Source: Candidatus Omnitrophota bacterium
Lineage (GTDB): Bacteria > Omnitrophota > Gorgyraeia > JABMRG01
Assembly (NCBI GenBank): GCA_028716165.1
Contig: JAQUQI010000005.1
Location: 24,996-88,995, forward strand
Direction of reading: 5' to 3'
DNA: 64,000 nucleotides
How positions within the stretch are numbered: the stretch's first letter is position 1; each line of letters starts with the position of its first letter. The notes under the pieces were generated by a model that was not told where the DNA came from, searched no databases, and saw only the letters and a list, made by a program, of their open reading frames with translations. Position numbers and translations under genes: made by a program. Shown one piece after another: positions 1-64,000 of this stretch.

Positions 1-3000
1 ACTTATGTTTTTAATTTTGACGCGGAAACAGGGCGCGTTACGACCGGCGAATTAAAACGTTATGCGGACAGCGGAAGGCCGATATTGATAGCTCTTGAAT
101 ATACCCCGGGCAAAGAAGGAAAATCGCCATCATTTAAAGCCAGGGTTTTTGGTTCGCAACAGGACATGGAAGATGCCCAAGACTTGCTTACAAGCGGCTC
201 CCAGATCGTGCTTGTTTCAAAGGCCGATTCTTTTGTGGTCCATGAGGTCCAAAAGGCCGGCGAAGGATATGTGGCAAGGCTTGACGGTAACGGAGCTCCT
301 GTTGTGTGGATCCATGCGGAATATAATAAAGGCAACCCTGATGTTGAAAGATCAGGTGCTGTTAGCGCAAGCATACAGGACATGCGCCTTATTGCTGATA
401 TTCAATCTGTGTCAAAAAAACTCAGATTAAAAGGTCCAGATGGAAATGATATTACCGGTTTAGCCCAAATTACCGATGCTAACAATCTTGAATCTGTCTT
501 GAACAAAGACTTGGGAGAGCCTGTGCAGGTCTCAACAGAACTTCCGGATCATAAATACGTTATTATGGCCTATAACAGCGGCACGAAGCAGGTCCTGCCT
601 TTTTACGGCAAAAGCACGTTTGATGTTTATACGCAGTTTTATAATTCGCCCGAACACGAAAAAGAATTTGAATTGCTCAATCTTTTAAAGATAGGAAACA
701 TCATTTATACTGATGATAATTCTTCCTGGCTGGGCGGTTTTGAGCCTCAACGGGGCGGGGTGCGAAGGGCGAAGATTACCATGTTCAATGACAACAAGGG
801 GAATGAATACCCCGTGAAGATAGGCCATGACGCGCAAACAAGAGATGATTTGTATGCCTACGGCGTCCTTGAAATAGATATAAGAGATGATTCTTTTAAT
901 CCAACGGGATCATGGGTGTATTATCTTAACAAACAAGGACTTCCAATAGATCGCCTGCCGCATGAAGAGGCTTGTAATTTAAGAAATGTTAGCATAAATT
1001 TTAGCGGTAAGAATGAAAACGCGAAGCTTTTGATAAATGATATCGCGTACGGGCAAAATGCCCATGATAAGTTCGGGGCATTTTTACCTTTTGCCGCTGA
1101 TGTTTATGATGTTTCTGGCGGCGCGCCCCGGCCTGTGGGCATACATATTGATGATAGGGGCAGAAACCGTATTTATTTTGAATTTACATCCCAGGCAACG
1201 CAGTCAGCAGACGGCACATGGTCTGTTCCCGCGCTGGCTTTTTGCGATATGTATGACGACCAAAACGTGTATTTAGGTCAATACGCTTTTAATTCTATAG
1301 TGAAGTGGACCGAAGGAGAGGACGGAGCCAAGGCATATACATATGAGATAGGAAACGCTCTCTCCTGGGGGGTCGAAGCCCAGTCAGGACCGTACGCGGG
1401 CAATAAATTTGTGTATATTTTAGACAGTACCAGGAAAAAAGATGATGGTAGTTATATTATATCTAATGAAATGCTCGGCAAGCTTGGTACCACAGAGCGC
1501 GGGTCCCATATTCTTAGCGGTAAAGATTTGGATACTTTAGGCATAGATAAAAACAGCAAAGCCGTGAGCAGGATACTAAGGGCGGCCCAAATATATCAGG
1601 CGGGCTTTGAAGCCGGGGACCCAAGCCGTGTTATGCTGTTTGACAGCTCTTATCCGGGAAGGGAAAAAGAAGCGGTCGCTATGTCACAGTACCCTGGCGG
1701 TGAATTGGAAATGGTTATTCGCGGCCCGAATAGCAAGGAGATTGCCAGATTTACTTTTGGAGATAGTGACAGCTATGACACCAATAAATTCGGTCTTTAC
1801 AGAAAAATAGTTGAGGATTTTCAAACAGACCAGTCTGAAAAGATTAAACAGATGGCGTTAAGCGAGGGCATTATTACAATACCTGTTAAATTGGGTAATT
1901 ATTATATTGGTCACAGATATAATAATGAGACATCATTATATGAGCATGGTATGTTTAAAACGCTTGCAGATCTTGCGAAAGCCGGATATGCAATCTATGA
2001 TGAAATTACCGCGGCGCAAATATTCAGGCTTGACAGTGACACCCCGGCGAAAATAGAGTTTTTTGCAAACGATGGTTCAAGCCTTGGCAGGGCAATAACA
2101 GATCAAAAGCTTAGCTTGTCGGTTTTTGATAAAGGTGGAGAAAAAATAGGCGAAAACGTTTATGAGTTTGTTTTTGACAGGTTGACAGGCAATGTGGTTA
2201 TAGGCAAATTTTTGTATTTTATTGATACAAAAAAGGCTGAAGAAATGCTTGGTAAAATGCTGGAGGCATTGCGTGAAGACCCTGTCGCGCTTGAAGCATT
2301 TAACCTTTTAACAGGCGCGGGCATAAAAGACAGCGGCAAATTAAGCCAGGCGCAACTGGACGTATTGTATACCCTTATATTTAAAAATGATTTGGGAGAA
2401 TTCCATGAAAATGCCGCGGATACTGAAAAAACGCTTGAAGGCCTAAGACTTGCTTCATCAATGCTTGCAGCTTTAAGGGGTAATCAAGGCGCTTTAGAAG
2501 CGTTTAACGCATTGACTAATGCCGGATTTGCTAATGAGGGTTATCTGGCAGACAGCCAATTAGCGGTATTATACGGCATGATATATGATGGTGAGGGCGA
2601 AAAACATAAGCATGCAGGAGATCCTAAAACAACAATGGAGGGTATTATATTAGCCAAAAAGGCGCTTGACCAATTGAGGGCCAACCCGTCGGAATTAGCG
2701 GCGTTTAACTTAATAGCGGGAGTTAACATCAAGCTTTCCGGGCCGCTAACCGCCGAAGAATTGACCGCTCTATACACACTGGTATATGATTCAGACGGAG
2801 ATTTTTACAGGGATTCCGCCGGTTATGCATATACCCCTATTGAAAGTATAAAATTTGCCGGGCCCATGCTTAAGGCCCTGCGCCTTGACCTGGAAGCCCT
2901 AAAAGCATTTAATCTTTTTACAGGCGTAAATATCCAGCCAACAGGCAAATTAAGCCAGAGTCAGATAAATGCTCTTTATGGGCTTATTTATGGCGCGAAT

Positions 3001-6000
3001 GGAGACTTCCAGCCAAATGCCACAGACCCCATAGCGACCATAGAAGGTTTAAAATTAGCTGTTGCTATGCTGGACAGCCTAAGAAGCAATCCGGAGGCAT
3101 TGAAGCTGTTTAATCTTTTTACAGGCATTAATATTACTTTACAGGGAGCGTTGAACGGAAAACAAATAGATGCCTTGTATGGGTTGATATATACAAAAGA
3201 TGCGGATGGTAAAACTATATTAAAAGATAATGCCGATGACCCTGCTTCCGCTATTCAGGATATTATCACCTTCTACAACAATGTAGTCTCATATGTTATA
3301 GCCATATCAGCCAATCCCAATGCCATGGCCTTAGCAAACAGCGCTTTTGGTTTAGGCCTTACACCCAATATGACGGCAGGCAATATAACCCAGGCCCAGC
3401 TTAAGATATTCTCCAATAGCGACCTTGGCATACTCTATGATGAAGGAGGAGTTTTAAGAGATATTGATACTGTGGTGATGCTTTTTAAAAGGATGGGTGA
3501 GATATACGCTAATTGGGATAGCCAGGCGCAGTCTGCCTTGAGGATATTTTCTGGTGTGGACATAGCGCCAGGCCTAGACTCTTTAAACTCTGATCAGATT
3601 AAAGCTTTTAACACTTTACTATTTGATAGAAATGGTAATCTTTATCTTACTGATGCTGAATTTGATGCCCAAACAGTAGTAGCTAATTTAAAGAGGGTTA
3701 TTTACAAAGTAGGAGATACTTATGTTACAGAAAACGGTTTAGCGGCATACAGCCTGAATAGCAATAGCCCGGGGGTAAAACCCCTCCTGCTTGCGCAGGT
3801 TACAAAAACCGGTAAACATGATAGGATGTATATAATTGATCCGTCTATACCTAATACTGATAATGTCTATGCCGAGATTCTGGAAGGCGATATTGATCTG
3901 GATGCCGGCACTATCAATCTGAAGTTTGTTGTTAATGTAGGGCGTGACAGCGCGGGTAATCGCATATCTTCTGTCACAAACTATGATGGCCGGGAGGTCC
4001 AGAGGGGAACACTTGCGGGCTTTATAGACAGTTCCGGCGGTTATATACCGTCAGATGTTTATATAGACGATTTATCTGATATCGCGGCTGTCAGGATGAA
4101 AATTACTACATCTTTGTTTGGCCAGCAATGGTATGAGGAATATGATTTTAATGGAAACATTGTCAGAACTATAAAGCCTTATCCTGAAACAGGCCAGGCC
4201 GAGGTTGTTAAATACAATGTTAAGGAAAATGGATCATTTCCGGATAGCCGGTCATATTTATATGAATATGATAACAACTTGAACGATATAAAGACTGATA
4301 AGCCTGTTATGGATTTGAGGGAATCAAAAATTATCGGCTATACGGATATGAATGACCCTATTGCTTTTGTTCATGATTCAGTTACCGATTCTTATTGGCA
4401 GGAAATAATAGACCCTGTTGGCAGGGTAAAAGCGAAAGTAATAGGGGATTATAATGCGGCTGCAGGTATTTTTAGTCCTATTGCCATAGAAATCCCTTCG
4501 TATGATGGATATATTGGGGCATCAGCTATCGGCTCCAGCAAGATGTATGAATATTCTAAAGCTAATGGATATAATACCGCCGCGTATGCCGGTTCAAAGG
4601 TTCTTATTGAAACAGGCAAAATAGAAATTATAACAATAGACGGCCGCGTTTGTGTAAGAAGCTTTTACTTTAATAATAAGACCAATGTCAGCTGGCAGGA
4701 GATAAAAGACGCCAGAGGTAATATTATAGCTAAACTCTACCAGTATCCTGATTCGGGTTCATCCGGTTATCGCGCGTCATTCGTTGAAATTATGCAGTAT
4801 GAGCCCGGTATAGGTTCAATAGAAGGCATTGCCCAGAGCGGAAAGCTTTATTTATTCACGGGCAGAGAAGACTTGAGAGATTTTAGCATAAGCCAATATG
4901 CTGATAAACCTGTCCTGACGGAGAGTTATCTTGTAGATCATTCCGGAAAGGCTATTACTACGGTTGAGGCCCTAAAGATGGACAGCCTTGTTTACCAGTA
5001 TGAGAACAAGGTCTCAAAATTAGTATGGCAGGAAGAAAGGGACAACCGTGGACGGCTGATAGCAAAGTATACCGGTGTAAGTTCGCGTGATGACCAAGGC
5101 AACTTGACAGGTTTTTCAAGAAAGGTTGTTGAGAAGATTACGCCCACAGGCATATTGGGTGTCATGCATATATCCGCTACAAGTAATAGTTATTTATATG
5201 AAACCTACCAAGGTGAAAAAGGAAAACATCTTAGTGAATATAGACCCGAATTTGCTTATGTGTCAGCTCAAATTATCAATGATTCCGGCAATGCAGTAGA
5301 TTCGCTTGCAGGTATTGCGCAAGATAATACAGTTACTTATAGATATGTAAATCACAAAACACATTTAGTGTGGGAAGAGGTGCGAGACGGTTTTGGGCGC
5401 ATTATAAGACGCTATGACGGTGAAACTTTAGGGGACAAATCAAGCCCATTGACAGAACCCTTTAAACGTGTTCTTGTTACCGATCAATATTATGAAGGTC
5501 TCATTGGTGATTTTGGTTTAAGTACCAGCAGTGAAGTTTATTCGCTGGATGAGTCCGGTAAGAAAGTCGGTAATCCGATTGACCAATCAGAACTTTTAAG
5601 CAATAAGTTTGAAAAACTTGATTTTGAACAATTGTCCGCAACCGATAGTTTTGGCGCGCTTAAGAGTATTTTTGATGAACAGGGCAGGATATATTATCAA
5701 GGCAGCCGTGCTTACAAAAGATCTGATATACGGGGAGAGGGTTTATTAGAATACCGTGAAATAAAAAATAATACGGGATCTATTGAAGAGAGGTTTGAAG
5801 GTTACAAGGATCCAAGCGGTAAATTCGTTAGCAATCTAAAAAGATACTTTTTCTACCCGGACAGCGATATCTGGCGTTCATTTAGTATTGCCCAAAAAAC
5901 AATTCTTACTATATTTGTTGACGGCAAAGAGATTATTTTTTCTGTTGCCAATAGAACAAGTTTTGATGAACAGACAGGGGATATATCTTATAGCTGTAAG

Positions 6001-9000
6001 AAGGGCAAGGGTATTATTAATTTCCCGCAAATTACATATACCAATCTGGAGCAGAGCCTTGACCTGTTATTTGAAGATGCCAAAGGTTTTGAATATGTGA
6101 CCTATGCATGGCAAGAAATAAAAAATAATAGAGGATGGCTTGTGCAGACGAGAGAAGGGTTTGGCCTTGATGATAAAAATTTTCCGATGGGCGTTCCCAG
6201 ATACATTACTTTCTTAAAAGGTTATTCGTTGGATATACCCATTAGTTTAGAGGCTCACATATATAAATATGATGACAATGCCGGTGAGCGTCTTGACGGA
6301 CAGGTTATCCGGACAAAGCAAACAGAATCAGATTATAGGCACGGTACCAAGGTTGGGTCTCTGCAGGGCCTGCATTTTACAGATAACATAGCTGTATACG
6401 ATGTTAATGACACCCGTATCAACAGAAAGTCTGTTAATAATAGCGGATACAGAATGGACGGCAGGCTTGCTTGGGAGATTCACGCCGGGAAAATGTTTAG
6501 AGATAAGGTTTATTTAACATATTTTAATGAGTTGGAATGCGCTGATTATAGCGCGCGGCTTGTCGGTGTGCTTTCTCCGATTGCGGGTAGCAAGTTAAAT
6601 ATCACAAACCGTCTTGCCGAAATAAAACAAGAACCTTATAAGACACATTATACTATTATGATACCAAGCAAGCCCGGGTCTTATATTGTGTGGGATAAAA
6701 CGCCTGACCAGGCAAAAAATGTTTGGTTTGCTGTTGACCGGTTTATGGATGGCGATGAAATTGATACGGAAAAGGTTTCATCCAAAGGCTTTACTCGGGC
6801 CGTAGAAAACAGGAATATTTTTACAGCCCCATCTGAAGATTCGGCTCTTAACCTCGCGGAACAAGACGGGAAATATTTTTCCGAAGGGGAATTCTTGTAT
6901 GAAATTAAGAATAAATACACCCCTGTTTTGTGGAGATCCTATCATGAAAACAGCATACGAGAATACATTGGCGTTCAATTCAATAAACACATTAAAAATT
7001 CATGGTTATATAATGCTATTGTGGAATCCAATAAACGCGATACATTATCGCCTATCGTTATAACAACGGCAGTATCTTTGGCAGCCATAACATTTTTACT
7101 GCCTTTGGCATTGTTTTTGTTTACATACGTTTTGTCGTATGTTCATTTCAAAAAACTCGGCAAAAAGCAAATCGCGGATACCAAAAGTTCCGGTTTGCCG
7201 GGCGAGGGGGGAGATATTGCTTCGGGCAGGGCGCCATCCGCACAGGCGCCTGGTCACGCGTCTGCTAAAGTTTCGCCTGGCGCGCCTTCTGTGCCTGATC
7301 AAGAAATTAGGGTCAGGGTTGCCGATATAAATCGTCATTTGTATCTTAATAAAGCTTTCACTGATTATTTGATTTCTTTGTACTATAAGACTGATGAAGA
7401 ACTGTTCGCTTTGTTAGATGCCTATTATCCCGACACTCATAGTGAAAAACCCGCCATGCTTTCAGAGCGTTATAAATACAGTATGGTATTGAATAACAAT
7501 ACGGTTTCGCCTGATAGCAAGCAAAGAGCAAAGTATGATTTTGTTGATAGAGTTTTTACAAAACCTATATCATATTTGATGCTTGCAATCATGATTGACC
7601 AGGCTGAAAAATGGGACTGGATGAATAAAGGCGAACTTGATAAAGGTGACAGAATTACAGGCGGCCTTGCAGATAATTTCTGGCCGTTTACGGACAGGGA
7701 TATGAAACGGCTGTTTGAGTACTTTAAAGCAGACGGAAAAGACCCTATCTTGGAATTAGGCCTGTATAAGTATCTTGGCGCAACAACGCTCCAGCAATGG
7801 TATATGGACGCTAATATAAAGGCTCTTAAAGAGAAAGCAGATAAAAATACGACCGAGAAGCAAGCGAAAGCTAATGTTAAGAAAAAGAAAGACCATAAAT
7901 TGGAAAAAGGAAAGCTGATTGAAGAAGCTATCAAACCCGCTAAAGAGTGGCTTGCTAAAAGATATGAATATGAAGGCCTGCATCAGACTGTATACCCTAT
8001 GAAGGTTAATAAGATTATCAATCTCGTCTGGCGTGTTTTCGCTTTAGGCGGGACTGCCGGCTTGATTGCTATGGCAATAACTTCATTTTCATCGTTTGGT
8101 GTTATTGGCCTTGTTTTTACCGGATTGATCTGGTCGTTTGTCCTTGTTGAAACGCATAAAATGCTTCAATATGCGCAGTTTCATAAGAATTGGCTCCAGG
8201 GCCTTCGGACCATGTTTAAGGCCAGGGCTGATTATAAAGGCCCTCTTTCAGAGGCCGAACTAAAAGTAAAAAAGAATTTCTTCAAGGCGTATTTTGGATG
8301 GATGGGGACATACGCGGCTGTTATAGTGGGCTTTAGCCTGCTTTATAGTGTTGGCAGTATACCATGGTTTGGTTGGCTTGCCGCTATCCCTATTTTAGTG
8401 ATTTCTTTGCGGGAATCTTTCAGGAGCTGGTGGTATATTTTTACAGAATCTGCCGCCACGGCAATAAGCCGTAACCAAAGACTGGATAGCCTGAAACGGT
8501 ATGAAGATATAGGCAAACAAGAGCTTGACAGGATACGCCGCAATGAATATTTGAAGGATGTTTTTAAAGATGTTGTTATAGAAGCAACGCTTTCGGTGGA
8601 GTCAGGTTTTCATCTTATATCAAAACAGGAAGAACAGGCACTTATAAAAGTCCTGAACGATCCGAAAGCAAAAAAGTTGCCGGATCTTAAAAGCCCTCAT
8701 GCTAAACAGGAAATCATCAAATGGTTTAATACGATACTTATGTTTGATGAGGATGAATTTAAGAGAATATATGACCAGACGAAACTTGATGAGCTTAATC
8801 CGTCAATATTCAAGGGGACAGGTAAAAAGAGAGTTTTACCCACACGCGATTTTCTTGACGCGGAAGACGGTGAGACAAAGGATGCCAAGGGCGTTATCAC
8901 AGAATATACACCCGCAGGCATTATAAAATCCGGTTTTTATGTGTTTAAAGAAGAATTCAAAGAGTCGTGGGAAATTTTTCTTAGAGATGATATTTTTAAT

Positions 9001-12000
9001 GGTGTAGCAGTTGATGATGCTTTTCTAGAACGCCTGATGGATCCCAAGACAACCCTTAAACAAACCATAGAAGACATCGCGCAAAAATTAGGCAGAACGC
9101 AAAAGGATATAGAAGAATACATAATTTCAAAATGGATAGTATTTCGTGCTGACGGGTATTTAAAGACACTTCTTTTTGCTGAACGCGCGGGAGAAGCGGC
9201 ATACAGGGTTTTAATAAAGCACAAATTTAAAGACGAAAATGGCCGTGATCCAAGTGAAGCGGAAATAAACGATATTTTGAAAAAACATCTTATGTTTATT
9301 CATGTCCATGAAGATATAGATCCGGATATACAGAACTGGGGTGGAAAGAACCCTAGCGAGATTATTAATATATTATGCGATACAAACAGGCCGCAAGGAA
9401 CCTATACGATAAACGGCTGTTCTTATGCTGATACAGGTAGCGAAAAGAGCTTTAATAGAACATTTACGCCCCAGGATTCAAACAAAATAATTCTTTCAAC
9501 GAAAGAATTTAAAGGTCATGATTATCTTAAGGATGAGGCAAAAAGATGGGTTGTTAAAACCGATAAGTGGTCAGTAACAGCTCGTTTTATAGAAAAGTTT
9601 TTGAAAGACATAGTCAAAGAAGACGCTATGATTGTCAATCTGGATAGGGATCATTTTTTCTATCCATCCGAATTTTTCATGCTCCCGTTTTTAGCGCAAA
9701 GATTTACTTCCGAAGATAATCTTGGTTATCTGACCACAAGGCTTGATATGAGGACGGGGTATGTCGCCCCTACCGGCGCCGCGCATCAGGTAGCAGAAGA
9801 TACATGGAATTTAAGGACATTGCTCGCGGAAGCTCTTTTGGGCGCGTCCTCTTATTACGGCCCGGGATTAGTGCGTTGGAGTGTTATGAGGAGCTGGGGC
9901 GCTTATATGTCTAATATAGAGGACACCGCCGCGGCGCACGAAGCTATAATGGATGGCATGCGCGGCGACCATACTACCTGGATTACCTGGGGCAGGCCAA
10001 GAGAAATGGTCGGCGCTTCTATCCTTGATTTTCAGAACAGGTTTGGCGGACTTGTTATTGATGAATTTCTTTCAGTGCATTATCAGAAATTATTAAAAAG
10101 CGATAAGGCGCATTGGACTGAAAAGCTGACAATATTCCAGAATTTTGATTTTTACTTTAACAAACCATTGATACCGCACTTTAATCTACTGATCTTTTTG
10201 TTCTCATTTTTTATTAATTTTACTCCGTTTTCATTTTTTGCCCTGCCGATATTATTTGTAAGCCTTGGGTATCTGTTTTCACAGGCTATAACATCGGGAG
10301 GCATAAGATTATTCCATGCCAAACAGCCGTTTTTAAAGGCCTGGGCGTCTTATTCAAAAATGTTCTGGGGCCTTGTGTTTACTTTCGTTCCTTTGATACC
10401 CATGCACGGCGAGAAGGCATTAAATGCTTTTAAGGGTACCGCAGGAAGATTCAGCAGCGGTATTAAAGATATTTTCTACCCTGCCGTAAAGTTTAGGGAA
10501 TTATACAATCTTTACAAGCCGTCCATTCGCTGGGGAGTCGCATTATTAGGGATATTATGCTTGGCGCCGACACATCCCTGGGCTATTGTGACCCAGATAT
10601 TTTTTCATATATTCCCTATCGCGTTTATTTTTGGGCCTTTTATGAAAAATGCCCCTGCTAACAAGAAGATAGCGGCCTCTGTTTTTGGCGTAAGCGGAGC
10701 ATTGTTTGCTTTAAACGCCATCTTTGCCTTTATGCCTATGCCTTTTGTAGCGGCAGTGGCTTTAGGTATCATTATTGCCGCAGGGCTGACTGGTAAAGAA
10801 AAATATACCAAGGGTATAACGCACGGGTTATTGGCTATAGTATATTATCTGTTAAGAATAGATGATATCTTTTTTGATCGTCCCGGAGCCCGGGGCCCAG
10901 ATGCAAAAGGTGTAAAAACCAAAGTCAAAGACCGCAAGTATAGCCCCTTAATGACATCATTGCTGATATCAGTATCCCTGCCTTTTTATGTCCTGCGGCT
11001 TGATTTATTAGGAGCATTAATAAAAAAACAGGATTCAAAAGCGGAATTAGGGGCTGGTTTGGAATTGGGCCTTGATCTTTCAAGAAAAATATTTAACCCT
11101 TTGAATGAGTCTTCCGGAAAATTTGCCGCTCTCATGAACGATTCACTTAAAGCGCTTATGTCTCTGGCACAATCCGACCAAAACTTAGACGCTTATTTGC
11201 AAAATTTATTAAGCAAAGAAGATAATATTTCTAAAAATATAAGCATAAGGGTATTAAAGAACTTGCCTGTTAACGCGGCAAGGTATCTAAATGATATGGG
11301 TTCTGTTGAAATAGTTTTAAATGAAAGATTTGTGCTTTCTCTTCTTAATGATTATGACTCATACCCTGTTGTAAAATATATACTTGCCGAACGCCTGTTT
11401 CATGAATTAGGCCATGATAATAAGACTGGAACAGCGCAGGAAGAAGTTGACGAAGAGGCCGAGCTTATAGCCAGGGACTTAGAACTTCACTCCATCATAT
11501 CCTCTGATATCCAAAACGAAATCAATAAATATTTTCAAGATAAAAAACCATCTTTTCCTTCAGGTTATTATTTTGTATTTTTAGACAAACTGTCAAAACT
11601 TGGCGATGGCCAAAGATCCGCGAGTATAAGAGATTATATAAGGCAGAACGGCCTGGCTATAGGCAGGCTTAGTGATGATGAAATAAATGCGCTATCGGTT
11701 GAGGAGCTTGTTCAATTGATAGAGAGTGTTCTTGACATGAGCGGGAAAGAAATAGCGAATAAGTTTTTATTGTATTCGGCCGCGCCTGGTACCGGCAAAG
11801 GCGAAGTTATGGACGCTATCTTTACCGAAGGCAAAGGTAAATACGCTCATCTTGTTGATAAGCTGACACTTTATCACACAAGGTCTCCGCGCGTTAAAAA
11901 AGGTATATCCGAAAAAGATGGCATTGCCTATCATTTTAGAGGAGAGGACGAGCTAAGACAGCTTGAAAAAGAGGGCAAGATTATTACCGCTCTTGTAAAT

Positions 12001-15000
12001 AACCAGCTTCAAGGTATGGCATTAGAGACTTTTTACGAAGAAATTACAATAAGGAAATCCGATTTAGCTGATAGCAAAAAGGCTGTTGTGCTTAATGATG
12101 ATATAAAAATAGAGGAAACCGATGAATACATAAAAATCCGCCGAAAAATACGCGGCCTGAATGATATCTTTAAGGGGCCTAAGCTTGCGATACTTGAGGG
12201 CGGCTATGGATGGTTTGAGAGTATTAAAAAAGACCCGCGTTATAAAGAACAACATAAAGATGTTTTAACAATATTTATATCTCCTTTTACTGATGAGGAA
12301 ATAGGTATAAGGGCTCTTAACAATGCCTGGGTTGATTCAAAATTCAAATTGCCGGAAGAAAAGGCGGCTGCTTATAATGAAATTTTTGTTGTAATTAAGG
12401 AATTGCAAAACGAAATAAACCTTGTCAATGATGCCAATTTACAGCAAAGGGTGATAAGAGCCGTAGAGGATAACGCGCCTTCGCTTAAGGATTCCGCGGC
12501 TTGTCACAATGCTCAAGTAATAGATAGCAATGAATTCTTAAGCAGCTTAAAAATTGATATTAAGTCCCCCGGCGCGATAGATAAGGTCAAAGCCCTCGCG
12601 TATGAAGTAAACAGAAGGCTTTCTATGCGGGACGGCGAAATCAAATTCGCTTATTCTATCAAAGACGACCCCGCCGGTTATGACAGGTATCAGAGGGTGC
12701 TGGAAGGCATTATGCAGATAGTTAATAAAAATGAATATGACACCGTTTTGACGAACACATGGGGCTATACTGATAATGCGAGAAATCAAAACATAGAGAA
12801 ACTAACAATGGAATTTTCAAAAAGCTTTTTCTCGCATGTGGTAAAAGGCCTCCGTGATTCAGCCAAGGCCAGTTCAAAGGCTTTTGCAAAACGAGCATAT
12901 CCTGAGGGGTTATTAGATATGGCAAAAAAATATTTCAATTCAGATATAGAGAAAACCCTTAAGCAATTAAAGGATTGGGCAAAAGCTTATAATGACGCTG
13001 TCAAAAACAAAGAGATACTGGATACGGAAGAAATGACAGTGGAAAGACTGCTTAATATAAAAACAGCAGAAGGCCAGACGGATGCTGTAGAATATTTTCA
13101 TATAATTGATTCTGACGGTAATTATATCGGCATCAAGCCAAGGCCTCTTGCGCATCTTTCTAAAGCAAATGAAGATTGGCACAGGAGCGTATTTGTCATC
13201 GTAGTTGATGAACAAGGCAGGATGCTGGTGCAGACTCGTTCTGCCAATAAAGACCATGCCCCTAATGCCAGAGATATTTCTACGGGCGGGCATATGGGCT
13301 TATTGGATGATGGGCGAAATCTCGCTGATACGACAAAAGAAGTTGCCCTAAAAGAACTTGGGGAAGAGTTATTTAACATAGGCAATCTTAAGGATTATAG
13401 TATTTCTCCTGACAGGCTTTCTATGATAAGCGAGGTAGACGGGCTAAGGCTTTCCGTTCAATATACGACCCCTGTTAAAGGGTGGGATAATGAGCGTGTC
13501 ACTGTGTTTCTTTATTGCGCATCAAAAATGGATATAGAAAGAATTGACGCGGCAGCAAAAGCGATAAGTGACGAAAAGGCTTCATTTACCGCTTTTGAGG
13601 GTGAGGTAGCGGCTATGGAATGGGTTGCAATATCAGATGAATGGAATAAATTTAAAAACATGCCAGATTCTGACAGGCGCGTCAATTATGGGGCCGGTTT
13701 TATAAAGTTGTTTACGGATTACGATCGGGATGTATCGGATCCGGATACTGTTTTAGGAAAGATAGCGCGAATGTCTAATGATCTCAAGGCGCTCTATGCC
13801 AAGTTTTCAGAGTACGAAAAGAGGCTTGGCGAAAGATCTATAGGCCAATTTGTTGGGAAACCATTTGATCCTAACAGGCATATTTATCGTCCGAAGGTAG
13901 GCCCTGATGGCGAGATGCTGCCATTTTCCGGCTTCACAGTAGCTAAGAGGATAACGGAAGGGAAGCTGCGTGAGGCATTAATCGCATTTCAAGAAACAAT
14001 GAAAGAAGAGCTTAAAGCCGCGGGCATGGGCGATGTAGTGGCATTTCTTGATCCTGCCTCGCTTCATATGACTATAGCGGATATTGATCCCAGCCGGTCA
14101 TATCCAAAAGGAACAAGTTTTGAACAAGCCGGACAAAGGTTAGGCCAGATAGACAGCGCTTTTAAAGATATAGGCACGCCCGGCGCAGTACAGTCTACGG
14201 TCCGTGGCTTAGGCCTTGGGAATACGATCTCGGCGCTTGTAAGATTTACTCCAGAAGATCTGGACAAGGCCCTTTTGCTTGAAGGCGCTGTTCAGAAATC
14301 CGCGGATGTGTTCAATAGGCAGTTTACCGGGCATATAAGCTTAGGATATATAGCAAAAGAACCTGAAGATTATGACAAGTTTATCGCGATTCTCCAGAAA
14401 TACGCAGATTATAATTTTGGCGAACTGTTAATTGATACAATTGCTTTATTGCATTTTTCCGACATGAATCATTATACGCCTTTAAAGGAGAAGAATTTGG
14501 ATACAGGTGAGATTACAGACCGTTCCGAAGCAAAAGAGTTTTTGGAGTTTTTAAGAAAAGCCCCCGAAACAGCTCAGGATGAGGTTGTAGGTGGAATTTT
14601 CGGCATAATGACGGCAATTTTGGAAAACGACCCCCGGGCTGGAGATGTCAAGAAAGCCCCCGAAACAGCAGAAAGGCCCGCTGACGAGCTCGTAGATGAA
14701 CTGTACCGCAATAAAGAGCCTATGGGTTCTATACGAAATATTGCCGACTTGGAAAAACTGGCATTGGATAATATTAATGATAATATGGTTGTGGAGCCTA
14801 TAAAAAAGGTTCTTATTGATATTCTTAATGATGAGCAGACGGCCGGAGAGGATTATATTTTTGTTCGCGAAATGGCGGCTTATGCGTTGAGAATATTCGC
14901 GGATATCAATATTATACGTTCGCTGATGACCGTTGCTTCGCTTGAAAACGCGATGAACACTGAAACAGCTGGCAATGAGCTGCCGCCAGCCATTGCGGGC

Positions 15001-15519
15001 CTTGATCTTGCCGGCGTTGCCGATTATTCGGTTGAATATCAGCTTGCCTTATCATTACTGGACTATTCGCCTTCCGGACAGCTGTTTGTTAATAGAGACA
15101 AGCAGGCAGTGATAGTTTACTCGGATGCTCTCAAGCAAAGCAGGGCATTGCAGGATATCCTTAGGGCGTCTGTTCAGGACGAGAGAAGGTTCTATTTCGT
15201 TAATAAGACATCCCTAAGTTCCGGTGAATTTTTAGCAGGGGTCGGCCTGGATACTTTAAATTTTGATAATATTATTGAAGCCGAGGATATGTCCGCAGGG
15301 CAAATAGCCGAAACTGTAATGTCCGAATTGGCTAATCAGCACATAACCCAAGCCCGCGTTTTTGCCGCATTGGATCAGGATTTAATGTCGTGGAAAACAG
15401 CTTCTATTGAAACACTCCTCATGCTTCTAAAGGACAAGAGGTTTGAGATAATATCCGATTACAGCCAGCAGCATGCCGAATATATCAGGACGCATGCCCA
15501 GGCGTTAACAGCAGCATAA
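1..15519 (+). CDS. Giant multidomain membrane protein, 5'-partial (>5144 aa). Contains tandem ~68-aa repeats, Rhs/YD-like repeats, three TM clusters, a guanylate-kinase-like domain with degenerate P-loop, a Nudix/IDI-like domain, and a C-terminal module paralogous to the ORF at 16714.
   Basis: One uninterrupted frame from base 1 to the stop at 15517-15519. The ORF track begins at a TTG at 85, but codons 1-84 have no stop, so the true start is upstream. Hydrophobic helices lie at about nt 7040-7140, 7990-8420 and 10150-10960. GK-like motifs are APGTGKG ... LYHTRSPR..DGIAYHF ... ILEGGYGW ... IFISPFTDEEIG. The IDI/Nudix-like stretch is HRSVFVIVVDEQGRMLVQTRS...GGH...KELGEEL. Confidence 0.85.
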   Translation, partial: TYVFNFDAETGRVTTGELKRYADSGRPILIALEYTPGKEGKSPSFKARVFGSQQDMEDAQDLLTSGSQIVLVSKADSFVVHEVQKAGEGYVARLDGNGAPVVWIHAEYNKGNPDVERSGAVSASIQDMRLIADIQSVSKKLRLKGPDGNDITGLAQITDANNLESVLNKDLGEPVQVSTELPDHKYVIMAYNSGTKQVLPFYGKSTFDVYTQFYNSPEHEKEFELLNLLKIGNIIYTDDNSSWLGGFEPQRGGVRRAKITMFNDNKGNEYPVKIGHDAQTRDDLYAYGVLEIDIRDDSFNPTGSWVYYLNKQGLPIDRLPHEEACNLRNVSINFSGKNENAKLLINDIAYGQNAHDKFGAFLPFAADVYDVSGGAPRPVGIHIDDRGRNRIYFEFTSQATQSADGTWSVPALAFCDMYDDQNVYLGQYAFNSIVKWTEGEDGAKAYTYEIGNALSWGVEAQSGPYAGNKFVYILDSTRKKDDGSYIISNEMLGKLGTTERGSHILSGKDLDTLGIDKNSKAVSRILRAAQIYQAGFEAGDPSRVMLFDSSYPGREKEAVAMSQYPGGELEMVIRGPNSKEIARFTFGDSDSYDTNKFGLYRKIVEDFQTDQSEKIKQMALSEGIITIPVKLGNYYIGHRYNNETSLYEHGMFKTLADLAKAGYAIYDEITAAQIFRLDSDTPAKIEFFANDGSSLGRAITDQKLSLSVFDKGGEKIGENVYEFVFDRLTGNVVIGKFLYFIDTKKAEEMLGKMLEALREDPVALEAFNLLTGAGIKDSGKLSQAQLDVLYTLIFKNDLGEFHENAADTEKTLEGLRLASSMLAALRGNQGALEAFNALTNAGFANEGYLADSQLAVLYGMIYDGEGEKHKHAGDPKTTMEGIILAKKALDQLRANPSELAAFNLIAGVNIKLSGPLTAEELTALYTLVYDSDGDFYRDSAGYAYTPIESIKFAGPMLKALRLDLEALKAFNLFTGVNIQPTGKLSQSQINALYGLIYGANGDFQPNATDPIATIEGLKLAVAMLDSLRSNPEALKLFNLFTGINITLQGALNGKQIDALYGLIYTKDADGKTILKDNADDPASAIQDIITFYNNVVSYVIAISANPNAMALANSAFGLGLTPNMTAGNITQAQLKIFSNSDLGILYDEGGVLRDIDTVVMLFKRMGEIYANWDSQAQSALRIFSGVDIAPGLDSLNSDQIKAFNTLLFDRNGNLYLTDAEFDAQTVVANLKRVIYKVGDTYVTENGLAAYSLNSNSPGVKPLLLAQVTKTGKHDRMYIIDPSIPNTDNVYAEILEGDIDLDAGTINLKFVVNVGRDSAGNRISSVTNYDGREVQRGTLAGFIDSSGGYIPSDVYIDDLSDIAAVRMKITTSLFGQQWYEEYDFNGNIVRTIKPYPETGQAEVVKYNVKENGSFPDSRSYLYEYDNNLNDIKTDKPVMDLRESKIIGYTDMNDPIAFVHDSVTDSYWQEIIDPVGRVKAKVIGDYNAAAGIFSPIAIEIPSYDGYIGASAIGSSKMYEYSKANGYNTAAYAGSKVLIETGKIEIITIDGRVCVRSFYFNNKTNVSWQEIKDARGNIIAKLYQYPDSGSSGYRASFVEIMQYEPGIGSIEGIAQSGKLYLFTGREDLRDFSISQYADKPVLTESYLVDHSGKAITTVEALKMDSLVYQYENKVSKLVWQEERDNRGRLIAKYTGVSSRDDQGNLTGFSRKVVEKITPTGILGVMHISATSNSYLYETYQGEKGKHLSEYRPEFAYVSAQIINDSGNAVDSLAGIAQDNTVTYRYVNHKTHLVWEEVRDGFGRIIRRYDGETLGDKSSPLTEPFKRVLVTDQYYEGLIGDFGLSTSSEVYSLDESGKKVGNPIDQSELLSNKFEKLDFEQLSATDSFGALKSIFDEQGRIYYQGSRAYKRSDIRGEGLLEYREIKNNTGSIEERFEGYKDPSGKFVSNLKRYFFYPDSDIWRSFSIAQKTILTIFVDGKEIIFSVANRTSFDEQTGDISYSCKKGKGIINFPQITYTNLEQSLDLLFEDAKGFEYVTYAWQEIKNNRGWLVQTREGFGLDDKNFPMGVPRYITFLKGYSLDIPISLEAHIYKYDDNAGERLDGQVIRTKQTESDYRHGTKVGSLQGLHFTDNIAVYDVNDTRINRKSVNNSGYRMDGRLAWEIHAGKMFRDKVYLTYFNELECADYSARLVGVLSPIAGSKLNITNRLAEIKQEPYKTHYTIMIPSKPGSYIVWDKTPDQAKNVWFAVDRFMDGDEIDTEKVSSKGFTRAVENRNIFTAPSEDSALNLAEQDGKYFSEGEFLYEIKNKYTPVLWRSYHENSIREYIGVQFNKHIKNSWLYNAIVESNKRDTLSPIVITTAVSLAAITFLLPLALFLFTYVLSYVHFKKLGKKQIADTKSSGLPGEGGDIASGRAPSAQAPGHASAKVSPGAPSVPDQEIRVRVADINRHLYLNKAFTDYLISLYYKTDEELFALLDAYYPDTHSEKPAMLSERYKYSMVLNNNTVSPDSKQRAKYDFVDRVFTKPISYLMLAIMIDQAEKWDWMNKGELDKGDRITGGLADNFWPFTDRDMKRLFEYFKADGKDPILELGLYKYLGATTLQQWYMDANIKALKEKADKNTTEKQAKANVKKKKDHKLEKGKLIEEAIKPAKEWLAKRYEYEGLHQTVYPMKVNKIINLVWRVFALGGTAGLIAMAITSFSSFGVIGLVFTGLIWSFVLVETHKMLQYAQFHKNWLQGLRTMFKARADYKGPLSEAELKVKKNFFKAYFGWMGTYAAVIVGFSLLYSVGSIPWFGWLAAIPILVISLRESFRSWWYIFTESAATAISRNQRLDSLKRYEDIGKQELDRIRRNEYLKDVFKDVVIEATLSVESGFHLISKQEEQALIKVLNDPKAKKLPDLKSPHAKQEIIKWFNTILMFDEDEFKRIYDQTKLDELNPSIFKGTGKKRVLPTRDFLDAEDGETKDAKGVITEYTPAGIIKSGFYVFKEEFKESWEIFLRDDIFNGVAVDDAFLERLMDPKTTLKQTIEDIAQKLGRTQKDIEEYIISKWIVFRADGYLKTLLFAERAGEAAYRVLIKHKFKDENGRDPSEAEINDILKKHLMFIHVHEDIDPDIQNWGGKNPSEIINILCDTNRPQGTYTINGCSYADTGSEKSFNRTFTPQDSNKIILSTKEFKGHDYLKDEAKRWVVKTDKWSVTARFIEKFLKDIVKEDAMIVNLDRDHFFYPSEFFMLPFLAQRFTSEDNLGYLTTRLDMRTGYVAPTGAAHQVAEDTWNLRTLLAEALLGASSYYGPGLVRWSVMRSWGAYMSNIEDTAAAHEAIMDGMRGDHTTWITWGRPREMVGASILDFQNRFGGLVIDEFLSVHYQKLLKSDKAHWTEKLTIFQNFDFYFNKPLIPHFNLLIFLFSFFINFTPFSFFALPILFVSLGYLFSQAITSGGIRLFHAKQPFLKAWASYSKMFWGLVFTFVPLIPMHGEKALNAFKGTAGRFSSGIKDIFYPAVKFRELYNLYKPSIRWGVALLGILCLAPTHPWAIVTQIFFHIFPIAFIFGPFMKNAPANKKIAASVFGVSGALFALNAIFAFMPMPFVAAVALGIIIAAGLTGKEKYTKGITHGLLAIVYYLLRIDDIFFDRPGARGPDAKGVKTKVKDRKYSPLMTSLLISVSLPFYVLRLDLLGALIKKQDSKAELGAGLELGLDLSRKIFNPLNESSGKFAALMNDSLKALMSLAQSDQNLDAYLQNLLSKEDNISKNISIRVLKNLPVNAARYLNDMGSVEIVLNERFVLSLLNDYDSYPVVKYILAERLFHELGHDNKTGTAQEEVDEEAELIARDLELHSIISSDIQNEINKYFQDKKPSFPSGYYFVFLDKLSKLGDGQRSASIRDYIRQNGLAIGRLSDDEINALSVEELVQLIESVLDMSGKEIANKFLLYSAAPGTGKGEVMDAIFTEGKGKYAHLVDKLTLYHTRSPRVKKGISEKDGIAYHFRGEDELRQLEKEGKIITALVNNQLQGMALETFYEEITIRKSDLADSKKAVVLNDDIKIEETDEYIKIRRKIRGLNDIFKGPKLAILEGGYGWFESIKKDPRYKEQHKDVLTIFISPFTDEEIGIRALNNAWVDSKFKLPEEKAAAYNEIFVVIKELQNEINLVNDANLQQRVIRAVEDNAPSLKDSAACHNAQVIDSNEFLSSLKIDIKSPGAIDKVKALAYEVNRRLSMRDGEIKFAYSIKDDPAGYDRYQRVLEGIMQIVNKNEYDTVLTNTWGYTDNARNQNIEKLTMEFSKSFFSHVVKGLRDSAKASSKAFAKRAYPEGLLDMAKKYFNSDIEKTLKQLKDWAKAYNDAVKNKEILDTEEMTVERLLNIKTAEGQTDAVEYFHIIDSDGNYIGIKPRPLAHLSKANEDWHRSVFVIVVDEQGRMLVQTRSANKDHAPNARDISTGGHMGLLDDGRNLADTTKEVALKELGEELFNIGNLKDYSISPDRLSMISEVDGLRLSVQYTTPVKGWDNERVTVFLYCASKMDIERIDAAAKAISDEKASFTAFEGEVAAMEWVAISDEWNKFKNMPDSDRRVNYGAGFIKLFTDYDRDVSDPDTVLGKIARMSNDLKALYAKFSEYEKRLGERSIGQFVGKPFDPNRHIYRPKVGPDGEMLPFSGFTVAKRITEGKLREALIAFQETMKEELKAAGMGDVVAFLDPASLHMTIADIDPSRSYPKGTSFEQAGQRLGQIDSAFKDIGTPGAVQSTVRGLGLGNTISALVRFTPEDLDKALLLEGAVQKSADVFNRQFTGHISLGYIAKEPEDYDKFIAILQKYADYNFGELLIDTIALLHFSDMNHYTPLKEKNLDTGEITDRSEAKEFLEFLRKAPETAQDEVVGGIFGIMTAILENDPRAGDVKKAPETAERPADELVDELYRNKEPMGSIRNIADLEKLALDNINDNMVVEPIKKVLIDILNDEQTAGEDYIFVREMAAYALRIFADINIIRSLMTVASLENAMNTETAGNELPPAIAGLDLAGVADYSVEYQLALSLLDYSPSGQLFVNRDKQAVIVYSDALKQSRALQDILRASVQDERRFYFVNKTSLSSGEFLAGVGLDTLNFDNIIEAEDMSAGQIAETVMSELANQHITQARVFAALDQDLMSWKTASIETLLMLLKDKRFEIISDYSQQHAEYIRTHAQALTAA
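2233..3700 (+). repeat. In-frame tandem array inside the giant gene: 5 clear and 2 degenerate copies of a ~201-204 nt (~68 aa) unit, consensus ..ALEAFNLxTGxNI..G.Ls..Q...LY.LIY..DGDF......DP....EGL.LA..ML..LR.NP
   Basis: ALEAFN / ELAAFN / ALKAFN / ALKLFN recur at nt ~2287, 2491, 2692, 2893 and 3094 with a 201-204 nt period. Two further decayed copies sit near 3330 and 3540-3650. Confidence 0.7.
4380..6160 (+). repeat. Dispersed Rhs/YD-like repeats inside the giant gene, motif [SVA]W(Q/E)E..D..G(R/N)(L/I)I..Y, at least 5 copies
   Basis: SYWQEIIDPVGRVKAKV (~4390); SWQEIKDARGNIIAKLYQY (~4691); VWQEERDNRGRLIAKYTG (~5025); VWEEVRDGFGRIIRRYDGE (~5375); AWQEIKNNRGWLVQT (~6110). These resemble the YD-repeat core D..GRL....Y, flanked by Y.YD/Y.YEN motifs. 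Confidence 0.4.
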
Positions 15520-15566
15520 TATTTATAGCGTATTCTTCATATCCTGGCTTAAGGCGAGCGGCTATT

Positions 15567-16694
15567 ATGAGAAGGAGCATAAAAATATTTGTTTTATACG
15601 CAGGCCTTGCCATTATATCCATGGCAAGCCCCGCTTATTCTTGGCAAAATTTTTTATGCGCCTTAAGGCCTTTATCGCTGGCGCAATCGCAAAGGATTGA
15701 ATCAGATATAAAGTCCGCCTTCTTGTCAATGCGTATTTCAGATATTGTGTTTATCGCGGATAAAGATGGGACTTTGTCAAAGCCTAATGAGCCTGTCCGC
15801 GGTTCCACGGTTAACCTTATAAGTGAAATTTTTAAAATGTACGGCCGTTCGCATATCGTTATCTGCACAGGGGGTATACTGGAAGACAGCGAGAATAATC
15901 TTATAAAGCCTTTGGAGGAAATGATAAAGTCTGGTGATTCCAGTTGGTTTGAGCGTTTAACATATTATTTTATGGCTGGACTGGGTAAAATATCTTGGAA
16001 TAAGCAAGGAATACGAACGATTGAGTATTTTGGAAAACCTTTTTCAGCAGATGACCAGATGTTTATCGTAAGAAATCTGGCTAAATCTCTGGCAGGCAAT
16101 ATAGAGGGCATGCGCCTGCCTGAAAGCATTGATAGGGCCGAAAGCTTTGACGCCTTTAGTAAAATATTTGATGAATTTGTAGCAGAAAATAAAAGCGTTC
16201 TCGGCCATATTGAGATTGCCAACGGCATGGGCCGGCAGTTTACCATAGAGTTTAAAAAATCGTCCGAGAAACAGGCATTGCCTGAATTGCAAAATTCTGA
16301 TTTTACCCGAAAGGTCGCGGAAACTTTTAAAGAACTTCTTGCACAGCGCCCTAACCTCCAGAATCTGCATGTAAGATACGGTGATACATATGTGGATTGC
16401 AGTCCGGTGGATAAAAAAGATGCCATAGAATATTTTTTAAGCGAGAAAAATTTTGAAAGCCCTCTTATTGTGGCGGTTGGAGACGGTAGTAATGATTATG
16501 GGTTTTTATTTAAAGCCGCAGACGATAGGACGAAGCTATCTTTTTTTGTAGGCAAAGGCCATGAAGGCTTGCCCGATCATGTGACTCTATGGCAGACGCC
16601 CGGCCCGGCTGGAACGGAAGAGATACTGTCGTCAATAGTCAAGTCAGTCAAAAGCTCATTTGACATGGAATATAATATAAGAATTTGCGCCTAA
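15567..16694 (+). CDS. Secreted HAD-superfamily (subfamily IIB, Cof/sugar-phosphatase-like) hydrolase
   Basis: N-terminal signal peptide followed by FLCALRPLSL. HAD motif I is DKDGTL (nt ~15760) and motif IV is GDGSNDYGF near the C-terminus. Confidence 0.6.
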   Translation: MRRSIKIFVLYAGLAIISMASPAYSWQNFLCALRPLSLAQSQRIESDIKSAFLSMRISDIVFIADKDGTLSKPNEPVRGSTVNLISEIFKMYGRSHIVICTGGILEDSENNLIKPLEEMIKSGDSSWFERLTYYFMAGLGKISWNKQGIRTIEYFGKPFSADDQMFIVRNLAKSLAGNIEGMRLPESIDRAESFDAFSKIFDEFVAENKSVLGHIEIANGMGRQFTIEFKKSSEKQALPELQNSDFTRKVAETFKELLAQRPNLQNLHVRYGDTYVDCSPVDKKDAIEYFLSEKNFESPLIVAVGDGSNDYGFLFKAADDRTKLSFFVGKGHEGLPDHVTLWQTPGPAGTEEILSSIVKSVKSSFDMEYNIRICA

Positions 16695-16713
16695 TAATAA
16701 AAAGGAGGCCTAT

Positions 16714-19044
16714 ATGCACGGATTAAGGGTATTTAAAAAATCTTTGATATTTGTGTTAATATGCTGTTTTTTTATCAATCAGCAGCTTTTGGCCTGCGAA
16801 TTTTTTTGCCTAAGGCCCGCGTCTGTTAATAACTCCAACACCCCTCTTGTTTTACAGCAACCGGATGATTTAAACAAATTATCTGTAAAAGAACTTGAGG
16901 CCAAACTCCAAAATATTAAGTTGATTAAGCTGAAGGAGCTGAATAAATTGACACCGTCCAGCAAGGAGGAGCTTAAAGATCTCGCTGGCAGGGTAGCTGA
17001 AATGGGCGATTACTTGAGTGCGGTTATACAAAAAGAGTTATTGGGAAATGGTAAAAAATATGGCAATATTATGGAAAAATTTATGCTATTTTCAGCAGGT
17101 CCCGGAACTGGTAAGGATTATGTTTTTTCTAAAACATTTGGAAGAGAAAAAGAAAAAAATGCAAATAAAAAATGGAAGTATCCACACTATACAGATGGGA
17201 GCTTCTTTAAGTTAGTTGAAAAATTGATATTGTATCATTCAAGGCCGTTAAGAACAAAAGAAAATGAAAAAGACGGCTGGGAGTATAATTTTGACACAAG
17301 ACTTGATCATAATCGTATAAACACATTAGAAAATAAAGGAAAAATTAAAACCGCAACAGTAAACAGGCAGTTACAGGGTATGGCAATAAACGGATTTGAT
17401 GAGAAAGGCGTGGTAATAGAGAATGTTATCAATCCTGCAGATTTTAAAGCAGGTGATAAGGTAACAAAAACTATTGAATTTTTGGATGGAGAAAATCTCA
17501 AACAAGATGTTTTGGTTAAAAGGCAAGGCTTCGAGCAAAACCTGAAAATAACCACAGGTATAAAAGATGATGAAATAGGAGATGGCAAGCCCGGCGTCTT
17601 TATTGCGGGTGATATTATTGAAGAGGTTTCTCATAAAGATGTAACAGTTAAAAGGCCTGTAAAAGGCATAATGGATATTATTGATGGGCCCAAACTTGGG
17701 GTGGTTGAGGTAGGATATGGCTGGTTTAGGATGCTTACAGGTCCTCAATCTCCGACGAAGGATGTGTTCAAAATTTTTATAGCACCGTTTGACGAAAAAG
17801 AGATGCGATACATGACTAATGCAAGGAAATGGATTGAGCGCAGATTTACCAGCTATAATGAAAGAGCTTATGCCCATTTGTATATTTCATATAAGATGCA
17901 AGAAGCTAAGAAAGAATTATCAAACTTTAAATTCAAAGAAATAAGAGAATTAAAAAAAGACATAAAAGAACGCCTTAAAAAATTAAATAAAGATGAGGAT
18001 CTTATTGAAAAAGAGTTGGCTGATATTGCAGGCAAGGTTATGGAGTCTGGTATTAAAAAATTTGGATCAGACAAACAGACATATGCGAATCGTTTATTGG
18101 AATACGCAAAGCTTATAGAGAAAGAAGATTTTATAGTGCATCTGAATGAAAGATTGGAAAGCGATTTTGGTGATCCAAATGGAATAACGGACGTTAATCA
18201 AATAAGAGAAGCGAGATTGCTTGCTTACGAGATTAACAGAAGGACCCTTGCAAGGGATAGAGCTGTAGGGTTATCAAATGATGACAAACAGCCTGTTGAG
18301 TATGATAGATATAATAGATTGCTTGAAGGCATAATCCAGATTATGCATCGTAACGAATATGCCCAAAAAGGCGGTTTTGTTGTAATTAATAGGTGGGTAT
18401 TTGATCAAAGCAAGCAACAGGAATATGATGATGTTTTAAAAATACAATTTGCCGGAGCGTTTTTCTCAAATTTGATCGGAAAAATACAAGAAAAAATAAA
18501 ATCTCCTTCAGCAGGCATTGTCCCGGAGCGCGCGCCGGATTATGATGAGCAGTACATTTTAGCCGACGGGCTTCTTCGCTATTTCCCGGAGGGCATAATA
18601 AATGTCCCCGCGGAAAATCAAGCCGTGATAGTTTATTCAGATTCGCTCGCGGAAAGCGCGGCATTGCAGGATATAATCAGAAAGTCGTCAGCAGATGGCA
18701 GGAAATTTTATCTTGTCAATAAACAGGATTCCGTTTCCGCCGAAGATTTTTTAAGAAGCCTTAATATTGACAGGGATATATTTGAAAGCAATGTTTTTTT
18801 GCAAAACTCGCTTTCAGCCGATCAACTGGCGCTTAATATAGCGGCCGTGCTTAATAAAAACGGTATCCGCCAGGGCAGGGTGTTTGCCAGCGCGCAAGAC
18901 GATCTCATTGCCTGGAGCAGACAGGGCCTTATTGAAGCCCTTGTAATGCTACTAAAGGACAAGAAGTTTGAGATAATATCGGATTACAGCCAGCAGCATA
19001 CCGAATATATCAGGACGCATGTCGAGGCGCTGAAAGCGGCATAA
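16714..19044 (+). CDS. Secreted/lipoprotein 776-aa paralog of the giant protein's C-terminal region: GK-like domain with degenerate P-loop plus conserved C-terminal module
   Basis: RBS AAAGGAGG 6 nt upstream of the start. Signal peptide with a possible lipobox LLAC, then EFFCLRPASV. GPGTGKD...LYHSRPLR..DGWEYNF...VEVGYGW...IFIAPFDEKEM aligns with the giant protein's GK-like segment. The last ~150 aa align with the giant protein's C-terminus. Confidence 0.7.
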   Translation: MHGLRVFKKSLIFVLICCFFINQQLLACEFFCLRPASVNNSNTPLVLQQPDDLNKLSVKELEAKLQNIKLIKLKELNKLTPSSKEELKDLAGRVAEMGDYLSAVIQKELLGNGKKYGNIMEKFMLFSAGPGTGKDYVFSKTFGREKEKNANKKWKYPHYTDGSFFKLVEKLILYHSRPLRTKENEKDGWEYNFDTRLDHNRINTLENKGKIKTATVNRQLQGMAINGFDEKGVVIENVINPADFKAGDKVTKTIEFLDGENLKQDVLVKRQGFEQNLKITTGIKDDEIGDGKPGVFIAGDIIEEVSHKDVTVKRPVKGIMDIIDGPKLGVVEVGYGWFRMLTGPQSPTKDVFKIFIAPFDEKEMRYMTNARKWIERRFTSYNERAYAHLYISYKMQEAKKELSNFKFKEIRELKKDIKERLKKLNKDEDLIEKELADIAGKVMESGIKKFGSDKQTYANRLLEYAKLIEKEDFIVHLNERLESDFGDPNGITDVNQIREARLLAYEINRRTLARDRAVGLSNDDKQPVEYDRYNRLLEGIIQIMHRNEYAQKGGFVVINRWVFDQSKQQEYDDVLKIQFAGAFFSNLIGKIQEKIKSPSAGIVPERAPDYDEQYILADGLLRYFPEGIINVPAENQAVIVYSDSLAESAALQDIIRKSSADGRKFYLVNKQDSVSAEDFLRSLNIDRDIFESNVFLQNSLSADQLALNIAAVLNKNGIRQGRVFASAQDDLIAWSRQGLIEALVMLLKDKKFEIISDYSQQHTEYIRTHVEALKAA

Positions 19045-19217
19045 TAAAACCTTAAAGGGCCTTACGCGCCCGGCAGATTATCGCGGTGATATTATGCGGT
19101 TTGATATCCTGTATTGATACCGTTTTCTATATCAGAAAATCGGATTATACCGTGCTTTTTACCAACAATCGCTAAAATTATTTATCAAAAACCGGATAGG
19201 ACACACTAAATAAACAT

Positions 19218-22200
19218 ATGGGTGTGAGAAAAGTTTCGCTAAAAATATCCGCCGTTTTTTTAATGGCAATAACGCTGGCCATATGGGCCAGGCCCGCCTT
19301 TTCTCTGTCCTGCCTTAGGCCGTCATCCCTGGCCGCGTCTAATGATACGGGTATAGTCCTGGATCTGCGGCCTGCGAATGGAGCGAATTTTAACAGTCAA
19401 AAAGCGCTCGCTGATTTTTTACATAAACGCGGGCTTATGCCGCAAGGCGTAAAAAGAAAGACCGCGCGCCTGGCAATCAGGGAAATGGCAAAGGCCCTTG
19501 AGACATACAGATTTGCCCAAGGTTTTAAATATCCTCCGTCAGATGAAGAGATCCTGAACTCGCTTGAGGATACCAACCTGTTCGATCCTTATAGAATCAG
19601 CCATAAATTACCGGTAACAATGGTTTTCAGGAAAGGCGCTTACAACGGAGATTACAAGAATAATATATCAAGAATTATTTTTACCCTAAGCCACGATTTT
19701 TGCGCGTTTGCTTCTATATGCGGGGTTGAAACGGAAGATAATGATATTATTTCTCTTGCCAGCCTGCATTATTGCGAGTTTGGCGACATGCTGTATGATA
19801 TGAGCGATGGAGTGCTTACTTCATTTCTCAAGTCTTGCGTTAGCCAGGCTGTATTTGAAGATACCACCAATAGCTTATGGGGTGTCGGTTTTAACGGGGC
19901 CGCCTGTTGTATTATAAGAAACCCATTGTCTCATAGGGAGAAAAAGGAGATTATCAAGCAATTCGCGGCATCTTTTTCAAACATTGGGATTTTAGGAAAA
20001 ACATTAATACTTAAGCCCGGTAAAAATACGGACGAAGCAGACATGGCTGTTATACAGGCCCGCGCCAACAGCGTTTATGGTTTTGCCAATAAGTCTTCTG
20101 CGGGAAAAGGCAAAGTGTATTTTCCTGTTGCCACATCAAGGGCTTTTGATAAAAACAGTTTCCCCCACACATTATGGAAAATAAGGGCGGCCGGTATAGT
20201 AGAGGCCTTAAACGCGGTTTTGCGCTCTAAAGGCATAAAACCTGAAAATGCCACTGTGATATTATGCGGGAAAACGGTTATAGCGCGTGGGGTTTTTGAT
20301 ATATTATTGTCGCAGAAGACAAAGGTAGTGGGGATATATGACGGTGACCATTGTCTGTATAACAAAAAAGGCATTGTGTCCCAGTATGGCAACAAAAAGG
20401 ATGACAATGTGATATTGGCAGACCTTTTAAGCATGGAGGCCACTGCCCTGGTTTCAACAGACATTTTTTCTCTTATCAGTTCAAAAAATATGCCCAGGCT
20501 TTGCGTGGATGTTATTATTGACGGCATATATCCGGCAATAAATCCTGAAACGTCAGATGCTCAAGCATTACCTGGCAAGATCACATATATACCCGCGTGC
20601 TTAAGCTGTGGCAGCAGCGCCTATGCCAGCGCCAGCGAGTTTTTTAACAGCAATGCCTCCGGTATGAACATAAAAGACCCGAGGATGCACCTTGAAAGAA
20701 GCATATTCAATATTGTCAATTCACTTGTTTTCTTAACAGACCGGGGTATCGTTCAAGGTTCTGTATACAATATATTAACAAAAAAAGCCGAAGAAATACG
20801 GAGCTTAAGGAACAGGTTCATAGAAGTTCCTACGGAAGAAGTCATAGAAGAGGCTGAATTTGAAATGCTTTACGGCTTGCCGGAAAGAATAGCCTTTTTG
20901 CGCGCTGCCACAAATATTGCCCTGACAAAAGTATTGTTTTCCGGTATCAGCTCCAATGCTCTTATGGATATTATTATGTCCGCTCGCTCCGATATGCTTG
21001 AAAAGAGAACGGCTGTTTATATATTAGGTAAAAAACAGGACCTTTCGTCAGTTGCTGAATTAATGCGGATAATATCGGATGAGGATGAGGACATAGACTT
21101 GAGGATAAACGCTATAGAGGCTGTCGGAAACATGAGGGCCGGAAGCGCGATAGAGCTCTTGCTTAAAATATGCAAACAAAAGAGTAAAGGTACGGATTTG
21201 TCCGGTTGGGCATCCTGGGCCCTTGAAAAGATGGGAGTCGCATTAAACGGGCAGAAAAGCCCGGTTAAAGAAGGAATATCATTCAGCCGCGCGCTGGAAG
21301 AATTGCCGAAAAAGGCGGCGGACGCTTGGTTTAATAATATACAAAAAGAGGGCAATAAGCCTGTTATGATCGGTTTTTCGGGGTATTCGGCAAGCGGTAA
21401 ATCGTACTTCGCGTCTTCTTTTGTCAAAAAATTGAAACTGATTATTGCGTCCCAACGGCGCAGATTAGATAAAGCTCCGGATAAAGCTGTGCATGAGATG
21501 CCCGCTATATACCGGCTTGATATGGATGAATACCTTATTCCAAAAAATGAGCGTTTGGCGCGCGCGAAAAGTTTAGGTTATGAGTTGTCAATTTTTATTA
21601 AATACGAAATAAAAAGATACTATGAAGACATGAAGGCCTTTGCCGCGGGCAAGCCTATATATGTCCCGCATTTTAATCAGGTAACGCGCCAGCGCCAGCG
21701 TTTGGCTCAAAGCCAGATTGACCTGGCAAGGATTGCTTTGGCGCGGGGCGCCGAAAGCCATGAACGCTATATAGACGGCCGAAAACATACTATTGTTTAT
21801 AGCCCTGCGATCAGCAGTGAAATGGGTATAATGGCTTATATAGACCTTGAGTCAGGGGATATCCTTACGCGTTTAGACCCGGAGAACAATATCCTTATAG
21901 TTGAGGGCATATTGGCCCTTACGAGCGAATCTGTCAACAGCTTGTTTTATGAAAGCATTTTTATAAAAGCGCCATGGACATTAAGATACTTGCGGGACAT
22001 TGAGCGTTATATCGCAACGGGTAAATACGCTTCTTTGACAGTGCAGCAGGTAAAAGAGAAGTTTGAGAGAAAGCGCGCTGCGGAAGAAACGCGTTTTATA
22101 TCCGCCCAGGAATCTATAAGTTCGCGTGTTGTGGATACCGCGGACAGCCCAACTGGCGCTTATGTTGAAGCCTTTACCGGAGCTTTAGACCTTTACAGGC

Positions 22201-23510
22201 AATGGCGCTTGGAGATATCCGCGGAAAAGGCAGGGCTATCCGAACAAAAAGAAAAAGTCAAGGGCCTCTTCATGGATATTGTCCGCCGGCATATTATTGA
22301 TAAAAATGTTTTAGAGAAACTCTGGACAAGGTTCTGCCAGAATACCCTTTTGCTGGAAAGAAGCGCTCTTTTTGACCTTGTTTCGCGCGTGATTGAAGAG
22401 CAGAACAGAAAATTATGGCCGTCATTATCAAAAACCGCAAAAAAGACTGTGATAAGTGGTATTCTGGAAAGCCGCGGCCTTGATTGCCAGGATTTTGACA
22501 TATTATGGTTTTCAGTATCTGTCCCGGATGAAATCAGGAAATACACCAGTACCCTGCCTGCCGGCGCGCCGGAGAATGGACAGATATGCTATTTTGGCCC
22601 GGATTCTATAAAGGGCCGGGACATAAAACTTATTATGGCTGATTTTGACCGCACCCTTTCTTCAGACCCATTTGCCATCGGGGATGATATCATCAGAGAG
22701 ATTGAAAAATTTCTTGCCTCCGGCGGCATATTTGTTGTCAACACAGGAAGGACGACAGACAGGATGCGCACGGTATTTGACAAAAGGATAGCGCCTGAAT
22801 TAAGAAAAAACATGATCTTCATGGGAGAATTTTCATCAATTATAGCCGGATACGATGAGAACGGCACTTTTTATACTGACTACCAATCCTCATTAAATGA
22901 TGATTTTCTCCTTAGCAAGGCCTTTACAGATAAGGTCATTGAAGACCTGCGTCTTAGGCTCGGTGTTAAAGCGGCATTGGAAGATGATTATAATCCCGTT
23001 GAACATGACGTGAAAATAATAAAGAACGGTAAACAGGCGACCATTACGGTATCATATGAAGATTGCCCGCGGATAAAATGCAAAACAAAGGACATGCGTT
23101 TTTTGCTTGAGAATGTTTTAAAGTCTTTTGGAAGGAGCGATTTCCATTTGTATGAAACATCCAGGTGCATTGATATATCCTTTAGGTCAAAGGCTTTTGG
23201 GCTTGATTGGGCGCTTGACAGATTCGGCCTGGATCCCGGGCAAATTGTAATCATAGGAGATAGCGCGGGATTATTTAAAAACGACAGGCCTATGTTAACG
23301 CATTTACCCCAGGCTTTAAATGTTTATGTAGGGATTGAAGATATCAATTCCCTGCCCAGCGGTATATTATATGGCAAAATGCCTTCAGAGGCAGGGGTTG
23401 TAGAAATACTGCGGGCAATTACAGGCGCCGGAAACGAAGTTAAAGGCCCCGGTCGCGTTACAATATTTGATAAGCGCCAGTTCGCGGCCGGCATAATGGC
23501 CGCTGCCTGA
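19218..23510 (+). CDS. Secreted 1430-aa multidomain protein: degenerate Glu/Leu/Phe/Val-dehydrogenase-like region, HEAT (PBS-lyase-like) repeats, PRK/uridine-kinase-like P-loop domain, C-terminal HAD-IIB phosphatase domain
   Basis: Signal peptide then LSCLRPSSLAAS. The GDH-like stretch (~19670-20420) has the GGGKGG lysine motif replaced by GAACCI and the Rossmann GFGNVG replaced by GKTVIARG. HEAT is LRINAIEAVGNMRAGSAIELL. The P-loop is GFSGYSASGKSYF (nt ~21370-21410). HAD motifs are DFDRTL (nt ~22640) and GDSAGLFKND. Confidence 0.65.
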   Translation: MGVRKVSLKISAVFLMAITLAIWARPAFSLSCLRPSSLAASNDTGIVLDLRPANGANFNSQKALADFLHKRGLMPQGVKRKTARLAIREMAKALETYRFAQGFKYPPSDEEILNSLEDTNLFDPYRISHKLPVTMVFRKGAYNGDYKNNISRIIFTLSHDFCAFASICGVETEDNDIISLASLHYCEFGDMLYDMSDGVLTSFLKSCVSQAVFEDTTNSLWGVGFNGAACCIIRNPLSHREKKEIIKQFAASFSNIGILGKTLILKPGKNTDEADMAVIQARANSVYGFANKSSAGKGKVYFPVATSRAFDKNSFPHTLWKIRAAGIVEALNAVLRSKGIKPENATVILCGKTVIARGVFDILLSQKTKVVGIYDGDHCLYNKKGIVSQYGNKKDDNVILADLLSMEATALVSTDIFSLISSKNMPRLCVDVIIDGIYPAINPETSDAQALPGKITYIPACLSCGSSAYASASEFFNSNASGMNIKDPRMHLERSIFNIVNSLVFLTDRGIVQGSVYNILTKKAEEIRSLRNRFIEVPTEEVIEEAEFEMLYGLPERIAFLRAATNIALTKVLFSGISSNALMDIIMSARSDMLEKRTAVYILGKKQDLSSVAELMRIISDEDEDIDLRINAIEAVGNMRAGSAIELLLKICKQKSKGTDLSGWASWALEKMGVALNGQKSPVKEGISFSRALEELPKKAADAWFNNIQKEGNKPVMIGFSGYSASGKSYFASSFVKKLKLIIASQRRRLDKAPDKAVHEMPAIYRLDMDEYLIPKNERLARAKSLGYELSIFIKYEIKRYYEDMKAFAAGKPIYVPHFNQVTRQRQRLAQSQIDLARIALARGAESHERYIDGRKHTIVYSPAISSEMGIMAYIDLESGDILTRLDPENNILIVEGILALTSESVNSLFYESIFIKAPWTLRYLRDIERYIATGKYASLTVQQVKEKFERKRAAEETRFISAQESISSRVVDTADSPTGAYVEAFTGALDLYRQWRLEISAEKAGLSEQKEKVKGLFMDIVRRHIIDKNVLEKLWTRFCQNTLLLERSALFDLVSRVIEEQNRKLWPSLSKTAKKTVISGILESRGLDCQDFDILWFSVSVPDEIRKYTSTLPAGAPENGQICYFGPDSIKGRDIKLIMADFDRTLSSDPFAIGDDIIREIEKFLASGGIFVVNTGRTTDRMRTVFDKRIAPELRKNMIFMGEFSSIIAGYDENGTFYTDYQSSLNDDFLLSKAFTDKVIEDLRLRLGVKAALEDDYNPVEHDVKIIKNGKQATITVSYEDCPRIKCKTKDMRFLLENVLKSFGRSDFHLYETSRCIDISFRSKAFGLDWALDRFGLDPGQIVIIGDSAGLFKNDRPMLTHLPQALNVYVGIEDINSLPSGILYGKMPSEAGVVEILRAITGAGNEVKGPGRVTIFDKRQFAAGIMAAA

Positions 23511-23788
23511 TACTGCGCAGTTATAATCCAGGCGATATTTTGATAAGTAAGGCACCGTCTTAAAACGCGCGCTTGCCGCTCTTTATTATTTTTTCGGTTT
23601 TTTTCGTGTATCCATGGTGAAAATCTGACCGGGAAGGAGGGAAAAAGTAAAAGCTGATTTTTCAGGATTTTAGCTTGACGCATATTGCTGATTTTGATAA
23701 ACTAATAACACTTATCCTTTAAAAGGATCAAAATAACCGCTGTTTCTGCGTTTAATGCATGAGAACTTATATAAAGGAGGAACGGATA

Positions 23789-24433
23789 ATGAATAAGGCA
23801 TTTTATTGCTTTTCCTGCGTGTTTTTAATGGCTTTGCTTGCGCTTTCGGGTTGCGCGAAACAAGAAGAAATCGTTATTGAAGAGTTTGAGGCGAAGAGCG
23901 CCGCCACGGGCAATGAGTTCAAGGTTTTTAATATATATACAGACAAGTCATCCCCGGGCAATCATTATATACCTTCAGGCTGGATGGGAGATTTCGGCGA
24001 CATAAAATTGAACGACCGCTGGATGGAAAATTCTCATAGCGGGACTACGTGTATCAGGATAGAATATGTGCCGCGCCGTTCGCAAGGCGCCGGCTGGATG
24101 GGCATATACTGGCAGAACCCCGCCAATAACTGGGGTTCAAAAAAATCCGGCTTTGACCTGACCGGCGCGAAGCAATTATCGTTTTATGCCCGCGGCGAAA
24201 AAGGCGGCGAAATTATATCGGAATTTAAAATAGGCGGTATCAGCGGTGAATTTTCTGATTCAGATTCCGCGGGTATCGGCCCTGCCATGCTTACCCAGGA
24301 TTGGAAAAAGTATGAGATAGACCTGAAAGGCAAGGACCTCTCGCATATTATAGGCGGTTTTTGTTTTTCGGCGAATTCTGACGACAATCCTGACGGTTTC
24401 ATAATATATCTTGACGAAATAAAATACGAGTAA
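23789..24433 (+). CDS. Lipoprotein with a CBM-like beta-sandwich domain (paralog 1 of 3)
   Basis: RBS AAGGAGG 7 nt upstream of the ATG at 23789 (the ORF track's start at 23759 is probably too early). Lipobox LSGC. Conserved FNIY.D...GNH(Y/F).PSGWMGD...W......G..C..I.Y.......GW.G.YWQNP.NNWG.KK.GFDLTGA..L.F.ARGEKGGE..........D..Y. Confidence 0.6.
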   Translation: MNKAFYCFSCVFLMALLALSGCAKQEEIVIEEFEAKSAATGNEFKVFNIYTDKSSPGNHYIPSGWMGDFGDIKLNDRWMENSHSGTTCIRIEYVPRRSQGAGWMGIYWQNPANNWGSKKSGFDLTGAKQLSFYARGEKGGEIISEFKIGGISGEFSDSDSAGIGPAMLTQDWKKYEIDLKGKDLSHIIGGFCFSANSDDNPDGFIIYLDEIKYE

Positions 24434-24465
24434 TAAACAATCCGCATGCTTTTTCCGAGCTGCAA

Positions 24466-24520
24466 CCGGCGCGCCTTTATGGCGTGCCGGCTTTGCCCCG
24501 GACGGCGGTGGTTTATTTTT
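24466..24520 (+). terminator. Possible terminator hairpin after the CBM-like gene at 23789
   Basis: CCGGCGCGCC-tttat-GGCGTGCCGG (one mismatch) followed ~20 nt later by TTTATTTTT. Confidence 0.3.
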
Positions 24521-24534
24521 AATATGAGGGATTT

Positions 24535-25812
24535 ATGATAAATAAAAAGTTTAAGCTAAAACCAAAAAAGCAAAATTCCAATAAAAAATTTATCCTATTT
24601 GTACTGGCCCTATTTTTTATGCTGTTATTAGGCATTTGCGTTGCTCTGATAGTAAAGTTTTCTTCAAAACCGGGAGTCGCTATACAAAAAAATTCAAAAG
24701 GGGATTATGTTTTGACCGTAAATAATAAACCCTATATAGTAAGGGGTGTCTGCTACAATCCAACACCTGTAGGAGAGGGCCCTATATATAATTGGTGGGG
24801 CAACCCTGCCAAGCCCTGGATTGCTGATGGAAGTCTTATGAAAGAGGCCGGCATTAATACCGTCCGGTTCTATGAACCCGGAGGCAAGCCCGAGCAGGTA
24901 AAGTCGGTGATATCTGATTTTTATGAAAAATACGGTATACGCTCTGTTATGGGCCATGGGCTTGGTTTTTGGGACTATCCTCATGCCAATTATGCCGATA
25001 TTGATTTCAGGCAGAAAATAAAAAAGCAGGTATACCAAATGGTCCAGGCCTACAAGCGAGAACCCGGAGTCATGGCATGGGTTTTGGGCAATGAGGCCAA
25101 TTATTCGTTTGACGGGAGCATGAATTCCTGGTCGACACCCGAGTTGGATGCTATTGAGAATGCCAAAGACAGACAGCTTGCCAAGGCCAAAATATACTAC
25201 ACTTTTTTAAACGACCTTGCGCGCATCGTAAAAACAATCGATCCTACAAGGCCTGTGGGTTTCGGTAACGGTGAACTTGGAAGCATAGAGATAGCTAAGG
25301 AGTATTGCCCTGATTTTGATTTTGCCGGCATTATTATTTACAGGGGAAAATCTTTCGGAAATCTTTTTCGCCAGCTTAAAGAAAGATATGGCAAGCCTTG
25401 CATGATTATAGAATTTGGTTGCGATTCGTACAATGCCCTTAAACAGGAACCCGACGAGGAAAGCCAGGCTTTTTTCCTGAAAACATTGTGGCAGGAAGTG
25501 GATTATAATACCTATCGCGGAAAAGGGGAAGGCAACTGCCTGGGAGGGCTTATATTTTCATGGACCGACGAATGGTGGAAAAGCAACCAGGATGACCCCA
25601 AAACATGGTCTATCCATAATACAGAGGCGAGTTGGACAAACGCCTCTTATTATTTTGACACAGAAGGCAACCCCAATATGAATGAAGAGTGGTTTGGCAT
25701 TGTTTCAGTCAGCTCTGAAAAAGAAAACGGCATAGATAAAAGGCTTCCAAAGAGGTCTTACGGTGTTTTAAAAGAACTATGGCTTTTAGAAGATAAGCCG
25801 GGCCGTAACTGA
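24535..25812 (+). CDS. Membrane-anchored clan GH-A (GH5-like) TIM-barrel glycoside hydrolase
   Basis: N-terminal TM anchor. WVLGNE (acid/base) and IIEFGCDSYN (nucleophile-like TE/EFG) motifs, plus ...FSWTDEWWK. Paralogous to the ORF at 29714. Confidence 0.6.
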   Translation: MINKKFKLKPKKQNSNKKFILFVLALFFMLLLGICVALIVKFSSKPGVAIQKNSKGDYVLTVNNKPYIVRGVCYNPTPVGEGPIYNWWGNPAKPWIADGSLMKEAGINTVRFYEPGGKPEQVKSVISDFYEKYGIRSVMGHGLGFWDYPHANYADIDFRQKIKKQVYQMVQAYKREPGVMAWVLGNEANYSFDGSMNSWSTPELDAIENAKDRQLAKAKIYYTFLNDLARIVKTIDPTRPVGFGNGELGSIEIAKEYCPDFDFAGIIIYRGKSFGNLFRQLKERYGKPCMIIEFGCDSYNALKQEPDEESQAFFLKTLWQEVDYNTYRGKGEGNCLGGLIFSWTDEWWKSNQDDPKTWSIHNTEASWTNASYYFDTEGNPNMNEEWFGIVSVSSEKENGIDKRLPKRSYGVLKELWLLEDKPGRN

Positions 25813-25932
25813 TATTTGTTTTAAGGCCACGGAAGCCTTCATTTGAGCGGAGAAAAGGCTTGTAGTCTCGGGTACCGGGAATTAATTGAATAATAAGCAT
25901 GATTCCGAAGGCAAGAGAAAGGATATGAACGT

Positions 25933-27240
25933 ATGAATAAATTTATATCACTTATATTAGCGGCCGGACTGGCCGGTATTGCCGGCTGCGCGCCAAGCGC
26001 GGTTGAAACTAAGGGCCCCGAGAAAATACTTGTGTGGCATTGGATGACCGACAGGGAAGAAGCCTTTGACGAATTGGCAAGAAGATACAAATCTCTTACA
26101 GGCACCAATGTTCAGTTTGAACTGTATGCTCCGACAGACGCGTATGATGAGAAAATAAAAGGCGCCGCCCAGACTCAGACCTTACCTGATATTTTCGGAG
26201 TTCTCGCGGACAAAAGGGTGATCGCGTCGTTTATTAATGCCGGCCATATCTTAAATCTTGGCCCATACATGGCACAGGATAACGGAAAATGGGAGAATAC
26301 CTTTTACGAAAAAGCGCTGAACGTAAACAGGTTTTTGGATAATAATGAATTTGCCGTTACGCCCGGTATATACGCCGCGCCGATAGATGTTATGAATATC
26401 CAGATGGTATATAATAAAGACCTGTTTAAGAAAGCCGGGCTTGACCCTGATAATCCTCCGAAAAACTGGGCTGATTTTCTTGATGCCGGCAATAAACTCA
26501 ATGCCGCCGGTATACAGGGCATGGTAAGCGGCTGGGGCGAGATATGGATGATAGACTGCCTTGCTTCAAATTATGCTTATAATATAATGGGCGAGGAAAA
26601 ATTTATAAAGACATTAACAGGCGAAGTTGCTTATACTGATCCTGACTGGATAAAGGTTTTTGGCCTTTTCAGGGATATGAGGGATAATAACCTGCTTGCC
26701 AGCGGTATCGTTACCATGGTCAATAAGCATGCTGAACAGATGTTTGCCAATCAGCGCGCGGCCATAGCCTTTAACGGTTCGTGGTGCGTTAACGTGTATC
26801 ACGGTATGAACCCGGATCTGAATTACGGCGCAATGCTGCCGCCGGCCTATTCTGATAAACATCCTATGATGGTATGGGGCGGGGCCGGAGCCAGCTTTAT
26901 GGTGAACGCCAGAAGCGCGCACAGGGAAAAAGTGGTTGAGTTTTTGAAATGGCTTACCGCGAAAGACCAGCAGGCATACCTGTCAACCCAGACCAGAAAC
27001 TTGCCGGCTAATAAAGACAGCCTCGGCGCGATACCCGAAGTGCTTGCGCAGTTTGTTGATGATATGGATTTGGTCAACCATCCCAACAATCTTAATGTAT
27101 CGGAATTTCCCAGGGTAATTGAGGCAAGGAGCAAGGGAATACAGTCTGTTATCATTGGAGAAAAAACACCTGAAGAGGTTGCGTTAGAGGTGCAAGCGGT
27201 TAAGCTGCGCGAACTTCAAAAATCCCAGGGCAAGGATTAA
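25933..27240 (+). CDS. ABC transporter extracellular solute-binding lipoprotein (family 1, oligosaccharide-type)
   Basis: Lipobox IAGC. Length and composition are typical of sugar SBPs, and it lies directly upstream of two MalF/MalG-type permeases. Confidence 0.7.
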   Translation: MNKFISLILAAGLAGIAGCAPSAVETKGPEKILVWHWMTDREEAFDELARRYKSLTGTNVQFELYAPTDAYDEKIKGAAQTQTLPDIFGVLADKRVIASFINAGHILNLGPYMAQDNGKWENTFYEKALNVNRFLDNNEFAVTPGIYAAPIDVMNIQMVYNKDLFKKAGLDPDNPPKNWADFLDAGNKLNAAGIQGMVSGWGEIWMIDCLASNYAYNIMGEEKFIKTLTGEVAYTDPDWIKVFGLFRDMRDNNLLASGIVTMVNKHAEQMFANQRAAIAFNGSWCVNVYHGMNPDLNYGAMLPPAYSDKHPMMVWGGAGASFMVNARSAHREKVVEFLKWLTAKDQQAYLSTQTRNLPANKDSLGAIPEVLAQFVDDMDLVNHPNNLNVSEFPRVIEARSKGIQSVIIGEKTPEEVALEVQAVKLRELQKSQGKD

Positions 27241-27270
27241 GGCAGGCGCTCTACCCTAATTCTTTCATAG

Positions 27271-28170
27271 TTGAGTAAAAAAATGCAAATAAAAAAAACA
27301 AAAACGATACTATCTAACTATCTTTTTGTCCTGCCGGCTGTTCTTTTGTTTTGCACGTTTCACGTATATCCTTTTATCAATGTATTCCGCTATTCTCTTT
27401 TTCAGTGGGACGGTATATCTCCCGCCATGAAATTCATAGGCCTTGCCAATTTCAAGGACATTTTTACCGCCAATTCCCAGTGGTGGTATTCCATGTGGCA
27501 CGCTTTTTATATCACACTGCTTACTCTGATATTTCAGAATGGTTTGGCATTAATACTGGCGCTTGCCTGTGACAGGGCGATAAAAGGCGCCCAGACCTAC
27601 AGGATGATATTTTTTCTGCCGCCCGTGCTTTCAGGAATAGTGGTAGGCCTTATTTGGCAGTGGATATACGACGGCAATTACGGGCTTTTGAACTATTGGC
27701 TTACGAGGATGGGCATAGGCCATCTTGCCCGCGCCTGGCTGGCTGACCCCAAAACAGCGCTAACATGTGTGGGGGTTGTCCATATGTGGAAAGGTTTTGG
27801 GTGGGGTTTTATTATATTGCTGGCCGGATTACAGTCAATACCGCGGGAATTATATGAAGCCGCTAAAGTGGACGGCGCCGGCGCCTGGGACTCCTTTGTA
27901 AGGGTCACGGTGCCCCTTATGATACCTGTTTTTGTCCTTGTTGTGATACTTACCATATTAAATACTATGCAGATATACGACCTTATAGTTTCTCTTACGG
28001 GCGGCGGCCCCGGATATCACACGGAAGTTCCTATTACAAGGATATTGGCTTCTATGAGAGGCGGTTCCCAGCTTGGTTATGCGTGCGCGCTTGGCGTAGT
28101 GTTCGGCTTGATACTTCTGGCTATTTCGTTCGCGCAGATACAGGGTTCAAAGCTTGTGAAGCAGGAGTAA
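27271..28170 (+). CDS. Sugar ABC transporter permease (MalF/UgpA-type)
   Basis: Six hydrophobic segments. EAA loop ELYEAAKVDGAGAWDSFVRVTVPL. The start may instead be the ATG at 27283. Confidence 0.8.
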   Translation: MSKKMQIKKTKTILSNYLFVLPAVLLFCTFHVYPFINVFRYSLFQWDGISPAMKFIGLANFKDIFTANSQWWYSMWHAFYITLLTLIFQNGLALILALACDRAIKGAQTYRMIFFLPPVLSGIVVGLIWQWIYDGNYGLLNYWLTRMGIGHLARAWLADPKTALTCVGVVHMWKGFGWGFIILLAGLQSIPRELYEAAKVDGAGAWDSFVRVTVPLMIPVFVLVVILTILNTMQIYDLIVSLTGGGPGYHTEVPITRILASMRGGSQLGYACALGVVFGLILLAISFAQIQGSKLVKQE

Positions 28171-28177
28171 TTTTTTT

Positions 28178-29062
28178 ATGCAAAAACCGGCATACTACAA
28201 AGCCAAGCAGTTTTTACTAACATATCTGACCCATATTCTGCTTATTATTGTGTCAGCCAGCTGTATACTGCCTTTGCTGTGGATGTTTGCCTCAAGCCTT
28301 AAAACCCAGGCAACTGTTTTTACGGACATGAGCCTGTGGCCGGCTAATCCCCACTGGGAAAATTTTTATATTGCCTGGACAAGAGGCGGGTTCGGAAAGT
28401 ATTTTTTTAACAGCCTTTTCTATACCATTGTTGTCGTAGTAAGCGTGGTTTTTGTCACTTCAATGGCGGCATATGGCATATCAAGGCTTAAGATACCCGG
28501 TAAGAATATCATATTTTTTGTGTTTCTGGCCGCCATGATGATACCAATACCCGGAGTTTTCGTCGCTCTTTATGTATTATTGAACAAGCTTGGTTTTTTA
28601 AATCCTAATACAGGGTTTTCTTTCCTTGACAATATGATTATGAGGATAGGGTATATGCTGCCTCTGATTAATAGCGGATTATCGCTGGGTATCTATATAT
28701 TAAAGACATTTTTTGATAAGATGCCCGGGGATTTAGAAGATTCGGGCAGGATAGACGGTTGTTCCAAATTCGGCATATACTGGCACATAGCGCTTCCTTT
28801 GGCCAAGCCCGCTATAGCGGTTATTGTTATTTTTAACACTCTGACCGTTTGGAATGAATACCTGCTTGCCATGCTGGTTTTGACCGGAAAGAGCCTGATG
28901 CCCCTTACGAGGGCTTTGATGGTATTCAGAGGGACCCATATCACGGAATATCCTCTTCTTATGTCAGGCATGTCCATAACCGTAATTCCTATAATAATAA
29001 TCTATCTTTTTTTGCAGAAACACATAATAGCAGGCATAACGGCAGGGGCGGTAAAGGGATGA
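28178..29062 (+). CDS. Sugar ABC transporter permease (MalG/UgpE-type)
   Basis: EAA-like loop LEDSGRIDGCSKFGIYWHIALPLAKPA, polytopic. Only 7 nt separate it from the upstream permease. Confidence 0.8.
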   Translation: MQKPAYYKAKQFLLTYLTHILLIIVSASCILPLLWMFASSLKTQATVFTDMSLWPANPHWENFYIAWTRGGFGKYFFNSLFYTIVVVVSVVFVTSMAAYGISRLKIPGKNIIFFVFLAAMMIPIPGVFVALYVLLNKLGFLNPNTGFSFLDNMIMRIGYMLPLINSGLSLGIYILKTFFDKMPGDLEDSGRIDGCSKFGIYWHIALPLAKPAIAVIVIFNTLTVWNEYLLAMLVLTGKSLMPLTRALMVFRGTHITEYPLLMSGMSITVIPIIIIYLFLQKHIIAGITAGAVKG

Positions 29063-29727
29063 TAAATTTTTTTTATTGTTTTGTTCGCGCGTTAAGTCGC
29101 AACATTTTTTTAAGAGAGTCCGGCCCGCGCGCAAGTGTATTAACTTTTTTAGTGTGTTTTACCTGCTTTATGCCGCGAGCTTTTGCTTTAGAACTGCCTG
29201 AAGAAGCCATGGCATATTACAAGGACAATACTGTTGCTTCAGCCGGCATATCGGATGGAGTTGGCCCCACGGTTAAAAAAGCGGAGATAATAGAGGGCGT
29301 TGATATCGGGAGACGAGAGGCCAAAGACTATGATTTTTCCGACAGCTCATTATCGGGCCTTACTATAAAAAGTTGGGAAGCGCTTAACCAAAAAGACGAA
29401 CAGGCCCTGCTTGCTTATACGGCACGGTGTTTTGACCTCTATACCCAGCAGGCAAAAGACCAGCAGGCCAGGATGACCGATTTTGCTCCTTCGGGTTCTG
29501 AAGCCGGGAATGAGGCTTTAAATAATGTGGCTGTCTGCTATTTTATGCTCGGGGAATTTTATAAGCATAAAAAGGATTGGCAAAAATCGGTTGAGAATTA
29601 TAAAAAGGCGGTTGATAATTTTTATTTCGCCCAATACTGGGACCCGCGCGGCTGGTGGTGGAAACCCTCGCAGATATCTCAAGGCGAAGTTGAAAAGATT
29701 AATACCGGATACTATGATAAAGAATAA
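29059..29727 (+). CDS. Hypothetical secreted protein (TPR-like helical), translationally coupled within the transporter/GH operon
   Basis: ATGA overlap with the permease stop. Hydrophobic N-terminus. No recognisable catalytic motif; the true start is uncertain. Confidence 0.4.
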   Translation: MINFFYCFVRALSRNIFLRESGPRASVLTFLVCFTCFMPRAFALELPEEAMAYYKDNTVASAGISDGVGPTVKKAEIIEGVDIGRREAKDYDFSDSSLSGLTIKSWEALNQKDEQALLAYTARCFDLYTQQAKDQQARMTDFAPSGSEAGNEALNNVAVCYFMLGEFYKHKKDWQKSVENYKKAVDNFYFAQYWDPRGWWWKPSQISQGEVEKINTGYYDKE

Positions 29728-31624
29728 TTATTTTCTAAGAGGCTTGAGGTTTTGCCTATTAGCTTTTTTAATTCCGGCTTGCGGTTTTTTCGTATCAGGT
29801 TGCGCTGAAAATATTGTATTTGAAGAAAATCCGGTTTTTAAGCTTTCCGATAAGGGTAGTGAAGAGATAATTAACTATGAAAGATACGGCAGGTTTGACG
29901 GCGCGGGAACGTCGGCTTACAGTTATTCCATAATTGATCAGGCCGGACTTTCCAAGGCTGCCGGAGAAGGTATTCATCCCAACTCGTCGGCTGTTCTAAA
30001 GGACCCGTTGTATAAAGAGCTTAAACAATCGGGAGCGTTGGACGGCACGCACTGGGATTTTATTAACAAGCCTCAATACGCAAAGAATTTTTATAAATGG
30101 GCCGTGGCTGCCGAGGAAAGAGGTGTAAAGCTTTTTTATACCGCCCTTGCCCTTGAAAGGGCCGGTTGTATAAAACAGGCGATTAAAGCCTACTATGCCA
30201 TTGTTGTCCATTTTCCGAAAACCATAGGCTGGACATACTGGAAAACCCCGTGGTATGTCGGCCAGGCGGCCATAGACAGGATAAATTTCTTGTGCCGGCA
30301 ATACCCCCAGCTTGGTTTAAGGCTTGAAGGCGCTTATATTATCGTTGATAATTCTTACGATGATAATCCCAAAACGGATGTTTTTTTGGTAGACCCCGGC
30401 AGGATAGTGAAGGTCAAATCTTCGCGGGTATATGATTATGCCAGGAGAAAAGATCTGCCGCGGAAGAACATAATAAAATCAACCAACGGCGATTTCGTAA
30501 AGCTCGTCCAGTATGAGGACAGGTCGTGGCAGCTTTTAGTTGACGGTAAGCCTTATATCGTAAAAGGGGTTGCTTATGAGCCGAGCAAGATAGGCCAGAG
30601 CCCCGACCAGGGCACTCTTGAGGATTGGATGCAGTATGACTACAACAAAAATAATAAGATAGACGGGCCATATGACGCGTGGGTTGATCACAACAGAAAC
30701 GATATACAGGATCCGGAAGAAAAGCCCGTCGGCGATTTCAGGCTTTTATGGGAAATGGGCTGTAATACCATAAGGGTTTATAACCATGCCTCAAATAAAC
30801 CCTTGTTAAAGGATCTGTATGAAAACTTTGGCATTATGTCGCTTATGGGGGATTTTTTAGGCGCTTATGCCGTAGGCTCGGGCGCCAGCTGGTACAAGGG
30901 GACGGATTATTCAGACCCCGTACAACAGCAGAACATGCTTGATAACCTGAAGAAAATGGTTGAGGAGCATAAACAGGAAAAATATGTGCTTATGTGGGTC
31001 CTGGGAAATGAAAATAATTACGGTGTTGCCAATAGCGCCAAGCGCGATCCGGTGTCATATTACAGATTCGCTAATAAGGCCGCTGAATTGATAAAATCCA
31101 TAGACCCATATCATAGGCCTGTGGTAATAAGCAACGGCGAAGTAAAGTTTATTGATATATTCGCCAAAGAATGCCCTGCCGTGGATGTCTTCGGCCTGAA
31201 CGCTTACCGCGGGGATTATGGTTTTGGCCATCTCTGGCTGACGGCAAAACGCGAAACAGACAGGCCTGTCTTGATAACGGAATACGGCTGCCCGGCTTAC
31301 AATGGATATACGGATGCCGAAACGGCAGAGGACCAGCAGGCGCAATATCTTAAAAATTGCTGGATAGACGTTGTTTCCAATTCCAACGGCTGGGGCCAGG
31401 GTAACGCTATAGGGGCTGTCTTGTTTGAGTGGTCGGATGAATGGTGGAAGGCCTATGAACCGTATATGCATGATACCAAACCTCTGTGGGCTGGCAATTT
31501 TCCCGGAGGATGGATGTATGAGGAATGGCTCGGCATCGCGTCGCAGGGTTCAGGGAAGAACAGCCCGTTTCAGAGAGTCTTAAGAAAGTCGTATTATGAA
31601 TATAAAAAGTTGTGGAGAGGTTAA
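29714..31624 (+). CDS. Clan GH-A (GH5-like) glycoside hydrolase lipoprotein
   Basis: The real start is the ATG at 29714 (MIKNNYF...), lipobox VSGC. The ORF-track start at 29525 is an out-of-frame extension across the upstream gene. WVLGNE, ITEYGCPAYN and FEWSDEWWK motifs parallel those of the ORF at 24535. Confidence 0.65.
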   Translation: MIKNNYFLRGLRFCLLAFLIPACGFFVSGCAENIVFEENPVFKLSDKGSEEIINYERYGRFDGAGTSAYSYSIIDQAGLSKAAGEGIHPNSSAVLKDPLYKELKQSGALDGTHWDFINKPQYAKNFYKWAVAAEERGVKLFYTALALERAGCIKQAIKAYYAIVVHFPKTIGWTYWKTPWYVGQAAIDRINFLCRQYPQLGLRLEGAYIIVDNSYDDNPKTDVFLVDPGRIVKVKSSRVYDYARRKDLPRKNIIKSTNGDFVKLVQYEDRSWQLLVDGKPYIVKGVAYEPSKIGQSPDQGTLEDWMQYDYNKNNKIDGPYDAWVDHNRNDIQDPEEKPVGDFRLLWEMGCNTIRVYNHASNKPLLKDLYENFGIMSLMGDFLGAYAVGSGASWYKGTDYSDPVQQQNMLDNLKKMVEEHKQEKYVLMWVLGNENNYGVANSAKRDPVSYYRFANKAAELIKSIDPYHRPVVISNGEVKFIDIFAKECPAVDVFGLNAYRGDYGFGHLWLTAKRETDRPVLITEYGCPAYNGYTDAETAEDQQAQYLKNCWIDVVSNSNGWGQGNAIGAVLFEWSDEWWKAYEPYMHDTKPLWAGNFPGGWMYEEWLGIASQGSGKNSPFQRVLRKSYYEYKKLWRG

Positions 31625-31640
31625 TAAAAAAGGAGGAGAC

Positions 31641-32243
31641 ATGGGTAAAAAAAGATTTTTAGGTTTTATCCTTATGGCGGCCGTGGTTTTTACGACAATG
31701 GCGCTGAAGGCGCAGGCGGTTGATTATTTTGAACCGTTTAATATTTATTCGGACAGGAATGCCCGCGGCAATCACTTTGCCCCGTCGGGGTGGATGGGCG
31801 ATTATAATGACATTTCTTTCACGGATGCCTGGCAGGACAGCCCGCATTCGGGCGCTACGTGCATAAAGATTGTGTATAGGCCCAATGCTTCGCAGGGCGC
31901 CAGATGGGCGGGTATGTATTGGCAGAATCCGCCGAATAACTGGGGAGAGAAAAAAGGAGGCTTTGACCTGACAGGCGCCAGAAAACTGACATTTTGGGCC
32001 CGCGGCGAAAAAGGCGGCGAGCGCCTGGAGGAAGTCAAGGTAGGCGGAATTAACGGGGCTTATCCTGATTCGGATATTGCATCGGCAGGACCCATCATAC
32101 TCACGAAAGACTGGCAGCAATACAGCATAGACCTGAAAGGCAAAGATCTTACATATATCAGCGGCGGGTTTGTATGGGCTACCAACCTTGACGTTAACCC
32201 GGAAGGGTGCACGTTTTATCTTGATGACATAAGGTATGAGTAA
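31641..32243 (+). CDS. Secreted CBM-like beta-sandwich protein (paralog 2 of 3)
   Basis: RBS AAGGAGG 4 nt upstream of the ATG at 31641. Signal peptide. Same conserved domain as the ORF at 23789 (FNIYSDRNARGNHFAPSGWMGDYNDI ... YWQNPPNNWGEKKGGFDLTGA..L.FWARGEKGGE). Confidence 0.6.
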   Translation: MGKKRFLGFILMAAVVFTTMALKAQAVDYFEPFNIYSDRNARGNHFAPSGWMGDYNDISFTDAWQDSPHSGATCIKIVYRPNASQGARWAGMYWQNPPNNWGEKKGGFDLTGARKLTFWARGEKGGERLEEVKVGGINGAYPDSDIASAGPIILTKDWQQYSIDLKGKDLTYISGGFVWATNLDVNPEGCTFYLDDIRYE

Positions 32244-32247
32244 AAAC

Positions 32248-32292
32248 ATGCCCGGGATAAATATTTTTTAATTTGTCCCGGGCGTATTTTTT
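32248..32292 (+). terminator. Terminator-like hairpin after the CBM-like gene at 31641
   Basis: ATGCCCGGGA, an 18-nt AT-rich loop, TCCCGGGCGT, then ATTTTTT. Confidence 0.45.
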
Positions 32293-32304
32293 CAAATATA
32301 AGCA

Positions 32305-34434
32305 ATGACCCGACATTATAGCGGACGCAGAAAATACATAAGGCTGGATTCATGTTTTCCTGTTGAATTCAGCCTTTCTCTTTGCGCGGATAATCCTGCC
32401 CGCCAATACCAGGGCTTTACATGTGATGTGTCCGAAGGAGGGATATGCCTTAAAGCAAAAGGCCTGTCTCCCGAGCAGGAAAAGATTCTATCAGAGAAAG
32501 GGTCTGAATTGGATTTAATTATACACATGCCTCTAAGAGGCAAGCCTGTGCCGGCCAGAGCGGAAATCATGTGGACAAGCAAACCGCGCCAAAGCCCGGA
32601 TAGCGGGCAGGGTATTGATATAGGCCTTCAATATTCTGCCATAGATGACGCTGACAGGGCCAGGGTTATAAATTATGCCCGCAGGCTCAAATGGCTGCCG
32701 CGTATCGCGGCGCTGTTGTTTCTTGCGCTATTTTTTTTCATGTTTATACTCGCTTTCTACCATATTAAATCTATAGGCATAAATAAGTTCCTGGTAAGGC
32801 GCGTAGTTTCTATTTCAATGATAAAATCGCGCATAGAGCGCCAGCTAAATGAGGTCAGGGTAAGGAAGGACATGCTGGAGTCCGGGCTGTCAAAGGGCAC
32901 GGCTGATGAAGACAATCTTAGGTCGCAAATAGCATTTATTGAAAAAAGAGCCGATGAAGAAAAGCTTAGGCTCAAGTCCATGCTGGAGCAGTCGGACCTT
33001 GAGAAAAAAAGAATTGAATCCCAGATTGATAATCTTCAGGCAGGGCAGGAAGGCGCTAACAGCATGGCTTCCATGGTCATAGAGTCAAGGCTTTCCCGGA
33101 TTAATTCCGATACTGAACTTTTGCAGATGGAATTAGAAGAGGTCCTTAAGAAGGCCGCGCTTGAGAAAAAGACGCTTGAAGGAAGGCTTCAATCACTTAA
33201 GCAGGAAAATGAAGCGTTAAAAAAAGGATTGAAGTCAACGTTTGAAGACGAGGAATTACTGGAAGAACAGCTTGCCGGATTAAGGTATGAAAGCGGCGGC
33301 GTTGAAAAGGCCGGCATAGAACGTATGTTTGAATGGGTAAAGTTGAGACAGGTCAGAAAGACCGGCCTTGTATTAAGCTATGAAGGAGACCCCTCGCTTA
33401 AGGACTGGGCGTTTATTTACGACCAGGCGCTTGCGGCGCAGGCCTTTATTTTTATGGACGAACCCGAACGGGCTAAAAACGTCCTTGACTTTTTTAACAA
33501 TAAAGCCGCGCTTAGCGAAGGCCTGTTTTATAATGCCTATGACGCAAAAACAGCCGACCCGAGAGAGTACACCGTTCATTCGGGCCCTAATATATGGGTG
33601 GCTATATCTGCCTGTCAATATACCTACTGGATGGGCAATGCCCAATTTCTTGAGATGGCTGAAAGAATAGCCTTGAAAATGATCGGTATGCAGTCCGCGT
33701 CACCGGATGGAAGCATTAGCGGAGGCCCCGGCGTCAACTGGGTCAGCACAGAACATAATATTGATGCTTATGCCTTATTCAACATGCTCTACAGGTTGAC
33801 CAATAAACAGGAGTATGCCTCTGCCGCGCTGAAAGCGCTTGATTGGCTTAAAACGTCAGGTTATAATAGCCAGGAAGCCAGGTTTATGCGGGGCAAAGGA
33901 GATGCCACTATTGCCACAGATACCTTTTCCTGGGCCATAGCCGCCCTGGGGCCAAAGGCGCTTTTAAATAACGGTATGGATCCCGATGGTATAATGGAAT
34001 TTGCCGAAAAGGAATGCAGGGTACGGGTGAAGTTTTACAGGCCATCCGGCAGTGTTATTGATGTGACGGGCTTTGATTTTTCTAAGGCCGGCAATATGGC
34101 CCGCGGAGGAATCGTTTCAACGGAATGGACCGCGCAGATGATAGTCGCGTTAAAAATAATGGCTGATTATTATAAGATTGCCGGCGATACTGTCAAACAG
34201 AACGTATATGGTTCCAAGGCCGAGTATTATCTGGCGCAACTCGGCCAGATGGTCATATCGTCGCCATCTCCCACGGGCCAGGGCCAGGGCTGCCTTCCAT
34301 ACGCGTCTATTGACAATGTTGACACAGGACATGGCTGGCGTGTCGCCTGCGGCCGGCGGACAGGTTCTGTAGCCGGCACGATTTATTATATATTTGCTTA
34401 TACAGGTTATAACCCGCTCTCCCTTGATATCTGA
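32305..34434 (+). CDS. PilZ-domain / transmembrane / coiled-coil protein with a C-terminal (alpha/alpha)6-like glycoside-hydrolase-like domain
   Basis: N-terminal PilZ signatures RRKYIRLD (RxxxR) and DVSEGGICL (DxSxGG). A TM helix at about aa 135-155. A ~170-aa heptad-rich coiled coil. The C-terminal ~400 aa is a helical toroid-like domain (…YDQALAAQAF…GPNIWVAISACQY…TGSVAGTIYYIFAY). Confidence 0.55.
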   Translation: MTRHYSGRRKYIRLDSCFPVEFSLSLCADNPARQYQGFTCDVSEGGICLKAKGLSPEQEKILSEKGSELDLIIHMPLRGKPVPARAEIMWTSKPRQSPDSGQGIDIGLQYSAIDDADRARVINYARRLKWLPRIAALLFLALFFFMFILAFYHIKSIGINKFLVRRVVSISMIKSRIERQLNEVRVRKDMLESGLSKGTADEDNLRSQIAFIEKRADEEKLRLKSMLEQSDLEKKRIESQIDNLQAGQEGANSMASMVIESRLSRINSDTELLQMELEEVLKKAALEKKTLEGRLQSLKQENEALKKGLKSTFEDEELLEEQLAGLRYESGGVEKAGIERMFEWVKLRQVRKTGLVLSYEGDPSLKDWAFIYDQALAAQAFIFMDEPERAKNVLDFFNNKAALSEGLFYNAYDAKTADPREYTVHSGPNIWVAISACQYTYWMGNAQFLEMAERIALKMIGMQSASPDGSISGGPGVNWVSTEHNIDAYALFNMLYRLTNKQEYASAALKALDWLKTSGYNSQEARFMRGKGDATIATDTFSWAIAALGPKALLNNGMDPDGIMEFAEKECRVRVKFYRPSGSVIDVTGFDFSKAGNMARGGIVSTEWTAQMIVALKIMADYYKIAGDTVKQNVYGSKAEYYLAQLGQMVISSPSPTGQGQGCLPYASIDNVDTGHGWRVACGRRTGSVAGTIYYIFAYTGYNPLSLDI

Positions 34435-34542
34435 TATACCGGTTGGCCGGAGCGCATTGCCGGGGGAAATGGAGGCCCGGTAAAACTTGAAAGAGTAATT
34501 TTATTGTGATAATATATATTATAACACAGTAAAGGTGATCAT

Positions 34543-37500
34543 ATGCCCGGCAAAGTAAAATATTATTTTGGTAAAAATAATGAGTTCATAATAGACAATT
34601 ATTATCTTGCCAAGCCGTTTTCAAGTTTCTTTTGCGGCATAGCCGGCCAATGGGGCGTTCCCGCGTGGGTTTTTTATGTAAATCGCGGCCAGGCAATAGC
34701 TTCATTCGGCACGAAGGATAAAGATAATCCGATAATGGAATTTCAGCCTGCCAACAAATCTTATTATCTTGGCCCGATACTCGGTTTCAGGACTTTTATA
34801 AAAATAATGAGCGCTTCAGGGCCTGTTTTTTATGACGCGTTTTCAACAAGCCTTCACAATAGTTCATATGATATTAAAAATTCCATGATCATTACTTCTG
34901 CCGGGCTTAAACTGTCCGAGGTCAATCACACGCTGGGCATCGGGGTTTGCGTAGAATATTTTACCATACCCGGAGACACTTACGGCGCCCTTGCCAGAAA
35001 GGTAACTATAACCAATCTGGCAAAAGAAGCGAAAGAATTTGAGGTATTAGACGGCCTGCCGCAGATTCAGCCTTATGGCGTAAATAATTTTTTTTTAAAA
35101 CAGATGTCGCGCACTATTGAAGCCTGGGTTGTGGTTGAAAACCTTGAGAATGACCTGCCGTTTTTCAGGCTCAAAGTGGAGCCGGCCGACCGTCCGGAGG
35201 TTGTGCATGTAAAAAGAGGTAATTTTTATGCGCCCTTTGATTCTAAGGGGGCAATGAAAGTAATTGTTCAGCCTGATCTTGTTTTCGGCGCGCAAAACGA
35301 CCTAATCATTCCCGCCGCTTTTTTACGAAAGGGCTTTTTCCCGGTTCCAAAGTGCCAGTTTGCCAAGTCAAAGACTCCTTGCGCGTTCGCGTATAAACGT
35401 ATCAGGCTTAAGCAGGGTGATGAGTATGTTTATCATTCTATTTCCGGCAATATCAGCAGTCTGGACAATCTGAAGGCCCAGTCAAAGCGCATAACAGAAC
35501 CGGCTTATTTTGACCGCAAAAAGATAGAGAACGATTCTCTTGTCGCGTCTTTACAAAGCACTGTGTTTACCAAGTCCTCGTCGGCCGCGTTTGATTCATA
35601 CTGCGCTCAAAATTTTCTTGACAATATAATGCGCGGAGGGTATCCGGTTTCCATAGAGTATGCTTCGGGCAGGAAAAACCTGTATCTGTATTCCCGTAAA
35701 CACGGCGACCTTGAACGCGATTATAATATGTTTTTGCTTGAACCTTCCTGTTTTTCACAGGGCAACGGTAATTACCGTGACATTAATCAAAACCGCAGGT
35801 GCGATGCCTGGTTTAACCCGGCGCTCGGCAGTGAAAATATATATTATTTTTTCAACCTTCTACAGACCGATGGGTATAACCCGCTCGTAATATGCCCCGA
35901 CCGGTTTGAATTCAATCAAGACAAGGCCGCGATAAGCGGTTTTTTAAACCGTTATAATATGGAAAAGGTATCGGCATTTCTTAAAAATGATTTTACTCCC
36001 GGCGAGCTGATGAACTTTATTGACAGCAATAACATCATGCTAAGAGGCTCCAGGCCCGGCCTGTTAAGCGTTATTATGGAGAATTCAACAAAACATTCGC
36101 ACGCGGTTCATGGAGAAGGATTTTGGACGGACCACTGGCATTATTGCCTTGACCTTCTGGAGAGTTTTGCTGGGTTATACCCTGAAATGTTGAATGAAAT
36201 ATTGTTCCAAAAAGAGGATTTTACTTTCTTTGACAACGCGTATATTGTTAGTCCAAGAAGCAAAAGGCATCTCCTGCATAAAGGTTTTTTTAGGCAATTC
36301 GGCAGTGTTGTAAAAGACGCTGAAAAGGAAAGTATTATCGCTTCACGGGGAAGGCCGGCTAATATATCAAGGTCTAAAAACGGCAAAGGCGGCATATATA
36401 ATACGACACTGCTTGTCAAGATGGCGGTTGTTATAGCCAATAAATTCGCAAGCCTGGACCCCTTCGGCTGCGGCATAGAAATGGAAGCGGATAAACCTAA
36501 TTGGTATGACTCTCTCAACGGCCTGCCCGGGCTTTTGGGTTCATCAACTTGCGAGACTTTTGAGTTAAAAAGATGGATCATGTTTTTAAGGGGCGCGGTC
36601 GCGGGATTAGGGCCTGCGAAGAAAAACAGCGCCCGTATCCCGGTTGAGCTATATGACCTATTAAACGGATTATGCCGGACATGCGAAAGCGGCTTAAGCG
36701 ATTTCACGCGCTGGGACAGGAGAAACAGCTTAAAAGAAAAATACCGCTTAAAGACAAAATTTGGTTTTGAAGGCAGTGAAAAAGAAATAAGGCTTAAAGA
36801 GCTGGATTCTATATTGCGCGTATTTTTGTCGTTAATTGACAGGGGCCTGGAAAAGGCTTATGATAAAAAGTCAAAACTTTACCGCTCTTATTTTATCAAT
36901 GAGGCGGTTGAATATAGCGCTGTATCAAAAGATCCGGACAAGGTTTATGCCAGGGCCGGGAAATTCCGGCAGACGCCTCTTCCTTTTTTTCTTGAAGGCA
37001 TGGTACACGCGTTCAGGGTATCCGGCAAAAAGGATTGCCTGAAATATCACAAGACGGTCCGCTCCAGCGGGCTGTTTGATAAAAAGCTTAAAATGTATAA
37101 AGTCTGCGCAGCGCTTTGCAGCATGCCGGAAGAGATAGGCCGTTCGCGCGTGTTTACTCCGGGCTGGCTTGAGAATGAATCTGTCTGGCTGCATATGGAA
37201 TATAAATATATGCTGGAATTATTGAAATCAGGCCTTTACAGGGAATTTTTTGATGATTTTCGCAATGTTTTTGTTCCGTTCATGAAACCGGAGATATACG
37301 GCAGGAGTATATTTGAAAATTCTTCTTTTATTGTCTCAAGCGCTTTTCCTGAAAAGGGCCTTCATGGCAATGGTTTTGTGGCGCGCTTAAGCGGTTCAAC
37401 GGCGGAATTCATAAATATCTGGCTGATTATGTGCCTGGGGCATAGGCCGTTTTATTTAGACAAGGAAGCAAGGTTATGCGCCGGATTCAAGCCCATCCTT

Positions 37501-37764
37501 CCCGGCTGGTTGTTCACCGCGGGGCCGGCAGAGGGGTTTGCGAAAGGTGTTTTCGCGTTTAGTTTTCTTTCAAAGACGCAGGTGGTTTATCATAATCCTT
37601 TGAGAAAAGATACTTTCGGCCCGTCAGGGGCAAAAATAAAGAGTATTTTTATGCGATGGACAGACGGCAGGACAGCCCGGTTTAAGGGTGCCTCTATACC
37701 GTATCCTTATTCAAACGACATAAGAAAAGGCGATATTTCGCGTATAGAGATAGAAATGGCCTGA
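34543..37764 (+). CDS. Large (1073 aa) putative glycoside phosphorylase/hydrolase distantly resembling the GH94 superfamily (GH94/GH149/GH161-like)
   Basis: No signal peptide. N-terminal beta-sandwich-like region followed by an (alpha/alpha)6-like region (…DHWHYCLDLLESFAGLYPEM…). Adjacent to a bona fide GH94 gene. This assignment is weak. Confidence 0.4.
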   Translation: MPGKVKYYFGKNNEFIIDNYYLAKPFSSFFCGIAGQWGVPAWVFYVNRGQAIASFGTKDKDNPIMEFQPANKSYYLGPILGFRTFIKIMSASGPVFYDAFSTSLHNSSYDIKNSMIITSAGLKLSEVNHTLGIGVCVEYFTIPGDTYGALARKVTITNLAKEAKEFEVLDGLPQIQPYGVNNFFLKQMSRTIEAWVVVENLENDLPFFRLKVEPADRPEVVHVKRGNFYAPFDSKGAMKVIVQPDLVFGAQNDLIIPAAFLRKGFFPVPKCQFAKSKTPCAFAYKRIRLKQGDEYVYHSISGNISSLDNLKAQSKRITEPAYFDRKKIENDSLVASLQSTVFTKSSSAAFDSYCAQNFLDNIMRGGYPVSIEYASGRKNLYLYSRKHGDLERDYNMFLLEPSCFSQGNGNYRDINQNRRCDAWFNPALGSENIYYFFNLLQTDGYNPLVICPDRFEFNQDKAAISGFLNRYNMEKVSAFLKNDFTPGELMNFIDSNNIMLRGSRPGLLSVIMENSTKHSHAVHGEGFWTDHWHYCLDLLESFAGLYPEMLNEILFQKEDFTFFDNAYIVSPRSKRHLLHKGFFRQFGSVVKDAEKESIIASRGRPANISRSKNGKGGIYNTTLLVKMAVVIANKFASLDPFGCGIEMEADKPNWYDSLNGLPGLLGSSTCETFELKRWIMFLRGAVAGLGPAKKNSARIPVELYDLLNGLCRTCESGLSDFTRWDRRNSLKEKYRLKTKFGFEGSEKEIRLKELDSILRVFLSLIDRGLEKAYDKKSKLYRSYFINEAVEYSAVSKDPDKVYARAGKFRQTPLPFFLEGMVHAFRVSGKKDCLKYHKTVRSSGLFDKKLKMYKVCAALCSMPEEIGRSRVFTPGWLENESVWLHMEYKYMLELLKSGLYREFFDDFRNVFVPFMKPEIYGRSIFENSSFIVSSAFPEKGLHGNGFVARLSGSTAEFINIWLIMCLGHRPFYLDKEARLCAGFKPILPGWLFTAGPAEGFAKGVFAFSFLSKTQVVYHNPLRKDTFGPSGAKIKSIFMRWTDGRTARFKGASIPYPYSNDIRKGDISRIEIEMA

Positions 37765-37883
37765 CCGTCCCCCGCCCGCCGGTTATGATTTTAATGCTTG
37801 ATTATTTTCTGTTTATGTGGTATATAGATATCCTGAAACATTTAACCCCCTAAAAGGCTCTATTATAGGAGAATCCCATCAGA

Positions 37884-40316
37884 ATGAACCTGAAAAAATA
37901 CGGCTATTTTTCCAAAGACCGTCTTGAATTTATTATAACTAATCCTGTCACCCCCAGGCCTTGGATTAATTATCTTACCAATGAAGACTATTGCGCCGTT
38001 ATATCGCAAAATGCCGGAGGTTATAGTTTTTACAAAGACTGCCGAAGCGATAGGATACTGCGGTGGCAGCCCGATAACTGGCATTTTGACAGGCCGGGCA
38101 GGTATATTTATCTAAGGGATAAAAATACCGGTAAATGCTGGTCAGCCTCTTATCAGCCGATGAGGGTCAAACCGCAATTTTATCAGTCGCGGCATGGCTT
38201 GGGTTATACTATTACAAATACCACATATTACGGTATTAACATTGAAACCACATTTTTTGTCCCTTGCCATGATACCTGTGAAGTGTGGCATGTGAAGATA
38301 TCAAATGATACGTCAAAGACTAAAAACCTGGAGGTATATCCGTACGCGGAATGGCTTCTTGGGGATTACCATCAGGAACTTCGTTACCGCAATATAATGA
38401 ACCTTTACAATAGGGTCTGGTTTGATAAAACCAAAAAGGCCGTGTTTGCCAAAAAAACGGCATTCTGGGCGGATATGCGGATAAAACCCTATCCTTATAT
38501 AAATTTTCTTGCTTCAAGCCTTCCTGTGGCAGGCTATGCCACGCAAAAAGACGGTTTCTTGGGGCGATATAATACGGAGGAAACGCCGCAGGCTGTCCTT
38601 GAGGGGAGTTTTAAGAATTCAGGGTTTACTTCAGGCGAGGATTCTATAGCGTGTCTCAAACATAATGTGGTTTTGAAACCCGGCTCGCGCAAGGAATTTA
38701 CCATAGTGCTGGGGCAGACCGACAAAGATGACCATCTATCCGATATACTTGCAAAATACCGCAATGTTAAAAAAGCAAAAGAAGAATTTGCCAGAGTCAA
38801 GGCGCTTTGGAAGAAGAGAATCGCAGACAACATTGTGATAGAAACGCCGGATGATGATTTTAATAATATGATGAATTACTGGGTTAAGTACCAGGTTTAT
38901 ATATGTAATTTTTGGTCGCGTTCACCCAGTTATTATCATGAAGGTTCAGGCGGGCGGGGATACAGAGATTCATGCCAGGACGCTGAAAGTATTATGGCTA
39001 TAGACACAAAGCACGCCAAAAAGAAAATCAGGCGCATAGTTTCTCTTATCAGAAAAGACGGCACATGCGCCCCGGGTTTTTCCGATACCACAGGCCCTGC
39101 CGGCCACAGGCCGAACAAGGACCATCCTATTTGGCTTACCATGACTGTGTCGGCCTATGTCAAAGAGACCGGTGATAAGGAAATATTGCTTGAATATGCC
39201 CCCTATCTTAAAGACAAATGGATAAACGGCTGGTCTGTTGACACAAACTATCAGGCCGGCATTTCTACCGACGGGGAAGGGACTATATTTGACCATCTTG
39301 AGAGGAACCTGAATTTTACCTTTAATGATGTAGGGCCCAGAGGCCTGCCTCTTATAGGCCACGCGGACTGGAATGACGCGATAGACGCCGCCGGTATCAA
39401 GCTTAAGGGGGAAAGCGTCTGGCTTGCTATGGCGCTTGTCAGAAGCCTTAAGACATTGGCTGAAATGGCACTGCTTATAGGTCAAACGGAAAAAGCCGAT
39501 CAGCTTTTACATAAAGCCGGCACAATGACCGGCAGGATAAATGATTCCGCCTGGGACGGGAATTGGTACGTAAGGGGTTTTACTGATGAAGGGTTTATTT
39601 ACGGTTCCCGCAAAAATAAGGAAGGCAGGGTGTTTATCAATACGCAGAGCTGGGCCGTGCTTTCCGGTGTGGCTGATGCCGCGCGCAGAGAAAAAATACT
39701 GAAATCCGTTGATAAATATCTTAATGGTCCGCACGGCCTGGCGTTATTTTATCCGGCTTTTTCCAAATGGGACAGCAGATTAGGAAGGATCAGCATGTTT
39801 TCGGAAGGCACCAAGGAGAATGCCGCGGTATTTTGCCACGCGGTCATGTTTCAAGCGGTCGCGGAATGTATGGCCGGCCGAGGGAACAAGGCATATGAGG
39901 CTATGAAGAAGATCATGCCATGTAATCAGAAGGACTACGATCTTTATAAGACAGAACCTTTCGCCTATGCGGAATATATTGTAGGCCCCCAGCACCCTTA
40001 TCTCTCCGGAGAGGGCGCTTTTACATGGATAACGGGTAATGCGGGTTGGAATTTTTTGGCGGCTACCGAATGGGTATTGGGCGCCAGGCGCGAATATGAA
40101 GGTTTGCGTATAGATCCCTGTATACCAAGTTCCTGGAAACAGGCAAGGATAAAAAGGCCTTTTAGAGGGTCTATTTATGATATATTGATCAAAAACCCTG
40201 ATAACAAAGAAAAGGGAGTCAAAAAGCTTATTGTTGATGGCAGGCAGATGGAGTCAAATCTTATTTATCCGCACTCGGACGGCAATGTCCATAAAGTTGA
40301 GGTTCTTTTAGGCTGA
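37884..40316 (+). CDS. GH94 glycoside phosphorylase (cellobiose/chitobiose/cellodextrin phosphorylase family)
   Basis: The N-terminus matches GH94 throughout: PRPWINYLTNEDYCAVISQNAGGYSFYKD ... RHGLGYTITNTTYYGINIETTFFVP ... EVWHVKISN. 810 aa, cytoplasmic. RBS ATAGGAGA. Confidence 0.8.
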   Translation: MNLKKYGYFSKDRLEFIITNPVTPRPWINYLTNEDYCAVISQNAGGYSFYKDCRSDRILRWQPDNWHFDRPGRYIYLRDKNTGKCWSASYQPMRVKPQFYQSRHGLGYTITNTTYYGINIETTFFVPCHDTCEVWHVKISNDTSKTKNLEVYPYAEWLLGDYHQELRYRNIMNLYNRVWFDKTKKAVFAKKTAFWADMRIKPYPYINFLASSLPVAGYATQKDGFLGRYNTEETPQAVLEGSFKNSGFTSGEDSIACLKHNVVLKPGSRKEFTIVLGQTDKDDHLSDILAKYRNVKKAKEEFARVKALWKKRIADNIVIETPDDDFNNMMNYWVKYQVYICNFWSRSPSYYHEGSGGRGYRDSCQDAESIMAIDTKHAKKKIRRIVSLIRKDGTCAPGFSDTTGPAGHRPNKDHPIWLTMTVSAYVKETGDKEILLEYAPYLKDKWINGWSVDTNYQAGISTDGEGTIFDHLERNLNFTFNDVGPRGLPLIGHADWNDAIDAAGIKLKGESVWLAMALVRSLKTLAEMALLIGQTEKADQLLHKAGTMTGRINDSAWDGNWYVRGFTDEGFIYGSRKNKEGRVFINTQSWAVLSGVADAARREKILKSVDKYLNGPHGLALFYPAFSKWDSRLGRISMFSEGTKENAAVFCHAVMFQAVAECMAGRGNKAYEAMKKIMPCNQKDYDLYKTEPFAYAEYIVGPQHPYLSGEGAFTWITGNAGWNFLAATEWVLGARREYEGLRIDPCIPSSWKQARIKRPFRGSIYDILIKNPDNKEKGVKKLIVDGRQMESNLIYPHSDGNVHKVEVLLG

Positions 40317-40442
40317 TCATGCCTTTTTGTGCGGTTTTTAGGCAGATTTTGTCTTAAAAACTGCTGATAAAAATCAAAAAATTAATCGGTGGGAAGAATA
40401 AAAATAGATTTTTTTAAAACTTTAGAAAATAATACAAAAAGC

Positions 40443-40478
40443 TTGACAAAAGATAGGTTTTCTGCTATATTTATAATA
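40443..40478 (+). promoter_or_regulatory. Near-consensus sigma70-type promoter upstream of the family-A gene
   Basis: TTGACA (40443-48), a 17-nt spacer, TATATT, and a TATAAT just downstream. Confidence 0.5.
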
Positions 40479-40605
40479 TAAAAGTAGTTTTTTGTAGTTT
40501 TGTTTATTATTATTGTTTTATATATAAAGTAATAAGAGAGGAGAAAAGATGAAATTTCTTACTTGGAGTTTTATTAAAAAATTTACCGGAAAGGAGGTGA
40601 AAAAC

Positions 40606-41352
40606 ATGAGAGTATTATTATCCATTATTATGACCATTACGATGGTAATCTCTACAAGCGGACTGTCTTTTGCCGAGTTCTCAAGCATAGGCAAAAGCAC
40701 TTTTTCCGCTTCAGGCACGGTAGGCGGTTCGGGCGGTGTTACAGTGGCTTTTAGCGCCAACCTGAAAAACATTACAGGCGATACTACAAGCTCATCTGTA
40801 ACATGGTCTACAATTACCGCGGGCACTACCGGATGGTTGGCGGCACAGCAGTATATCGCTGTGCAAGGGTTTGCTACCTACAGTGATTGGGGTATACAGA
40901 TATATACCAATAACACCAATTATACTGGATCAGGTGACCCTGCCGGATTGATCAATCAAAGCAATACTATTTACAGTTTGCCTATGGCATGGAGAACAAA
41001 GACAACCAAACTTGCTTCAGGCAGTACTGAACTTAGTATAATTGAAAAGACAGTCGGAGGATATGCAGTCCTCGCCGATGGAACAGGGCAGACTTATTAT
41101 CCCTGGTTCTATATGCTTGATAAGCGATCGGATCTGGATACAGCTACTGCCGGCGTTCAGGCATTTGGTAACTATCAGGAGTATGCGACCTTTATAGGTT
41201 CTAAAGGTTATCAGCATGCGCCTTCAGATTATGCCACGCCGTCTTCTGCTGATATGACATATTATGTTTATCTTGGAGCCAAGTTTACGCAGGCGGCCCC
41301 GGGAGCGACATACGCTACCAGTTCCTTGACCGTAGAGATGTATCGTCTCTAA
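40606..41352 (+). CDS. Secreted protein, family A (shares its mature N-terminus with the ORF at 43598 and a core domain with the ORF at 41464)
   Basis: RBS AAGGAGGTGA 6 nt upstream of the ATG at 40606. The alternative upstream ATG at 40549 also has a strong SD. Signal peptide ...SGLSFA | EFSSIGKSTFSASGTVGG. The domain VTWSTITAGTTGW...WGIQIY.NN...GDPAGL.N......SLPMAW is paralogous to the ORF at 41464. Confidence 0.55.
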   Translation: MRVLLSIIMTITMVISTSGLSFAEFSSIGKSTFSASGTVGGSGGVTVAFSANLKNITGDTTSSSVTWSTITAGTTGWLAAQQYIAVQGFATYSDWGIQIYTNNTNYTGSGDPAGLINQSNTIYSLPMAWRTKTTKLASGSTELSIIEKTVGGYAVLADGTGQTYYPWFYMLDKRSDLDTATAGVQAFGNYQEYATFIGSKGYQHAPSDYATPSSADMTYYVYLGAKFTQAAPGATYATSSLTVEMYRL

Positions 41353-41429
41353 TATATAAGATTTTCCTGGCCCTGCCTGACACGGTTAAGCTATCAGGCA
41401 GGGTTAGGACAGGGCCAGGTTCTTATATA
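41353..41429 (+). terminator. Extended GC-rich imperfect hairpin between the two family-A paralogs (terminator/attenuator-like)
   Basis: TATATAAGA-tttt-CCTGGCCCTGCCTGA ... TCAGGCAGGG(ttagga)CAGGGCCAGG-tt-TCTTATATA. Begins 1 nt after the stop codon and has no U-run. Confidence 0.4.
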
Positions 41430-41463
41430 TTAGAAAAGTTTTTATTTGTATCCGGGAGATACT

Positions 41464-42753
41464 ATGAGATTTACTAACATGTATAGAAAAAATTCTATGT
41501 ATTTATTTGTCACGGCCTTAGTATTGTCTGTGGCCTCGTACTGTTATGCCGCTGACAGCGCCTCTGTTGTTGTCAAAGGTCTTACAGAGGGCAGTCTGAA
41601 TGTTGTTGTACGCAATATCAGTAACAATCAGCCGGCAAGTAACGGCCTTATTACATGGAGTAATCTTATCGCGGGCCAGACAGGATGGAGAGTAGCCAAT
41701 CAATACATAGAGATTTCTCATAGTGGTTTGCCGGCAGGCTGGGGCATACAGATATATTCGGACAATAAAAACACATCGGCCTCTCCTAAATATATCGGTA
41801 CCGCTAATCCCGCCGGGTTAGTCAATGCTAAATATTCCGTATTATCTGCGCCTATGGCGTGGCAGGTGACGGATTCTGTCATAAGCCCTACTACCCCTGT
41901 CCAGCGAGCTGATAATACTGGTTTCACCAATTATCTGTGGCATTTTTTAAAAGATGTCAATACTACCGATGACCCTAAAACAGAAGCCTATAATGAGACT
42001 TTCCAGAACGCAGAAGATTATATAACGGTCTGGAACCAGTCTGGCATAGCGTGGAATGAAGGCGGCAGGACCGGCAACCCCAAGAAGGCGTATATTTATT
42101 TGGCGGCAAACTTTACCATGTCCCCTGCCGGATCCCAGTATCAGACATCAACTCTTACTATTGAAGTTTATAAAGGCGTTTCACCTTTTCCTGTATATAT
42201 CTATAAGGATGCTTCTTTGGCGGATTATCCAGACGAAGCAGGTGCCACGCTTGCTAATCACTTTAACCCTTCAGGTTGGATGAATTACAATGGCCAATTT
42301 AGCGTTAATCCGAAATGCAAATCTGTTATACCTTATTCGCCTCCGCACTGTTTTGAGATTACATGGAATGGCAATGAGGGAAGCGATGGATGGACATGGG
42401 GAGGCATCCAATGGCTTGAACCGGCAGATATATGGGAAAAAAATGGCAAAAGCGCTACGCATAACGGTTATGACTTAAGAGGGGCCTCCGCTTTAACTTT
42501 TTGGGCGCGCACCAATACGGATAATAAAAGAGGGTTGAGTATAGGTATCTATATGGGTAATACTTGGGATTCATGTAAACAGACGAGTACGGATTGGGTA
42601 TCGCTTAGCACGCAGTGGAAGAAATTCAGCATTTATGTCAGCGGACGAAATATGTCCAATGTTACCGGAGGCCTTGCGATAGTATTTGATTCGGAACACG
42701 ATCCTGAACCCGAGGGTTGTGTAATATATATTGATGATATTAAGTTTGAATAA
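41464..42753 (+). CDS. Secreted two-domain protein: N-terminal family-A core domain plus C-terminal CBM-like beta-sandwich (paralog 3 of the CBM-like family)
   Basis: Signal peptide ...SYCYA. ITWSNLIAGQTGW...WGIQIYSDN...ANPAGLVN...LSAPMAW parallels the ORF at 40606. The C-terminal NHFNPSGWMNY...WTWGGIQW......GYDLRGA..L.FWAR........YIDDIKFE parallels the ORFs at 23789 and 31641. Confidence 0.55.
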   Translation: MRFTNMYRKNSMYLFVTALVLSVASYCYAADSASVVVKGLTEGSLNVVVRNISNNQPASNGLITWSNLIAGQTGWRVANQYIEISHSGLPAGWGIQIYSDNKNTSASPKYIGTANPAGLVNAKYSVLSAPMAWQVTDSVISPTTPVQRADNTGFTNYLWHFLKDVNTTDDPKTEAYNETFQNAEDYITVWNQSGIAWNEGGRTGNPKKAYIYLAANFTMSPAGSQYQTSTLTIEVYKGVSPFPVYIYKDASLADYPDEAGATLANHFNPSGWMNYNGQFSVNPKCKSVIPYSPPHCFEITWNGNEGSDGWTWGGIQWLEPADIWEKNGKSATHNGYDLRGASALTFWARTNTDNKRGLSIGIYMGNTWDSCKQTSTDWVSLSTQWKKFSIYVSGRNMSNVTGGLAIVFDSEHDPEPEGCVIYIDDIKFE

Positions 42754-42804
42754 TGTAATATTTGGCGGCCGAAAGATCAGAGTATTGCAGCTGATAAGGC
42801 CGAG

Positions 42805-43578
42805 ATGAACATGAAAAAGAATATATATATAATAATATTAGTAGTAATGGCGCTTATGGCGCCCGTTCAAGCGAGGGCCGGGATTATGGTAACGCCTGAT
42901 AGGCATATTGTATTTCTTGATCCGGGCGAATCAAAAACCGTGATATATAATATTCACAATGAAGGGGCGGAAGACATTAATATGATCATAGAGCCTAAAG
43001 GCTGGTCAGGGTTAAAAGATCCCTATGCCTGGCTGTCTTTGGAAACAGATGAAATATACGTTCGCGCCGGAGAGTCAACGCCTCTTGTAGCAAATATCAA
43101 TGCCCCTGAAAAAGAAGCGGGGGAAATGGTCGCCATGCTTTTTCTTTGTTATAAAGATAAAATGGGTTCTCAATTAAATATAAAAAACGGTGTCCCGCTT
43201 TATATGATAGTGAAGGGGACGGAATATTATAGTTTAAATATAAAAGATATTCATATCTCTTTTTCCAGAAAAAATGATTTTCTTGACCTTAATTTTAACG
43301 TAGAAATGGAAAATACCGGTAATGTTCATATCGTGCCGGATATCAGTATTGCGATAAAAAACAATAACGGCAGACAGCTTAACGAATTGATATTAAAGAG
43401 GCCTCATATTGTCTTACGCGGCAAGACCCAACTATATACGCTTTCTTGGCGCGAGCCGGATTTAAGAGACGGCACCTACAAAGCTACCGTGATGTTTGAA
43501 TTTGAAGACAAGATAAAACAGACGATAAAAGAGTTTGAATTTAATTTGTCCGGGGTTAACGTAAGCCTCGTGGAATAG
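42805..43578 (+). CDS. Periplasmic beta-sandwich protein with a PapD/pilus-chaperone-like N-terminal pattern (tentative)
   Basis: Signal peptide ...VQARA. GIMVTPDRHIVFLDPGESKTVIYNIHNEGAEDINMIIEPKGW resembles the chaperone N-domain pattern (TR.VF.G.EKS.T..I.N....P.L.Q.W). Weak. Confidence 0.3.
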   Translation: MNMKKNIYIIILVVMALMAPVQARAGIMVTPDRHIVFLDPGESKTVIYNIHNEGAEDINMIIEPKGWSGLKDPYAWLSLETDEIYVRAGESTPLVANINAPEKEAGEMVAMLFLCYKDKMGSQLNIKNGVPLYMIVKGTEYYSLNIKDIHISFSRKNDFLDLNFNVEMENTGNVHIVPDISIAIKNNNGRQLNELILKRPHIVLRGKTQLYTLSWREPDLRDGTYKATVMFEFEDKIKQTIKEFEFNLSGVNVSLVE

Positions 43579-43597
43579 ACGAAAGCAGGCGGTTAAT

Positions 43598-46500
43598 ATG
43601 AAAAATACAGCAAGGCTCAATTTAGCGGCCGGGTTTAAGGTAAAAAGCGTAAGCATTTTACTTACAGCCGCCCTATGCCTTACCAATATCCAGCCTTCTT
43701 TTGCCGCTTTCAGTTCTATAGCGCAATCGGGTTTTAGCGCTTCCGTTACCATCGGAGAAGTGAAAAATTCTTATCCGGAGAAACCGGATTTTTATGCTTC
43801 GGCATATCCTTACATAAAATACTTTTTGGATAGAGCGCTTGATAACACTGTCCAGACGGATTATGCATTTAACGGGTTTACAAGGAGTTTTCAGCGTTAT
43901 AATGGCGGCCAAACGGCCAACTGCGAGTCATTGATATTTTCCGGGGCGTCAAGTTATGACCAAGCCATATTGGGAAGGATAAGCCTGTTTAACGGCCTTA
44001 CCACGATACTTGATACTTATGTGAGTTTTTATAATAATCTTTCTGACGAGTTAAACCCGGTTTTGAAATGCAGCAGCGGCTATACGGACGACGCCGGTAA
44101 TGAGTTGTTATACGGGCCGTATCGTATAGTACGGATAGCAAATCGGGACACATCCCCGGATTGGTGGAACAGTTGGGACTGGTCTGTTGATACCGGAGCT
44201 GCCGCTGTCCTTATTATGTATGCTGCCGAGGCCTATGACAAGACTCTGACGCAAGACTACAAAAAATTTGCTGTTCTTTTGGGCGATTATATACTCAAAC
44301 TCCAGGACGCTGACGGCGGCCTGCGTTATGGCCCAAGGGGCATGTATCATGATTCAGGCCCGGACTTTTATTGGAATTTAAAATCAACCGAACAGAATGA
44401 GCGCGCCCTTTATGCCCTTGAGGCTTTATATCATATAACCCAGAACAGTTCTTATCAACAAGCGGCGGACAAGATAAAGGCATGGCTTAAGAGTATGTAT
44501 GATTTTAGTACTCACCTGTTCCACTCAGCGTCAAGCCGCGAAAATGGTGTGTGGATAAAATCAGATTTTGGTTATGTGGCCACTGATGTAATGGCGCTGG
44601 CGCCTTTGAGCATGATGTTTGACGATACATTTTTTGGCGCAACCCAGAACCAGAGGGATGCCGAAGTGGACGCGATGTTTACCGCTATAGAAACAAGGAC
44701 GGCATTTCTTAATGCTGATAGTAAACCGGTCTTTTTCAAGTTCTCTGTTTCGCAGACAGGTAGTTATGGCTCGGTTGAGATATCTTCTCAAATGGCACTG
44801 GCGTATTTGAGGGCCGCGCAGATATATCACGAGAGAGGGTCAAGCCAAACAAAGGCGGCCCAATACCTTGATAAATACAACACCTTAGTAAACAGCATAG
44901 AAGGTTTTTTTACTGTTCCTGACGACGATGCCGCTTCAAAAATAGCGCCTTACGCTTCTTATCTGGATAAGACTGTTGCCGGGAATGTCCCCACAGGCAC
45001 GGGTTTTGACACCTATAACTGCGAGGCCGCCCTTGCCTCCGGTTATTTTGTTTTCGCAAAGACAGGTTATATACCGTATCTTTATGATGGCGGTAATGGT
45101 ATTCCTAATGTAGGGGGCGCTGTAATACCCGCAAGCGGCGATAGCGATTATGACGGTATTCCCGATAATTATGACGCTGATCCATCCAATCCTTATGACG
45201 CTTATGAAATGGATGATACCGGGTTTACGGGGCTTGAAAAATATATTCTAACCGCGCGCGGTATAGATATTTTTGACAGCACTATGTATGTAGCGTTTTC
45301 CGCCTCGCCTTTAACGGGCCAGATACCGCTTGACGTCACATTTACCGTTAACGCGATAGGCAGTGATATTGTTAAATATGAATGGGATTTTGACGGGAAC
45401 GGAACATATGACAGATGGCAATACGCTTCCGAAGGCAATACCGTAAAATATAAATATACGGCTGGAGGCGCGCATAATGCAAAAGTCCGTGTGACCAATA
45501 AGAATGGGAAAATAGCTGTTTCCGGTCTGACCGTCAACGCGTTAAAAACACCATCTTCGCCTACGGCTCGGTTGTCCGGCGATCTATTGTCATATCCTGT
45601 GGCAAATGAATTCGTAATAGCCTCAACCCGTGCCCTGAAAGGAACCGGCGCGGCATATTCCGGAAAAGAGATTGTGATGTATCAATGGGATGTCTCCGGA
45701 AACGGAGAGTATGAGCTTTCATCCGCGAAGTCGGCTGATGCCACAAAGAGATTTGACGAGACGATATCGCGTATGTTTACAGGCTCGCTTAAAGTGACTG
45801 ATTCGTCGGGTTTATCAGATACAGCCTATTTGAGCGTGATGTCCAACGCCGCGGGATGGGATAATTCTAATTACAGGCCTGTTGTTTATCTGGATAATAG
45901 CGTTGTATATGGGGTATCGGCTTCAAGCGTTACATTGGGTGGTTACGGCATGCCTGCCGCCGGCAATAGCTACGGATATGCTAAGAAACTTGAATGGGAT
46001 TTTGAATCAGACGGTATATATGATTGGTCGTCATCTGTAGAAAACAGCGGGTGGACAGGTTTTGCAAGCGTTAATCGCAAATACGGCGCCCCGGGCATTT
46101 ATAGGGCCACATTAAAGGCCCACACAGAGGCTAATCTGTCTTCTTATAAAACCGGTATAGTTATTATAGAAGGCGGTGAGCCCGCGGTCCGTGCCGAAGC
46201 CCTGGTATCTGCCGATGGAGGCCCGCTTACGGGTGAGATTACAAGCGCGGTGGTCCCTGTCAAGGCAAGATTCAACCATTTGTCAAGCACGGCGGATGCT
46301 GTTCAATTTGAATGGGATTTTGACGGTGATAAGAGAATTGATTATACAACGACAGACCCCAATGAAACACCCGTGTATAACTATGCGGTACCGGGTTATT
46401 TTGTCGCCACACTAAAGGTGACCGATTCCAGCGGAAATATTGACACAGATTACATCCCTGTGTTTTGTGCTTATCCGGTTTCTTATGGTAGCGCTATAAA

Positions 46501-47518
46501 GGCCCCCAAAGAAGGCCAGGTTATCGCCGGAAATTCCGTAACGCTGTCTGCCGATGTCTTTCCTGATGACGCGGGGATAAACAGCGTTATGTTCCAGTAT
46601 AGCCCTGACGGAGGTGTTTCATGGTTTGATATCGGCTATGGCCAGCCGGTCATGTCTTACGCGGTCGCCTGGGATACTACCGCGCGCGCTAATGGCACCT
46701 ATAATGTAAGGGCTATAGTAAACGGTATTTCTTCATCTGATTTCAAGACCATGACCCTTATCATAGACAACAGTTCCGCGGCGCCCGATGTCTATGAAAA
46801 TAATAATGGCACCTATGTAAAGAGCCAGGTTGTAGACCCGTGGCAGTCAAGCAGTATGGTGCTTTTAGACGGCACGCGTATAGACATACCTTATGGCTCC
46901 GTTCCGGGCAGCAGCGTTACAACGCTTACTTCCAAGCAGGTCATTATACCGGGCGCTAGTAATACTATAGATGTTACTATGACGGGATTAAGCCAGTTCT
47001 TGAAAGATATAACTATTACGATACCTTATCCGGATGCCGATAATGACGGTATTATTGACGGAACAAATATTAATGAAAATGATCTTGTCCTGAAATGGTA
47101 TAACGAGAATACGGGTGAGTGGGAAATACTGTATAATTCGGTAGTATATCCTAATGAGAATCTTATTTCAGCACAGGTGAATCATTTGACTATTTTTGGC
47201 TGGGGTGTTTTGGCCGGCGGCGCGGCGGCTGTTTCTTCCGGAAGCGGTTCATCATCCGGCTCAAGCTCGGTTGCCAGTTATTGCTTTATCGCGACAGCGG
47301 CATACGGCACTCCCGCATCGCAAGACGTATTGACTTTAAGAGCATTCAGGGATAATTATCTTTTAAAGTCGCGGTTAGGCGCGGCATTTGTTGACAATTA
47401 CTACAAGATTAGCCCGCCTTTGGCGAGATTTATATGCGATAAGCCTGTTTTAAGAAAGCTTGTAAGGCTTCTTTTGAAACCTTTTGTCCTGATTGCCCGC
47501 GCGGCAAATGCCTGCTGA
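43598..47518 (+). CDS. Large secreted protein (1306 aa) with PKD-like repeats, thrombospondin-type-3-like Asp-rich repeat, and a C-terminal Gly/Ser linker plus a CFIATAAYG-containing tail
   Basis: Signal peptide ...QPSFA | AFSSIAQSGFSASVTIGEV (family-A N-terminus). PKD-like motifs are YEWDFDGNGTYD, WDVSGNGEYE, LEWDFESDGIYD and FEWDFDGDKRIDY. DSDYDGIPDNYDADPSNPYD is TSP3-like. C-terminus: GSGSSSGSSSVASYCFIATAAYGTP...FRDNYLL...YY.ISPP. Confidence 0.6.
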   Translation: MKNTARLNLAAGFKVKSVSILLTAALCLTNIQPSFAAFSSIAQSGFSASVTIGEVKNSYPEKPDFYASAYPYIKYFLDRALDNTVQTDYAFNGFTRSFQRYNGGQTANCESLIFSGASSYDQAILGRISLFNGLTTILDTYVSFYNNLSDELNPVLKCSSGYTDDAGNELLYGPYRIVRIANRDTSPDWWNSWDWSVDTGAAAVLIMYAAEAYDKTLTQDYKKFAVLLGDYILKLQDADGGLRYGPRGMYHDSGPDFYWNLKSTEQNERALYALEALYHITQNSSYQQAADKIKAWLKSMYDFSTHLFHSASSRENGVWIKSDFGYVATDVMALAPLSMMFDDTFFGATQNQRDAEVDAMFTAIETRTAFLNADSKPVFFKFSVSQTGSYGSVEISSQMALAYLRAAQIYHERGSSQTKAAQYLDKYNTLVNSIEGFFTVPDDDAASKIAPYASYLDKTVAGNVPTGTGFDTYNCEAALASGYFVFAKTGYIPYLYDGGNGIPNVGGAVIPASGDSDYDGIPDNYDADPSNPYDAYEMDDTGFTGLEKYILTARGIDIFDSTMYVAFSASPLTGQIPLDVTFTVNAIGSDIVKYEWDFDGNGTYDRWQYASEGNTVKYKYTAGGAHNAKVRVTNKNGKIAVSGLTVNALKTPSSPTARLSGDLLSYPVANEFVIASTRALKGTGAAYSGKEIVMYQWDVSGNGEYELSSAKSADATKRFDETISRMFTGSLKVTDSSGLSDTAYLSVMSNAAGWDNSNYRPVVYLDNSVVYGVSASSVTLGGYGMPAAGNSYGYAKKLEWDFESDGIYDWSSSVENSGWTGFASVNRKYGAPGIYRATLKAHTEANLSSYKTGIVIIEGGEPAVRAEALVSADGGPLTGEITSAVVPVKARFNHLSSTADAVQFEWDFDGDKRIDYTTTDPNETPVYNYAVPGYFVATLKVTDSSGNIDTDYIPVFCAYPVSYGSAIKAPKEGQVIAGNSVTLSADVFPDDAGINSVMFQYSPDGGVSWFDIGYGQPVMSYAVAWDTTARANGTYNVRAIVNGISSSDFKTMTLIIDNSSAAPDVYENNNGTYVKSQVVDPWQSSSMVLLDGTRIDIPYGSVPGSSVTTLTSKQVIIPGASNTIDVTMTGLSQFLKDITITIPYPDADNDGIIDGTNINENDLVLKWYNENTGEWEILYNSVVYPNENLISAQVNHLTIFGWGVLAGGAAAVSSGSGSSSGSSSVASYCFIATAAYGTPASQDVLTLRAFRDNYLLKSRLGAAFVDNYYKISPPLARFICDKPVLRKLVRLLLKPFVLIARAANAC

Positions 47519-47571
47519 TACCAATCCCGCGCGCGGGATAGGCAAGTCTTGGCAAAAAGAGGCTGATTGAT

Positions 47572-48273
47572 ATGAGAAATATAATTACGGCTGTAATAGC
47601 GGTCTTATTGGTTTTTACTGTATTTTTTACCTCTACTACCCATGCCGAGCGGCCAGACGATGCCGGCCTATTGCCCGAAAAATTATTAAGCGGACTTCAG
47701 CTTAGGGGCACGCTTTTTACCGACAGCCTTAGCCCTTTGGCTATAATAGAATACGCCAATAGCGGACAGGTCATGATACATGAATTGGGTGATTCTGTTG
47801 AAGGGTTTAAGATCGTAAAGATATCAAGGGGAGAGGTCATAATGTCTTCCGCGGGCAGGCAGTTTACGCTTTCTTTCCCTGATGGCGGCGTTTTACAACC
47901 GATGGTTTTTGCCGCTAATGAAGGTAAATGGTATAATATAAAAACCGAAGGCAATACCATCGTTACCGATAGGGCCACTGTCGCGGGGGCGATATTAAGG
48001 ATAAAGGATATTATGAAGGATGTCCAGGTGGGCCCATATTCAGAAAACGGTAAAAAATCAGGTATGGCCGTGGCAAAATTAGATGAAAAAGGCATATTGC
48101 AGGAGATTGGCGTGAAACAGGGTGATATAATAAAATCCGTAAACGGCCTTCCGATAAATAATCCTTATCAGGTGATAAATGCCTACCGCAGGCTGAAAGA
48201 TAAAAGCGAGTTGAGAGTTGAAATTATCAGGAACGCAAGCCCGCTGGTTCTTAATTACAGGATTGAAAAATAA
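47572..48273 (+). CDS. GspC/PilP-like inner-membrane protein with C-terminal PDZ domain (type II secretion / type IV pilus-associated, tentative)
   Basis: N-terminal TM anchor, a central beta-rich segment, and a C-terminal PDZ-like GMAVAKLDEKGILQEIGVKQGDIIKSVNGLPINNPYQV. Confidence 0.45.
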   Translation: MRNIITAVIAVLLVFTVFFTSTTHAERPDDAGLLPEKLLSGLQLRGTLFTDSLSPLAIIEYANSGQVMIHELGDSVEGFKIVKISRGEVIMSSAGRQFTLSFPDGGVLQPMVFAANEGKWYNIKTEGNTIVTDRATVAGAILRIKDIMKDVQVGPYSENGKKSGMAVAKLDEKGILQEIGVKQGDIIKSVNGLPINNPYQVINAYRRLKDKSELRVEIIRNASPLVLNYRIEK

Positions 48274-48370
48274 AATCACTTTTTTACAAAATTTGTATTG
48301 AATGGTCAACCGGTCCTGTGCTATCCTAAAAAAGACATATACTCGGTGGGGATAGCACGCTCAACTTTAA

Positions 48371-48398
48371 GGGGAACGGGTATATTCCCCTTTTTTTA
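48371..48398 (+). terminator. Rho-independent terminator downstream of the GspC-like gene
   Basis: GGGGAA-cgggtata-TTCCCC followed by TTTTTTT. A second 9-bp-stem hairpin (GTGCTATCC...GGATAGCAC) lies at 48318-48358. Confidence 0.6.
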
Positions 48399-48431
48399 TT
48401 GGCAGATATACGCTAAAAGAGGTAATAAATA

Positions 48432-51400
48432 ATGCGAAAAATATTAACGGTAATATTCATAATGTCAATAGCTCTGTCATTTTCAGGCTTTGCGCATGCC
48501 TCTGATATTGAAGAAAAAACACAGTTTACCCCCTGCCAGTATAAGGGCGCTTATAAATATTACATGGACCGCGGTGAAAAATTTTTGTCCGATGAGCAAT
48601 ATGAGTCTGCTATTGAATCGTTTGAAAGGGCATTGATTATACAACCCAATTCCCAGCAGGCGCGCGCAAAAATCATAATGGCAAGAGAGTCTTTAAGCGG
48701 CAAGAAAACGATAAGCGGATCGTCGGGCAGGGAAAAGATTATACAATCAGCGGTAAATGAAGTATCCGAAACTCCGGAAGTTTACACCCAAGGCGCAAGA
48801 CGCCCGGCAGACTCTAACCAAAAACCCGTATTTGCAGATTCCAGCTCAAATACTGCTATTCGCGAAATAAAACCTGCTGACACGCTAAGTTCCAGGGCTA
48901 AAAAAGCGTTTACCTATAATGCCCCACCGGCTTATAACGATGATGTTGACCGGACGGAGCAGATTGTTCGCAATGAGCCCTCGGATGAAACAAGGCCCTC
49001 GCAGTCCGAATATACAGCTCCTGCCGTAAGGCGTATTCCGAAGCCCGGTTATCGTATTACGCCGATCCCGTCAACGTTTAAAGCAAGAGAGCGGGACGCG
49101 GAAGCGGATGAAGAGACTAAAAAATATCCATATGAAAATTATCCTTCCGAGCTATCGTATCCGTTGCCTGATGACATGCCTTCATCCGGCGCCGAAGCAG
49201 GATCTTATGGCTCGGTTTTAAAATATCCCTCGGCTTTATTGCCTGCGGCACGGGAAGAAGACGAAACGCCTTCATTGTATTTAAAAGAACCTTTTGAATG
49301 CAGAATGCCGTTGTTTCAGGAATTCTCCGACGGTTTTAATCAAAAAATACAGGAAGGCTCCGGCAATATAAACAGCCATATAGCGCCTTCGGTTATGCGT
49401 GGAGAATACCGCATAGCTTTTGGCGCGGATAGCGGCGGTTTTTTATGGAAAGACGCCAACGCGGATTATCATAATATGCCCGGTAATACAAGCTGGAGAT
49501 TTTTATACGGCGAAGACAGGCACAACAGCTATGACAAGGGCATATATTCCAGGTTAAAAGTTGATTTAGACGCGCATATAACCGATAATGTCAGCGGTTT
49601 TGGCCAAATGGTTATAGACCCATGGACCTTTGTGGGTAAAAAGAAAGTATATGTTACCGGGTCCGGCGGCGACAGTATGGAGCTGGAGTATAAATACTGG
49701 TCAAATACAAGGTCCACCATAAATGAGACTTACAGGACGGATAAAGGAGATATTGTCAGGATAAATGAAAACAAGGTAAAGGATGACAAAACGTCATCGG
49801 CCAGTTATACGGGGTTAACGGATTGGGGCAGTAACACGTTCAGCGTGCCGGAAGAAGAAATAGACAGGATGTATGTCCCTATAAGGAAACTATGGGTTGA
49901 GTATAATGAAGACCCGTACAATATGAAGGTATTTGCCATGGCCGGCCAGGAAGAAGCTCTTACATCCGACGATCCTTTGCGCTTGTCAAATAACAAAATA
50001 TGGTGGGAAGAAAGCGCCTGGCTTGACAGATATGATGAAAGCCGTGTTTTTAGCAGAGCGAATAATCCTCTTAAAAAAGGACAGTGGGTCAGGAATCTGT
50101 CGTTTATGGCAAGAGACAGCGAAGATACAAGGCTTACATTTTTGCGCGGCGCATCATTTAACGCGGAATTTCCCAGCGGCACATCCATAAAAATGGTCGC
50201 GGCAACGCCAAGAAGCCTTTGGGATAGTTATGAACAAGCCTCAAGCATTCCCGCGGCTTTTGAACTACGCTCGCCTGTCACGGACAGGCTTACATTAGGC
50301 GGGCTATATACGTTTAAGGGCGGTGTATATAAACAGTCTTTAGAGGCAATGAATAATCTTGGTTCCATAGACGCGGCTTACAGGATTTTTGACAATGTTC
50401 AACTTTTAGGCCAAATGGCGGTAAGCAATATGAAAGTTGATGAGGCCAATGGTTATAGAAGTGATTATACCGGATATGCCGGAGGGTTTGGCCTGCAGAG
50501 CCAGGGCCCGATTAACGCGACCGGAGGCAAAGGGGACAGGTATGAGATAAAGGCGATGTTTACCAGCATGAACGATAGGTTTTTCCCCGGGCTTTCAAAT
50601 TACAGGTTTACGAGAAAAGAGTTTGAATTCGCCAAGCATATATATTTTGATGATATTAATCCGGAGAATGAGGCTTCAATGTTTGGAGACGGGCTTGATG
50701 TCGGGCGCAATGCCTTTAATATTACCGCTAAGGCGCAATTCCCCGATATGCCGCTTGATACAAAATTTAATTTTAGGACCGTTTACAGCGATTCAAATGA
50801 TCATATAGAGGATGTATACAGGCTTGAAGGCACTTATAAGCCGGCAGACAAACTAACGGTAAAAGGCCTTGGGTTCTATAAACATTTACCAAAAACAAAG
50901 CAGGGCATTGACCCTCTTATAAACGCCAAAAGCGCTTACAGCGCCTTTACCGATTATTTTGCTTATGAAGATGTGTGGCTTAAGAATGATGCCATTGAAG
51001 GCGGTAAAGACCCTTCTATCGGGGCCTTCTCCGCGGGCCTTCAATATGACCTGACCGATTATTTTACGGCTGAAGGCGTGTTTGAAACAACGAATGATCC
51101 TAAGGATTATCCGAGAGGTTTATTGAATACCGAATGGGTGGATGAATATTATAAAGAGGGTATTTTATGGGACCAAATCGTGCCCGCTCTCTATGGCCAG
51201 GGCCCGTTTGGCGTGCCGCCTTATAAATATTATAATATTTATAAGGCCCGGTTTATCTATTATCCTTTTGCTCCGTTAAAGGTCACTCTCAAGTATACTT
51301 ATAATGAGAATAAATACGCCATGGCTATTGATGATAATCCAACGGCGCAGGGTATAGAATTGGAATTTAAGCCATGCCCCAGAACTACTCTCGGTTTCCT

Positions 51401-52463
51401 TTATCAATACACAAGGCAGAGAGATCTATATAAACAGGTCGTTACAAATGAGGGTTATAATTTTGACGGGCATCATAATATCTTCGCGGCTTTTGACTAC
51501 CAGATAAATCAGGATCAGCATTTAAGAGTGATGTATGGAGCTTATGTTGGTTATGATTACGCGTATCCCGAGGAACACGATGATATAAATGCTTTGGATA
51601 CAAGGCATATAGTCAGGTTTTCTTATACGGGTAAATTCGGCCCTTCTGATAAACGTGAAGGCGCCGCTCTTATTGATTCAAAGCCTAATGCCTTCGGCCC
51701 TCTCAATCCGGCAATACCCGGAGCGGCGCTTGTTGCCAAATTTTCCGGCGGCTGGGCCAATTATGAACAAGATGCCGACAGCGCTTCGGTCAAATCGGAT
51801 TGGGACAATTATCTTTTAAGGTTTGACCTTGGGCTTGACGCCTATGACAGGGAATACTGGGAAGGCGGCATAAGATTAGGCTTATTTACCACGCTTGAAG
51901 ACCAGGAGAAGTGGGAATATGAAGGCTTGGGTGTTTATCAGACCGATGATATGAGTTTGAGGGGCGCTGACATTAACGCGAATATCGGATGGGCCATAGC
52001 AAATTCTTCAAAATACGTATCAGTTACCCCGATGCTGTGTGCCGGATATAGAAGAGTGGAATTTTCCCGCGGCCAGATATCAGCTGTAAGCAATGTTTCT
52101 CAACTCGGAGAGGTTAGCGAGAACTTTAATATTACCTATGCCGGTATCGGCGGAAGAATTGACGCGGGCCCGGTCAACAGTTTTAATTTTTATACGGGAG
52201 GTTATTGGGCGCCGCTTGTTTATGCTCCGATAAATAACAGCCGTCTCGGCAGGCTTACCTGTGATAAAGGGGATATATGGCACGCGGAAGGCGGTATTGA
52301 TTATGCCGTATCAGACCGTTTTGATTTAAATCTCGGTGGTTTTTATGATATGCAGAATTTAAGAAAGACGCAGAGAATAGACGATGGTATTGTCAGCCAT
52401 GAAATGCCGGATAATAAACTTGAAACATTTGGCATTACTTTAGGCGGCCAGTATAGATTTTAA
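48432..52463 (+). CDS. Very large (1343 aa) secreted protein: N-terminal TPR-like region, Pro/Ser/acidic linker, large beta-rich domain ending ...GGQYRF (outer-membrane beta-barrel-type C-terminus)
   Basis: Signal peptide ...GFAHA. Aromatic/Gly/Asn/Tyr-rich alternating segments throughout the C-terminal ~1000 aa. Terminal Phe. No secretin motif seen. Confidence 0.5.
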   Translation: MRKILTVIFIMSIALSFSGFAHASDIEEKTQFTPCQYKGAYKYYMDRGEKFLSDEQYESAIESFERALIIQPNSQQARAKIIMARESLSGKKTISGSSGREKIIQSAVNEVSETPEVYTQGARRPADSNQKPVFADSSSNTAIREIKPADTLSSRAKKAFTYNAPPAYNDDVDRTEQIVRNEPSDETRPSQSEYTAPAVRRIPKPGYRITPIPSTFKARERDAEADEETKKYPYENYPSELSYPLPDDMPSSGAEAGSYGSVLKYPSALLPAAREEDETPSLYLKEPFECRMPLFQEFSDGFNQKIQEGSGNINSHIAPSVMRGEYRIAFGADSGGFLWKDANADYHNMPGNTSWRFLYGEDRHNSYDKGIYSRLKVDLDAHITDNVSGFGQMVIDPWTFVGKKKVYVTGSGGDSMELEYKYWSNTRSTINETYRTDKGDIVRINENKVKDDKTSSASYTGLTDWGSNTFSVPEEEIDRMYVPIRKLWVEYNEDPYNMKVFAMAGQEEALTSDDPLRLSNNKIWWEESAWLDRYDESRVFSRANNPLKKGQWVRNLSFMARDSEDTRLTFLRGASFNAEFPSGTSIKMVAATPRSLWDSYEQASSIPAAFELRSPVTDRLTLGGLYTFKGGVYKQSLEAMNNLGSIDAAYRIFDNVQLLGQMAVSNMKVDEANGYRSDYTGYAGGFGLQSQGPINATGGKGDRYEIKAMFTSMNDRFFPGLSNYRFTRKEFEFAKHIYFDDINPENEASMFGDGLDVGRNAFNITAKAQFPDMPLDTKFNFRTVYSDSNDHIEDVYRLEGTYKPADKLTVKGLGFYKHLPKTKQGIDPLINAKSAYSAFTDYFAYEDVWLKNDAIEGGKDPSIGAFSAGLQYDLTDYFTAEGVFETTNDPKDYPRGLLNTEWVDEYYKEGILWDQIVPALYGQGPFGVPPYKYYNIYKARFIYYPFAPLKVTLKYTYNENKYAMAIDDNPTAQGIELEFKPCPRTTLGFLYQYTRQRDLYKQVVTNEGYNFDGHHNIFAAFDYQINQDQHLRVMYGAYVGYDYAYPEEHDDINALDTRHIVRFSYTGKFGPSDKREGAALIDSKPNAFGPLNPAIPGAALVAKFSGGWANYEQDADSASVKSDWDNYLLRFDLGLDAYDREYWEGGIRLGLFTTLEDQEKWEYEGLGVYQTDDMSLRGADINANIGWAIANSSKYVSVTPMLCAGYRRVEFSRGQISAVSNVSQLGEVSENFNITYAGIGGRIDAGPVNSFNFYTGGYWAPLVYAPINNSRLGRLTCDKGDIWHAEGGIDYAVSDRFDLNLGGFYDMQNLRKTQRIDDGIVSHEMPDNKLETFGITLGGQYRF

Positions 52464-52486
52464 TTTCTTTATATTATACCAAACAG

Positions 52487-52515
52487 TTGACAATGTATAA
52501 GAATAGGTGTATACT
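52487..52515 (+). promoter_or_regulatory. Near-consensus sigma70-type promoter for the ORF at 52578
   Basis: TTGACA, the 17-nt spacer atgtataagaataggtg, then TATACT. Confidence 0.55.
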
Positions 52516-52577
52516 TATTAAAAGACTTTTAAAATATAATATTAAGTTTCAAGTTTAAATACCAAGGTTGTATCCAT

Positions 52578-54146
52578 ATGATTAGAAATATTTTATTTTT
52601 ATTGTTAAGTTTCTGCGTAATCCATAGCGGTATTGCGATTGCCCAATCCGTAGGCAATATTAATGAGATGGTGTCTGAAAATCACGGTATTATACGTGAA
52701 AGTTTTTTTTCCGGAACAAACAGCGGTATAGTTGTGCACATACAGGATCTGCATTGTAATTATGACGCGCAGTTGTCCATTTATAATATACTAAACGAAC
52801 TTATGGGTAAATATCGTATAGGCCTTGTTGCCATAGAGGGCTGTGTGGGCAGGCTTGAAACATCGCCCTATGCCAAACAACCAAACGACAGCATCAAAGA
52901 ATCCACCGCCAAATATATGCTGAAGGCAGGACGCATTGACGGGGCGGGATATGCCCATATGATGCGGCATGGTGATTTTTTATTTTTGGGAGCTGATGAC
53001 GAGGCACTACATCAGGATAATGTTGATGCCTACGTAAAATCGCTGGAGGCCGAAGCGGATAATGTCAGGTTTTATGATAATATAAAAAGTATATTAGATT
53101 CTATTAAAGCTAAAGCGTACACAAGCGCCCTTAAAGAGTTTGATGAAAAAATATCCGCGTATAAAGATGAAACGCTTGATTTTTCACAATACGTGCTTTA
53201 CCTTGACGGATTGTACCGTGAAAGAGGTTATGACCCGGATGCTTACCCTGTTTTTATGAAATTAGTTTTAGTTGTTGAAAAAGAGTCTGGGATTGATTTT
53301 TTGAAAGTAGATGACGAACGGGCGCAATGTATTGAAAAATTAAGCCAAACGCTTGAACCCAGGCCCCTGTCGGAGCTTCTTGATAAAAGCCTTCATTTTA
53401 AGACCGGGGCTTTAAGCCCAAGGCTTTTTTATAATTATCTCTCTGATATGGCCGCCGGTCAAAAATCGGTTGACCTTAAAAATGATTATCCCCAGCTCGC
53501 CCTTTATATTGATTATATAAATCTTTATTCGGACATAGATAATACCGCTCTTTTTAAAGAGATTGCGGCTTTAGAAAACGCCGTTAAAGAGTCGCTTTTT
53601 ACGGATGACGCCCAGCGAAAGATAGACAGGATGTATCACAATCTGCTTATCTTAAGGGACATGTTCAGCCTTAAGGTTACGGTAAATGACATTCAGTATT
53701 ACAGAGCAAACAGGAAAGAATTTGTTCCGGCATATATAATAAATTTTATAACTGATATTGCAAAACGGTACAGCGTGTTATATGAGCTTGATCCTGCTTT
53801 TAGGGATATAGCCGCCAGGCTTCCTGACATGGAGAGGTTTTATAATATCGCGGAAGAGAGGGATGCCGTGCTTGTTAAGAACACTGTTGATGCCATGAAA
53901 AATAATAATGCCGATATTGCCGTCCTTATTTCGGGAGGTTTTCATACCGACGGCATAACGAAGCTTTTAAAGGAACGCGGTATATCATATATAGTTGTTA
54001 CCCCCAATATAGAATCACTCGGCCCCCCCGGCCTTTACAGGTCAATATTATTAGGCGCGAAAAGCGGGCTTGAAGAATTCATTCAGCGCGCGGAAGAATA
54101 CGCGCGGCATTACAAAGAAAATATACAAAAAAGGAGCTTATCATGA
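52578..54146 (+). CDS. Hypothetical secreted protein
   Basis: Driven by a near-consensus promoter at 52487-52515. Signal peptide. No recognisable motifs. Confidence 0.45.
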   Translation: MIRNILFLLLSFCVIHSGIAIAQSVGNINEMVSENHGIIRESFFSGTNSGIVVHIQDLHCNYDAQLSIYNILNELMGKYRIGLVAIEGCVGRLETSPYAKQPNDSIKESTAKYMLKAGRIDGAGYAHMMRHGDFLFLGADDEALHQDNVDAYVKSLEAEADNVRFYDNIKSILDSIKAKAYTSALKEFDEKISAYKDETLDFSQYVLYLDGLYRERGYDPDAYPVFMKLVLVVEKESGIDFLKVDDERAQCIEKLSQTLEPRPLSELLDKSLHFKTGALSPRLFYNYLSDMAAGQKSVDLKNDYPQLALYIDYINLYSDIDNTALFKEIAALENAVKESLFTDDAQRKIDRMYHNLLILRDMFSLKVTVNDIQYYRANRKEFVPAYIINFITDIAKRYSVLYELDPAFRDIAARLPDMERFYNIAEERDAVLVKNTVDAMKNNNADIAVLISGGFHTDGITKLLKERGISYIVVTPNIESLGPPGLYRSILLGAKSGLEEFIQRAEEYARHYKENIQKRSLS

Positions 54147-55450
54147 AAAATAAGAAATTAGCTTTTTGCCTGAAATCTTTTTTGATATCAACGATAGCTA
54201 TATGTGCCGGATTTATTGCGTATAATAATACGATTAAGGATGCAACCGGTACCGACGCGGAAAAGAACCTTGGCCCGATGAGGGCACTGTATCACGCTGG
54301 CAAGTCTCTGCAGGATTTCCAGGATTCTTTAAAAAATATAGACGGGGTAAAGCGGGTTTTAGAAAATATCCAAAGCTCAAAAGAGATGCCCGAAGGCGCT
54401 GTGCGTATAGAAAATGTAGGCGATGATACTATATATCTTATCACTGTGCCTATTGAAGGCGGTAAGTTTGTTATGTTTGCCGTGTCTTTGAATGACCAGT
54501 CAGAAGAGGTAAAGGCTGTATTTCACGTAGACGAGGAATTGTCCAAACAGTTTAATATGTTTGTGGGTATTCCGGAGCAGGCTATTACTGAAGCGAGTAT
54601 AATCGCTGAAGAAGAGCAGCAGGCCAAAGGCAAAGGCCAGACTCCCACCAAGTCTTCTTCCGCGGGTATTGTTGAACAAGCAAATGAAATCCGTGGAAAT
54701 ATATTGGCCGTGGATCAAAACCTATTTAACAAGTTATCAACAAACGCGAACATCATGACAGCAGATACGCTTAAAGAATATATGAAAGATATTGGTGCTT
54801 TACAAAAATTATTAGAAGATACTGCCGCTAAATCGCCCGAAGCAATGGCTGAACTTCATAAAGACATTGAGAAGCTTGATGTGTCGCTTGAGACCATGAA
54901 CAGAATTTATGAAACATCATTAAGGGCGCAGGAAACGGGCATCAGGGACACTAAAGGCACTATAGTTATTAATGAGAATGAGATACCCGAGAACCAGAGG
55001 GCCATATTGACAGCCATGCTTGACAAGGCAAGCCCTTATCTCCAGGCGCTGGAAAGCAAGCTTGGCTGTGTTATCCGGCTGTTATCACAGTATTCTCCCC
55101 AGACTGACCGTAACGCTGATATGATAGCGATATCCAGCCAGCCGATTGAAGGTATAACAAAAAATATTGACATACAATCAGTGGCTTCCGACGGATATAT
55201 GCCTTTGGAACAGATAATAATCCTGGCAAAGGGCCTTTTGGCCTATAATCCGGAGACAGCGGTATCATTAAGTTCTGTGATAGGCCAGATGTATAATTAT
55301 ATTACAAAGTCAACTTTACCTCAGAGCGTTCTGGATGTCTTTTTGCAGACATCAAGGTTTGTGCTGGACTTACCGGCCCTTGTCGCTATAGATCCTTCGT
55401 ATTATGAGCATTTGCACAAGCAGGCTTTGTCGGCATTGATATCGGCTTAA
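54143..55450 (+). CDS. Hypothetical membrane-anchored protein, translationally coupled to the ORF at 52578
   Basis: ATGA overlap with the upstream stop. N-terminal TM helix. Helical/coiled-coil composition. Confidence 0.45.
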   Translation: MKNKKLAFCLKSFLISTIAICAGFIAYNNTIKDATGTDAEKNLGPMRALYHAGKSLQDFQDSLKNIDGVKRVLENIQSSKEMPEGAVRIENVGDDTIYLITVPIEGGKFVMFAVSLNDQSEEVKAVFHVDEELSKQFNMFVGIPEQAITEASIIAEEEQQAKGKGQTPTKSSSAGIVEQANEIRGNILAVDQNLFNKLSTNANIMTADTLKEYMKDIGALQKLLEDTAAKSPEAMAELHKDIEKLDVSLETMNRIYETSLRAQETGIRDTKGTIVINENEIPENQRAILTAMLDKASPYLQALESKLGCVIRLLSQYSPQTDRNADMIAISSQPIEGITKNIDIQSVASDGYMPLEQIIILAKGLLAYNPETAVSLSSVIGQMYNYITKSTLPQSVLDVFLQTSRFVLDLPALVAIDPSYYEHLHKQALSALISA

Positions 55451-55575
55451 TAATTTGTCTTGAATATGAGGGCAGCGGGCTTCTTAACAGGGCCTGCTGC
55501 CGTCTGTAATTATACCGGTTTTTATTTTCCTCGTTTTATTGACTTAAGCATTTTTCGTTTATTAAGATTAATATT

Positions 55576-56199
55576 ATGAATTCTCCCTTCCGGCGCAGAG
55601 TGGCGCTTACCTTTGATGATGGCCCCAACAGCGAATACAGCCTGCAAATTCTTGATATACTCAAGTCGCATAACAGCATAAAGGCCGCGTTTTTCTTCCC
55701 GGGCAAAAACGTTGAACGCGAACCGGATACTGCGTTAAGGGTCAAGCAAGAAGGCCATGATATAGGTAATCACTCTTATAGCCACCCGCATCTTAACAGG
55801 TTATCGCCTGCAGATTGCGCGTTTGAGGTTGAACGGACAGAAAAGGTTTTTAAGGACTTGCTCGGTATCAAACCGCGTTTTTTTCGCCCGCCTTACGGTG
55901 AATATAACTTAGCGATAGAACGTTTTATCACGGCAAAGGGTTATAAGCTGGTTCTCTGGGACATGAAATGTTATTCTATGGACTGGATGGGGTATTCTGC
56001 GCGCAGGATCGCGGATGTTTCCACGCAAAAGGCGCGTGATGGCTCTATAATACTTCTGCATGACGGAAGAAATATTCAGTATAGGCCCTGCCGCCGCAAT
56101 ACCGTAAAGGCCCTTGGTATGATAATTGAGATATTAGAAGAGAAGGGGTTTGAAATAGTGCCGCTTAACAGCATATGCGAAGACTGGAAAGAACTATAG
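55576..56199 (+). CDS. Polysaccharide deacetylase (CE4 / NodB homology domain)
   Basis: VALTFDDGPN, HSYSHPHL and RPPYG motifs. Confidence 0.8.
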   Translation: MNSPFRRRVALTFDDGPNSEYSLQILDILKSHNSIKAAFFFPGKNVEREPDTALRVKQEGHDIGNHSYSHPHLNRLSPADCAFEVERTEKVFKDLLGIKPRFFRPPYGEYNLAIERFITAKGYKLVLWDMKCYSMDWMGYSARRIADVSTQKARDGSIILLHDGRNIQYRPCRRNTVKALGMIIEILEEKGFEIVPLNSICEDWKEL

Positions 56200-56531
56200 C
56201 CCTCTTTATTGCCTGTGGTATTATTGTGTCAGCAGGCATGTCGTATTACTCCAAGGCAAATATTCCCGCCTGCCGTGGCGCGCTTATTAAGACAGACGGT
56301 ATTAGCAGTGCTAAATCGGAAATATCTCAAAAAGGCATAATAAACCTCAATACCGCGGACAGGCACGCGCTTGTTAAATTACCCGGCATAGGCTATAAAC
56401 TTGCCGAAAGGATCATTGAATACAGATTATCGCACGGGCCCTTCTCTGTTGTGGAAGATATATTAAAGGTAAAAGGGGTTGGCAGGAAAAAATATGAAGC
56501 CATGGCCAAACAAATTACTGTCCGCGATTGA
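56175..56531 (+). CDS. comEA: ComEA-type competence protein (helix-hairpin-helix DNA binding)
   Basis: N-terminal membrane anchor and a C-terminal HhH: LNTADRHALVKLPGIGYKLAERIIEYR...VKGVGRKK. Confidence 0.7.
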   Translation: MRRLERTIALFIACGIIVSAGMSYYSKANIPACRGALIKTDGISSAKSEISQKGIINLNTADRHALVKLPGIGYKLAERIIEYRLSHGPFSVVEDILKVKGVGRKKYEAMAKQITVRD

Positions 56532-56573
56532 TCTATCCGCCGCTTACATTGCCGGCGGTATGCTGGTAAAATA

Positions 56574-58190
56574 TTGTTTTGCAAGCTACCCATGGCAAAA
56601 TACGCTATGCAGTCAAAATGGGTTATAGTAAATATCCTGCGCAGGCCCACGGCAGGCTGTTTTGTTTTTTTGGTATTCGGTATTATTTTTTCTCATTATG
56701 TAAATTTGGATTTTTTCATCGTTCTGTCCGCTGCCGTTATATTAGCCTTTCTTGCGGGAATTTCAGCCATAAAGTTCGCGCGATTTTTCCCTGCTTTGTT
56801 TTTTGCCCTTATATTCGCGTCGGGTGTTTTGCTGCACTCTAATTTTCATATTTTATCAAAAGATAATATCCGCAATGTTGAAAAAAGTGAAGGGGTTGAT
56901 TGCTATTTAAACGGTATCGTGGAATCGCTTCCTTCATACGCGTGGCAGAAATGGGGCCAAAGGCGTTGCAGTTTTTTATTCAGTATATTGCATTATGATA
57001 ATGGCAATACTTACAAAAAAGCACGCGGCCTTGCCTGGGTTACGATCCGTGACAATGATACGGAATACGATTCGGGTGATAATTTGATCATACGAGGCAC
57101 AATAAAAAGAACGGACGATTCTATGGCGGATAATGGCAGGGGAAGTTATCTGAAATACCTTTACCTTCAAGGTGTTCACTGCTGTTTGGATGTCAGAGAT
57201 GACGACGATATCGCCCACTCCGGCAGGCCGCGCGGTTTCTTTCCGGCAAAATGCGCTCATAAGTTAAGGCGGGGGATGGAAAAGCGCATAAAAAGATACC
57301 TGCCCTATCCGGATTCAGCCCTGCTTAACGCCATGCTTCTGGGAAGGCGCGAATTCATGCCCCCGCATATATCAGATCTTTTTATCAGAACGGGTACAAT
57401 GCATATTTTGTCGGTAAGCGGGCTCCACGTCGGACTCTTATCGTCGGTATTCTTTTTTTGTCTTAAGTTATTCCGCCTGCCTAAAAAATACATTATCACC
57501 ATCGTTATATTTTTTTTGTGGATATACGCCTTTATCGCGGGTTCCCGGTCGCCGGTGGTCAGGGCGTCCGTTATGATTTCCGTTTACCTATTATCCGTAG
57601 TCCTTGAAAGGGATTTTGATATTTTTTCAGCCCTTTTTTTCGCGGGATTGCTAATATTGCTTATTAATCCTATGCAGTTATTTAACGCGGGTTTTCAGCT
57701 TTCTTTTGCCTGCGTATTTTTTATTGTGTATCTTTGCCCAAAAATTGAATCCGCTTTTTTACCAAGCTGTTTTAGACCGGGCAAATCCATTAGACAAAAA
57801 AATACGGGAAAGTTTATGCCATATCTGTTTAAAACTTTCTTTTCATCACTTGCTGTTTTTGCGGGCGTCTGGCCGTTGGTTGCTTATCACTTTGGAATAA
57901 TATCTCCCGTTACGATAATTGCCAATTTATTCGTGGTCCCGCTTCTGGCGGTCTTATTAACAGCGGGCATAATACTTGTCTGTATCCCGGGATTATTTTG
58001 GCCATTGGCTTATGCCTTTTCCTGCCTCAACCACGCGTTATTTTATCTGCTCCTGCGCATCGTAAAGCTTTTTGCCGGCCTGCCATACGCTTTTTTCAAC
58101 ACTGAATATATACCATTGTGGCTTATAGGGGTTTATTATATTATACTTCTTATTGTGGCAGAGGCTTTGCCCGACCGCAAGATGATGTAG
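56574..58190 (+). CDS. comEC: ComEC/Rec2-family DNA-uptake channel protein (competence domain only, no metallo-beta-lactamase domain)
   Basis: Polytopic. Competence-domain motif DSALLNAMLLGRREFMPPHISDLFIRTGTMHILSVSGLHVG. 538 aa, with no C-terminal MBL HxHxDH motif. Confidence 0.65.
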   Translation: MFCKLPMAKYAMQSKWVIVNILRRPTAGCFVFLVFGIIFSHYVNLDFFIVLSAAVILAFLAGISAIKFARFFPALFFALIFASGVLLHSNFHILSKDNIRNVEKSEGVDCYLNGIVESLPSYAWQKWGQRRCSFLFSILHYDNGNTYKKARGLAWVTIRDNDTEYDSGDNLIIRGTIKRTDDSMADNGRGSYLKYLYLQGVHCCLDVRDDDDIAHSGRPRGFFPAKCAHKLRRGMEKRIKRYLPYPDSALLNAMLLGRREFMPPHISDLFIRTGTMHILSVSGLHVGLLSSVFFFCLKLFRLPKKYIITIVIFFLWIYAFIAGSRSPVVRASVMISVYLLSVVLERDFDIFSALFFAGLLILLINPMQLFNAGFQLSFACVFFIVYLCPKIESAFLPSCFRPGKSIRQKNTGKFMPYLFKTFFSSLAVFAGVWPLVAYHFGIISPVTIIANLFVVPLLAVLLTAGIILVCIPGLFWPLAYAFSCLNHALFYLLLRIVKLFAGLPYAFFNTEYIPLWLIGVYYIILLIVAEALPDRKMM

Positions 58191-58241
58191 CTTATAGAAA
58201 TATTACTTTTGATTTATTTTTAAAAAAGTTTTAAATGGAGC

Positions 58242-58271
58242 TTGACAACATTATATATATAATGTTATAAT
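58242..58271 (+). promoter_or_regulatory. Sigma70-type promoter for the PilZ gene, containing a perfect 20-bp palindrome in its spacer
   Basis: TTGACA (58242-47), an 18-nt spacer, TATAAT (58266-71). The palindrome AACATTATATATATAATGTT spans 58247-58266. Confidence 0.5.
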
Positions 58272-58307
58272 CACGTATAAATAGTTCAACATTGTCGGGG
58301 GAAAATA

Positions 58308-58676
58308 ATGCAGCCTTATGTTAAGGAAAAGAGGTCATATCCTCGGATAGAGGCCAGGCTTCCGTTTCAGTTTAAAGATATACAGAGACCTATAGAAACC
58401 TATACAGGTTCTCTTACAAAAGACGTAAGCACCGGAGGGGTTCGTTTTATCTCAAACGAATTCCTTTCAATTTTTACAAGGCTTATTCTGGAGGTTTCTG
58501 TTCCGACTTTTTCCAAACCTATAAAAGCGATCTCAAAAGTTGCCTGGATACAAAAGGCCCCGCGGAGTTCCTCTTATAATGTGGGCTTGCAGTTCGTGGA
58601 TATGACAGAAGAAGACAAAAAACATCTGTCAAATTTTCTGGCAAAGTCTCCCGCCCCTGCTTCGGTTATACCTTAA
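58308..58676 (+). CDS. Stand-alone PilZ-domain (c-di-GMP-binding) protein
   Basis: RSYPRIEAR (RxxxR) and DVSTGGVRF (DxSxGG). 122 aa. Confidence 0.6.
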   Translation: MQPYVKEKRSYPRIEARLPFQFKDIQRPIETYTGSLTKDVSTGGVRFISNEFLSIFTRLILEVSVPTFSKPIKAISKVAWIQKAPRSSSYNVGLQFVDMTEEDKKHLSNFLAKSPAPASVIP

Positions 58677-58737
58677 AAATTCTCTTTTTATTGCCTCTGT
58701 TGCGTTTATTTTGCCCCATGTTCCGCTTAATCGCCTA

Positions 58738-58766
58738 TTGACAAAAACAGCGCGCAATGATATATT
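58738..58766 (+). promoter_or_regulatory. Near-consensus sigma70-type promoter for the BamD-like gene
   Basis: TTGACA, the 17-nt spacer aaaacagcgcgcaatga, then TATATT. Confidence 0.5.
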
Positions 58767-58794
58767 AAACTGATATACAACAAGTTTTTATCCT

Positions 58795-59769
58795 ATGAGA
58801 ATCTATTTAAGACTAATATATATTATTATATTTATCCATTTGGCGCATGCCGGCACAGGTTATTGCTACTGGGTCTGGACGCCTGAAACAAGGAAATGGA
58901 TAAACCCCAAATATGCCCCCAAAGACACCCCCAAAGAACAGCTACTTTATGCTATGGATTTTTTTGAGGCTAAGGATTACAAGAAAGCGCTTTCGGAATT
59001 TGGAAAGATAATAAGGCACTACAGGCGCTCTGAAGCGGCGTCAGAGGCCCAGTATTATATGGGACTCTGCTATGAGAATATGGATTATCCTTATCAGGCA
59101 TTTGAGTCGTTTCAAAAAGTTATTGATGATTATCCGTTTACCCAGAGAACCGAAGATATCGTGAACCGGCAGTTTGATATAGGCAACAGGCTTTATGAGG
59201 GGGAAAAAACAAAATTCTTTGGGCTCAAATTTAAGGCATTGCCCGAACAAATAATAGATGTGTATAAAAAAGTAGTCTCCAACGCGCCATACAGTCCAAA
59301 CGCCCCCGTTGCCCAGTTTCGCGTAGGAGAGCTTTATAAGAAGATTAGTTTCTATCAGGAGGCTAGAGAGGCTTTCCAGAAAATAGTTGATGATTACCCG
59401 GACAGCGATGTCGCGCAAGAGGCTAAATTTCAGCTTGCTCTGACAGCCTCTGTTGCTTCGTCAGGAAGCAGTTATGACCAGTCTCTGGCCGAGCAGGCCC
59501 TGGATGAGTTTGAGGAGTTCAAGAGGTCTCATCCCGACAGCGAATTGGTTAAAACAGCCGAAAAAGAGAAACGGGAGATAATTGAAAAACAGGCCGCTCA
59601 TTACATGGAGAATGCCAGGTTCTACGAGCGGTTAGGAAGGTATAATTCGGCGGCAGTCTATTACAAAAAGATCCTTGACGAATTCTCAAGTTCTTCATTC
59701 GCGCCAAAGGCGCTTGAGAGGTTTGAGGCTGCTCAAAAACGGGTAAAAAGTAAAGCGGCCGGGAAATAA
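58795..59769 (+). CDS. BamD/YfiO-like TPR outer-membrane assembly lipoprotein (tentative)
   Basis: N-terminal hydrophobic segment with a Cys. TPR-like helical repeats. Sits upstream of lptE in a context of envelope-biogenesis genes. Confidence 0.45.
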   Translation: MRIYLRLIYIIIFIHLAHAGTGYCYWVWTPETRKWINPKYAPKDTPKEQLLYAMDFFEAKDYKKALSEFGKIIRHYRRSEAASEAQYYMGLCYENMDYPYQAFESFQKVIDDYPFTQRTEDIVNRQFDIGNRLYEGEKTKFFGLKFKALPEQIIDVYKKVVSNAPYSPNAPVAQFRVGELYKKISFYQEAREAFQKIVDDYPDSDVAQEAKFQLALTASVASSGSSYDQSLAEQALDEFEEFKRSHPDSELVKTAEKEKREIIEKQAAHYMENARFYERLGRYNSAAVYYKKILDEFSSSSFAPKALERFEAAQKRVKSKAAGK

Positions 59770-59794
59770 CAGCCCCGCGCTGGATCTGGAAAAT

Positions 59795-60355
59795 ATGAAG
59801 AAATATATTTTTTTATTGTCATTATGCCTTTACTGCTTGCCCGCCTTAGGCGCTTTTTTTATTTCCGGCTGCGGGTATACCACAGGCTCTCTTTTGCCCC
59901 CGCACTTAAAGACAATAAGCGTTGAAAATTTTTCTAACAAGATACCCATAACCGATGAGGTATCGGATCGGCGCAGGTATAAGACCTATAGGCCTTTGCT
60001 TGAGGTTGATGTGACCAGGGCGATAATAGACAGGTTTATATTTGACGGCCATCTCCGATTGGCCCAAAAAAAAGACGCGGACCTTATAATGGAGGGCAGT
60101 CTTGTTGATTTTAGAAGAGAGCCTACCAAATACGGCTATAATGATACTATAGATCAGTACAGGATTGCCATATTTGTTGATCTTAAGCTTGTGGAAGCCC
60201 AGACGGGTAATGTCGTGTGGTCGGAGCATAATTTTGCGGGCAGTGAATATTATTTCACGTCAGGCCAGCAGGCCAAGAGCGAGGATGAGGCTGTAACAGA
60301 TGCTATTAAGGATTTGGCAAGAAGGGTAGTTGAAAGGACCATAGAGGTCTGGTAA
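59795..60355 (+). CDS. lptE: LPS-assembly lipoprotein LptE-like
   Basis: Lipobox ISGC followed by GY.., ~185 aa, immediately upstream of holA (the conserved lptE-holA arrangement). Confidence 0.55.
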   Translation: MKKYIFLLSLCLYCLPALGAFFISGCGYTTGSLLPPHLKTISVENFSNKIPITDEVSDRRRYKTYRPLLEVDVTRAIIDRFIFDGHLRLAQKKDADLIMEGSLVDFRREPTKYGYNDTIDQYRIAIFVDLKLVEAQTGNVVWSEHNFAGSEYYFTSGQQAKSEDEAVTDAIKDLARRVVERTIEVW

Positions 60356-60357
60356 AG

Positions 60358-61344
60358 ATGCGCCAAGCTGGTAATATCCCACCCAATAAACATGCCGCTG
60401 TCTATTTACTAACCGGAGCCGATGAGTTTAGAAAAAGGCTATGCCTGGATAAGCTTAAGAGAAAAATTATGGGCGAAGCTGCCGACGCCTTTAACTTTAA
60501 TCTTTATTATGCCAGGGATATATCCGCGGCTATTATCATAGATTTTTTGCAGACTTTCTCAATTACAGGTTCGCGCAGAATGGCCGTTCTTGTTGAACCG
60601 GAGGTTTTTTCTGAAGAGGACAGAGGCCATCTTATGGCGTATATAAAAAGTTGCCGGCCTGAAAACGTATTTCTTGTTATGCTGGGCGGAAAGTCTTCCG
60701 TGAAACTGCAGAATTTCTCCAGGTCACTGCCTGACTGCGTTGATAAGATTGATACGACTATTGATGATGAAGACGACATATCTGACTGGGTTATTCAAGA
60801 ATTCGGCAAAAATGGCAAGAAAATAAATCGCGCGACAGCAGCTCTTATCTCCGGTTCTGCCAGGCAAGATATGGGAAGGGCCTTGTCTTGCATTGAACAG
60901 GTAAGCGCTTATACAGGAGCCAGGCAGGATATTACGGAAGATGACGTGGCGCTTTTTTTAGATGCTCCTTGCGAGAGCTCAACATTTGCCTTGTTGGATG
61001 CTACAAACGCTAAGATGCCCGATAAGGCACTGCTTGTTTTAAACGATTTGCTGAAGACAAACCTGTCTCCAACGCAGGCAATAGGATTAATGGCGTGGCA
61101 TATCATCAGGCTTTTGAAGGTCAAAAAAATGATTTCTGCCGGGGCGTCATTGCAGGATATGATGGCAGGGCTTAAAACAGGTTCTTACAGATTAAACAAA
61201 CTTATAGCGCAGGCAAAGGGTTTTTCACTGGTAAAGCTTAAAAAGAACCTGCAAAGCCTGTCCAATACGGATATCTGGATAAAATCAAGCAATATAAACG
61301 ATAGCTATCTGTTAGAGGCGCTTGTCGTAAAACTTGCCGGTTAA
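60358..61344 (+). CDS. holA: DNA polymerase III delta subunit
   Basis: 328 aa. N-terminal YLLTGADEF...L pattern. 2-nt spacing after lptE. Confidence 0.6.
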   Translation: MRQAGNIPPNKHAAVYLLTGADEFRKRLCLDKLKRKIMGEAADAFNFNLYYARDISAAIIIDFLQTFSITGSRRMAVLVEPEVFSEEDRGHLMAYIKSCRPENVFLVMLGGKSSVKLQNFSRSLPDCVDKIDTTIDDEDDISDWVIQEFGKNGKKINRATAALISGSARQDMGRALSCIEQVSAYTGARQDITEDDVALFLDAPCESSTFALLDATNAKMPDKALLVLNDLLKTNLSPTQAIGLMAWHIIRLLKVKKMISAGASLQDMMAGLKTGSYRLNKLIAQAKGFSLVKLKKNLQSLSNTDIWIKSSNINDSYLLEALVVKLAG

Positions 61345-61640
61345 ACGGGATGATTCTTATCTTTGGCAGGCAAGCCTTTTTTAAGTTTTGATATTTTTAA
61401 TGACAGGCGTGATTTTTTACGGTCGGCATTCTGGCGCTTTATTAGATTTTTCTTGGCTGCCTTATCCAGTTTAGACATTAGGACGCTAAAAAACTTTGAC
61501 GCCTCTTCGGTCTTGCCCCCGGCTATAAAGGCGTTTAATTTTTTGGTAAGGGTTTTAAGTTCGGACAGCATCGCGGTATTGTGAGGCCTTCTTTTTTTAT
61601 CTTGTCTTATTGATTTTTTTGCCGATTTTAGATTAGCCAT
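61341..61640 (-). CDS. rpsT: 30S ribosomal protein S20
   Basis: MANLKSAKKSIRQDKKRRPHN... is classic S20. A GGAGG Shine-Dalgarno lies 5 nt upstream of the ATG (minus strand). The ORF track's 228-aa call is an N-terminal over-extension of this 99-aa protein. Confidence 0.85.
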   Translation of the reverse strand: MANLKSAKKSIRQDKKRRPHNTAMLSELKTLTKKLNAFIAGGKTEEASKFFSVLMSKLDKAAKKNLIKRQNADRKKSRLSLKISKLKKGLPAKDKNHPV

Positions 61641-61689
61641 ATTATCCTCCGATAATGTGAAATGATAATATAACATAACAGAGCAAGCC

Positions 61690-63243
61690 ATGTCAACTAA
61701 TAAATCTATAGCAAAGTCCGCGGGTATTATAGGGCTGGCAACGCTTTTAAGCCGCGTTCTGGGCTTTGTCAGGGACATAATGTTCGCGGCCCTTTTCGGT
61801 ACCGGCATAAACGCGCAGGCTTTTATCGTGGCATTTAGGATACCTAACCTTATGCGCGACCTGATAGGTGAGGGCGCTACAAATTCGGCGGTTGTGCCTG
61901 TCCTGGTGGAAGAGCTTAATCTTAAAGGCAAAGAAGCGTTTTGGAGCTTGGCCAATATTTTATTAAAGCTTGTCCTCATTATATTGTGCGCATTGACAGC
62001 AATAGGGTTTCTGCTTTCAAAACCCATAGTGCTTGCCTTGGCTCCGGGGTTTATTGAAAACAGCCTGAAATTTGATACCGCGGTAGTCCTTACGCGGGCG
62101 ATGTTTCCGTATCTTATATTTATAGGTTTCGCCGCTTATGGTATGGGGGTTTTGAATTCTCTCAAACATTTTACTGTGCCCGCTTTTGGGCAAGGGCTGT
62201 TGAATATTTCGCTTATCTTATGTATGTTTATATGGAGGCAGGATATAACAGGCCTTGCCGTAGGCGTATTGGCAGGCGGTATACTGCAGGCATTGAGCCA
62301 GGTTCCCGTGCTTTTAAGAAGCGGTATGCTATTTACCCAAAGAGGTTTTTTCCATCCACAGGTAAAAAAAATATTCCGCCTGCTTTTACCCAGGGTTTTT
62401 GGAAGCGGCATATACCAGATCAATGTCTTTGTCGCGACCGCGCTCGCTTCAATAGGCAGAATAGTAGGAGAAGGCGCGGTAGCCGCTCTTTATTTCTCAA
62501 ACAGGATAATGCAATTGCCGCTTGCCATATTCGCGATAGCGCTTGCCCAGGCGTCCTTACCCGAACTTTCCGGCTATGTAGTCAATAAACAGGACAGGGA
62601 GTTTTCATTATCCATAAATTTTCTTTTAAGAAGCGTTTTTTTTCTGCTTTTACCTGCCGCGTCAGGGCTTGCGGCATTATCAGGCCCGCTTACAAAGGTA
62701 CTGCTTCAGCGCGGCGCTTTTGGCAGTTATTCCACGGGCATAACCGCCAGCGCGCTTTTCTACTGTTCGTTCGGACTTTTATCGTACGGGGCCATAAAGA
62801 TACTTGTAAACGGGTTTTATGCCATGCAGGACACGAAAACGCCTGTAAAACTTGCAGCCGTGTCTCTTGCAGCGAACATAGCCTTTAGCATAGCATTTAT
62901 GTTCAAGCTTAAGGTAGGCGGGCTTGCTTTGGCAGGCTCTCTGGCAGGCGCTCTTAACGCGGTAATGCTTTTTCTTGTCTTGAAAAAAAAGGCGGGCACT
63001 TTTTATGAAGGAATGCTGTTTGTGTCATTGTTGAAAATTACGGCGGCATCGGCCATGACAGGAGTTGTTTCTTATTGGGTATATTCATTTTCATTAAAGA
63101 GCATGCCGCCGCGAGGCGCTTTTTCAATAGCGGCCCTTTTTCTGGCCATATGCGCGGCAATAGCTTTTTACGCGATAGCCTGCTATTGTTTTCGCGTTAG
63201 AGAGTTTGAGGAGTTAAGATCTTGGATATCAAGGAAAAGATAG
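61690..63243 (+). CDS. murJ: Lipid II flippase MurJ (MviN)
   Basis: Characteristic N-terminus ...LLSRVLGFVRD...FG.G....AF..AFRIPNL.RDL..EGA, 14 TM segments, 517 aa. Confidence 0.85.
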   Translation: MSTNKSIAKSAGIIGLATLLSRVLGFVRDIMFAALFGTGINAQAFIVAFRIPNLMRDLIGEGATNSAVVPVLVEELNLKGKEAFWSLANILLKLVLIILCALTAIGFLLSKPIVLALAPGFIENSLKFDTAVVLTRAMFPYLIFIGFAAYGMGVLNSLKHFTVPAFGQGLLNISLILCMFIWRQDITGLAVGVLAGGILQALSQVPVLLRSGMLFTQRGFFHPQVKKIFRLLLPRVFGSGIYQINVFVATALASIGRIVGEGAVAALYFSNRIMQLPLAIFAIALAQASLPELSGYVVNKQDREFSLSINFLLRSVFFLLLPAASGLAALSGPLTKVLLQRGAFGSYSTGITASALFYCSFGLLSYGAIKILVNGFYAMQDTKTPVKLAAVSLAANIAFSIAFMFKLKVGGLALAGSLAGALNAVMLFLVLKKKAGTFYEGMLFVSLLKITAASAMTGVVSYWVYSFSLKSMPPRGAFSIAALFLAICAAIAFYAIACYCFRVREFEELRSWISRKR

Positions 63244-64000
63244 GCTCTATCCCCGATTCGCCCGGAGTGTATATTTTTAAGGACAAAGAATCCGTTATTA
63301 TTTATATCGGGAAATCAGCATCTTTAAAAAAGCGGGTGAGATCTTATTTTTCGGGCCATTGCCACGGTAAAAAAACCGCCCTGCTTGAAAGTATTTCGGA
63401 AATTGAATATATACGTACTTCCACCGAATCCACGGCGCTTCTGCTTGAATCAGCTCTTGTCAAGAGGTATAACCCAAAGTTTAACGTACTGCTTAAAGAT
63501 GACAAGGCGTATCCGAGGCTTAAGCTGTCGGTGAACGAAAAATATCCAAGGCTTACGGTGGTCAGAAAATTGAAATCCGACGGGGCGGTATATTTCGGCC
63601 CGTTTACTGATGCCAGCCTCTTGTCGGAGGCGGTTAAATTGTTAAGAAGGACATTTCCTTTAAGGTCGTGCCGTAATATGCCTTCAGGCAATTCCAGGAA
63701 AGGCTGTCTTAACATGCATATCGGCCAGTGCCTGGCGCCGTGCACGGGTGATGATAGAAGGGCCGAATACCTTGCCTGCGTTGAGGAATTGAGATTGTTC
63801 CTTGAAGGCAAACAGCAGGACCTTTTGGATATGTTGTCACGAAAGATGAAGGAGGCCTCGGATAACAAAGATTACGAAAAGGCCGCGGCCGTCAGAGACC
63901 GCATAAAGGCTCTTTCCGCCCTGTTTTTGACAACATACAACAGTTCCGAAGCCCGGGGCAAGGCCTCTGCCGCCGCAAATGAGGCTGATCTGTTGGAGCT
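63222..64000 (+). CDS. uvrC: Excinuclease ABC subunit C, 5' portion (continues past the window end)
   Basis: Not in the ORF track because the frame runs off the window without a stop. TTG start at 63222 overlaps the murJ end. GIY-YIG motifs PGVYIFKD...IYIGKSASLKKRVRSYF...YIRT.TE..ALLLE..L.K.Y.P.FN, then the YEKAAAVRDRIKAL UvrB-interaction region. Confidence 0.85.
   Translation, partial: MDIKEKIGSIPDSPGVYIFKDKESVIIYIGKSASLKKRVRSYFSGHCHGKKTALLESISEIEYIRTSTESTALLLESALVKRYNPKFNVLLKDDKAYPRLKLSVNEKYPRLTVVRKLKSDGAVYFGPFTDASLLSEAVKLLRRTFPLRSCRNMPSGNSRKGCLNMHIGQCLAPCTGDDRRAEYLACVEELRLFLEGKQQDLLDMLSRKMKEASDNKDYEKAAAVRDRIKALSALFLTTYNSSEARGKASAAANEADLLE

What the first reader, a model, noticed from the sequence alone, without database searches (positions are those of the whole stretch)
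32305..34434. PilZ (c-di-GMP receptor) domain fused through a TM helix and long coiled coil to a glycoside-hydrolase-like toroid domain
The N-terminus has both PilZ signatures (RxxxR and DxSxGG). The C-terminal ~400 aa look like an (alpha/alpha)6 GH-type domain on the other side of the membrane. A c-di-GMP-sensing membrane protein with an extracytoplasmic glycanase-like domain inside a glycan-utilisation cluster would couple second-messenger state to polysaccharide processing. That recalls the cellulose synthase logic (PilZ in BcsA; GH8 BcsZ) but in a single novel polypeptide.
Basis: partly seen in the sequence, partly recalled or inferred. Interest (0 to 1): 0.6.

Follow-up and report, generated by a model that had tools for sequence, protein, structure and literature searches.

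The report
Membrane c-di-GMP receptor with periplasmic glycosidase-like barrel
This gene encodes a membrane protein, conserved across the little-known phylum Omnitrophota, that joins an intracellular sensor for the signal molecule c-di-GMP to a sugar-enzyme-like domain outside the inner membrane, so it may let the cell's internal state control carbohydrate processing in the cell envelope, although no activity has been tested.

Summary

- The barrel belongs to the six-hairpin glycosidase superfamily but to no defined GH family.
- Its only sequence-level relative is GH76, and the GH76 catalytic Asp-Asp is replaced by an invariant Gly-Pro.
- A different conserved acidic set (D373, E483, D539, E607) sits at the inner-helix N-termini.
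- The "long coiled coil" is more likely an antiparallel hairpin (arms of 93 and 95 aa; indels in 20 homologues all centred on the predicted tip). That gives an Alg44-like layout: PilZ, TM, periplasmic helical hairpin.
- No glycan synthase is nearby, so the BcsA/BcsZ analogy is loose.

The protein is not unique. Relatives occur in 436 GTDB species genomes, essentially all Omnitrophota. Only the clade of at least 47% identity sits in this beta-glucan uptake and phosphorolysis cluster (ABC importer, GH161, GH94) downstream of a giant gene. It is an uncharacterised new variant of PilZ effector, and its function is inferred.

The parts
32326..32679 (+). Cytoplasmic canonical PilZ domain (residues 8-125). 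It carries R9xxxR13 and D41xS43xxG46. The model shows beta-strands at 12-112 followed by the C-terminal PilZ helix from residue 115.
   Evidence: Pfam PF07238 gives 43.1 bits, above the GA of 22.5. The motifs align to the solved PilZ protein 5vx6. Motif conservation is 72/72 and 71/72.
32695..32763 (+). Single transmembrane helix (residues 131-153, LPRIAALLFLALFFFMFILAFYH). In the model it is continuous with the PilZ C-terminal helix.
   Evidence: Kyte-Doolittle hydropathy is 2.77 over 19 aa, and this is the only segment above 1.6. Helix 115-246 is unbroken in the AF2 model.
32764..33042 (+). Periplasmic helical stalk, ascending arm (residues 154-246, about 93 aa).
   Evidence: AF2 predicts helix 115-246. 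The composition is E/L/K-rich.
33043..33060 (+). Predicted hairpin tip or helix break (residues 247-252, QAGQEG region).
   Evidence: AF2 shows a break at 247-252 with a dip in pLDDT. Indels of 18-78 aa in 20 homologues are all centred at residues 250.5-259.5. G/P residues lie at relative position 0.45-0.50 in all long-clade members.
33061..33345 (+). Periplasmic helical stalk, descending arm (residues 253-347, about 95 aa). It leads into the barrel.
   Evidence: AF2 predicts helix 253-347. The arm length nearly equals that of the ascending arm.
33346..34431 (+). Periplasmic (alpha/alpha)6 barrel (residues 348-709) of an unassigned six-hairpin glycosidase-superfamily family. Conserved pocket candidates are Y372-D373-Q374, G427-P428-N429-x-W431, T482-E483-H484-N485-x-D487, R529-G-x-G-D533...D539-T540..W543, E607-W608-T-x-Q611, Y666 and H676.
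32248..32295 (+). Terminator-like hairpin (15-bp stem, 7 G-C pairs, then ATTTTTT). It lies between the stop of the upstream 215-aa gene and the target ATG.
   Evidence: Found by the consensus scan. It is not conserved in locus L003, where the two genes abut. Its role is unknown.
31596..32243 (+). Conserved upstream neighbour: a secreted ~200-215 aa protein (signal peptide, weak choice-of-anchor-J-like match). Paralogues lie at 23759..24433 and in the C-terminus of 41446..42753.
   Evidence: The NCBIfam match is weak. It is present immediately upstream in L003, L009, L012-L017 and others. Paralogy is shown.
34543..37764 (+). Downstream neighbour: GH161-family glycan phosphorylase (1073 aa).
   Evidence: phmmer against PDB gives E=1.6e-217 and 728 bits to 9qqk GH161A. 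It is adjacent to target homologues in all loci of at least 47% identity that extend far enough.
37884..40316 (+). GH94 phosphorylase (810 aa), closest to cellobiose and chitobiose phosphorylases.
   Evidence: Pfam GH94 gives 351 bits. PDB 3qde matches at E=3.7e-142 and 1v7v at 8.3e-127.
24535..31624 (+). Upstream part of the cluster: a GH2_C-like TIM barrel (425 aa), a CUT1-type SBP, two ABC permeases, a 222-aa TPR-like protein and a GH2_C-like 699-aa putative lipoprotein.
   Evidence: Pfam hits are. The same order is seen in L003, L012, L014, L016 and L038.
43598..47518 (+). Second member of the same barrel family in the window: a secreted PKD/Big_7 surface protein (1306 aa). It has a paralogous (alpha/alpha)6 domain (residues about 110-494) and a CFI-box-CTERM sorting signal.
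   Evidence: hmmsearch with the C-terminal profile gives E=3.5e-13. The protein keeps SYDQ, STEQN, VATD, SVEISSQM and APYAS. Pfam PKD is and CFI-box-CTERM.
1..15519 (+). 3' part of a giant gene (more than 5172 codons, open from base 1). The cluster lies downstream of it.
   Evidence: Frame 0 is open from base 1, and the ORF list is. This matches the locus organisation described for Omnitrophota giant genes.

Best explanation
The gene encodes a bitopic inner-membrane c-di-GMP effector. Its N-terminal canonical PilZ domain sits in the cytoplasm and binds c-di-GMP; this is inferred from intact, universally conserved motifs. The PilZ C-terminal helix runs straight into the single TM helix. That helix continues into a periplasmic helical stalk of about 190 residues, which most likely folds back as an antiparallel hairpin about 14 nm long. 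The stalk returns the chain to a periplasmic (alpha/alpha)6 barrel.

The barrel is a member of a previously undescribed family of the six-hairpin glycosidase superfamily. That family is also found as secreted standalone proteins, in a PKD surface protein of this same window, and inside Omnitrophota giant proteins. The barrel lacks the GH76 catalytic Asp-Asp. It keeps a deeply conserved set of carboxylates and aromatics (D373, N429/W431, E483, D539, E607, Y666) at the N-termini of the inner helices, which is where (alpha/alpha)6 enzymes build their active-site pocket.

The most likely mechanism is inside-out signalling. c-di-GMP binding, probably with PilZ dimerisation through the C-terminal helix as in Alg44, would change the packing or oligomeric state of the TM-stalk assembly. 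That change would switch the activity, accessibility or partner engagement of the periplasmic glycan-cleaving or glycan-binding barrel.

In this lineage the gene has been recruited into a beta-glucan and oligosaccharide harvesting cluster downstream of a giant gene. The cluster comprises secreted TIM-barrel glycanases, CBM-like proteins, an ABC importer, and cytoplasmic GH161 and GH94 phosphorylases. Envelope glycan processing would therefore be tied to the c-di-GMP state.

Shown: domain content, fold, topology logic, conservation and gene context. Inferred: c-di-GMP binding, catalysis, hairpin geometry and the direction of signalling.
For: - PilZ: the HMM hit is above cutoff and both binding motifs are present. 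The motifs are conserved in 72/72 and 71/72 homologues. Galperin & Chou note that PilZ domains in fusion proteins retain c-di-GMP binding and that the C-terminal helix mediates dimerisation in Alg44.
- Topology: there is a single TM helix. A continuous helix runs from 115 to 246. Standalone barrel homologues carry signal peptides or lipoboxes, so the domain family is extracytoplasmic. Diderm markers are in the window.
- Pocket residues: about 60 columns are invariant, concentrated at inner-helix N-termini. D373, E483, D539, E607 and Y666 are retained in distant standalone relatives and in the window's PKD paralogue.
- MmpH and clan GH-L enzymes use an Asp/Glu acid plus a Glu base in the same kind of pocket.
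- Hairpin: the arms are equal in length, and nested indels are centred on the predicted tip.
- Context: the cluster is conserved in all loci of at least 47% identity and recurs in some 40% loci. The published note on pilZ plus SBP transporters plus GHs downstream of Omnitrophota giant genes, many of which carry GGDEF domains, is.
Against: - No biochemical data exist for any member of the family.
- The barrel matches no GH family HMM above threshold. Its nearest sequence relative (GH76) has lost its catalytic dyad here, so the domain could be non-catalytic.
- I could not inspect model coordinates. Clustering of D373, E483, D539 and E607 in one pocket is inferred from (alpha/alpha)6 topology and was not measured.
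- AF2 monomer models tend to fold long helices back on themselves. The G/P midpoint test was inconclusive for the short clade, and gap placement in coiled-coil sequence is soft.
- About two thirds of family members sit in an unrelated conserved block (HhH-GPD, M20 peptidase, PAC2, LPG_synthase_C) with no glycan genes. The family's core function is therefore not beta-glucan utilisation as such.
- No GGDEF or EAL domain was found in the window.
Confidence: 0.5

Rival explanations
1. Alg44-like non-catalytic adaptor. The protein would be a c-di-GMP-gated structural component of a trans-envelope machine, such as polysaccharide export, a T2SS- or pilus-like apparatus, or secretion of the giant protein. 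The helical hairpin would dock to periplasmic or outer-membrane partners, as in membrane-fusion proteins and polysaccharide copolymerases. The barrel would act only as a glycan- or protein-binding module.
For: - The layout of PilZ, TM and periplasmic helical hairpin mirrors Alg44, which is a PilZ fused to an HlyD-type protein.
- The GH76 catalytic dyad is lost.
- One clade sits next to four pseudopilin (N_methyl) genes.
- The window has a T2SS-C/PDZ-like gene at 47572.
- The preprint reports T2SS-like loci around giant genes.
Against: - There is no HlyD/MFP beta-barrel or lipoyl domain and no Pfam HlyD hit.
- No GT2 synthase or outer-membrane channel is adjacent in the window.
- A purely structural module would not be expected to keep about 60 invariant residues that include five carboxylates at the barrel mouth, nor to share them with secreted standalone homologues.
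Confidence: 0.22
2. Outside-in or coincidence sensor. The periplasmic barrel would bind a specific oligosaccharide, for example a beta-glucan fragment. Together with c-di-GMP occupancy of PilZ, this would control a cytoplasmic partner, such as the ATPase of the adjacent ABC importer (which is not encoded in the cluster) or the phosphorylases.
For: - The gene lies between the transporter and phosphorylase genes.
- No ABC ATPase gene is in the cluster.
- The basic C-terminal helix of PilZ is a known protein-interaction surface.
- Bidirectional signalling is documented for the c-di-GMP receptor LapD (title and abstract of PMC5231407, listed).
Against: - PilZ has no known enzymatic output. No partner is identified here.
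- Most family members are not next to transporters.
- The conserved acidic pocket is equally compatible with catalysis.
Confidence: 0.13
3. Periplasmic sugar epimerase or isomerase of the AGE (N-acylglucosamine 2-epimerase / cellobiose 2-epimerase) type, tethered to the membrane and regulated by c-di-GMP.
For: - H484 and H676 are invariant within the PilZ clade. AGE enzymes use two catalytic histidines (this is from my own knowledge of the family).
- The Pfam GlcNAc_2-epim model gives weak hits in 2/29 members and in related proteins.
Against: - Both histidines are lost in standalone and PKD-linked relatives, which keep the carboxylates instead.
- Known AGE enzymes are cytoplasmic and act on free sugars.
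- Positional equivalence of the histidines was not tested.
Confidence: 0.07
4. An ordinary GH76 alpha-1,6-mannanase domain that simply happens to be membrane-anchored.
For: GH76 is the only family found by sequence. Pfam PF03663 hits 14/29 members at E<0.1, with a best E of 1.3e-5. PDB GH76 chains match at E=1.4e-4 to 0.9.
Against: - The hits are below the Pfam gathering score (15.6 against 25.9) and cover only three central helices.
- The catalytic Asp-Asp aligns to an invariant Gly-Pro.
- The conserved E483 has no counterpart in GH76 in those alignments.
- The gene context points to beta-glucans, not mannan.
Confidence: 0.03

Closest known systems
Alg44 (Pseudomonas aeruginosa alginate co-polymerase; PilZ fused to an HlyD/MFP-like periplasmic domain)
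   Same: Both have an N-terminal cytoplasmic canonical PilZ with RxxxR, a single TM helix and a periplasmic part with a coiled-coil or hairpin character. In Alg44, c-di-GMP binding on the inside controls a polysaccharide process in the envelope.
   Different: Alg44's periplasmic part is MFP/HlyD-like and non-enzymatic, and it works with the GT2 synthase Alg8. Here the periplasmic end is an (alpha/alpha)6 glycosidase-superfamily barrel. No HlyD domain and no synthase gene is present.
BcsA (PilZ) plus BcsZ (GH8) of bacterial cellulose synthase
   Different: In Bcs the PilZ is C-terminal to a GT2 synthase and gates synthesis, and BcsZ is a separate soluble protein. Here there is no synthase. The two functions are in one chain, the barrel is not GH8 by sequence, and the cluster is catabolic (importer plus phosphorylases).
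LapD/LapG inside-out c-di-GMP signalling
   Same: Conceptually, both are inner-membrane c-di-GMP receptors that transmit cytoplasmic nucleotide occupancy to a periplasmic output controlling an extracytoplasmic hydrolytic event (titles and abstracts of PMC3032553 and PMC3032545, listed).
   Different: LapD senses c-di-GMP with a degenerate EAL domain through a HAMP relay, and it sequesters a separate protease. Here the sensor is PilZ, there is no HAMP, and the putative enzyme is covalently attached.
MmpH (mycobacterial methylmannose polysaccharide endo-hydrolase, PDB 7qsj) and clan GH-L-type inverting enzymes (GH15, GH125, the GH15-related isomaltose glucohydrolase 5z3a)
   Different: Identity is only 9-13% and there is no HMM-level similarity. 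Residue equivalence was not verified. MmpH and most GH15 enzymes are soluble and have no signalling domain.
GH76 alpha-1,6-mannanases (e.g. Salegentibacter GH76A 6shd, BT_3782 4mu9)
   Different: The match is below the Pfam threshold. The catalytic Asp-Asp is replaced by Gly427-Pro428. The target's invariant E483 is absent from GH76.
'Conserved pilZ genes' downstream of Omnitrophota giant genes (West-Roberts et al., bioRxiv 10.1101/2023.11.21.568195)
   Same: The phylum and locus layout are the same: giant gene, then pilZ, SBP-dependent carbohydrate transporters and glycosyl hydrolases. GH76-like folds are noted inside the giant proteins. This gene is very likely one of those pilZ genes.
   Different: The preprint describes them as small pilZ homologues. 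In the passages I read, it does not describe a TM helix, a stalk or a C-terminal barrel. I could not see its figure to confirm that the genes are identical.

Membership tests
PilZ domain (Pfam PF07238), canonical type | HMM match above the curated threshold | tested here: met
   43.1 bits against a GA of 22.5, E=5.8e-11, residues 8-125. 28/29 aligned homologues also match.
PilZ domain (Pfam PF07238), canonical type | c-di-GMP-binding motifs RxxxR and (D/N)xSxxG | tested here: met
   R9xxxR13 and D41xS43xxG46 are present. They align with the motifs of solved PilZ 5vx6. Conservation is 72/72 and 71/72, with S/G at the third position.
PilZ domain (Pfam PF07238), canonical type | [quoted passage not shown] | tested here: met
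   The AF2 model has strands 12-24, 34-43, 46-51, 68-73, 82-92 and 104-112, then a helix from residue 115. The canonical feature is described.
PilZ domain (Pfam PF07238), canonical type | Actual binding of c-di-GMP | not testable with these tools
   This requires ITC, DRaCALA or MST with purified residues 1-125.
Six-hairpin glycosidase superfamily, (alpha/alpha)6 barrel | Twelve helices in two concentric layers; significant structural similarity to known members | tested here: met
GH76 | Pfam PF03663 match above the gathering score | tested here: not met
   15.6 bits against 25.9, covering residues 432-530 only. The best among 29 homologues is E=1.3e-5.
GH76 | Catalytic Asp-Asp pair (nucleophile and acid/base) at the start of the 'DDxxW' helix | tested here: not met
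   In profile alignments, 6shd 'fiDDmeWLGIA', 6shm 'fiAAmeW' (the D136A/D137A mutant) and 4mu9 'DDNIW' all align to the target's invariant 'hsGPNIW' (G427-P428).
GH15 / clan GH-L-like inverting enzymes (including MmpH and GH125) | Sequence-family membership (HMM) | tested here: not met
   There is no Pfam, NCBIfam or PDB sequence hit to GH15, GH125 or MmpH.
GH15 / clan GH-L-like inverting enzymes (including MmpH and GH125) | General acid (Asp/Glu) and general base (Glu) positioned across the pocket | tested here: inconclusive
   Candidates D373, E483, D539 and E607 are universally conserved and lie at inner-helix N-termini. The MmpH residues D47/D50 and E262 are known. No structural superposition or coordinates were available to establish equivalence.
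AGE-superfamily epimerases/isomerases | Two catalytic histidines on opposite sides of the pocket | tested here: inconclusive
   H484 and H676 are invariant in the PilZ clade but absent in wider family members. Their spatial equivalence was not tested. Pfam GlcNAc_2-epim gives weak hits in 2/29 members.
Alg44-type PilZ-TM-periplasmic adaptor | N-terminal PilZ followed by a single TM helix | tested here: met
Alg44-type PilZ-TM-periplasmic adaptor | Periplasmic HlyD/MFP-type domain | tested here: not met
   No HlyD or MFP Pfam hit was found in the target or in 29 homologues. Only a helical hairpin-like stalk is shared.
Alg44-type PilZ-TM-periplasmic adaptor | Genetic linkage to a GT2 polysaccharide synthase | tested here: not met
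   There is no GT2 gene in the 64-kb window or next to the homologues examined. A GT2 gene lies 9 kb away in L001 only.
CAZy family assignment in general | dbCAN / CAZy HMM match | not testable with these tools
   dbCAN is not among the available libraries. Pfam and NCBIfam GH models gave nothing above threshold.

The most novel reading that the evidence does not exclude
The protein is the first PilZ-based inside-out switch for a periplasmic glycan-cleaving enzyme. c-di-GMP, possibly made by GGDEF domains of the neighbouring giant 'archaeovorin'-type protein on prey contact, would bind the cytoplasmic PilZ. It would re-pack a dimeric or oligomeric TM-hairpin stalk and so activate or deploy a new family of (alpha/alpha)6 glycanases in the periplasm. 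This would couple the predatory or epibiotic attack state of Omnitrophota to the harvesting of envelope or prey beta-glucans, which are then imported and phosphorolysed by GH161 and GH94. The barrel would define a new CAZy GH family with a D373/E483/D539/E607-type catalytic centre.
Probability: 0.15. Interest if true: 0.8.

Novelty: new variant of a known kind. Interest (0 to 1): 0.58.

Why it matters
PilZ is the most widespread c-di-GMP receptor. Its known fusion partners are cytoplasmic or synthase-linked: GT2 in BcsA, HlyD-like in Alg44, and PilZN, REC, MCP, GGDEF/EAL and kinase domains. A PilZ wired through the membrane to a glycosidase-superfamily barrel would extend c-di-GMP control to degradative or remodelling chemistry in the periplasm. 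It would also give a second, structurally simpler model of inside-out second-messenger signalling besides LapD.

The protein is nearly universal in Omnitrophota (436 species genomes). This phylum of ultra-small, probably predatory or host-dependent bacteria has almost no experimentally characterised proteins. In one clade the gene is embedded in the conserved gene set downstream of the giant genes. The barrel itself is an unclassified, widespread extracytoplasmic module (840 clusters at 50% identity, including copies inside giant proteins), so characterising it could define a new glycoside hydrolase family.

All functional claims are still predictions.

Tried and rejected
1. Direct sequence search of the protein against PDB found only chance hits. 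A full-length profile search was swamped by coiled-coil matches. A trimmed C-terminal profile (A3) was needed to expose the GH76 alignments.
2. I first labelled the 1073-aa neighbour GH149-like from a weak NCBIfam hit. I rejected that in favour of GH161 after the PDB search gave 728 bits.
3. I tested whether the glycan cluster is a family-wide context. It is not: most ~40%-identity homologues lie in an unrelated syntenic block.
4. I looked for other PilZ domains or GGDEF/EAL domains in the window with Pfam and with family-specific profiles. None was found.
5. The G/P-midpoint test for a hairpin tip was suggestive for the long clade but inconclusive for the short clade. The indel-centre test was more informative.
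7. The AFDB Foldseek library was unavailable.
8. The Rfam scan found no RNA family. In particular there is no c-di-GMP riboswitch near the hairpin upstream of the gene.
9. Model coordinates are not exposed to scripts. Pocket geometry, the possible C571-C663 disulfide and hairpin packing could therefore not be measured.
10. I considered that the antisense ORFs inside the gene (32316..32582, 33373..33645 and others) might be real. I dismissed them, because the sense frame is conserved across hundreds of genomes.


Full report

Yes. The ORF listing returns a single 709-codon ORF at exactly 32305..34434 on the + strand. Pfam scores residues 8-125 as PilZ (PF07238) at 43.1 bits, E=5.8e-11, well above the gathering cutoff of 22.5.

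In a profile search of PDB they line up with the RxxxR and NxSxxG motifs of the solved PilZ protein YpfA/MotI (5vx6).

A Kyte-Doolittle scan finds one, and only one, strongly hydrophobic 19-23-residue segment (131-153, score 2.77). It is followed by about 190 residues rich in E, L and K.

The C-terminal ~365 residues were modelled twice with AlphaFold2. The first run modelled the domain alone with a 73-sequence alignment (pLDDT 89.5, pTM 0.91). The second modelled it as part of the full-length protein (pLDDT 86.8, pTM 0.73). Both give twelve helices in the (alpha/alpha)6 arrangement.

**2. How widespread is it, and where?**

A word-indexed search found more than 226 clusters with the same full-length architecture (630-727 aa). 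Wherever a source names them, they are called only 'PilZ domain-containing protein [Candidatus Omnitrophota]' or 'hypothetical protein'.

A scan of one genome per GTDB species, using two barrel motifs, found relatives in 436 genomes. Essentially all are Omnitrophota; the few 'uncultured Planctomycetia' labels are third-party PVC bins. The window therefore comes from an Omnitrophota genome, and the protein is a phylum-wide family, not a singular fusion.

The PilZ motifs are conserved in 72/72 (RxxxR) and 71/72 ((D/N)x(S/G)xxG) of the aligned homologues. This fits the observation by Galperin & Chou that PilZ domains in fusion proteins stay under selection for c-di-GMP binding.

**3. What is the C-terminal domain?**

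At the sequence level, nothing passes a curated threshold. Only GH76 appears: Pfam gives 15.6 bits against a cutoff of 25.9 over residues 432-530, and 14 of 29 homologues match at E<0.1.

I built a C-terminal-only profile (A3) and searched PDB. Only GH76 chains came up (E=1.4e-4 to 0.9), and the alignments are informative. The catalytic pair of Salegentibacter GH76A ('fiDDmeWLGIA' in 6shd; 'fiAAmeW' in the D136A/D137A mutant 6shm; 'DDNIW' in 4mu9) aligns with the target family's invariant 'hsG427-P428-NIW'. The defining GH76 catalytic dyad is therefore absent. The target's invariant E483 has no GH76 counterpart in the same alignments. This is not a GH76 enzyme.

**4. Is the barrel still likely to be functional?**

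The barrel is the most conserved part of the protein, with about 60 invariant columns across sequences that are 40% identical overall. Overlaying conservation on the DSSP strings places the invariant polar motifs at the N-terminal ends of successive inner helices:
- Y372-D373-Q374 at helix 371
- G-P-N429-x-W431 at helix 426
- T-E483-H-N-x-D487 at helix 482
- D533...D539-T-x-x-W543 at helix 543
- E607-W-T-x-Q611 at helix 606

In (alpha/alpha)6 enzymes these ends form the central pocket.

An exhaustive HMMER search with the barrel alone found 840 clusters at 50% identity (373 at E<=1e-10) in three architectures: the PilZ type, standalone 370-450-aa proteins, and domains inside giant proteins of 2,000-7,900 aa. 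The standalone proteins begin with signal peptides or lipoboxes. This is independent evidence that the module works outside the cytoplasm.

Across these distant relatives D373, N429/W431, E483, D539, E607 and Y666 persist. H484, H676 and the C571/C663 pair are restricted to the PilZ clade.

The window itself holds a second member. The signal-peptide-bearing PKD/Big_7 protein at 43598..47518 matches the profile at E=3.5e-13. It retains SYDQ, STEQN, VATD, SVEISSQM and APYAS, and it ends in a CFI-box-CTERM sorting signal.

MmpH, the closest compact structural neighbour, is an inverting endo-hydrolase. Asp47/Asp50 act as its acid and Glu262 as its base in an acidic pocket (PMC9883506). By relative position, the target's D373 and E607 could play these roles. 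I could not superpose coordinates, so this remains an inference.

My reading is that the barrel is a distinct, undescribed family of the six-hairpin glycosidase superfamily, with a carboxylate-rich pocket. It is most probably catalytic, possibly of the GH-L-like inverting type. A purely binding role is not excluded.

**5. The linker is probably a hairpin, not a straight coiled coil.**

The full-length model has one unbroken helix from the PilZ C-terminal helix through the TM segment to residue 246. A short break follows at 247-252, and then a second helix runs from 253 to 347 into the barrel. After the membrane, the two arms are 93 and 95 residues long.

Equal arms and a pTM of 0.73 for a 709-residue chain suggest an antiparallel fold-back hairpin of about 14 nm. 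This would return the barrel to the vicinity of the inner membrane.

An independent test supports this. In 20 homologues whose stalks differ from the query by 18 to 78 residues, the missing block is always centred at query residues 250.5-259.5, that is, on the predicted tip. That pattern is what symmetric lengthening and shortening of a hairpin predicts.

There are caveats. A G/P-at-midpoint test was positive for all ten long-clade members but not decisive for the short clade. AF2 monomer models are biased toward fold-backs. Gap placement in repetitive helices is soft.

If the hairpin is correct, the layout (N-terminal PilZ, TM, periplasmic helical hairpin) is that of Alg44. Alg44 is a PilZ fused to an HlyD/membrane-fusion-type protein, and its PilZ C-terminal helices mediate dimerisation. 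The difference is that an enzyme-like barrel takes the place of the MFP domains.

**6. Genomic context.**

The window is almost entirely + strand. It opens inside a giant gene (frame 0 is open from base 1 to 15519, more than 5,172 codons).

Downstream lie, in order:
- a GH2_C-like TIM barrel
- a CUT1 solute-binding protein and two ABC permeases
- a 222-aa TPR-like protein
- a 699-aa GH2_C-like putative lipoprotein
- a 215-aa secreted protein
- the target
- a GH161 phosphorylase (728 bits to PDB 9qqk)
- a GH94 phosphorylase closest to cellobiose and chitobiose phosphorylases
- several unknowns, the PKD-barrel protein and a T2SS-C/PDZ-like protein
- at the right end, BamD, LptE, holA and MurJ, which establish a diderm envelope

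The layout matches what West-Roberts et al. describe for Omnitrophota: giant genes followed by conserved pilZ genes, SBP-dependent carbohydrate transporters and glycosyl hydrolases, with GH76-like folds and often GGDEF domains inside the giant proteins (bioRxiv 10.1101/2023.11.21.568195). I found no GGDEF or EAL domain within this window.

The linkage is clade-specific. Every locus of at least 47% identity that extends far enough keeps GH161, GH94, the ~200-aa upstream protein or the GH2_C-like genes. A few ~40% loci also do (L026, L042, L078, L084, L089).

About two thirds of the 91 loci examined sit elsewhere. They lie in a conserved block with an HhH-GPD glycosylase downstream (46 loci), M20 peptidase and PAC2 (37 each), a TPR-DUF3857-transglutaminase protein upstream (31) and LPG_synthase_C (26). 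One clade lies next to pseudopilin genes. The family's core role is therefore an envelope function that is not specific to beta-glucan use, and this lineage has co-opted or retained it in the giant-gene glycan cluster.

**7. Mechanism.**

The best-supported model (confidence about 0.5) is an inside-out c-di-GMP effector.
- c-di-GMP binds the cytoplasmic PilZ. The motifs are intact; binding itself is inferred.
- The PilZ C-terminal helix, which is continuous with the TM helix, transmits a change in dimerisation or packing to the periplasmic stalk.
- That change alters the activity, exposure or partner contacts of the periplasmic barrel, which cleaves or binds a glycan.

The rivals are:
- an Alg44-like non-catalytic adaptor of a trans-envelope machine (0.22)
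- a glycan-sensing coincidence detector that acts on a cytoplasmic partner such as the missing ABC ATPase (0.13)
- an AGE-type epimerase (0.07)
- a plain GH76 mannanase (0.03; contradicted by the catalytic-motif test)

**8. Comparison with known systems and novelty.**

By function it is closest to Alg44 (same topology and sensor) and, conceptually, to LapD (inside-out c-di-GMP control of a periplasmic hydrolytic step).

By membership it is a bona fide canonical PilZ protein. It is a member of the six-hairpin superfamily but of none of its defined families that I could test. The published census of PilZ fusions lists GT2, HlyD, PilZN, REC, GGDEF, EAL, HD-GYP, MCP, CheC and kinase partners, but no glycosidase-like partner. 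My literature searches found no description of this architecture.

I rate it a new variant of a known kind: a PilZ effector with a new, extracytoplasmic, enzyme-like output. Interest is about 0.58. It is a testable and fairly surprising wiring of c-di-GMP to periplasmic glycan chemistry in a poorly understood phylum, but it rests entirely on prediction.

Noticed in passing
window 1..15519 (+): This is the 3' part of a giant gene. Frame 0 is open from base 1, so the ORF runs off the left edge and exceeds 5,172 codons. There are no Pfam domains except a weak 2H-phosphodiesterase-like hit near the C-terminus. It fits the Omnitrophota giant-gene loci described in bioRxiv 10.1101/2023.11.21.568195.
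   Followed up: partly
window 43598..47518 (+): A secreted 1,306-aa PKD/Big_7 protein carries a paralogue of the target's (alpha/alpha)6 barrel (residues about 110-494, profile E=3.5e-13). It also has a CFI-box-CTERM sorting domain, so the same barrel family is deployed twice in one locus: once PilZ-anchored and once surface-displayed.
   Followed up: partly
window 23759..24433, 31596..32243, 41446..42753 (+): Three paralogous secreted proteins share a ~170-aa domain (phmmer E=8e-79 and 8e-24). The domain is weakly 'choice-of-anchor J'-like and may be a carbohydrate-binding module. One copy is always immediately upstream of the target in the glycan-cluster clade.
   Followed up: partly
window 32248..32295 (+): A strong terminator-like hairpin (15-bp stem, then ATTTTTT) ends only ~10 nt before the target's ATG, with no obvious promoter in between. 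It is absent in the related locus L003, where the two genes abut. It could be a terminator for the upstream gene or a regulatory leader. No Rfam match was found.
   Followed up: partly
window 34543..37764 (+): The 1,073-aa protein has no Pfam hit and only a weak GH149 NCBIfam hit. It is in fact a clear GH161 phosphorylase (728 bits to PDB 9qqk/9h8v), so Pfam and NCBIfam lack a model for this family.
   Followed up: yes
window 48432..52463 (+): A 1,343-aa protein with no family hit has homologues next to distant (39-48% identity) target homologues in L020, L078, L084 and L089. This suggests a recurrent association.
   Followed up: no
window 29059..29727 and 29525..31624 (+): The listed start of the 699-aa GH2_C-like ORF overlaps the preceding 222-aa gene by ~200 nt. 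The real start is probably the internal Met before 'MIKNNYFLRGLRFCLLAFLIPACGFFVSGC', which reads as a lipoprotein signal. The protein would then be an exported lipoprotein glycanase.
   Followed up: no
target residues C571 and C663 (window ~34015 and ~34291): Two cysteines are invariant in the PilZ clade but not in standalone barrel homologues. They may form a periplasmic disulfide. Their distance could not be checked without model coordinates.
   Followed up: no
loci L001, L002, L005, L006 (upstream gene of the target homologue): In the 'core' context a ~790-810-aa TPR-DUF3857-transglutaminase-core protein ends 4 nt inside, or 4 nt before, the start of the PilZ-barrel gene. It is present in 31 of 91 loci. 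This tight spacing suggests translational coupling and a possible functional partner.
   Followed up: partly
window, whole length: Nearly all predicted genes are on the + strand, and cumulative GC skew rises monotonically across all 64 kb. This is consistent with one long co-directional replichore segment. No Rfam family reached threshold anywhere in the window.
   Followed up: no

Follow-up and report, generated by a model that had tools for sequence, protein, structure and literature searches.

Donor-strand filaments form a group that includes B. subtilis TasA, archaeal bundling pili, cannulae, and DUF1102 tubes, and the assembly of the WxL/Csc clusters of Gram-positive bacteria is still only predicted. 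The genes of a WxL cluster encode a small protein consisting of the domain only, a large protein that joins this domain to cargo domains, a partner with tandem Ig domains, and a small protein anchored to the cell (PMC9772566, PMC10599100). The β-sandwich of the WxL proteins is incomplete and, by prediction, receives a strand from WxLIP (PMC10599100). TasA-like filaments are built from secreted β-sandwich subunits, each of which donates an N-terminal strand to the next (PMC9674648, PMC9245690, PMC12518558).

Here, we describe a locus in a 64-kb stretch of Omnitrophota DNA (the window, meaning the whole stretch analyzed; Table 1) that follows the same gene logic as the WxL/Csc clusters of Lactobacillales and Bacillales. 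ORF A and ORF B share a β-sandwich, the A-domain. Among 35 loci of Omnitrophota, Elusimicrobiota, and other phyla, 33 have an analogous arrangement, in which A-domain genes are accompanied by a gene of the ORF C family. ORF A and ORF D carry a common motif at the mature N terminus. This motif, here called the tag, probably marks a four-component cell-surface system that occurs in several uncultured phyla and joins sugar-binding proteins into fibers or complexes. Most members of the two named phyla remain uncultured, and ultra-small, host-associated cells are frequent among them.

Table 1. Features of the locus, with positions in the window
Feature	Position	Strand	Description
Promoter candidate, sigma-70-like	40443..40471	+	Upstream of ORF A; TTGACA-17-TATATT, 11/12 matches, TG extension; consensus match only
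ORF A	40606..41352	+	248 aa, "small" subunit; signal peptide, tag, A-domain β-sandwich reaching the C terminus
ORF A signal peptide	40606-40674	+	
Tag copy 1	40675..40737	+	EFSSIGKSTFSASGTVGGSGG; mature residues 1-21 of ORF A; matches family consensus
ORF B	41464..42753	+	429 aa, "large" subunit; signal peptide, shortened N terminus, A-domain, C-terminal domain
ORF C	42805..43578	+	257 aa, secreted, two Ig-like domains; family related to WxLIP (DUF916 + DUF3324)
ORF D	43598..47518	+	1306 aa, "anchor/cargo" protein; Pfam PKD_4, PKD, Big_7; NCBIfam NF041770
ORF D signal peptide	43598-43705	+	
Tag copy 2	43706..43759	+	AFSSIAQSGFSASVTIGE; mature residues 1-18 of ORF D
ORF D alpha-rich domain	43778-45157	+	
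ORF D PKD/Ig domains	~45296-46714	+	Followed by Gly/Ser linker
ORF D CFI-box-CTERM	47282-47488	+	Residues 1229-1297; NF041770, 90.7 bits (cutoff 40)
ORF E	47572..48273	+	233 aa, GspC-like (T2SS-C HR-type region + PDZ); NF041515, 103 bits, below cutoff 150; PDZ_2, 27.1 bits
Terminator-like hairpin + T-run	48369..48392	+	After ORF E; consensus match only
ORF F	48432..52463	+	1343 aa; signal peptide and a single TPR, then a long stretch outside known families, ends ...GGQYRF

A shared N-terminal tag in ORF A and ORF D

ORF A starts with the ATG at 40606, as previously assumed. What appears as a conserved "KEVK" upstream in A homologs is the ribosome-binding site AAGGAGGTGA, and a ribosome-binding site, GGAAAGGAGGTGA, lies between the promoter candidate and this ATG. 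The hairpin after ORF E possibly ends a transcription unit running from A to E.

The N terminus of ORF A reads MRVLLSIIMTITMVISTSGLSFA up to the predicted cleavage site and EFSSIGKSTFSASGTVGG beyond it, and that of ORF D reads CLTNIQPSFA before its copy of the tag. The earlier note had described the two proteins as near-identical directly after the predicted signal-peptidase site and unrelated over the rest of their length, which BLASTP and a six-frame slide both confirmed. The common stretch is limited to the end of the signal peptide and the next ~20 residues (17/36 identities, E = 1e-5, single BLASTP comparison), with no alignment outside the N termini along the 1306 aa of ORF D. In all six frames of the window, the best non-self match to the ORF D 21-mer is the ORF A N terminus, with a score of 61 against 29 for the next best, and neither the slide nor the tag searches found a third copy in the 64 kb. 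The motif is rich in Ser, Ala, Gly, and Phe, as a chance likeness of low-complexity Ser/Ala/Gly-rich sequence behind signal peptides would have it. The match nevertheless stands out from all window 21-mers (z = 8.5), and its positions are conserved in orthologs and across phyla; these ortholog data effectively refute chance, to which we assign a negligible probability. The motif, whose recurrence had been named as a check, is present in A and D orthologs at every Omnitrophota locus examined and recurs in related loci of other phyla. Across Omnitrophota, the D copy is conserved at least as well as the A copy.

At the DNA level, the two copies are 56% identical over the motif, with different codons at 7 of the 14 identical residues, TCN/AGY serine switches included. 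The tag is thus conserved at the peptide level, its synonymous divergence indicates long-term purifying selection, and recent duplication of, or gene conversion between, A and D is ruled out. As read from the sequence, cleavage in both proteins follows S-F-A and exposes a polar, strand-like tag. A leader of the type IV pilin or pseudopilin kind, with cleavage between G and F(T/S)L(I/L)E and a hydrophobic helix, was rejected in favor of the classical Sec signal peptide seen in both. Recognition of the sortase/exosortase type, which the earlier note had also considered, is inapplicable to an N-terminal element such as this one. Family scans gave no LPXTG or PEP-CTERM match in A, B, or D, and neither a SipW-type nor any other signal model was matched in an NCBIfam scan limited to the A and D N termini. 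The tag profile had no match at E ≤ 10 in an index of 5.8 billion proteins because it is too short for a database of that size.

Three protein classes defined by the tag and the A-domain

The A-domain belongs to an unannotated β-sandwich family, which counts 657 clusters when grouped at 50% identity and for which we found no description in Omnitrophota or Elusimicrobia in the literature. The proposal that A and B share a core domain was borne out (34% identity over 205 aa, E = 2e-29). In ORF B, this domain spans residues ~40-237 and is followed at residues 257-429 by a C-terminal domain homologous to the ORFs at 23759-24433 and 31596-32243; the N terminus lacks the first half of the tag and keeps the second half (SASVVV) before the A-domain. 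The fold predicted for ORF A resembles that of donor-strand pilins, as had been suspected, and its nearest structural neighbors are polymerizing subunits. A separate single-sequence AF2 model of the protein reached a pLDDT of only 38 and was set aside. The one match of a PDB profile search with the family, to the cohesin Coh5, was non-significant (E = 0.41) and is given no weight here.

The tag consensus is A-F-T-S-V-x-K-S-T-x-T-A-x-V-x-F-x-G-x-G, with F(+2) in 52 and A(+12) in 67 of 72 representatives. The tag opens 68 of 73 "small" A-domain representatives, a circular count given that the tag HMM was built from those proteins, and it is the zeros elsewhere that carry information: the tag is found in none of 40 large proteins with a C-terminal A-domain and none of 10 B-type proteins, that is, in 0/50 large cargo-carrying members. 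It also opens "anchor" proteins, whose domains are otherwise unrelated and which end in a sorting domain (CFI-box-CTERM in the window's ORF D, T9SS type B TIGR04131 above cutoff elsewhere). Across all ORFs of the fetched loci, the tag HMM matches almost solely the N termini of small A-domain and D-like proteins, the few remaining matches scoring at most 7 bits. This distribution strictly separates three classes, namely donor plus acceptor, acceptor only, and donor only. The earlier view of the shared N terminus as a functional module of an assembly cluster is supported. D-like genes adjoin a C-like gene in loci L011, L012, L013, L015, L018, L021, L024, L026, L032, and L036, the last being an Elusimicrobiota locus with a small subunit of 258 aa, a C protein of 294 aa, and an anchor of 431 aa. 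Small-subunit and anchor tags are more alike within than between loci (permutation p about 1e-4, confounded by phylogeny).

The A-domain ends at most 3 residues from the protein C terminus in 85 of 91 small and 43 of 44 large members, an extreme position shared with pilin domains and WxL domains. The cargo modules of the large members act on carbohydrates or bind them (GH2_C, GH72, CBM30, CBM11, F5/8-C, SusE), as would fit a surface display system in the sugar-utilization neighborhood that the cluster has in the window.

In ORF D, the CFI-box-CTERM is a ~69-aa C-terminal domain with a CFIATAAYG-type box that is kept in D orthologs; the searchable literature yielded no documented function for it. 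D orthologs retain the tag with or without the alpha-rich domain, and homologs of the alpha-rich domain in other proteins lack the tag, which makes the tag a separable module. A PDB sequence search with the alpha-rich domain gave nothing informative.

In a monomer model of ORF A, the tag has no regular secondary structure and a pLDDT of 81-88, so that it may simply pack in cis on its own A-domain. This confidence and the half-tag retained before the A-domain of ORF B are what one would expect if the tag were nothing more than the opening element of the A-domain structure, which D-type proteins would have acquired with the signal peptide by shuffling and would carry without function. The A-domains of the 40 large proteins, however, lack the tag, so that the fold is independent of it. 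The D copy, moreover, is no less conserved than the A copy across Omnitrophota, tag-only proteins recur in distant phyla with varied downstream domains, and the synonymous divergence speaks for lasting selection on the peptide; we therefore hold this account to be very improbable.

ORF C and its relationship to WxLIP

By sequence, the family of ORF C is related to WxLIP of Gram-positive WxL clusters. Fourteen of its 27 members match PF06030 (WxLIP_PGBD; best 1.3e-7) and 3 of 27 match PF11797 (WxLIP_HBD), and the family profile matches both domains of the solved EfmWxLIP1 structures (9i25/9i1y) at E = 0.002. Because the window's own C, taken alone, matches no family, WxLIP included, and stays below detection, the link rests on the family. 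ORF C ends in EFNLSGVNVSLVE, with neither a hydrophobic segment nor a C-terminal transmembrane helix, and the same is true across the family alignment.

The earlier note had called this protein a PapD-like chaperone candidate. A secreted protein with two Ig-like domains, which is an obligatory neighbor of the family in 33/35 loci, agrees with that description, but membership in the PapD family does not hold: neither C nor any of the 27 family members matches PapD_N or PapD_C, and the family matches WxLIP instead. Weak matches to the "PapD-like" Ig domains of ASH/Cep192 are seen in the family, and 22 of 27 members have a conserved Arg/Lys in the first strand.

This residue is reminiscent of PapD Arg8, and on a donor-strand reading the locus as a whole would have further likeness to chaperone-usher systems (Fim, Pap, Caf, Csu, CFA/I): an acceptor-only tip with an extra binding domain, a donor-plus-acceptor rod, and a two-Ig periplasmic partner. 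It differs from them in the absence of PapD_N/PapD_C and usher family matches here, in the size of A (about 225 aa, larger than pilins), and in its putative donor-only, C-terminally anchored component, which has no counterpart there. PapH-type terminators are full pilins.

The relationship with WxLIP raises the alternative that the tag is a strand docking to C and to nothing else. C would then join the N termini of A-type and D-type proteins in a static surface platform of the kind proposed for WxL/WxLIP, with neither strand donation into A-domains nor a polymer. The WxL model pairs a WxLIP hairpin with a strand beside the WxL N terminus (PMC10599100), and C is the most constant neighbor in the loci. 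Such docking would leave the tagless A-domain cargo of the same loci unexplained, however. The membrane helix by which WxLIP is anchored is missing from C, and the nearest structural neighbors of A polymerize. We consider a static platform unlikely.

A putative strand-exchange system and its relatives

The reading we prefer, to which we give about an even chance, is that the tag serves as donor strand in a system of anchor, stalk, and cargo, with C as chaperone or adaptor. Strand exchange would mean that the tag of one protein completes or augments the A-domain β-sandwich of another. Small subunits such as ORF A, having both tag and A-domain, would be able to donate and to accept and could form a stalk or adaptor. 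Large subunits, with an A-domain and no tag, would accept only and would represent cargo at the distal end, ORF B here and, elsewhere, proteins with glycoside-hydrolase or carbohydrate-binding modules before the C-terminal A-domain. D-type proteins, with a tag, no A-domain, and a sorting domain at the C terminus, would donate only and would attach the assembly to the cell. C would act in the periplasm, holding the same site until assembly, and in Omnitrophota the GspC-like ORF E and ORF F could provide a route across the outer membrane. We infer that donation occurs in trans, that the subunits polymerize, and that the product lies at the cell surface. The gene set fits the logic of a fiber or surface-appendage cluster, as originally suggested. 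Speaking against this reading are the absence of an usher, a PapD-family chaperone, and a SipW-type peptidase among the ORFs scanned at the locus, the negative profile comparisons of the A-domain with WxL and TasA, the fairly high confidence of the tag in the monomer model, and the half-tag kept by ORF B.

ORF E follows D, and ORF F follows E, as a conserved arrangement in Omnitrophota loci, and for ORF E such conservation is seen there only. ORF F is possibly an outer membrane protein, and any role in this system is suggested by synteny only; a PDB sequence search found only its TPR, and neither F nor any other window ORF scanned matched an usher. These genes could favor another alternative, in which the tag is a post-Sec sorting or processing signal, read for example by an outer membrane translocon (E/F) or by a dedicated peptidase of the SipW/TasA kind. 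The tag lies directly after the signal-peptidase site, its pattern is like that of the mature TasA N terminus, AFNDIKSKDATFASGTLDL (verified against 8aur_A), and in Omnitrophota a GspC-like gene and a large putative outer membrane protein follow D. Against this, most loci that carry the tag outside Omnitrophota have neither E nor F, D-like proteins already have a C-terminal sorting domain, and the cargo of the same loci needs export too, yet has no tag. No conserved peptidase gene was seen in the neighborhood of related loci, and ORFs of at least 150 aa in 15567-34434 and 40606-63243, a set without the giant ORF and the pair of GH94-like ORFs, gave no signal-peptidase family match. Together with the lack of matches to a SipW-type signal model or Peptidase_M73, this makes a sorting signal improbable in our view.

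Returning to the donor-strand reading, the WxL/Csc clusters offer a close parallel. Besides gene logic, the likeness extends to the relationship of C with WxLIP at the family level, the extreme C-terminal position of the domain, and the carbohydrate-utilization context of both. In a Firmicute comparison set of plasmid WxL loci, enterococcal ones among them, the LPXTG mini-protein and the small WxL protein of the enterococcal loci share an N-terminal motif (STESEGSIQFSG versus TTTEGQITFTPG), which mirrors D versus A. Homology between the A-domain and WxL, in contrast, is undetected (hhalign probability 0.2% with a 10-sequence WxL alignment), none of 73 members matches Pfam WxL even at E ≤ 10, and a similar C-terminal strand signature (TYKTNKLTVELF versus TYRSTLTWEL) is apparent by eye only. 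The systems further differ in the transmembrane helix, which WxLIP has and C has not, in their hosts (diderm candidate phyla here, Firmicutes there), in anchors ending in CFI-box-CTERM or T9SS type B domains rather than LPXTG, and, in Omnitrophota, in two additional genes, one GspC-like and one for a large protein of outer-membrane type.

As for TasA, its fiber is the top Foldseek match of the predicted ORF A structure, and the tag and the mature TasA N terminus can be written as one pattern, xF(S/N)(S/D)I..(S/K)..TF(S/A)(A/S)G. On the other side, Peptidase_M73 and SipW-signal matches are absent from A, its N terminus, and 73 homologs, hhalign of the A family against the TasA N terminus is negative, and no SipW gene lies nearby among the ORFs of at least 150 aa scanned. 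To our knowledge, no WxLIP-like partner takes part in the assembly of TasA-like systems, TapA being unrelated.

More broadly, and tentatively, with chances that we put somewhat below even, these loci may encode, across several phyla of diderm candidate bacteria (Omnitrophota, Elusimicrobiota/Endomicrobia, Caldiserica, Firestonebacteria, Goldbacteria), a new class of surface fibers or complexes of the donor-strand type, characterized by a new β-sandwich, a three-class polarity, and a WxLIP-like chaperone. Such a class would correspond in diderms to the WxL/Csc clusters and be related to them by descent, would link these with TasA-like fibers and chaperone-usher pili, and might be where orphan fibrils from the environment, such as TLP-1, come from. 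Should the tag prove to be a donor strand, Omnitrophota and Elusimicrobiota would possess an undescribed modular surface display of glycan-binding and glycan-cleaving modules, and the class of a protein would be readable from its sequence: tag only for an anchor, tag plus domain for a stalk, and domain only for cargo. The same would suggest a concrete mechanism for WxL/Csc clusters, extend the WxLIP component far beyond Firmicutes, and enlarge the short list of strand-exchange filament systems by an unannotated family of 657 clusters. It would also supply gene-level candidates for fibrils found by cryo-EM of environmental water. The TLP-1a/b fibrils (Tsinghua Lotus Pond, CryoSeek, PDB: 9ikk) have 11% identity to ORF A, with no match at the sequence level; the closest sequence relatives of TLP-1 are in Flavobacteriales.

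The tag in A and D, and the fold of A

The genes of the locus (A to F) all lie on the + strand with short gaps, and the ATG of A follows a good ribosome-binding site. A strong, near-consensus promoter candidate before A and a hairpin after E suggest from sequence that A to E form one transcription unit, with F separate.

Coding and other features discussed, in window positions
Feature	Position	Strand	Length	Description
Giant ORF	85-15519		5144 aa	listed start is the earliest start codon following a stop close to the window edge
ORF	16714-19044		776 aa	repeats parts of the giant ORF
Small secreted protein	23759-24433			homologous to B C-terminal domain
GH2-like gene	24535-25812			beside 23759-24433
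GH2-like gene	29525-31624			beside 31596-32243
Small secreted protein	31596-32243			homologous to B C-terminal domain
PilZ-domain protein	32305-34434		709 aa	
1073-aa protein	34543-37764		1073 aa	
GH94-like	37884-40316			phosphorylase-like
Promoter candidate	40443-40471	+		sigma-70-like, strong
A	40606-41352	+	248 aa	signal peptide, tag, one beta-rich domain
B	41464-42753	+	429 aa	signal peptide, shortened N-terminus (ADSASVVVKG...), A-domain, C-terminal domain
B C-terminal domain	42232-42750	+		residues 257-429
C	42805-43578	+	257 aa	secreted
C residue 33	about 42901-42903	+		V-x-P-x-R column
D	43598-47518	+	1306 aa	signal peptide, tag, ~460-aa alpha-rich domain, PKD/Ig domains, Gly/Ser linker, CFI-box-CTERM
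D alpha-rich domain	43778-45157	+		residues 61-520
E	47572-48273	+		GspC-like (HR-type region and PDZ), below curated cutoffs
Terminator-like hairpin	48369-48392			with T-run
F	48432-52463	+	1343 aa	one TPR; ends ...GGQYRF, outer-membrane-protein-like ...YRF

Two of the products, A (100% identical to NCBI protein PHV77_03875, encoded on a 93.8-kb contig of a Candidatus Omnitrophica metagenome-assembled genome) and D, begin after signal-peptide cleavage with a common stretch of about 20 residues, here called the tag: EFSSIGKSTFSASGTVGG in A, preceded by MRVLLSIIMTITMVISTSGLSFA, and AFSSIAQSGFSASVTIGE in D, preceded by ...LTAALCLTNIQPSFA. BLASTP aligned the two N-termini with 17/36 identities (E=1e-5, a single comparison) and gave no alignment beyond them along the 1306 residues of D. 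When the D 21-mer was scored against all stop-free 21-mers that the window encodes in six frames, its best non-self match was the N-terminus of A, with a score of 61 (z = 8.5) where the runner-up reached 29, and no third copy was found in the 64 kb. Both analyses confirm the earlier note, which had described near-identical sequence after the signal-peptidase site in otherwise unrelated proteins. The motif DNA is only 56% identical, and codons differ at 7 of the 14 identical residues, with TCN/AGY switches among the serines; the similarity is thus kept at the peptide level, and recent copying between the genes is ruled out. Chance similarity is excluded by the orthologues.

The same note's proposal of a core domain common to A and B also held (34% identity over 205 aa, E=2e-29); we call this beta-sandwich the A-domain. 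An AlphaFold2 model of A, built on a 73-sequence alignment, is all-beta (pLDDT 93.9, pTM 0.88); mature residues 1-21, which coincide exactly with the tag, have no regular secondary structure in it (pLDDT 81-88). TLP-1, an orphan pond-water fibril of solved structure, has an N-terminal strand that AF2 monomers leave unstructured; in the fibril, this strand complements the Ig-like fold of a different protomer (PMC11494351). The structural neighbours of the A model, donor-strand and polymerising subunits with the TasA fibre at the top, are a lead on fold class rather than proof of mechanism, the scores being modest and beta-sandwiches common. The tag also resembles the mature N-terminus of TasA (sequence checked against 8aur_A). 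No family model or profile comparison, however, places A in the TasA family.

Three protein classes across phyla

The 73 close relatives of A come nearly all from Omnitrophota metagenomes and are all unannotated; none matches a Pfam family, and no curated Pfam or NCBIfam model covers A. Against 1.84 billion cluster representatives, the A profile matched 657 clusters at E<=1e-3, of which 446 reached E<=1e-10. The A-domain occurs in three architectures: small proteins of about 230-300 aa (signal peptide, tag, A-domain); large proteins with the A-domain at the extreme C-terminus, behind modules such as a GH2 TIM barrel, GH72, CBM30, CBM11, F5/8 type C, SusE, SGBP-B or fn3; and B-type proteins, in which the A-domain comes first. 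In 85/91 small and 43/44 large proteins, no more than 3 residues separate the end of the domain from that of the protein. The mature N-termini of 72 small representatives give the consensus A-F-T-S-V-x-K-S-T-x-T-A-x-V-x-F-x-G-x-G, with F(+2) in 52 and A(+12) in 67, and both A and D of the window match it. A tag HMM was positive for 68/73 small proteins, 0/40 large proteins with a C-terminal A-domain and 0/10 B-type proteins; since it was trained on the small proteins, its informative part is the zeros in the other classes.

D belongs to a further class, with a tag and no A-domain. Its alpha-rich domain has no Pfam or PDB relative, and homologues of this domain in other Omnitrophota pass directly from the signal peptide to 'YSKPPLY..YPYIKYF', without the tag, and some of them carry dockerin repeats or Ig-type tails at the other end. 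Conversely, the D orthologues in four related loci (L001, L008, L009, L010) keep the tag and lack the alpha-rich domain, one beginning LSFA and, after cleavage, AFNSITKVNFSASVTIGGEGDTDFD. The tag thus stays constant while the following sequence varies, and is, on these sequences, a separable module. At the C-terminus of the tag-only proteins is a T9SS type B sorting domain outside Omnitrophota (TIGR04131, 36-38 bits; cutoff 35) and CFI-box-CTERM within Omnitrophota; in D itself, CFI-box-CTERM scores 90.7 bits against a cutoff of 40 (NF041770). This defines the D class as an N-terminal tag and a C-terminal sorting domain around a variable middle. Elsewhere in Omnitrophota (proteins P0074-P0094), the alpha-rich domain is followed by dockerin type I repeats, FG-GAP or Ig tails, or a CFI-box, and so appears as the same cargo on different anchoring devices; the dockerins would imply cohesin-type scaffolds in Omnitrophota.

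The gene order GH94 - A (1-2 copies) - B - C - D - E - F recurs in at least 10 Omnitrophota loci. A scan of species-representative genomes gave 35 loci, which with two earlier contigs and one duplicate removed makes 36, from Omnitrophota, Elusimicrobiota/Endomicrobia, Caldiserica, Firestonebacteria, Goldbacteria and some bins labelled Clostridia or Planctomycetia. An A-domain gene is present in 35/36 and a C-family gene in 33/35 of those, usually adjoining. The typical unit outside Omnitrophota is small - C - large (cargo with C-terminal A-domain, no tag) - tag-only protein. Across every ORF of all loci, nearly all tag HMM matches were N-termini of small or tag-only proteins; the few others were all <=7 bits. 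The two tags of one locus are closely alike (FQSVSRATVAASVLVGG and FQSVSVKTVGAAVVTGG in L036; QQFQSIRISTITAQANV and QNFQSISISTVVAEAYV in L021), and similarity is higher within than between loci (permutation p about 1e-4, to which common phylogeny contributes).

Proposed strand complementation and the link to WxL loci

By tag and A-domain the proteins are putative donor and acceptor (A), acceptor only (B and cargo) or donor only (D). The simplest model in which each class has a part is strand complementation of fixed polarity, which we rate at even chances. The tag of D would occupy the A-domain of a small subunit, whose own tag would occupy the next A-domain, until a tag-less cargo protein ended the chain; the sorting domain of D would hold the base at the cell, probably exposing the chain at the surface, and C would act in the periplasm to keep A-domains ready for assembly. 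Export could proceed through E/F. The assembly could equally well be a 1:1:1 complex or a longer polymer. The analysis shows the classes, their co-occurrence, the fold class of A and the relationship of C to WxLIP; strand donation in trans, chain length, the part played by C, the export route and exposure at the surface are inferred. That the tag in D is a mere structural relic is very unlikely, given 40 C-terminal A-domains without a tag and the conservation of tag-only proteins across phyla. Somewhat less improbable, though still doubtful, is that the tag serves as a signal for sorting or processing. Its position would suit this, and the GspC-like gene E adjoins, but most of the other phyla have no E/F, proteins of the D type carry a sorting domain already, and the tag is absent from cargo proteins. 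Besides E, no type II secretion gene lies within the 64 kb, and F has no family match apart from one TPR; the E and F pair is kept 3' of D in Omnitrophota only.

C by itself matches no Pfam or NCBIfam model. Among 27 family members gathered from the loci (alignment A5), 14 match Pfam WxLIP_PGBD (DUF916; best 1.3e-7) and 3 match WxLIP_HBD (DUF3324); there are weak matches to ASH/Cep192 'PapD-like' Ig domains and none to PapD_N or PapD_C. The family profile aligns with both domains of the solved EfmWxLIP1 (E=0.002). C lacks the C-terminal membrane helix of WxLIP. In Lactobacillales and Bacillales, small and large WxL proteins have WxLIP as their constant partner, and AlphaFold predicts that a WxLIP loop supplies a strand filling a gap in the WxL beta-sandwich beside the WxL N-terminus (PMC10599100, PMC9772566). 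Docking of the tag onto C only would fit this WxL model, but leaves tag-less A-domain cargo unexplained, and we consider it unlikely. In A5 the first strand of C reads V-x-P-x-R, with an invariant Pro followed two positions later by R (18/27) or K (4/27), recalling the carboxylate-anchoring Arg8 of PapD-like chaperones; this basic residue and an A-domain that is always C-terminal may be meaningful together.

The Firmicute WxL loci compared, all from plasmids, run LPXTG mini-protein - small WxL - WxLIP - large WxL, the same gene logic as D/A/C/B. In the two enterococcal loci (L038, 4454-5601, Enterococcus mundtii plasmid; L041, 4468-5599, E. gallinarum plasmid), the LPXTG mini-protein and small WxL have a common N-terminal motif after the signal peptide, STESEGSIQFSG (LPXTG mini-protein) against TTTEGQITFTPG (small WxL) and STETEGTIQFTG against TTTEGQITFTAG, which parallels the A/D tag and which we did not find described in PMC10599100 or PMC9772566. 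We did not assign A to the WxL domain: hhalign gave no profile similarity (probability 0.2%), and the C-terminal strand signatures are alike by eye only. The topology of the strand-complementation chain is also that proposed for WxL platforms, and is shared by chaperone-usher pili, with a tip adhesin without and rod subunits with an N-terminal extension. Strand complementation and a WxLIP-like component are already known; the searchable literature holds no description of the A family or of this cluster in Omnitrophota or Elusimicrobiota. What appears to be new is the A-domain as such, an explicit tag logic with three classes, an anchor that would only donate and that bears a T9SS or CFI-box sorting domain, and the occurrence in diderm candidate phyla.

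Neighbouring genes

Upstream of A lie GH2-like genes, a sugar ABC transporter, a PilZ-domain protein and two GH94-type genes; downstream, the housekeeping envelope genes ComEC, BamD-like, LptE and MurJ indicate a diderm organism. The PilZ-domain, 1073-aa and GH94-family proteins are syntenic with A-F across Omnitrophota, the GH94 assignment resting on Pfam matches of orthologues. Large A-domain proteins of Elusimicrobiota loci also match the PilZ query, which may point to c-di-GMP control or to a domain in common. The C-terminal domain of B is homologous to two small secreted proteins (E about 1e-23), each beside a GH2-like gene and with weak 'choice-of-anchor J' matches only. Many related loci encode this domain as a free protein, and it is thus a candidate glycan-binding module. 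The 776-aa ORF repeats three internal segments and the last ~175 aa of the giant ORF (E=1e-84), giant genes being a reported Omnitrophota feature (bioRxiv 10.1101/2023.11.21.568195).

Follow-up and report, generated by a model that had tools for sequence, protein, structure and literature searches.

The CFI-box-CTERM tail of an exported glycosidase-like protein from Omnitrophota: family membership, predicted fold and a tentative role at the cell envelope

Described C-terminal targeting systems

The C-terminal domain (CTD) of type IX secretion system (T9SS) cargo is a folded targeting domain of about 70–100 residues for which a TM helix is unnecessary. It features a β-sandwich and is restricted to Bacteroidota-type T9SS. 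In the Hedgehog/intein (Hint) autoprocessing domains, a nucleophilic Cys begins the C-terminal domain and often follows a Gly; the Hedgehog processing site is G/CF. The classical tripartite C-terminal sorting signals, for which Haft lists eight attributes (10.1101/2023.06.07.544157), are short, occur on signal-peptide proteins with unrelated passengers and have their motif directly abutting the TM segment. The GlyGly-CTERM/rhombosortase system features a C-terminal tag on cargo of the type II secretion system (T2SS) that is reported to remain cell-associated.

The CFI-box-CTERM family (NCBIfam NF041770) is catalogued, but its function is uncharacterised. A search of the accessible literature yielded no paper that mentions the domain, and CFI is absent from the text of Haft's myxosortase preprint. 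The family comprises 31,794 representative clusters at 50% identity, and proteins of metagenome-assembled genomes (MAGs) already carry the CFI-box-CTERM name in NCBI annotation. Here, a tail of this type is described from a 64-kb stretch of Omnitrophota DNA, the whole of which is referred to as the window.

Architecture of the 1306-residue protein

The tail belongs to a 1306-aa protein encoded on the forward strand at 43598..47518 in the list of open reading frames, and an identical protein is present on a Logan contig. The gene lies within a conserved cluster of the glucan-utilisation type. The protein starts with a predicted Sec signal peptide read directly from the sequence (residues 1–36, 43598..43705, MKNTARLNLAAGFKVKSVSILLTAALCLTNIQPSFA), with the putative cleavage site in front of the residues AF. 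Residues 62–505 (43781..45112) are confidently modelled as an (α/α)6-barrel of the glycoside-hydrolase-like kind. The N-terminal 440-aa module is common to more than 50 proteins with 44–64% identity and different C-terminal ends. The PKD/Ig-like region at 45296..46714 features four Pfam domains: PKD (residues 567–639), K319L-like PKD (678–748), PKD_4 (896–950), and Big_7 (966–1039). As modelled, the passenger of this large Sec-exported protein combines an (α/α)6 glycosidase-like barrel with PKD/Ig spacer domains behind it. A single Asp-rich stretch, DSDYDGIPDNYDADPSNPYD, is visible in the sequence between the two parts (residues 515–534, 45140..45199). The original prediction had called this a PKD/TSP3 protein; the PKD half of that name stands, and the TSP3 half is dropped, there being no TSP_3 HMM match at E ≤ 1 and only the one Asp-rich stretch.

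The C-terminal part consists of a flexible Gly/Ser linker, apparent both in the sequence and in the AF2 model (residues 1212–1228, 47231..47281, VSSGSGSSSGSSSVASY), and of the CFI-box-CTERM domain (residues 1229–1297, 47282..47488), which begins with the invariant Cys1229 at nucleotide 47282. The last nine residues, LIARAANAC (47489..47515), precede the stop codon (47516..47518), and the C-terminus as a whole reads AAAVSSGSGSSSGSSSVASYCFIATAAYGTPASQDVLTLRAFRDNYLLKSRLGAAFVDNYYKISPPLARFICDKPVLRKLVRLLLKPFVLIARAANAC. The predicted ending in a Gly/Ser linker and a CFIATAAYG-containing tail is thus borne out by the open reading frame list and the DNA. All 14 full-length orthologues, which are 55–67% identical to the protein, keep the tail. 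The 53-nt spacer to the next gene carries a perfect 16-nt GC-rich palindrome (47524..47539, ATCCCGCGCGCGGGAT), which lacks a T-run and was not called by the terminator scan. The gene that follows, at 47572..48273 on the forward strand, encodes a GspC-like protein and is discussed below.

Membership and spread of the CFI-box-CTERM family

The last 110 aa match NF041770 with an E-value of 7.7e-28 and 96.1 bits over profile positions 1–69 of 69, and the whole protein scores 90.7 bits with the alignment covering residues 1229–1297; the curated cut-off is 40 bits. This match supplies the family name that the original prediction lacked. It also changes the description of the tail as a short Cys-containing motif: the stretch from the Cys of CFIATAAYG, at residue 1229, to the end counts 78 residues and holds a predicted helical domain of about 70 residues. 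When the last 110 aa are scanned against NCBIfam at E ≤ 1, NF041770 is the lone hit, and the models for PEP-CTERM, PGF-CTERM, GlyGly-CTERM, MYXO-CTERM, LPXTG, and the T9SS CTD are unmatched. Against Pfam, the tail matches zero families at E ≤ 1. Translated in six frames, the window contains the CFIATAAYG motif once. The tail opens with this motif, as is invariant in the family, and shares with other members the LRxFRD and YYxxSPP(L/I)A blocks, the location at the C-terminus and a low-complexity linker in front of the domain; no difference sets it apart, and it belongs to the TM-less half. It is a genuine, ordinary copy of the CFI-box-CTERM domain.

That a CFI-type Cys box recurs in environmental lineages, as had been proposed, is supported by the size of the family and by GTDB species genomes, where the exact motif was matched at least 600 times. 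Carriers span CPR, Chloroflexota, Omnitrophota, Proteobacteria, and Clostridium; one in culture is Nannocystis bainbridge BB15-2 (locus L070). The sole locus with an archaeal label, the Bathyarchaeia-labelled L007, adjoins a bacterial-type Lgt, and its CFI protein is 28–37% identical to those of Nitrospirales and Hydrogenedentota loci; the label is not relied on here.

The domain is C-terminal almost throughout. It lies 76–117 aa from the C-terminal end in 88 of 88 genome instances, starts 76–133 residues from the C-terminus across the family with few apparent exceptions, and is C-terminal in 137 of the 145 top representatives. Among the eight others, gene prediction has visibly joined or read through tandem genes in six (P0139–P0142, P0263, and P0283), and in two (P0174 and P0260) the domain is followed by low-complexity or unrelated sequence that resembles read-through. 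Internal and stand-alone copies look like gene-prediction artefacts rather than counter-examples, the start of P0013, for instance, being mis-called.

Across the family, Gly makes up 39% and Ser 18% of the ten residues upstream of the CFI Cys. Position −1 holds Gly in 158 of the 299 sequences (53%), with Pro, Tyr, Phe, and Lys also seen. In 304 unique domains, a sample biased by the search pattern, the C, F, A, T, A, and A of the motif are 100% conserved and the I, Y, and G at least 95%. The domain has about 11 invariant residues, several of them polar; a conserved His is absent.

The passengers are diverse. By a hydropathy heuristic, 50 of the 62 complete CFI proteins start with a signal-peptide-like N-terminus; of 3003 pairs of passengers, 2818 (94%) show no BLASTP similarity at E ≤ 1e-3; and 60 passengers carry 79 Pfam families, all of extracellular type, such as InlB B-repeat, CBM_X2, subtilase, PKD, cadherin-like domains, and β-propellers. 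The proposal that the tail sits on secreted proteins agrees with these N-termini, and a sorting or anchoring role can reasonably be inferred. Tandem CFI paralogues occur in 8 of 80 loci, and in two cases two contigs come from one MAG. Minimal CFI proteins also exist that comprise a signal peptide, a linker, and the CFI domain and nothing else, which suggests that the domain has some function of its own and counts against the retention or targeting role preferred below.

Predicted fold and the junction cysteine

The AF2 model of the tail features helices at model residues 20–25, 31–44, 48–70, and 72–94 with a pLDDT of about 90, whereas the linker (model residues 1–15) remains below 50. All helices pack into one bundle of about 70 residues, and an informative structural relative of this predicted bundle was not found. 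The tail shares with the T9SS CTD a folded domain of similar size in place of a short peptide, but it is predicted to be all-helical, is phylogenetically far broader, and gives no HMM match to that domain. A TM helix is absent from it, the maximum Kyte–Doolittle value in a 19-residue window being 1.39, and so is a terminal Arg cluster; the protein ends in LIARAANAC, with basic residues scattered over the length of the last helix. In Omnitrophota tails, this last helix is strongly amphipathic and basic (μH 0.58–0.73), although helices packed in a bundle are generally expected to be highly amphipathic. Across the family, a TM helix and an Arg cluster follow right after the 69-residue domain in 45 of 88 relatives, which places the CFI domain of those proteins just outside the cytoplasmic membrane. 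All Omnitrophota copies examined lack both. A use of the two types as a marker for diderm versus monoderm cells was discarded, as they do not track the envelope.

The invariant Cys at the junction of linker and domain is likely a processing site. It might act on its own: an N-to-S acyl shift at the peptide bond in front of it, in most cases one with Gly, would release the passenger or pass it on to a nucleophile with no dedicated enzyme. The Cys is residue 1 of the domain, it follows a flexible linker whose final residue is Gly in about half of the sequences, and the resulting G/CF arrangement is like that of Hedgehog. Autonomous processing would also explain the very broad phyletic range together with the lack of a conserved partner enzyme. 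The likeness to Hint domains goes little further: the predicted fold is all-helical as against the Hint β-fold, the domain has one third of the Hint size and no conserved His, and a Hint-family Pfam match is absent at E ≤ 1. Moreover, Pro, Tyr, Phe, and Lys occupy the −1 position as well, and we know of no precedent for acyl-shift chemistry in a helical bundle of 70 residues. Self-processing of this kind is most improbable.

Alternatively, CFI bundles might form homo- or hetero-oligomers at the base of a stalk, possibly locked by a Cys disulfide, with TM-less proteins riding on TM-bearing members. The domain is predicted to be such a bundle, tandem CFI paralogues are common, and TM-bearing and TM-less paralogues stand together in some loci, for example L025. 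However, since all Omnitrophota copies seen are TM-less, no TM-bearing partner is seen in the loci examined; many carriers are anaerobic, and extracytoplasmic disulfides are presumably unlikely there; and about 11 invariant residues, several polar, are more than a simple coiled coil needs. Oligomerisation as the function of the tail is very unlikely.

Comparison with cleavable sorting signals

The original prediction had read the linker and Cys box as the typical layout of a sorting tag, in which case an exosortase, archaeosortase, rhombosortase, or myxosortase-CPBP enzyme would cut the CFI tail and attach the passenger to lipid or wall. Of the eight attributes that Haft lists for tripartite signals (10.1101/2023.06.07.544157), six are indeed seen at the family level: a location at the C-terminus, an invariant motif at the start, signal peptides, passengers unrelated to one another, tag-less homologues and, in some genomes, several copies or tandem ones, the window itself having a single copy. 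The TM helix and Arg cluster behind the domain in half of the family add to the likeness, and orphan tags with an invariant Cys elsewhere were later matched to CPBP-type proteases. In addition, the Omnitrophota locus L026 has an exosortase and EpsI about 8.5 kb downstream. The tail of the 1306-aa protein lacks the strongly hydrophobic TM segment in the middle of the signal and the cluster of two to five basic residues, mostly Arg, at its end, so that the layout of this copy is not the typical one. Even where a TM helix exists, about 65 residues of folded domain lie between it and the CFI motif, and no CTERM model other than NF041770 matches the tail at E ≤ 1.

The search for a processing enzyme, which the sorting-tag reading had called for, came back empty. 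An exosortase, archaeosortase, sortase, rhomboid, or CPBP enzyme is not encoded in the window, and a sortase-like enzyme is not conserved beside the CFI genes of 80 related loci, 77 of which were scanned within 4 kb. The commonest non-CFI neighbour cluster is an ABC ATPase, found at 9 of the 80 loci; as candidates for a conserved partner, only such generic ABC ATPases, sigma-54 regulators, and SDRs recur. Multi-TM neighbours within 4 kb were considered as proteases and turned out to be transporters, flippases, ComEC, and the like. The spread over CPR, Chloroflexota, Omnitrophota, Proteobacteria, and Clostridium, furthermore, matches no single known sortase family. The tail is unlike a classical tripartite signal of the sortase type, and its removal by a sortase-type enzyme is unlikely. 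The GlyGly-CTERM/rhombosortase system resembles the Omnitrophota copies in that these adjoin T2SS-type genes; the CFI copy differs from it in having neither GlyGly motif nor TM helix, the window encodes no rhomboid, and the gene next to it codes for a GspC-like adaptor instead of a protease.

The GspC-like neighbour

The product of 47572..48273 features an N-terminal TM helix, a T2SS-C homology region (HR), and a PDZ domain, an architecture that fits GspC. Its scores are mostly below threshold: Pfam gives 27.1 bits for PDZ_2 (cut-off 27) and 22.9 bits for T2SSC (27), and NCBIfam gives 103 bits for NF041515, GspC_delta (150), and 58.9 bits for TIGR01713 (101.6). The protein is therefore labelled GspC-like only.

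A GspC-like gene lies 0–55 nt 3′ of the CFI gene in the window and at the Omnitrophota loci L001, L002, L017, L026, L082–84, and L086–88. The adjacency covers three diverged Omnitrophota lineages, between which the adaptors are 26–29% identical. At L026, the pair runs into a complete PilM/GspM-like/secretin/GspE/GspF cluster. Two paralogues without the tail have no GspC-like gene downstream. These observations make the downstream PDZ protein the best candidate for a partner of the CFI tail in Omnitrophota. They also invite the reading of the tail as a type II secretion tag specific to Omnitrophota, which the adaptor would recognise and the secretin deliver with its enzyme to the surface. The low identity of the adaptors, the differing passengers, the T2SS/T4P-like cluster of L026, and the absence of the neighbour from tail-less paralogues all favour such a tag, as do reports of GlyGly-CTERM and MYXO-CTERM proteins as T2SS cargo. 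The independent lineages number about three only, however, a recognisable secretin is absent from the 64-kb window, and the neighbour does not reach the cut-offs set for GspC. Orthologues show no conservation of their extreme C-terminal residues, so that a canonical PDZ ligand at that position is discarded. The coupling is also no general rule: an upstream CFI gene is found at 4 of 64 evaluable metagenome GspC loci, in close orthologues only, and the remaining, remote relatives lie in normal gspN–gspC operons without CFI genes. Since CFI domains occur in CPR, Dehalococcoidia, and Clostridium, which have no outer membrane, a type II tag cannot be the general function of the family. As an explanation for the tail, it is unlikely.

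Proposed role and significance

The reading preferred here, at a probability of roughly 45%, is that the CFI tail serves as an envelope retention or targeting module that fixes or routes the exported enzyme at its C-terminal end and is not catalytic. Sec would export the glycosidase-like passenger, and the disordered Gly/Ser linker would tether it to the helical CFI module, which would hold or direct the end of the enzyme at the cell envelope. As this copy has neither a TM helix nor an Arg cluster, any association would have to run via the folded domain, the cationic amphipathic last helix, or a partner. Cys1229 may be the site of a covalent step (lipidation, cleavage, or cross-linking), and the cargo of Omnitrophota may be linked to type II secretion through the GspC-like PDZ protein. 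The analysis establishes membership of the family, the place of the domain in its proteins, its predicted fold, its spread, and the variety of passengers and neighbouring genes; a role in localisation, the chemistry of the Cys, and a link to GspC are inferences. A bolder version, in which the CFI box is a new sortase-free envelope-targeting device, working either by an autonomous or Lgt-type step at the junction Cys or as a type II secretion tag read by the GspC-like protein in Omnitrophota, is quite unlikely.

For the window itself, little is at stake, as the tail would be named automatically by NCBI's pipeline and adds one more member to the family. The family is of wider interest: it spans many phyla, most of them uncultured, and sits on subtilases, carbohydrate-binding proteins, adhesin-like repeats, and, here, a glycosidase-like enzyme. 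The Omnitrophota pairing with a GspC-like gene provides a concrete, testable partner for the tail. Once it is known whether the CFI box anchors, routes, or processes its passengers, surface enzymes would be better predicted in Omnitrophota, Dehalococcoidia, Nitrospirota, and other lineages.

The CFI tail and its family

The 1306-aa CFI protein is encoded by a single long ORF on the forward strand (43598..47518), opposite which no ORF of at least 80 aa is found. Its translation ends in ...HLTIFGWGVLAGGAAAVSSGSGSSSGSSSVASY-CFIATAAYGTPASQDVLTLRAFRDNYLLKSRLGAAFVDNYYKISPPLARFICDKPVLRKLVRLLLKPFVLIARAANAC*, and both ORF and DNA agree with the C-terminal sequence quoted in the original prediction. A Gly/Ser linker (residues 1212–1228, nt 47231–47281) leads to the junction Cys (residue 1229, nt 47282), and the CFI motif is found a single time in all six reading frames of the window. 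The protein starts with a predicted signal peptide and features the Pfam domains PKD, PKD_4, K319L-like PKD, and Big_7; the label "TSP3" once attached to it lacks HMM support, the sole TSP3-like feature being one Asp-rich stretch (residues 515–534). Six nucleotides past the stop codon and ahead of the RBS of the GspC-like gene lies a 16-nt perfect GC-rich palindrome, ATCCCGCGCGCGGGAT (47524–47539), which has no T-run and is not called by the terminator scan.

The last 110 residues match one NCBIfam model only, NF041770 (CFI_box_CTERM), with E = 7.7e-28 and 96.1 bits, the curated cut-off being 40; all 69 profile positions align to residues 1229–1297. No Pfam model matches the tail at E ≤ 1. NF041770 matches above its cut-off, so the Cys-box family that the original prediction left unnamed exists and is curated; it occurs in many environmental lineages. 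The tail is thus an ordinary representative of a family already in the catalogue, and the finding is not new. MAG proteins with the NCBI name "CFI-box-CTERM domain-containing protein" are already on record. No paper found in a literature search names the domain or its motif.

The family is very large and diverse and sits on extracytoplasmic passengers. A profile of 51 tails (A1) matches 31,794 representative clusters at E ≤ 1e-3, and 24,759 of these at E ≤ 1e-10, from a total of 1.84 billion clusters at 50% identity. The pattern CF[IV]ATAAYG has at least 600 matches in one genome per GTDB species, 593 of them confirmed among the matches listed. The MAG labels of the best 80 loci comprise Omnitrophota, Planctomycetia, Dehalococcoidia/Chloroflexota, Hydrogenedentota, Nitrospirota, Parcubacteria, Saccharibacteria, Armatimonadota, Elusimicrobia, Clostridium, Geobacter, and several proteobacterial groups; a cultured carrier is the myxobacterium Nannocystis bainbridge. 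The best match among those listed, L001 from an Omnitrophota MAG, shares 81% identity in the tail and 87.5% in the body, and homologues of the body carry the Omnitrophota label too, which makes an Omnitrophota origin of the window very probable. The organism of the window is a diderm—with LptE, a BamD/YfiO-like protein, and MurJ encoded in the window. One locus, L007 (DATKVG010000067.1), is labelled Candidatus Bathyarchaeia. It was set aside as an archaeal occurrence, as a bacterial-type Lgt adjoins its CFI gene and its CFI protein is 28–37% identical to those of Nitrospirales and Hydrogenedentota loci; the contig may be mis-binned.

Anatomy and predicted structure

The CFI domain is strictly C-terminal and follows a flexible linker. 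The distance from motif to stop is 76–117 residues in 88 of 88 instances at the 80 loci and, to the protein end, 76–133 residues in all but eight of the best 145 representatives. In six of these eight, gene prediction has joined tandem genes, since the TM helix and Arg cluster of the first gene run directly into another CFI domain or a new signal peptide; in the other two, P0174 and P0260, the sequence beyond the domain resembles read-through. An apparent stand-alone CFI domain of 83 aa (P0013) has a mis-called start: in the real ORF, the CFI domain is preceded by a lipoprotein-like signal peptide and a Thr/Pro linker, and there is nothing more. A CFI protein of this minimal composition lies at L165:~3700–4252, with the NCBI start codon placed at the Cys.

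Gly makes up 39% and Ser 18% of the ten residues ahead of the Cys, and position −1 is Gly in 158 of 299 sequences. Across 304 unique domains, C1, F2, A4, T5, A6, A7, R23, G33, Y40, P45, and A48 are invariant and L19, R20, D24, Y41, S44, R62, and P67 at least 96% conserved, the invariance of the motif being overstated because the search pattern enriched this sample. The junction Cys may be chemically important; that the tail is a self-processing module is very improbable. After the 69-residue domain, 45 of the 88 tails feature a hydrophobic helix and an Arg/Lys cluster, and 43 end shortly past the domain. The window protein is TM-less, as are its 14 full-length orthologues and all copies seen in Omnitrophota. 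The distribution of the two types does not follow the envelope type: Dehalococcoidia and Nitrospirota have both, CPR have TM-less copies, and Hydrogenedentota have TM copies.

The fold of the tail is predicted to be helical. In the AlphaFold2 model of A1, the linker is disordered (pLDDT <50 at residues 1–15), whereas the domain is modelled with confidence (pLDDT ~90) as all-helical, its helices spanning model residues 20–25, 31–44, 48–70, and 72–94. Neither Foldseek with this model nor the tail sequence profile finds a match in the PDB. The tail contains no TM-grade hydrophobic stretch (Kyte–Doolittle maximum 1.39). With muH 0.58–0.73, the last helix is strongly amphipathic, and the 78-residue tail carries a net charge of +8—properties common to the Omnitrophota orthologues and above the family average. 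Amphipathicity by itself proves nothing because a bundle-packed helix is also expected to be amphipathic. A role purely in oligomerisation is very improbable.

Comparison with C-terminal sorting signals

Eight attributes of C-terminal sorting signals have been listed by Haft (10.1101/2023.06.07.544157). The tail shares the C-terminal position and the invariant start motif; a signal peptide is present in the CFI protein and in 50 of the 62 complete family ORFs; 94% of passenger pairs are without similarity; and homologues without the tag exist. The 60 passengers analysed carry 79 Pfam families, all of extracellular type. The window holds one copy, and tandem paralogues occur at 8 of the 80 loci elsewhere. 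The TM segment and the terminal Arg cluster are absent from the CFI protein. CFI members that do have both parts differ from LPXTG, PEP-CTERM, and GlyGly-CTERM, which have no folded ~65-residue domain between motif and membrane helix, and likewise from the Cys-containing MYXO-, JDVT-, Synerg-, and CGP-CTERM signals. No other CTERM model of NCBIfam matches the tail.

Exosortase, archaeosortase, sortase, rhomboid, and CPBP families are not found among the window ORFs, and no recurrent sortase-like neighbour is conserved beside the 80 loci. Upon clustering of the 998 ORFs of these loci, the largest non-CFI family spans 9 loci at most, the top neighbour families being ABC ATPase, sigma-54 regulator, and SDR. 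At least four TM-like segments occur in 24 of 496 neighbours within 4 kb, and those checked are transporters, MacB/FtsX, flippase, ComEC, acyltransferase, Lgt, and Lnt. A classical enzyme-cleaved signal, to which the layout of the tail points in part and the neighbourhood does not, is unlikely.

Two related loci encode Lgt directly upstream of the CFI gene (L007:1374–2207 and L019:4928–5776), and L017 encodes Lnt two genes downstream of it (L017:3861–5309). This adjacency is suggestive because a lipoprotein Cys is the site of action of both enzymes and the CFI Cys is invariant; seen in 2–3 of 80 loci and concerning housekeeping genes, it lends a link weak support and may be chance synteny.

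The GspC-like neighbour

The GspC-like gene (47572–48273, forward strand) begins 53 nt downstream of the CFI gene and encodes 233 aa with an N-terminal TM helix, a T2SS-C homology region, and a PDZ domain. The protein stays under the curated cut-offs (NF041515, 103 versus 150 bits; TIGR01713, 58.9 versus 101.6). The neighbour is conserved in Omnitrophota: the same gene order is found in the orthologous loci L001, L002, L082–84, and L086–88 and in the Omnitrophota loci L017 and L026, whose passengers differ and whose adaptors are 26–29% identical to that of the window. At L026:806–12675, a CFI-tailed lipoprotein-like gene is followed in order by GspC-like, PilM-like, and GspM-like genes, secretin, a second GspC-like gene, GspE, GspF, and then an exosortase (XrtW/XrtA-like) and EpsI. 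P0090 and P0114, paralogues with the N-terminal module of the CFI protein and no CFI tail, have no GspC-like neighbour.

The GspC-like protein would thus be a candidate partner of the CFI domain in Omnitrophota. The claim of a pairing is limited by the reverse test: only 4 of 64 evaluable metagenome loci with GspC-like relatives have an upstream CFI gene, all four being close orthologues, and the remaining ones belong to ordinary T2SS operons, in which they follow GspN-like genes. Conservation among the orthologues does not extend to the extreme C-terminus, so a classical PDZ ligand is absent. That the tail serves mainly as a T2SS cargo tag in the Omnitrophota lineage is favoured by the recurrence in L017 and L026 despite different passengers; given the 4 of 64 loci, it is doubtful, and it overlaps with the envelope role preferred below.

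Passenger and gene cluster

Residues 62–505 (43781–45112, forward strand) form an (alpha/alpha)6 module matched by no Pfam or NCBIfam model. More than 50 other Omnitrophota proteins have an N-terminal part 44–64% identical to it, and its AF2 model has a pLDDT of 93.6. These proteins (P0082–P0137, ~950 aa) carry the module without the CFI tail and end in another conserved block, ...ELxWQPNxYSxSPYKPYWKIxANGYIWYVTQEGKVIPE.... P0129, P0134, and P0135 combine the module with FG-GAP/VCBS and subtilase and share the tail YLPRGDEExAARMSLESTLTQDxxGTNYxQTGTLAxPPKxxSLxPKL, which may be a different C-terminal tag.

The gene cluster at 34543–56199 is kept in a 58%-identical orthologous locus (L082–L084). 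It consists of GH149-like and GH94 genes; 267-aa, 435/808-aa, and 257/265-aa secreted-looking proteins without annotation; the CFI and GspC-like proteins; a 1343/1389-aa TPR protein; 522-aa and 435/664-aa proteins without a known identity; and polysaccharide deacetylase and ComEA/ComEC. No family is assigned to most of these proteins. Upstream, there are an ABC sugar importer and GH2-like genes. From module and cluster, the passenger looks like an exported glycan-processing enzyme. Two PilZ-domain proteins of 709 aa (32305–34434) and 122 aa (58308–58676) flank the polysaccharide-related region, which hints at c-di-GMP control. A giant ORF (85–15519, forward strand; 5144 aa), with its left end near the window edge, has one sub-threshold DUF1868 match and otherwise no Pfam domain at E ≤ 1e-3.

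Proposed role of the CFI domain

The domain would localise its passenger at the envelope. As a non-classical envelope retention or targeting module, a reading preferred tentatively at a probability of roughly 0.45, it would do so in the window without a TM helix. NF041770 is already catalogued; the leads from this analysis are modest, namely that a folded domain may or may not be followed by a TM/Arg extension, and that CFI and GspC-like genes are paired in Omnitrophota. Both are testable and bear on the function of the family.
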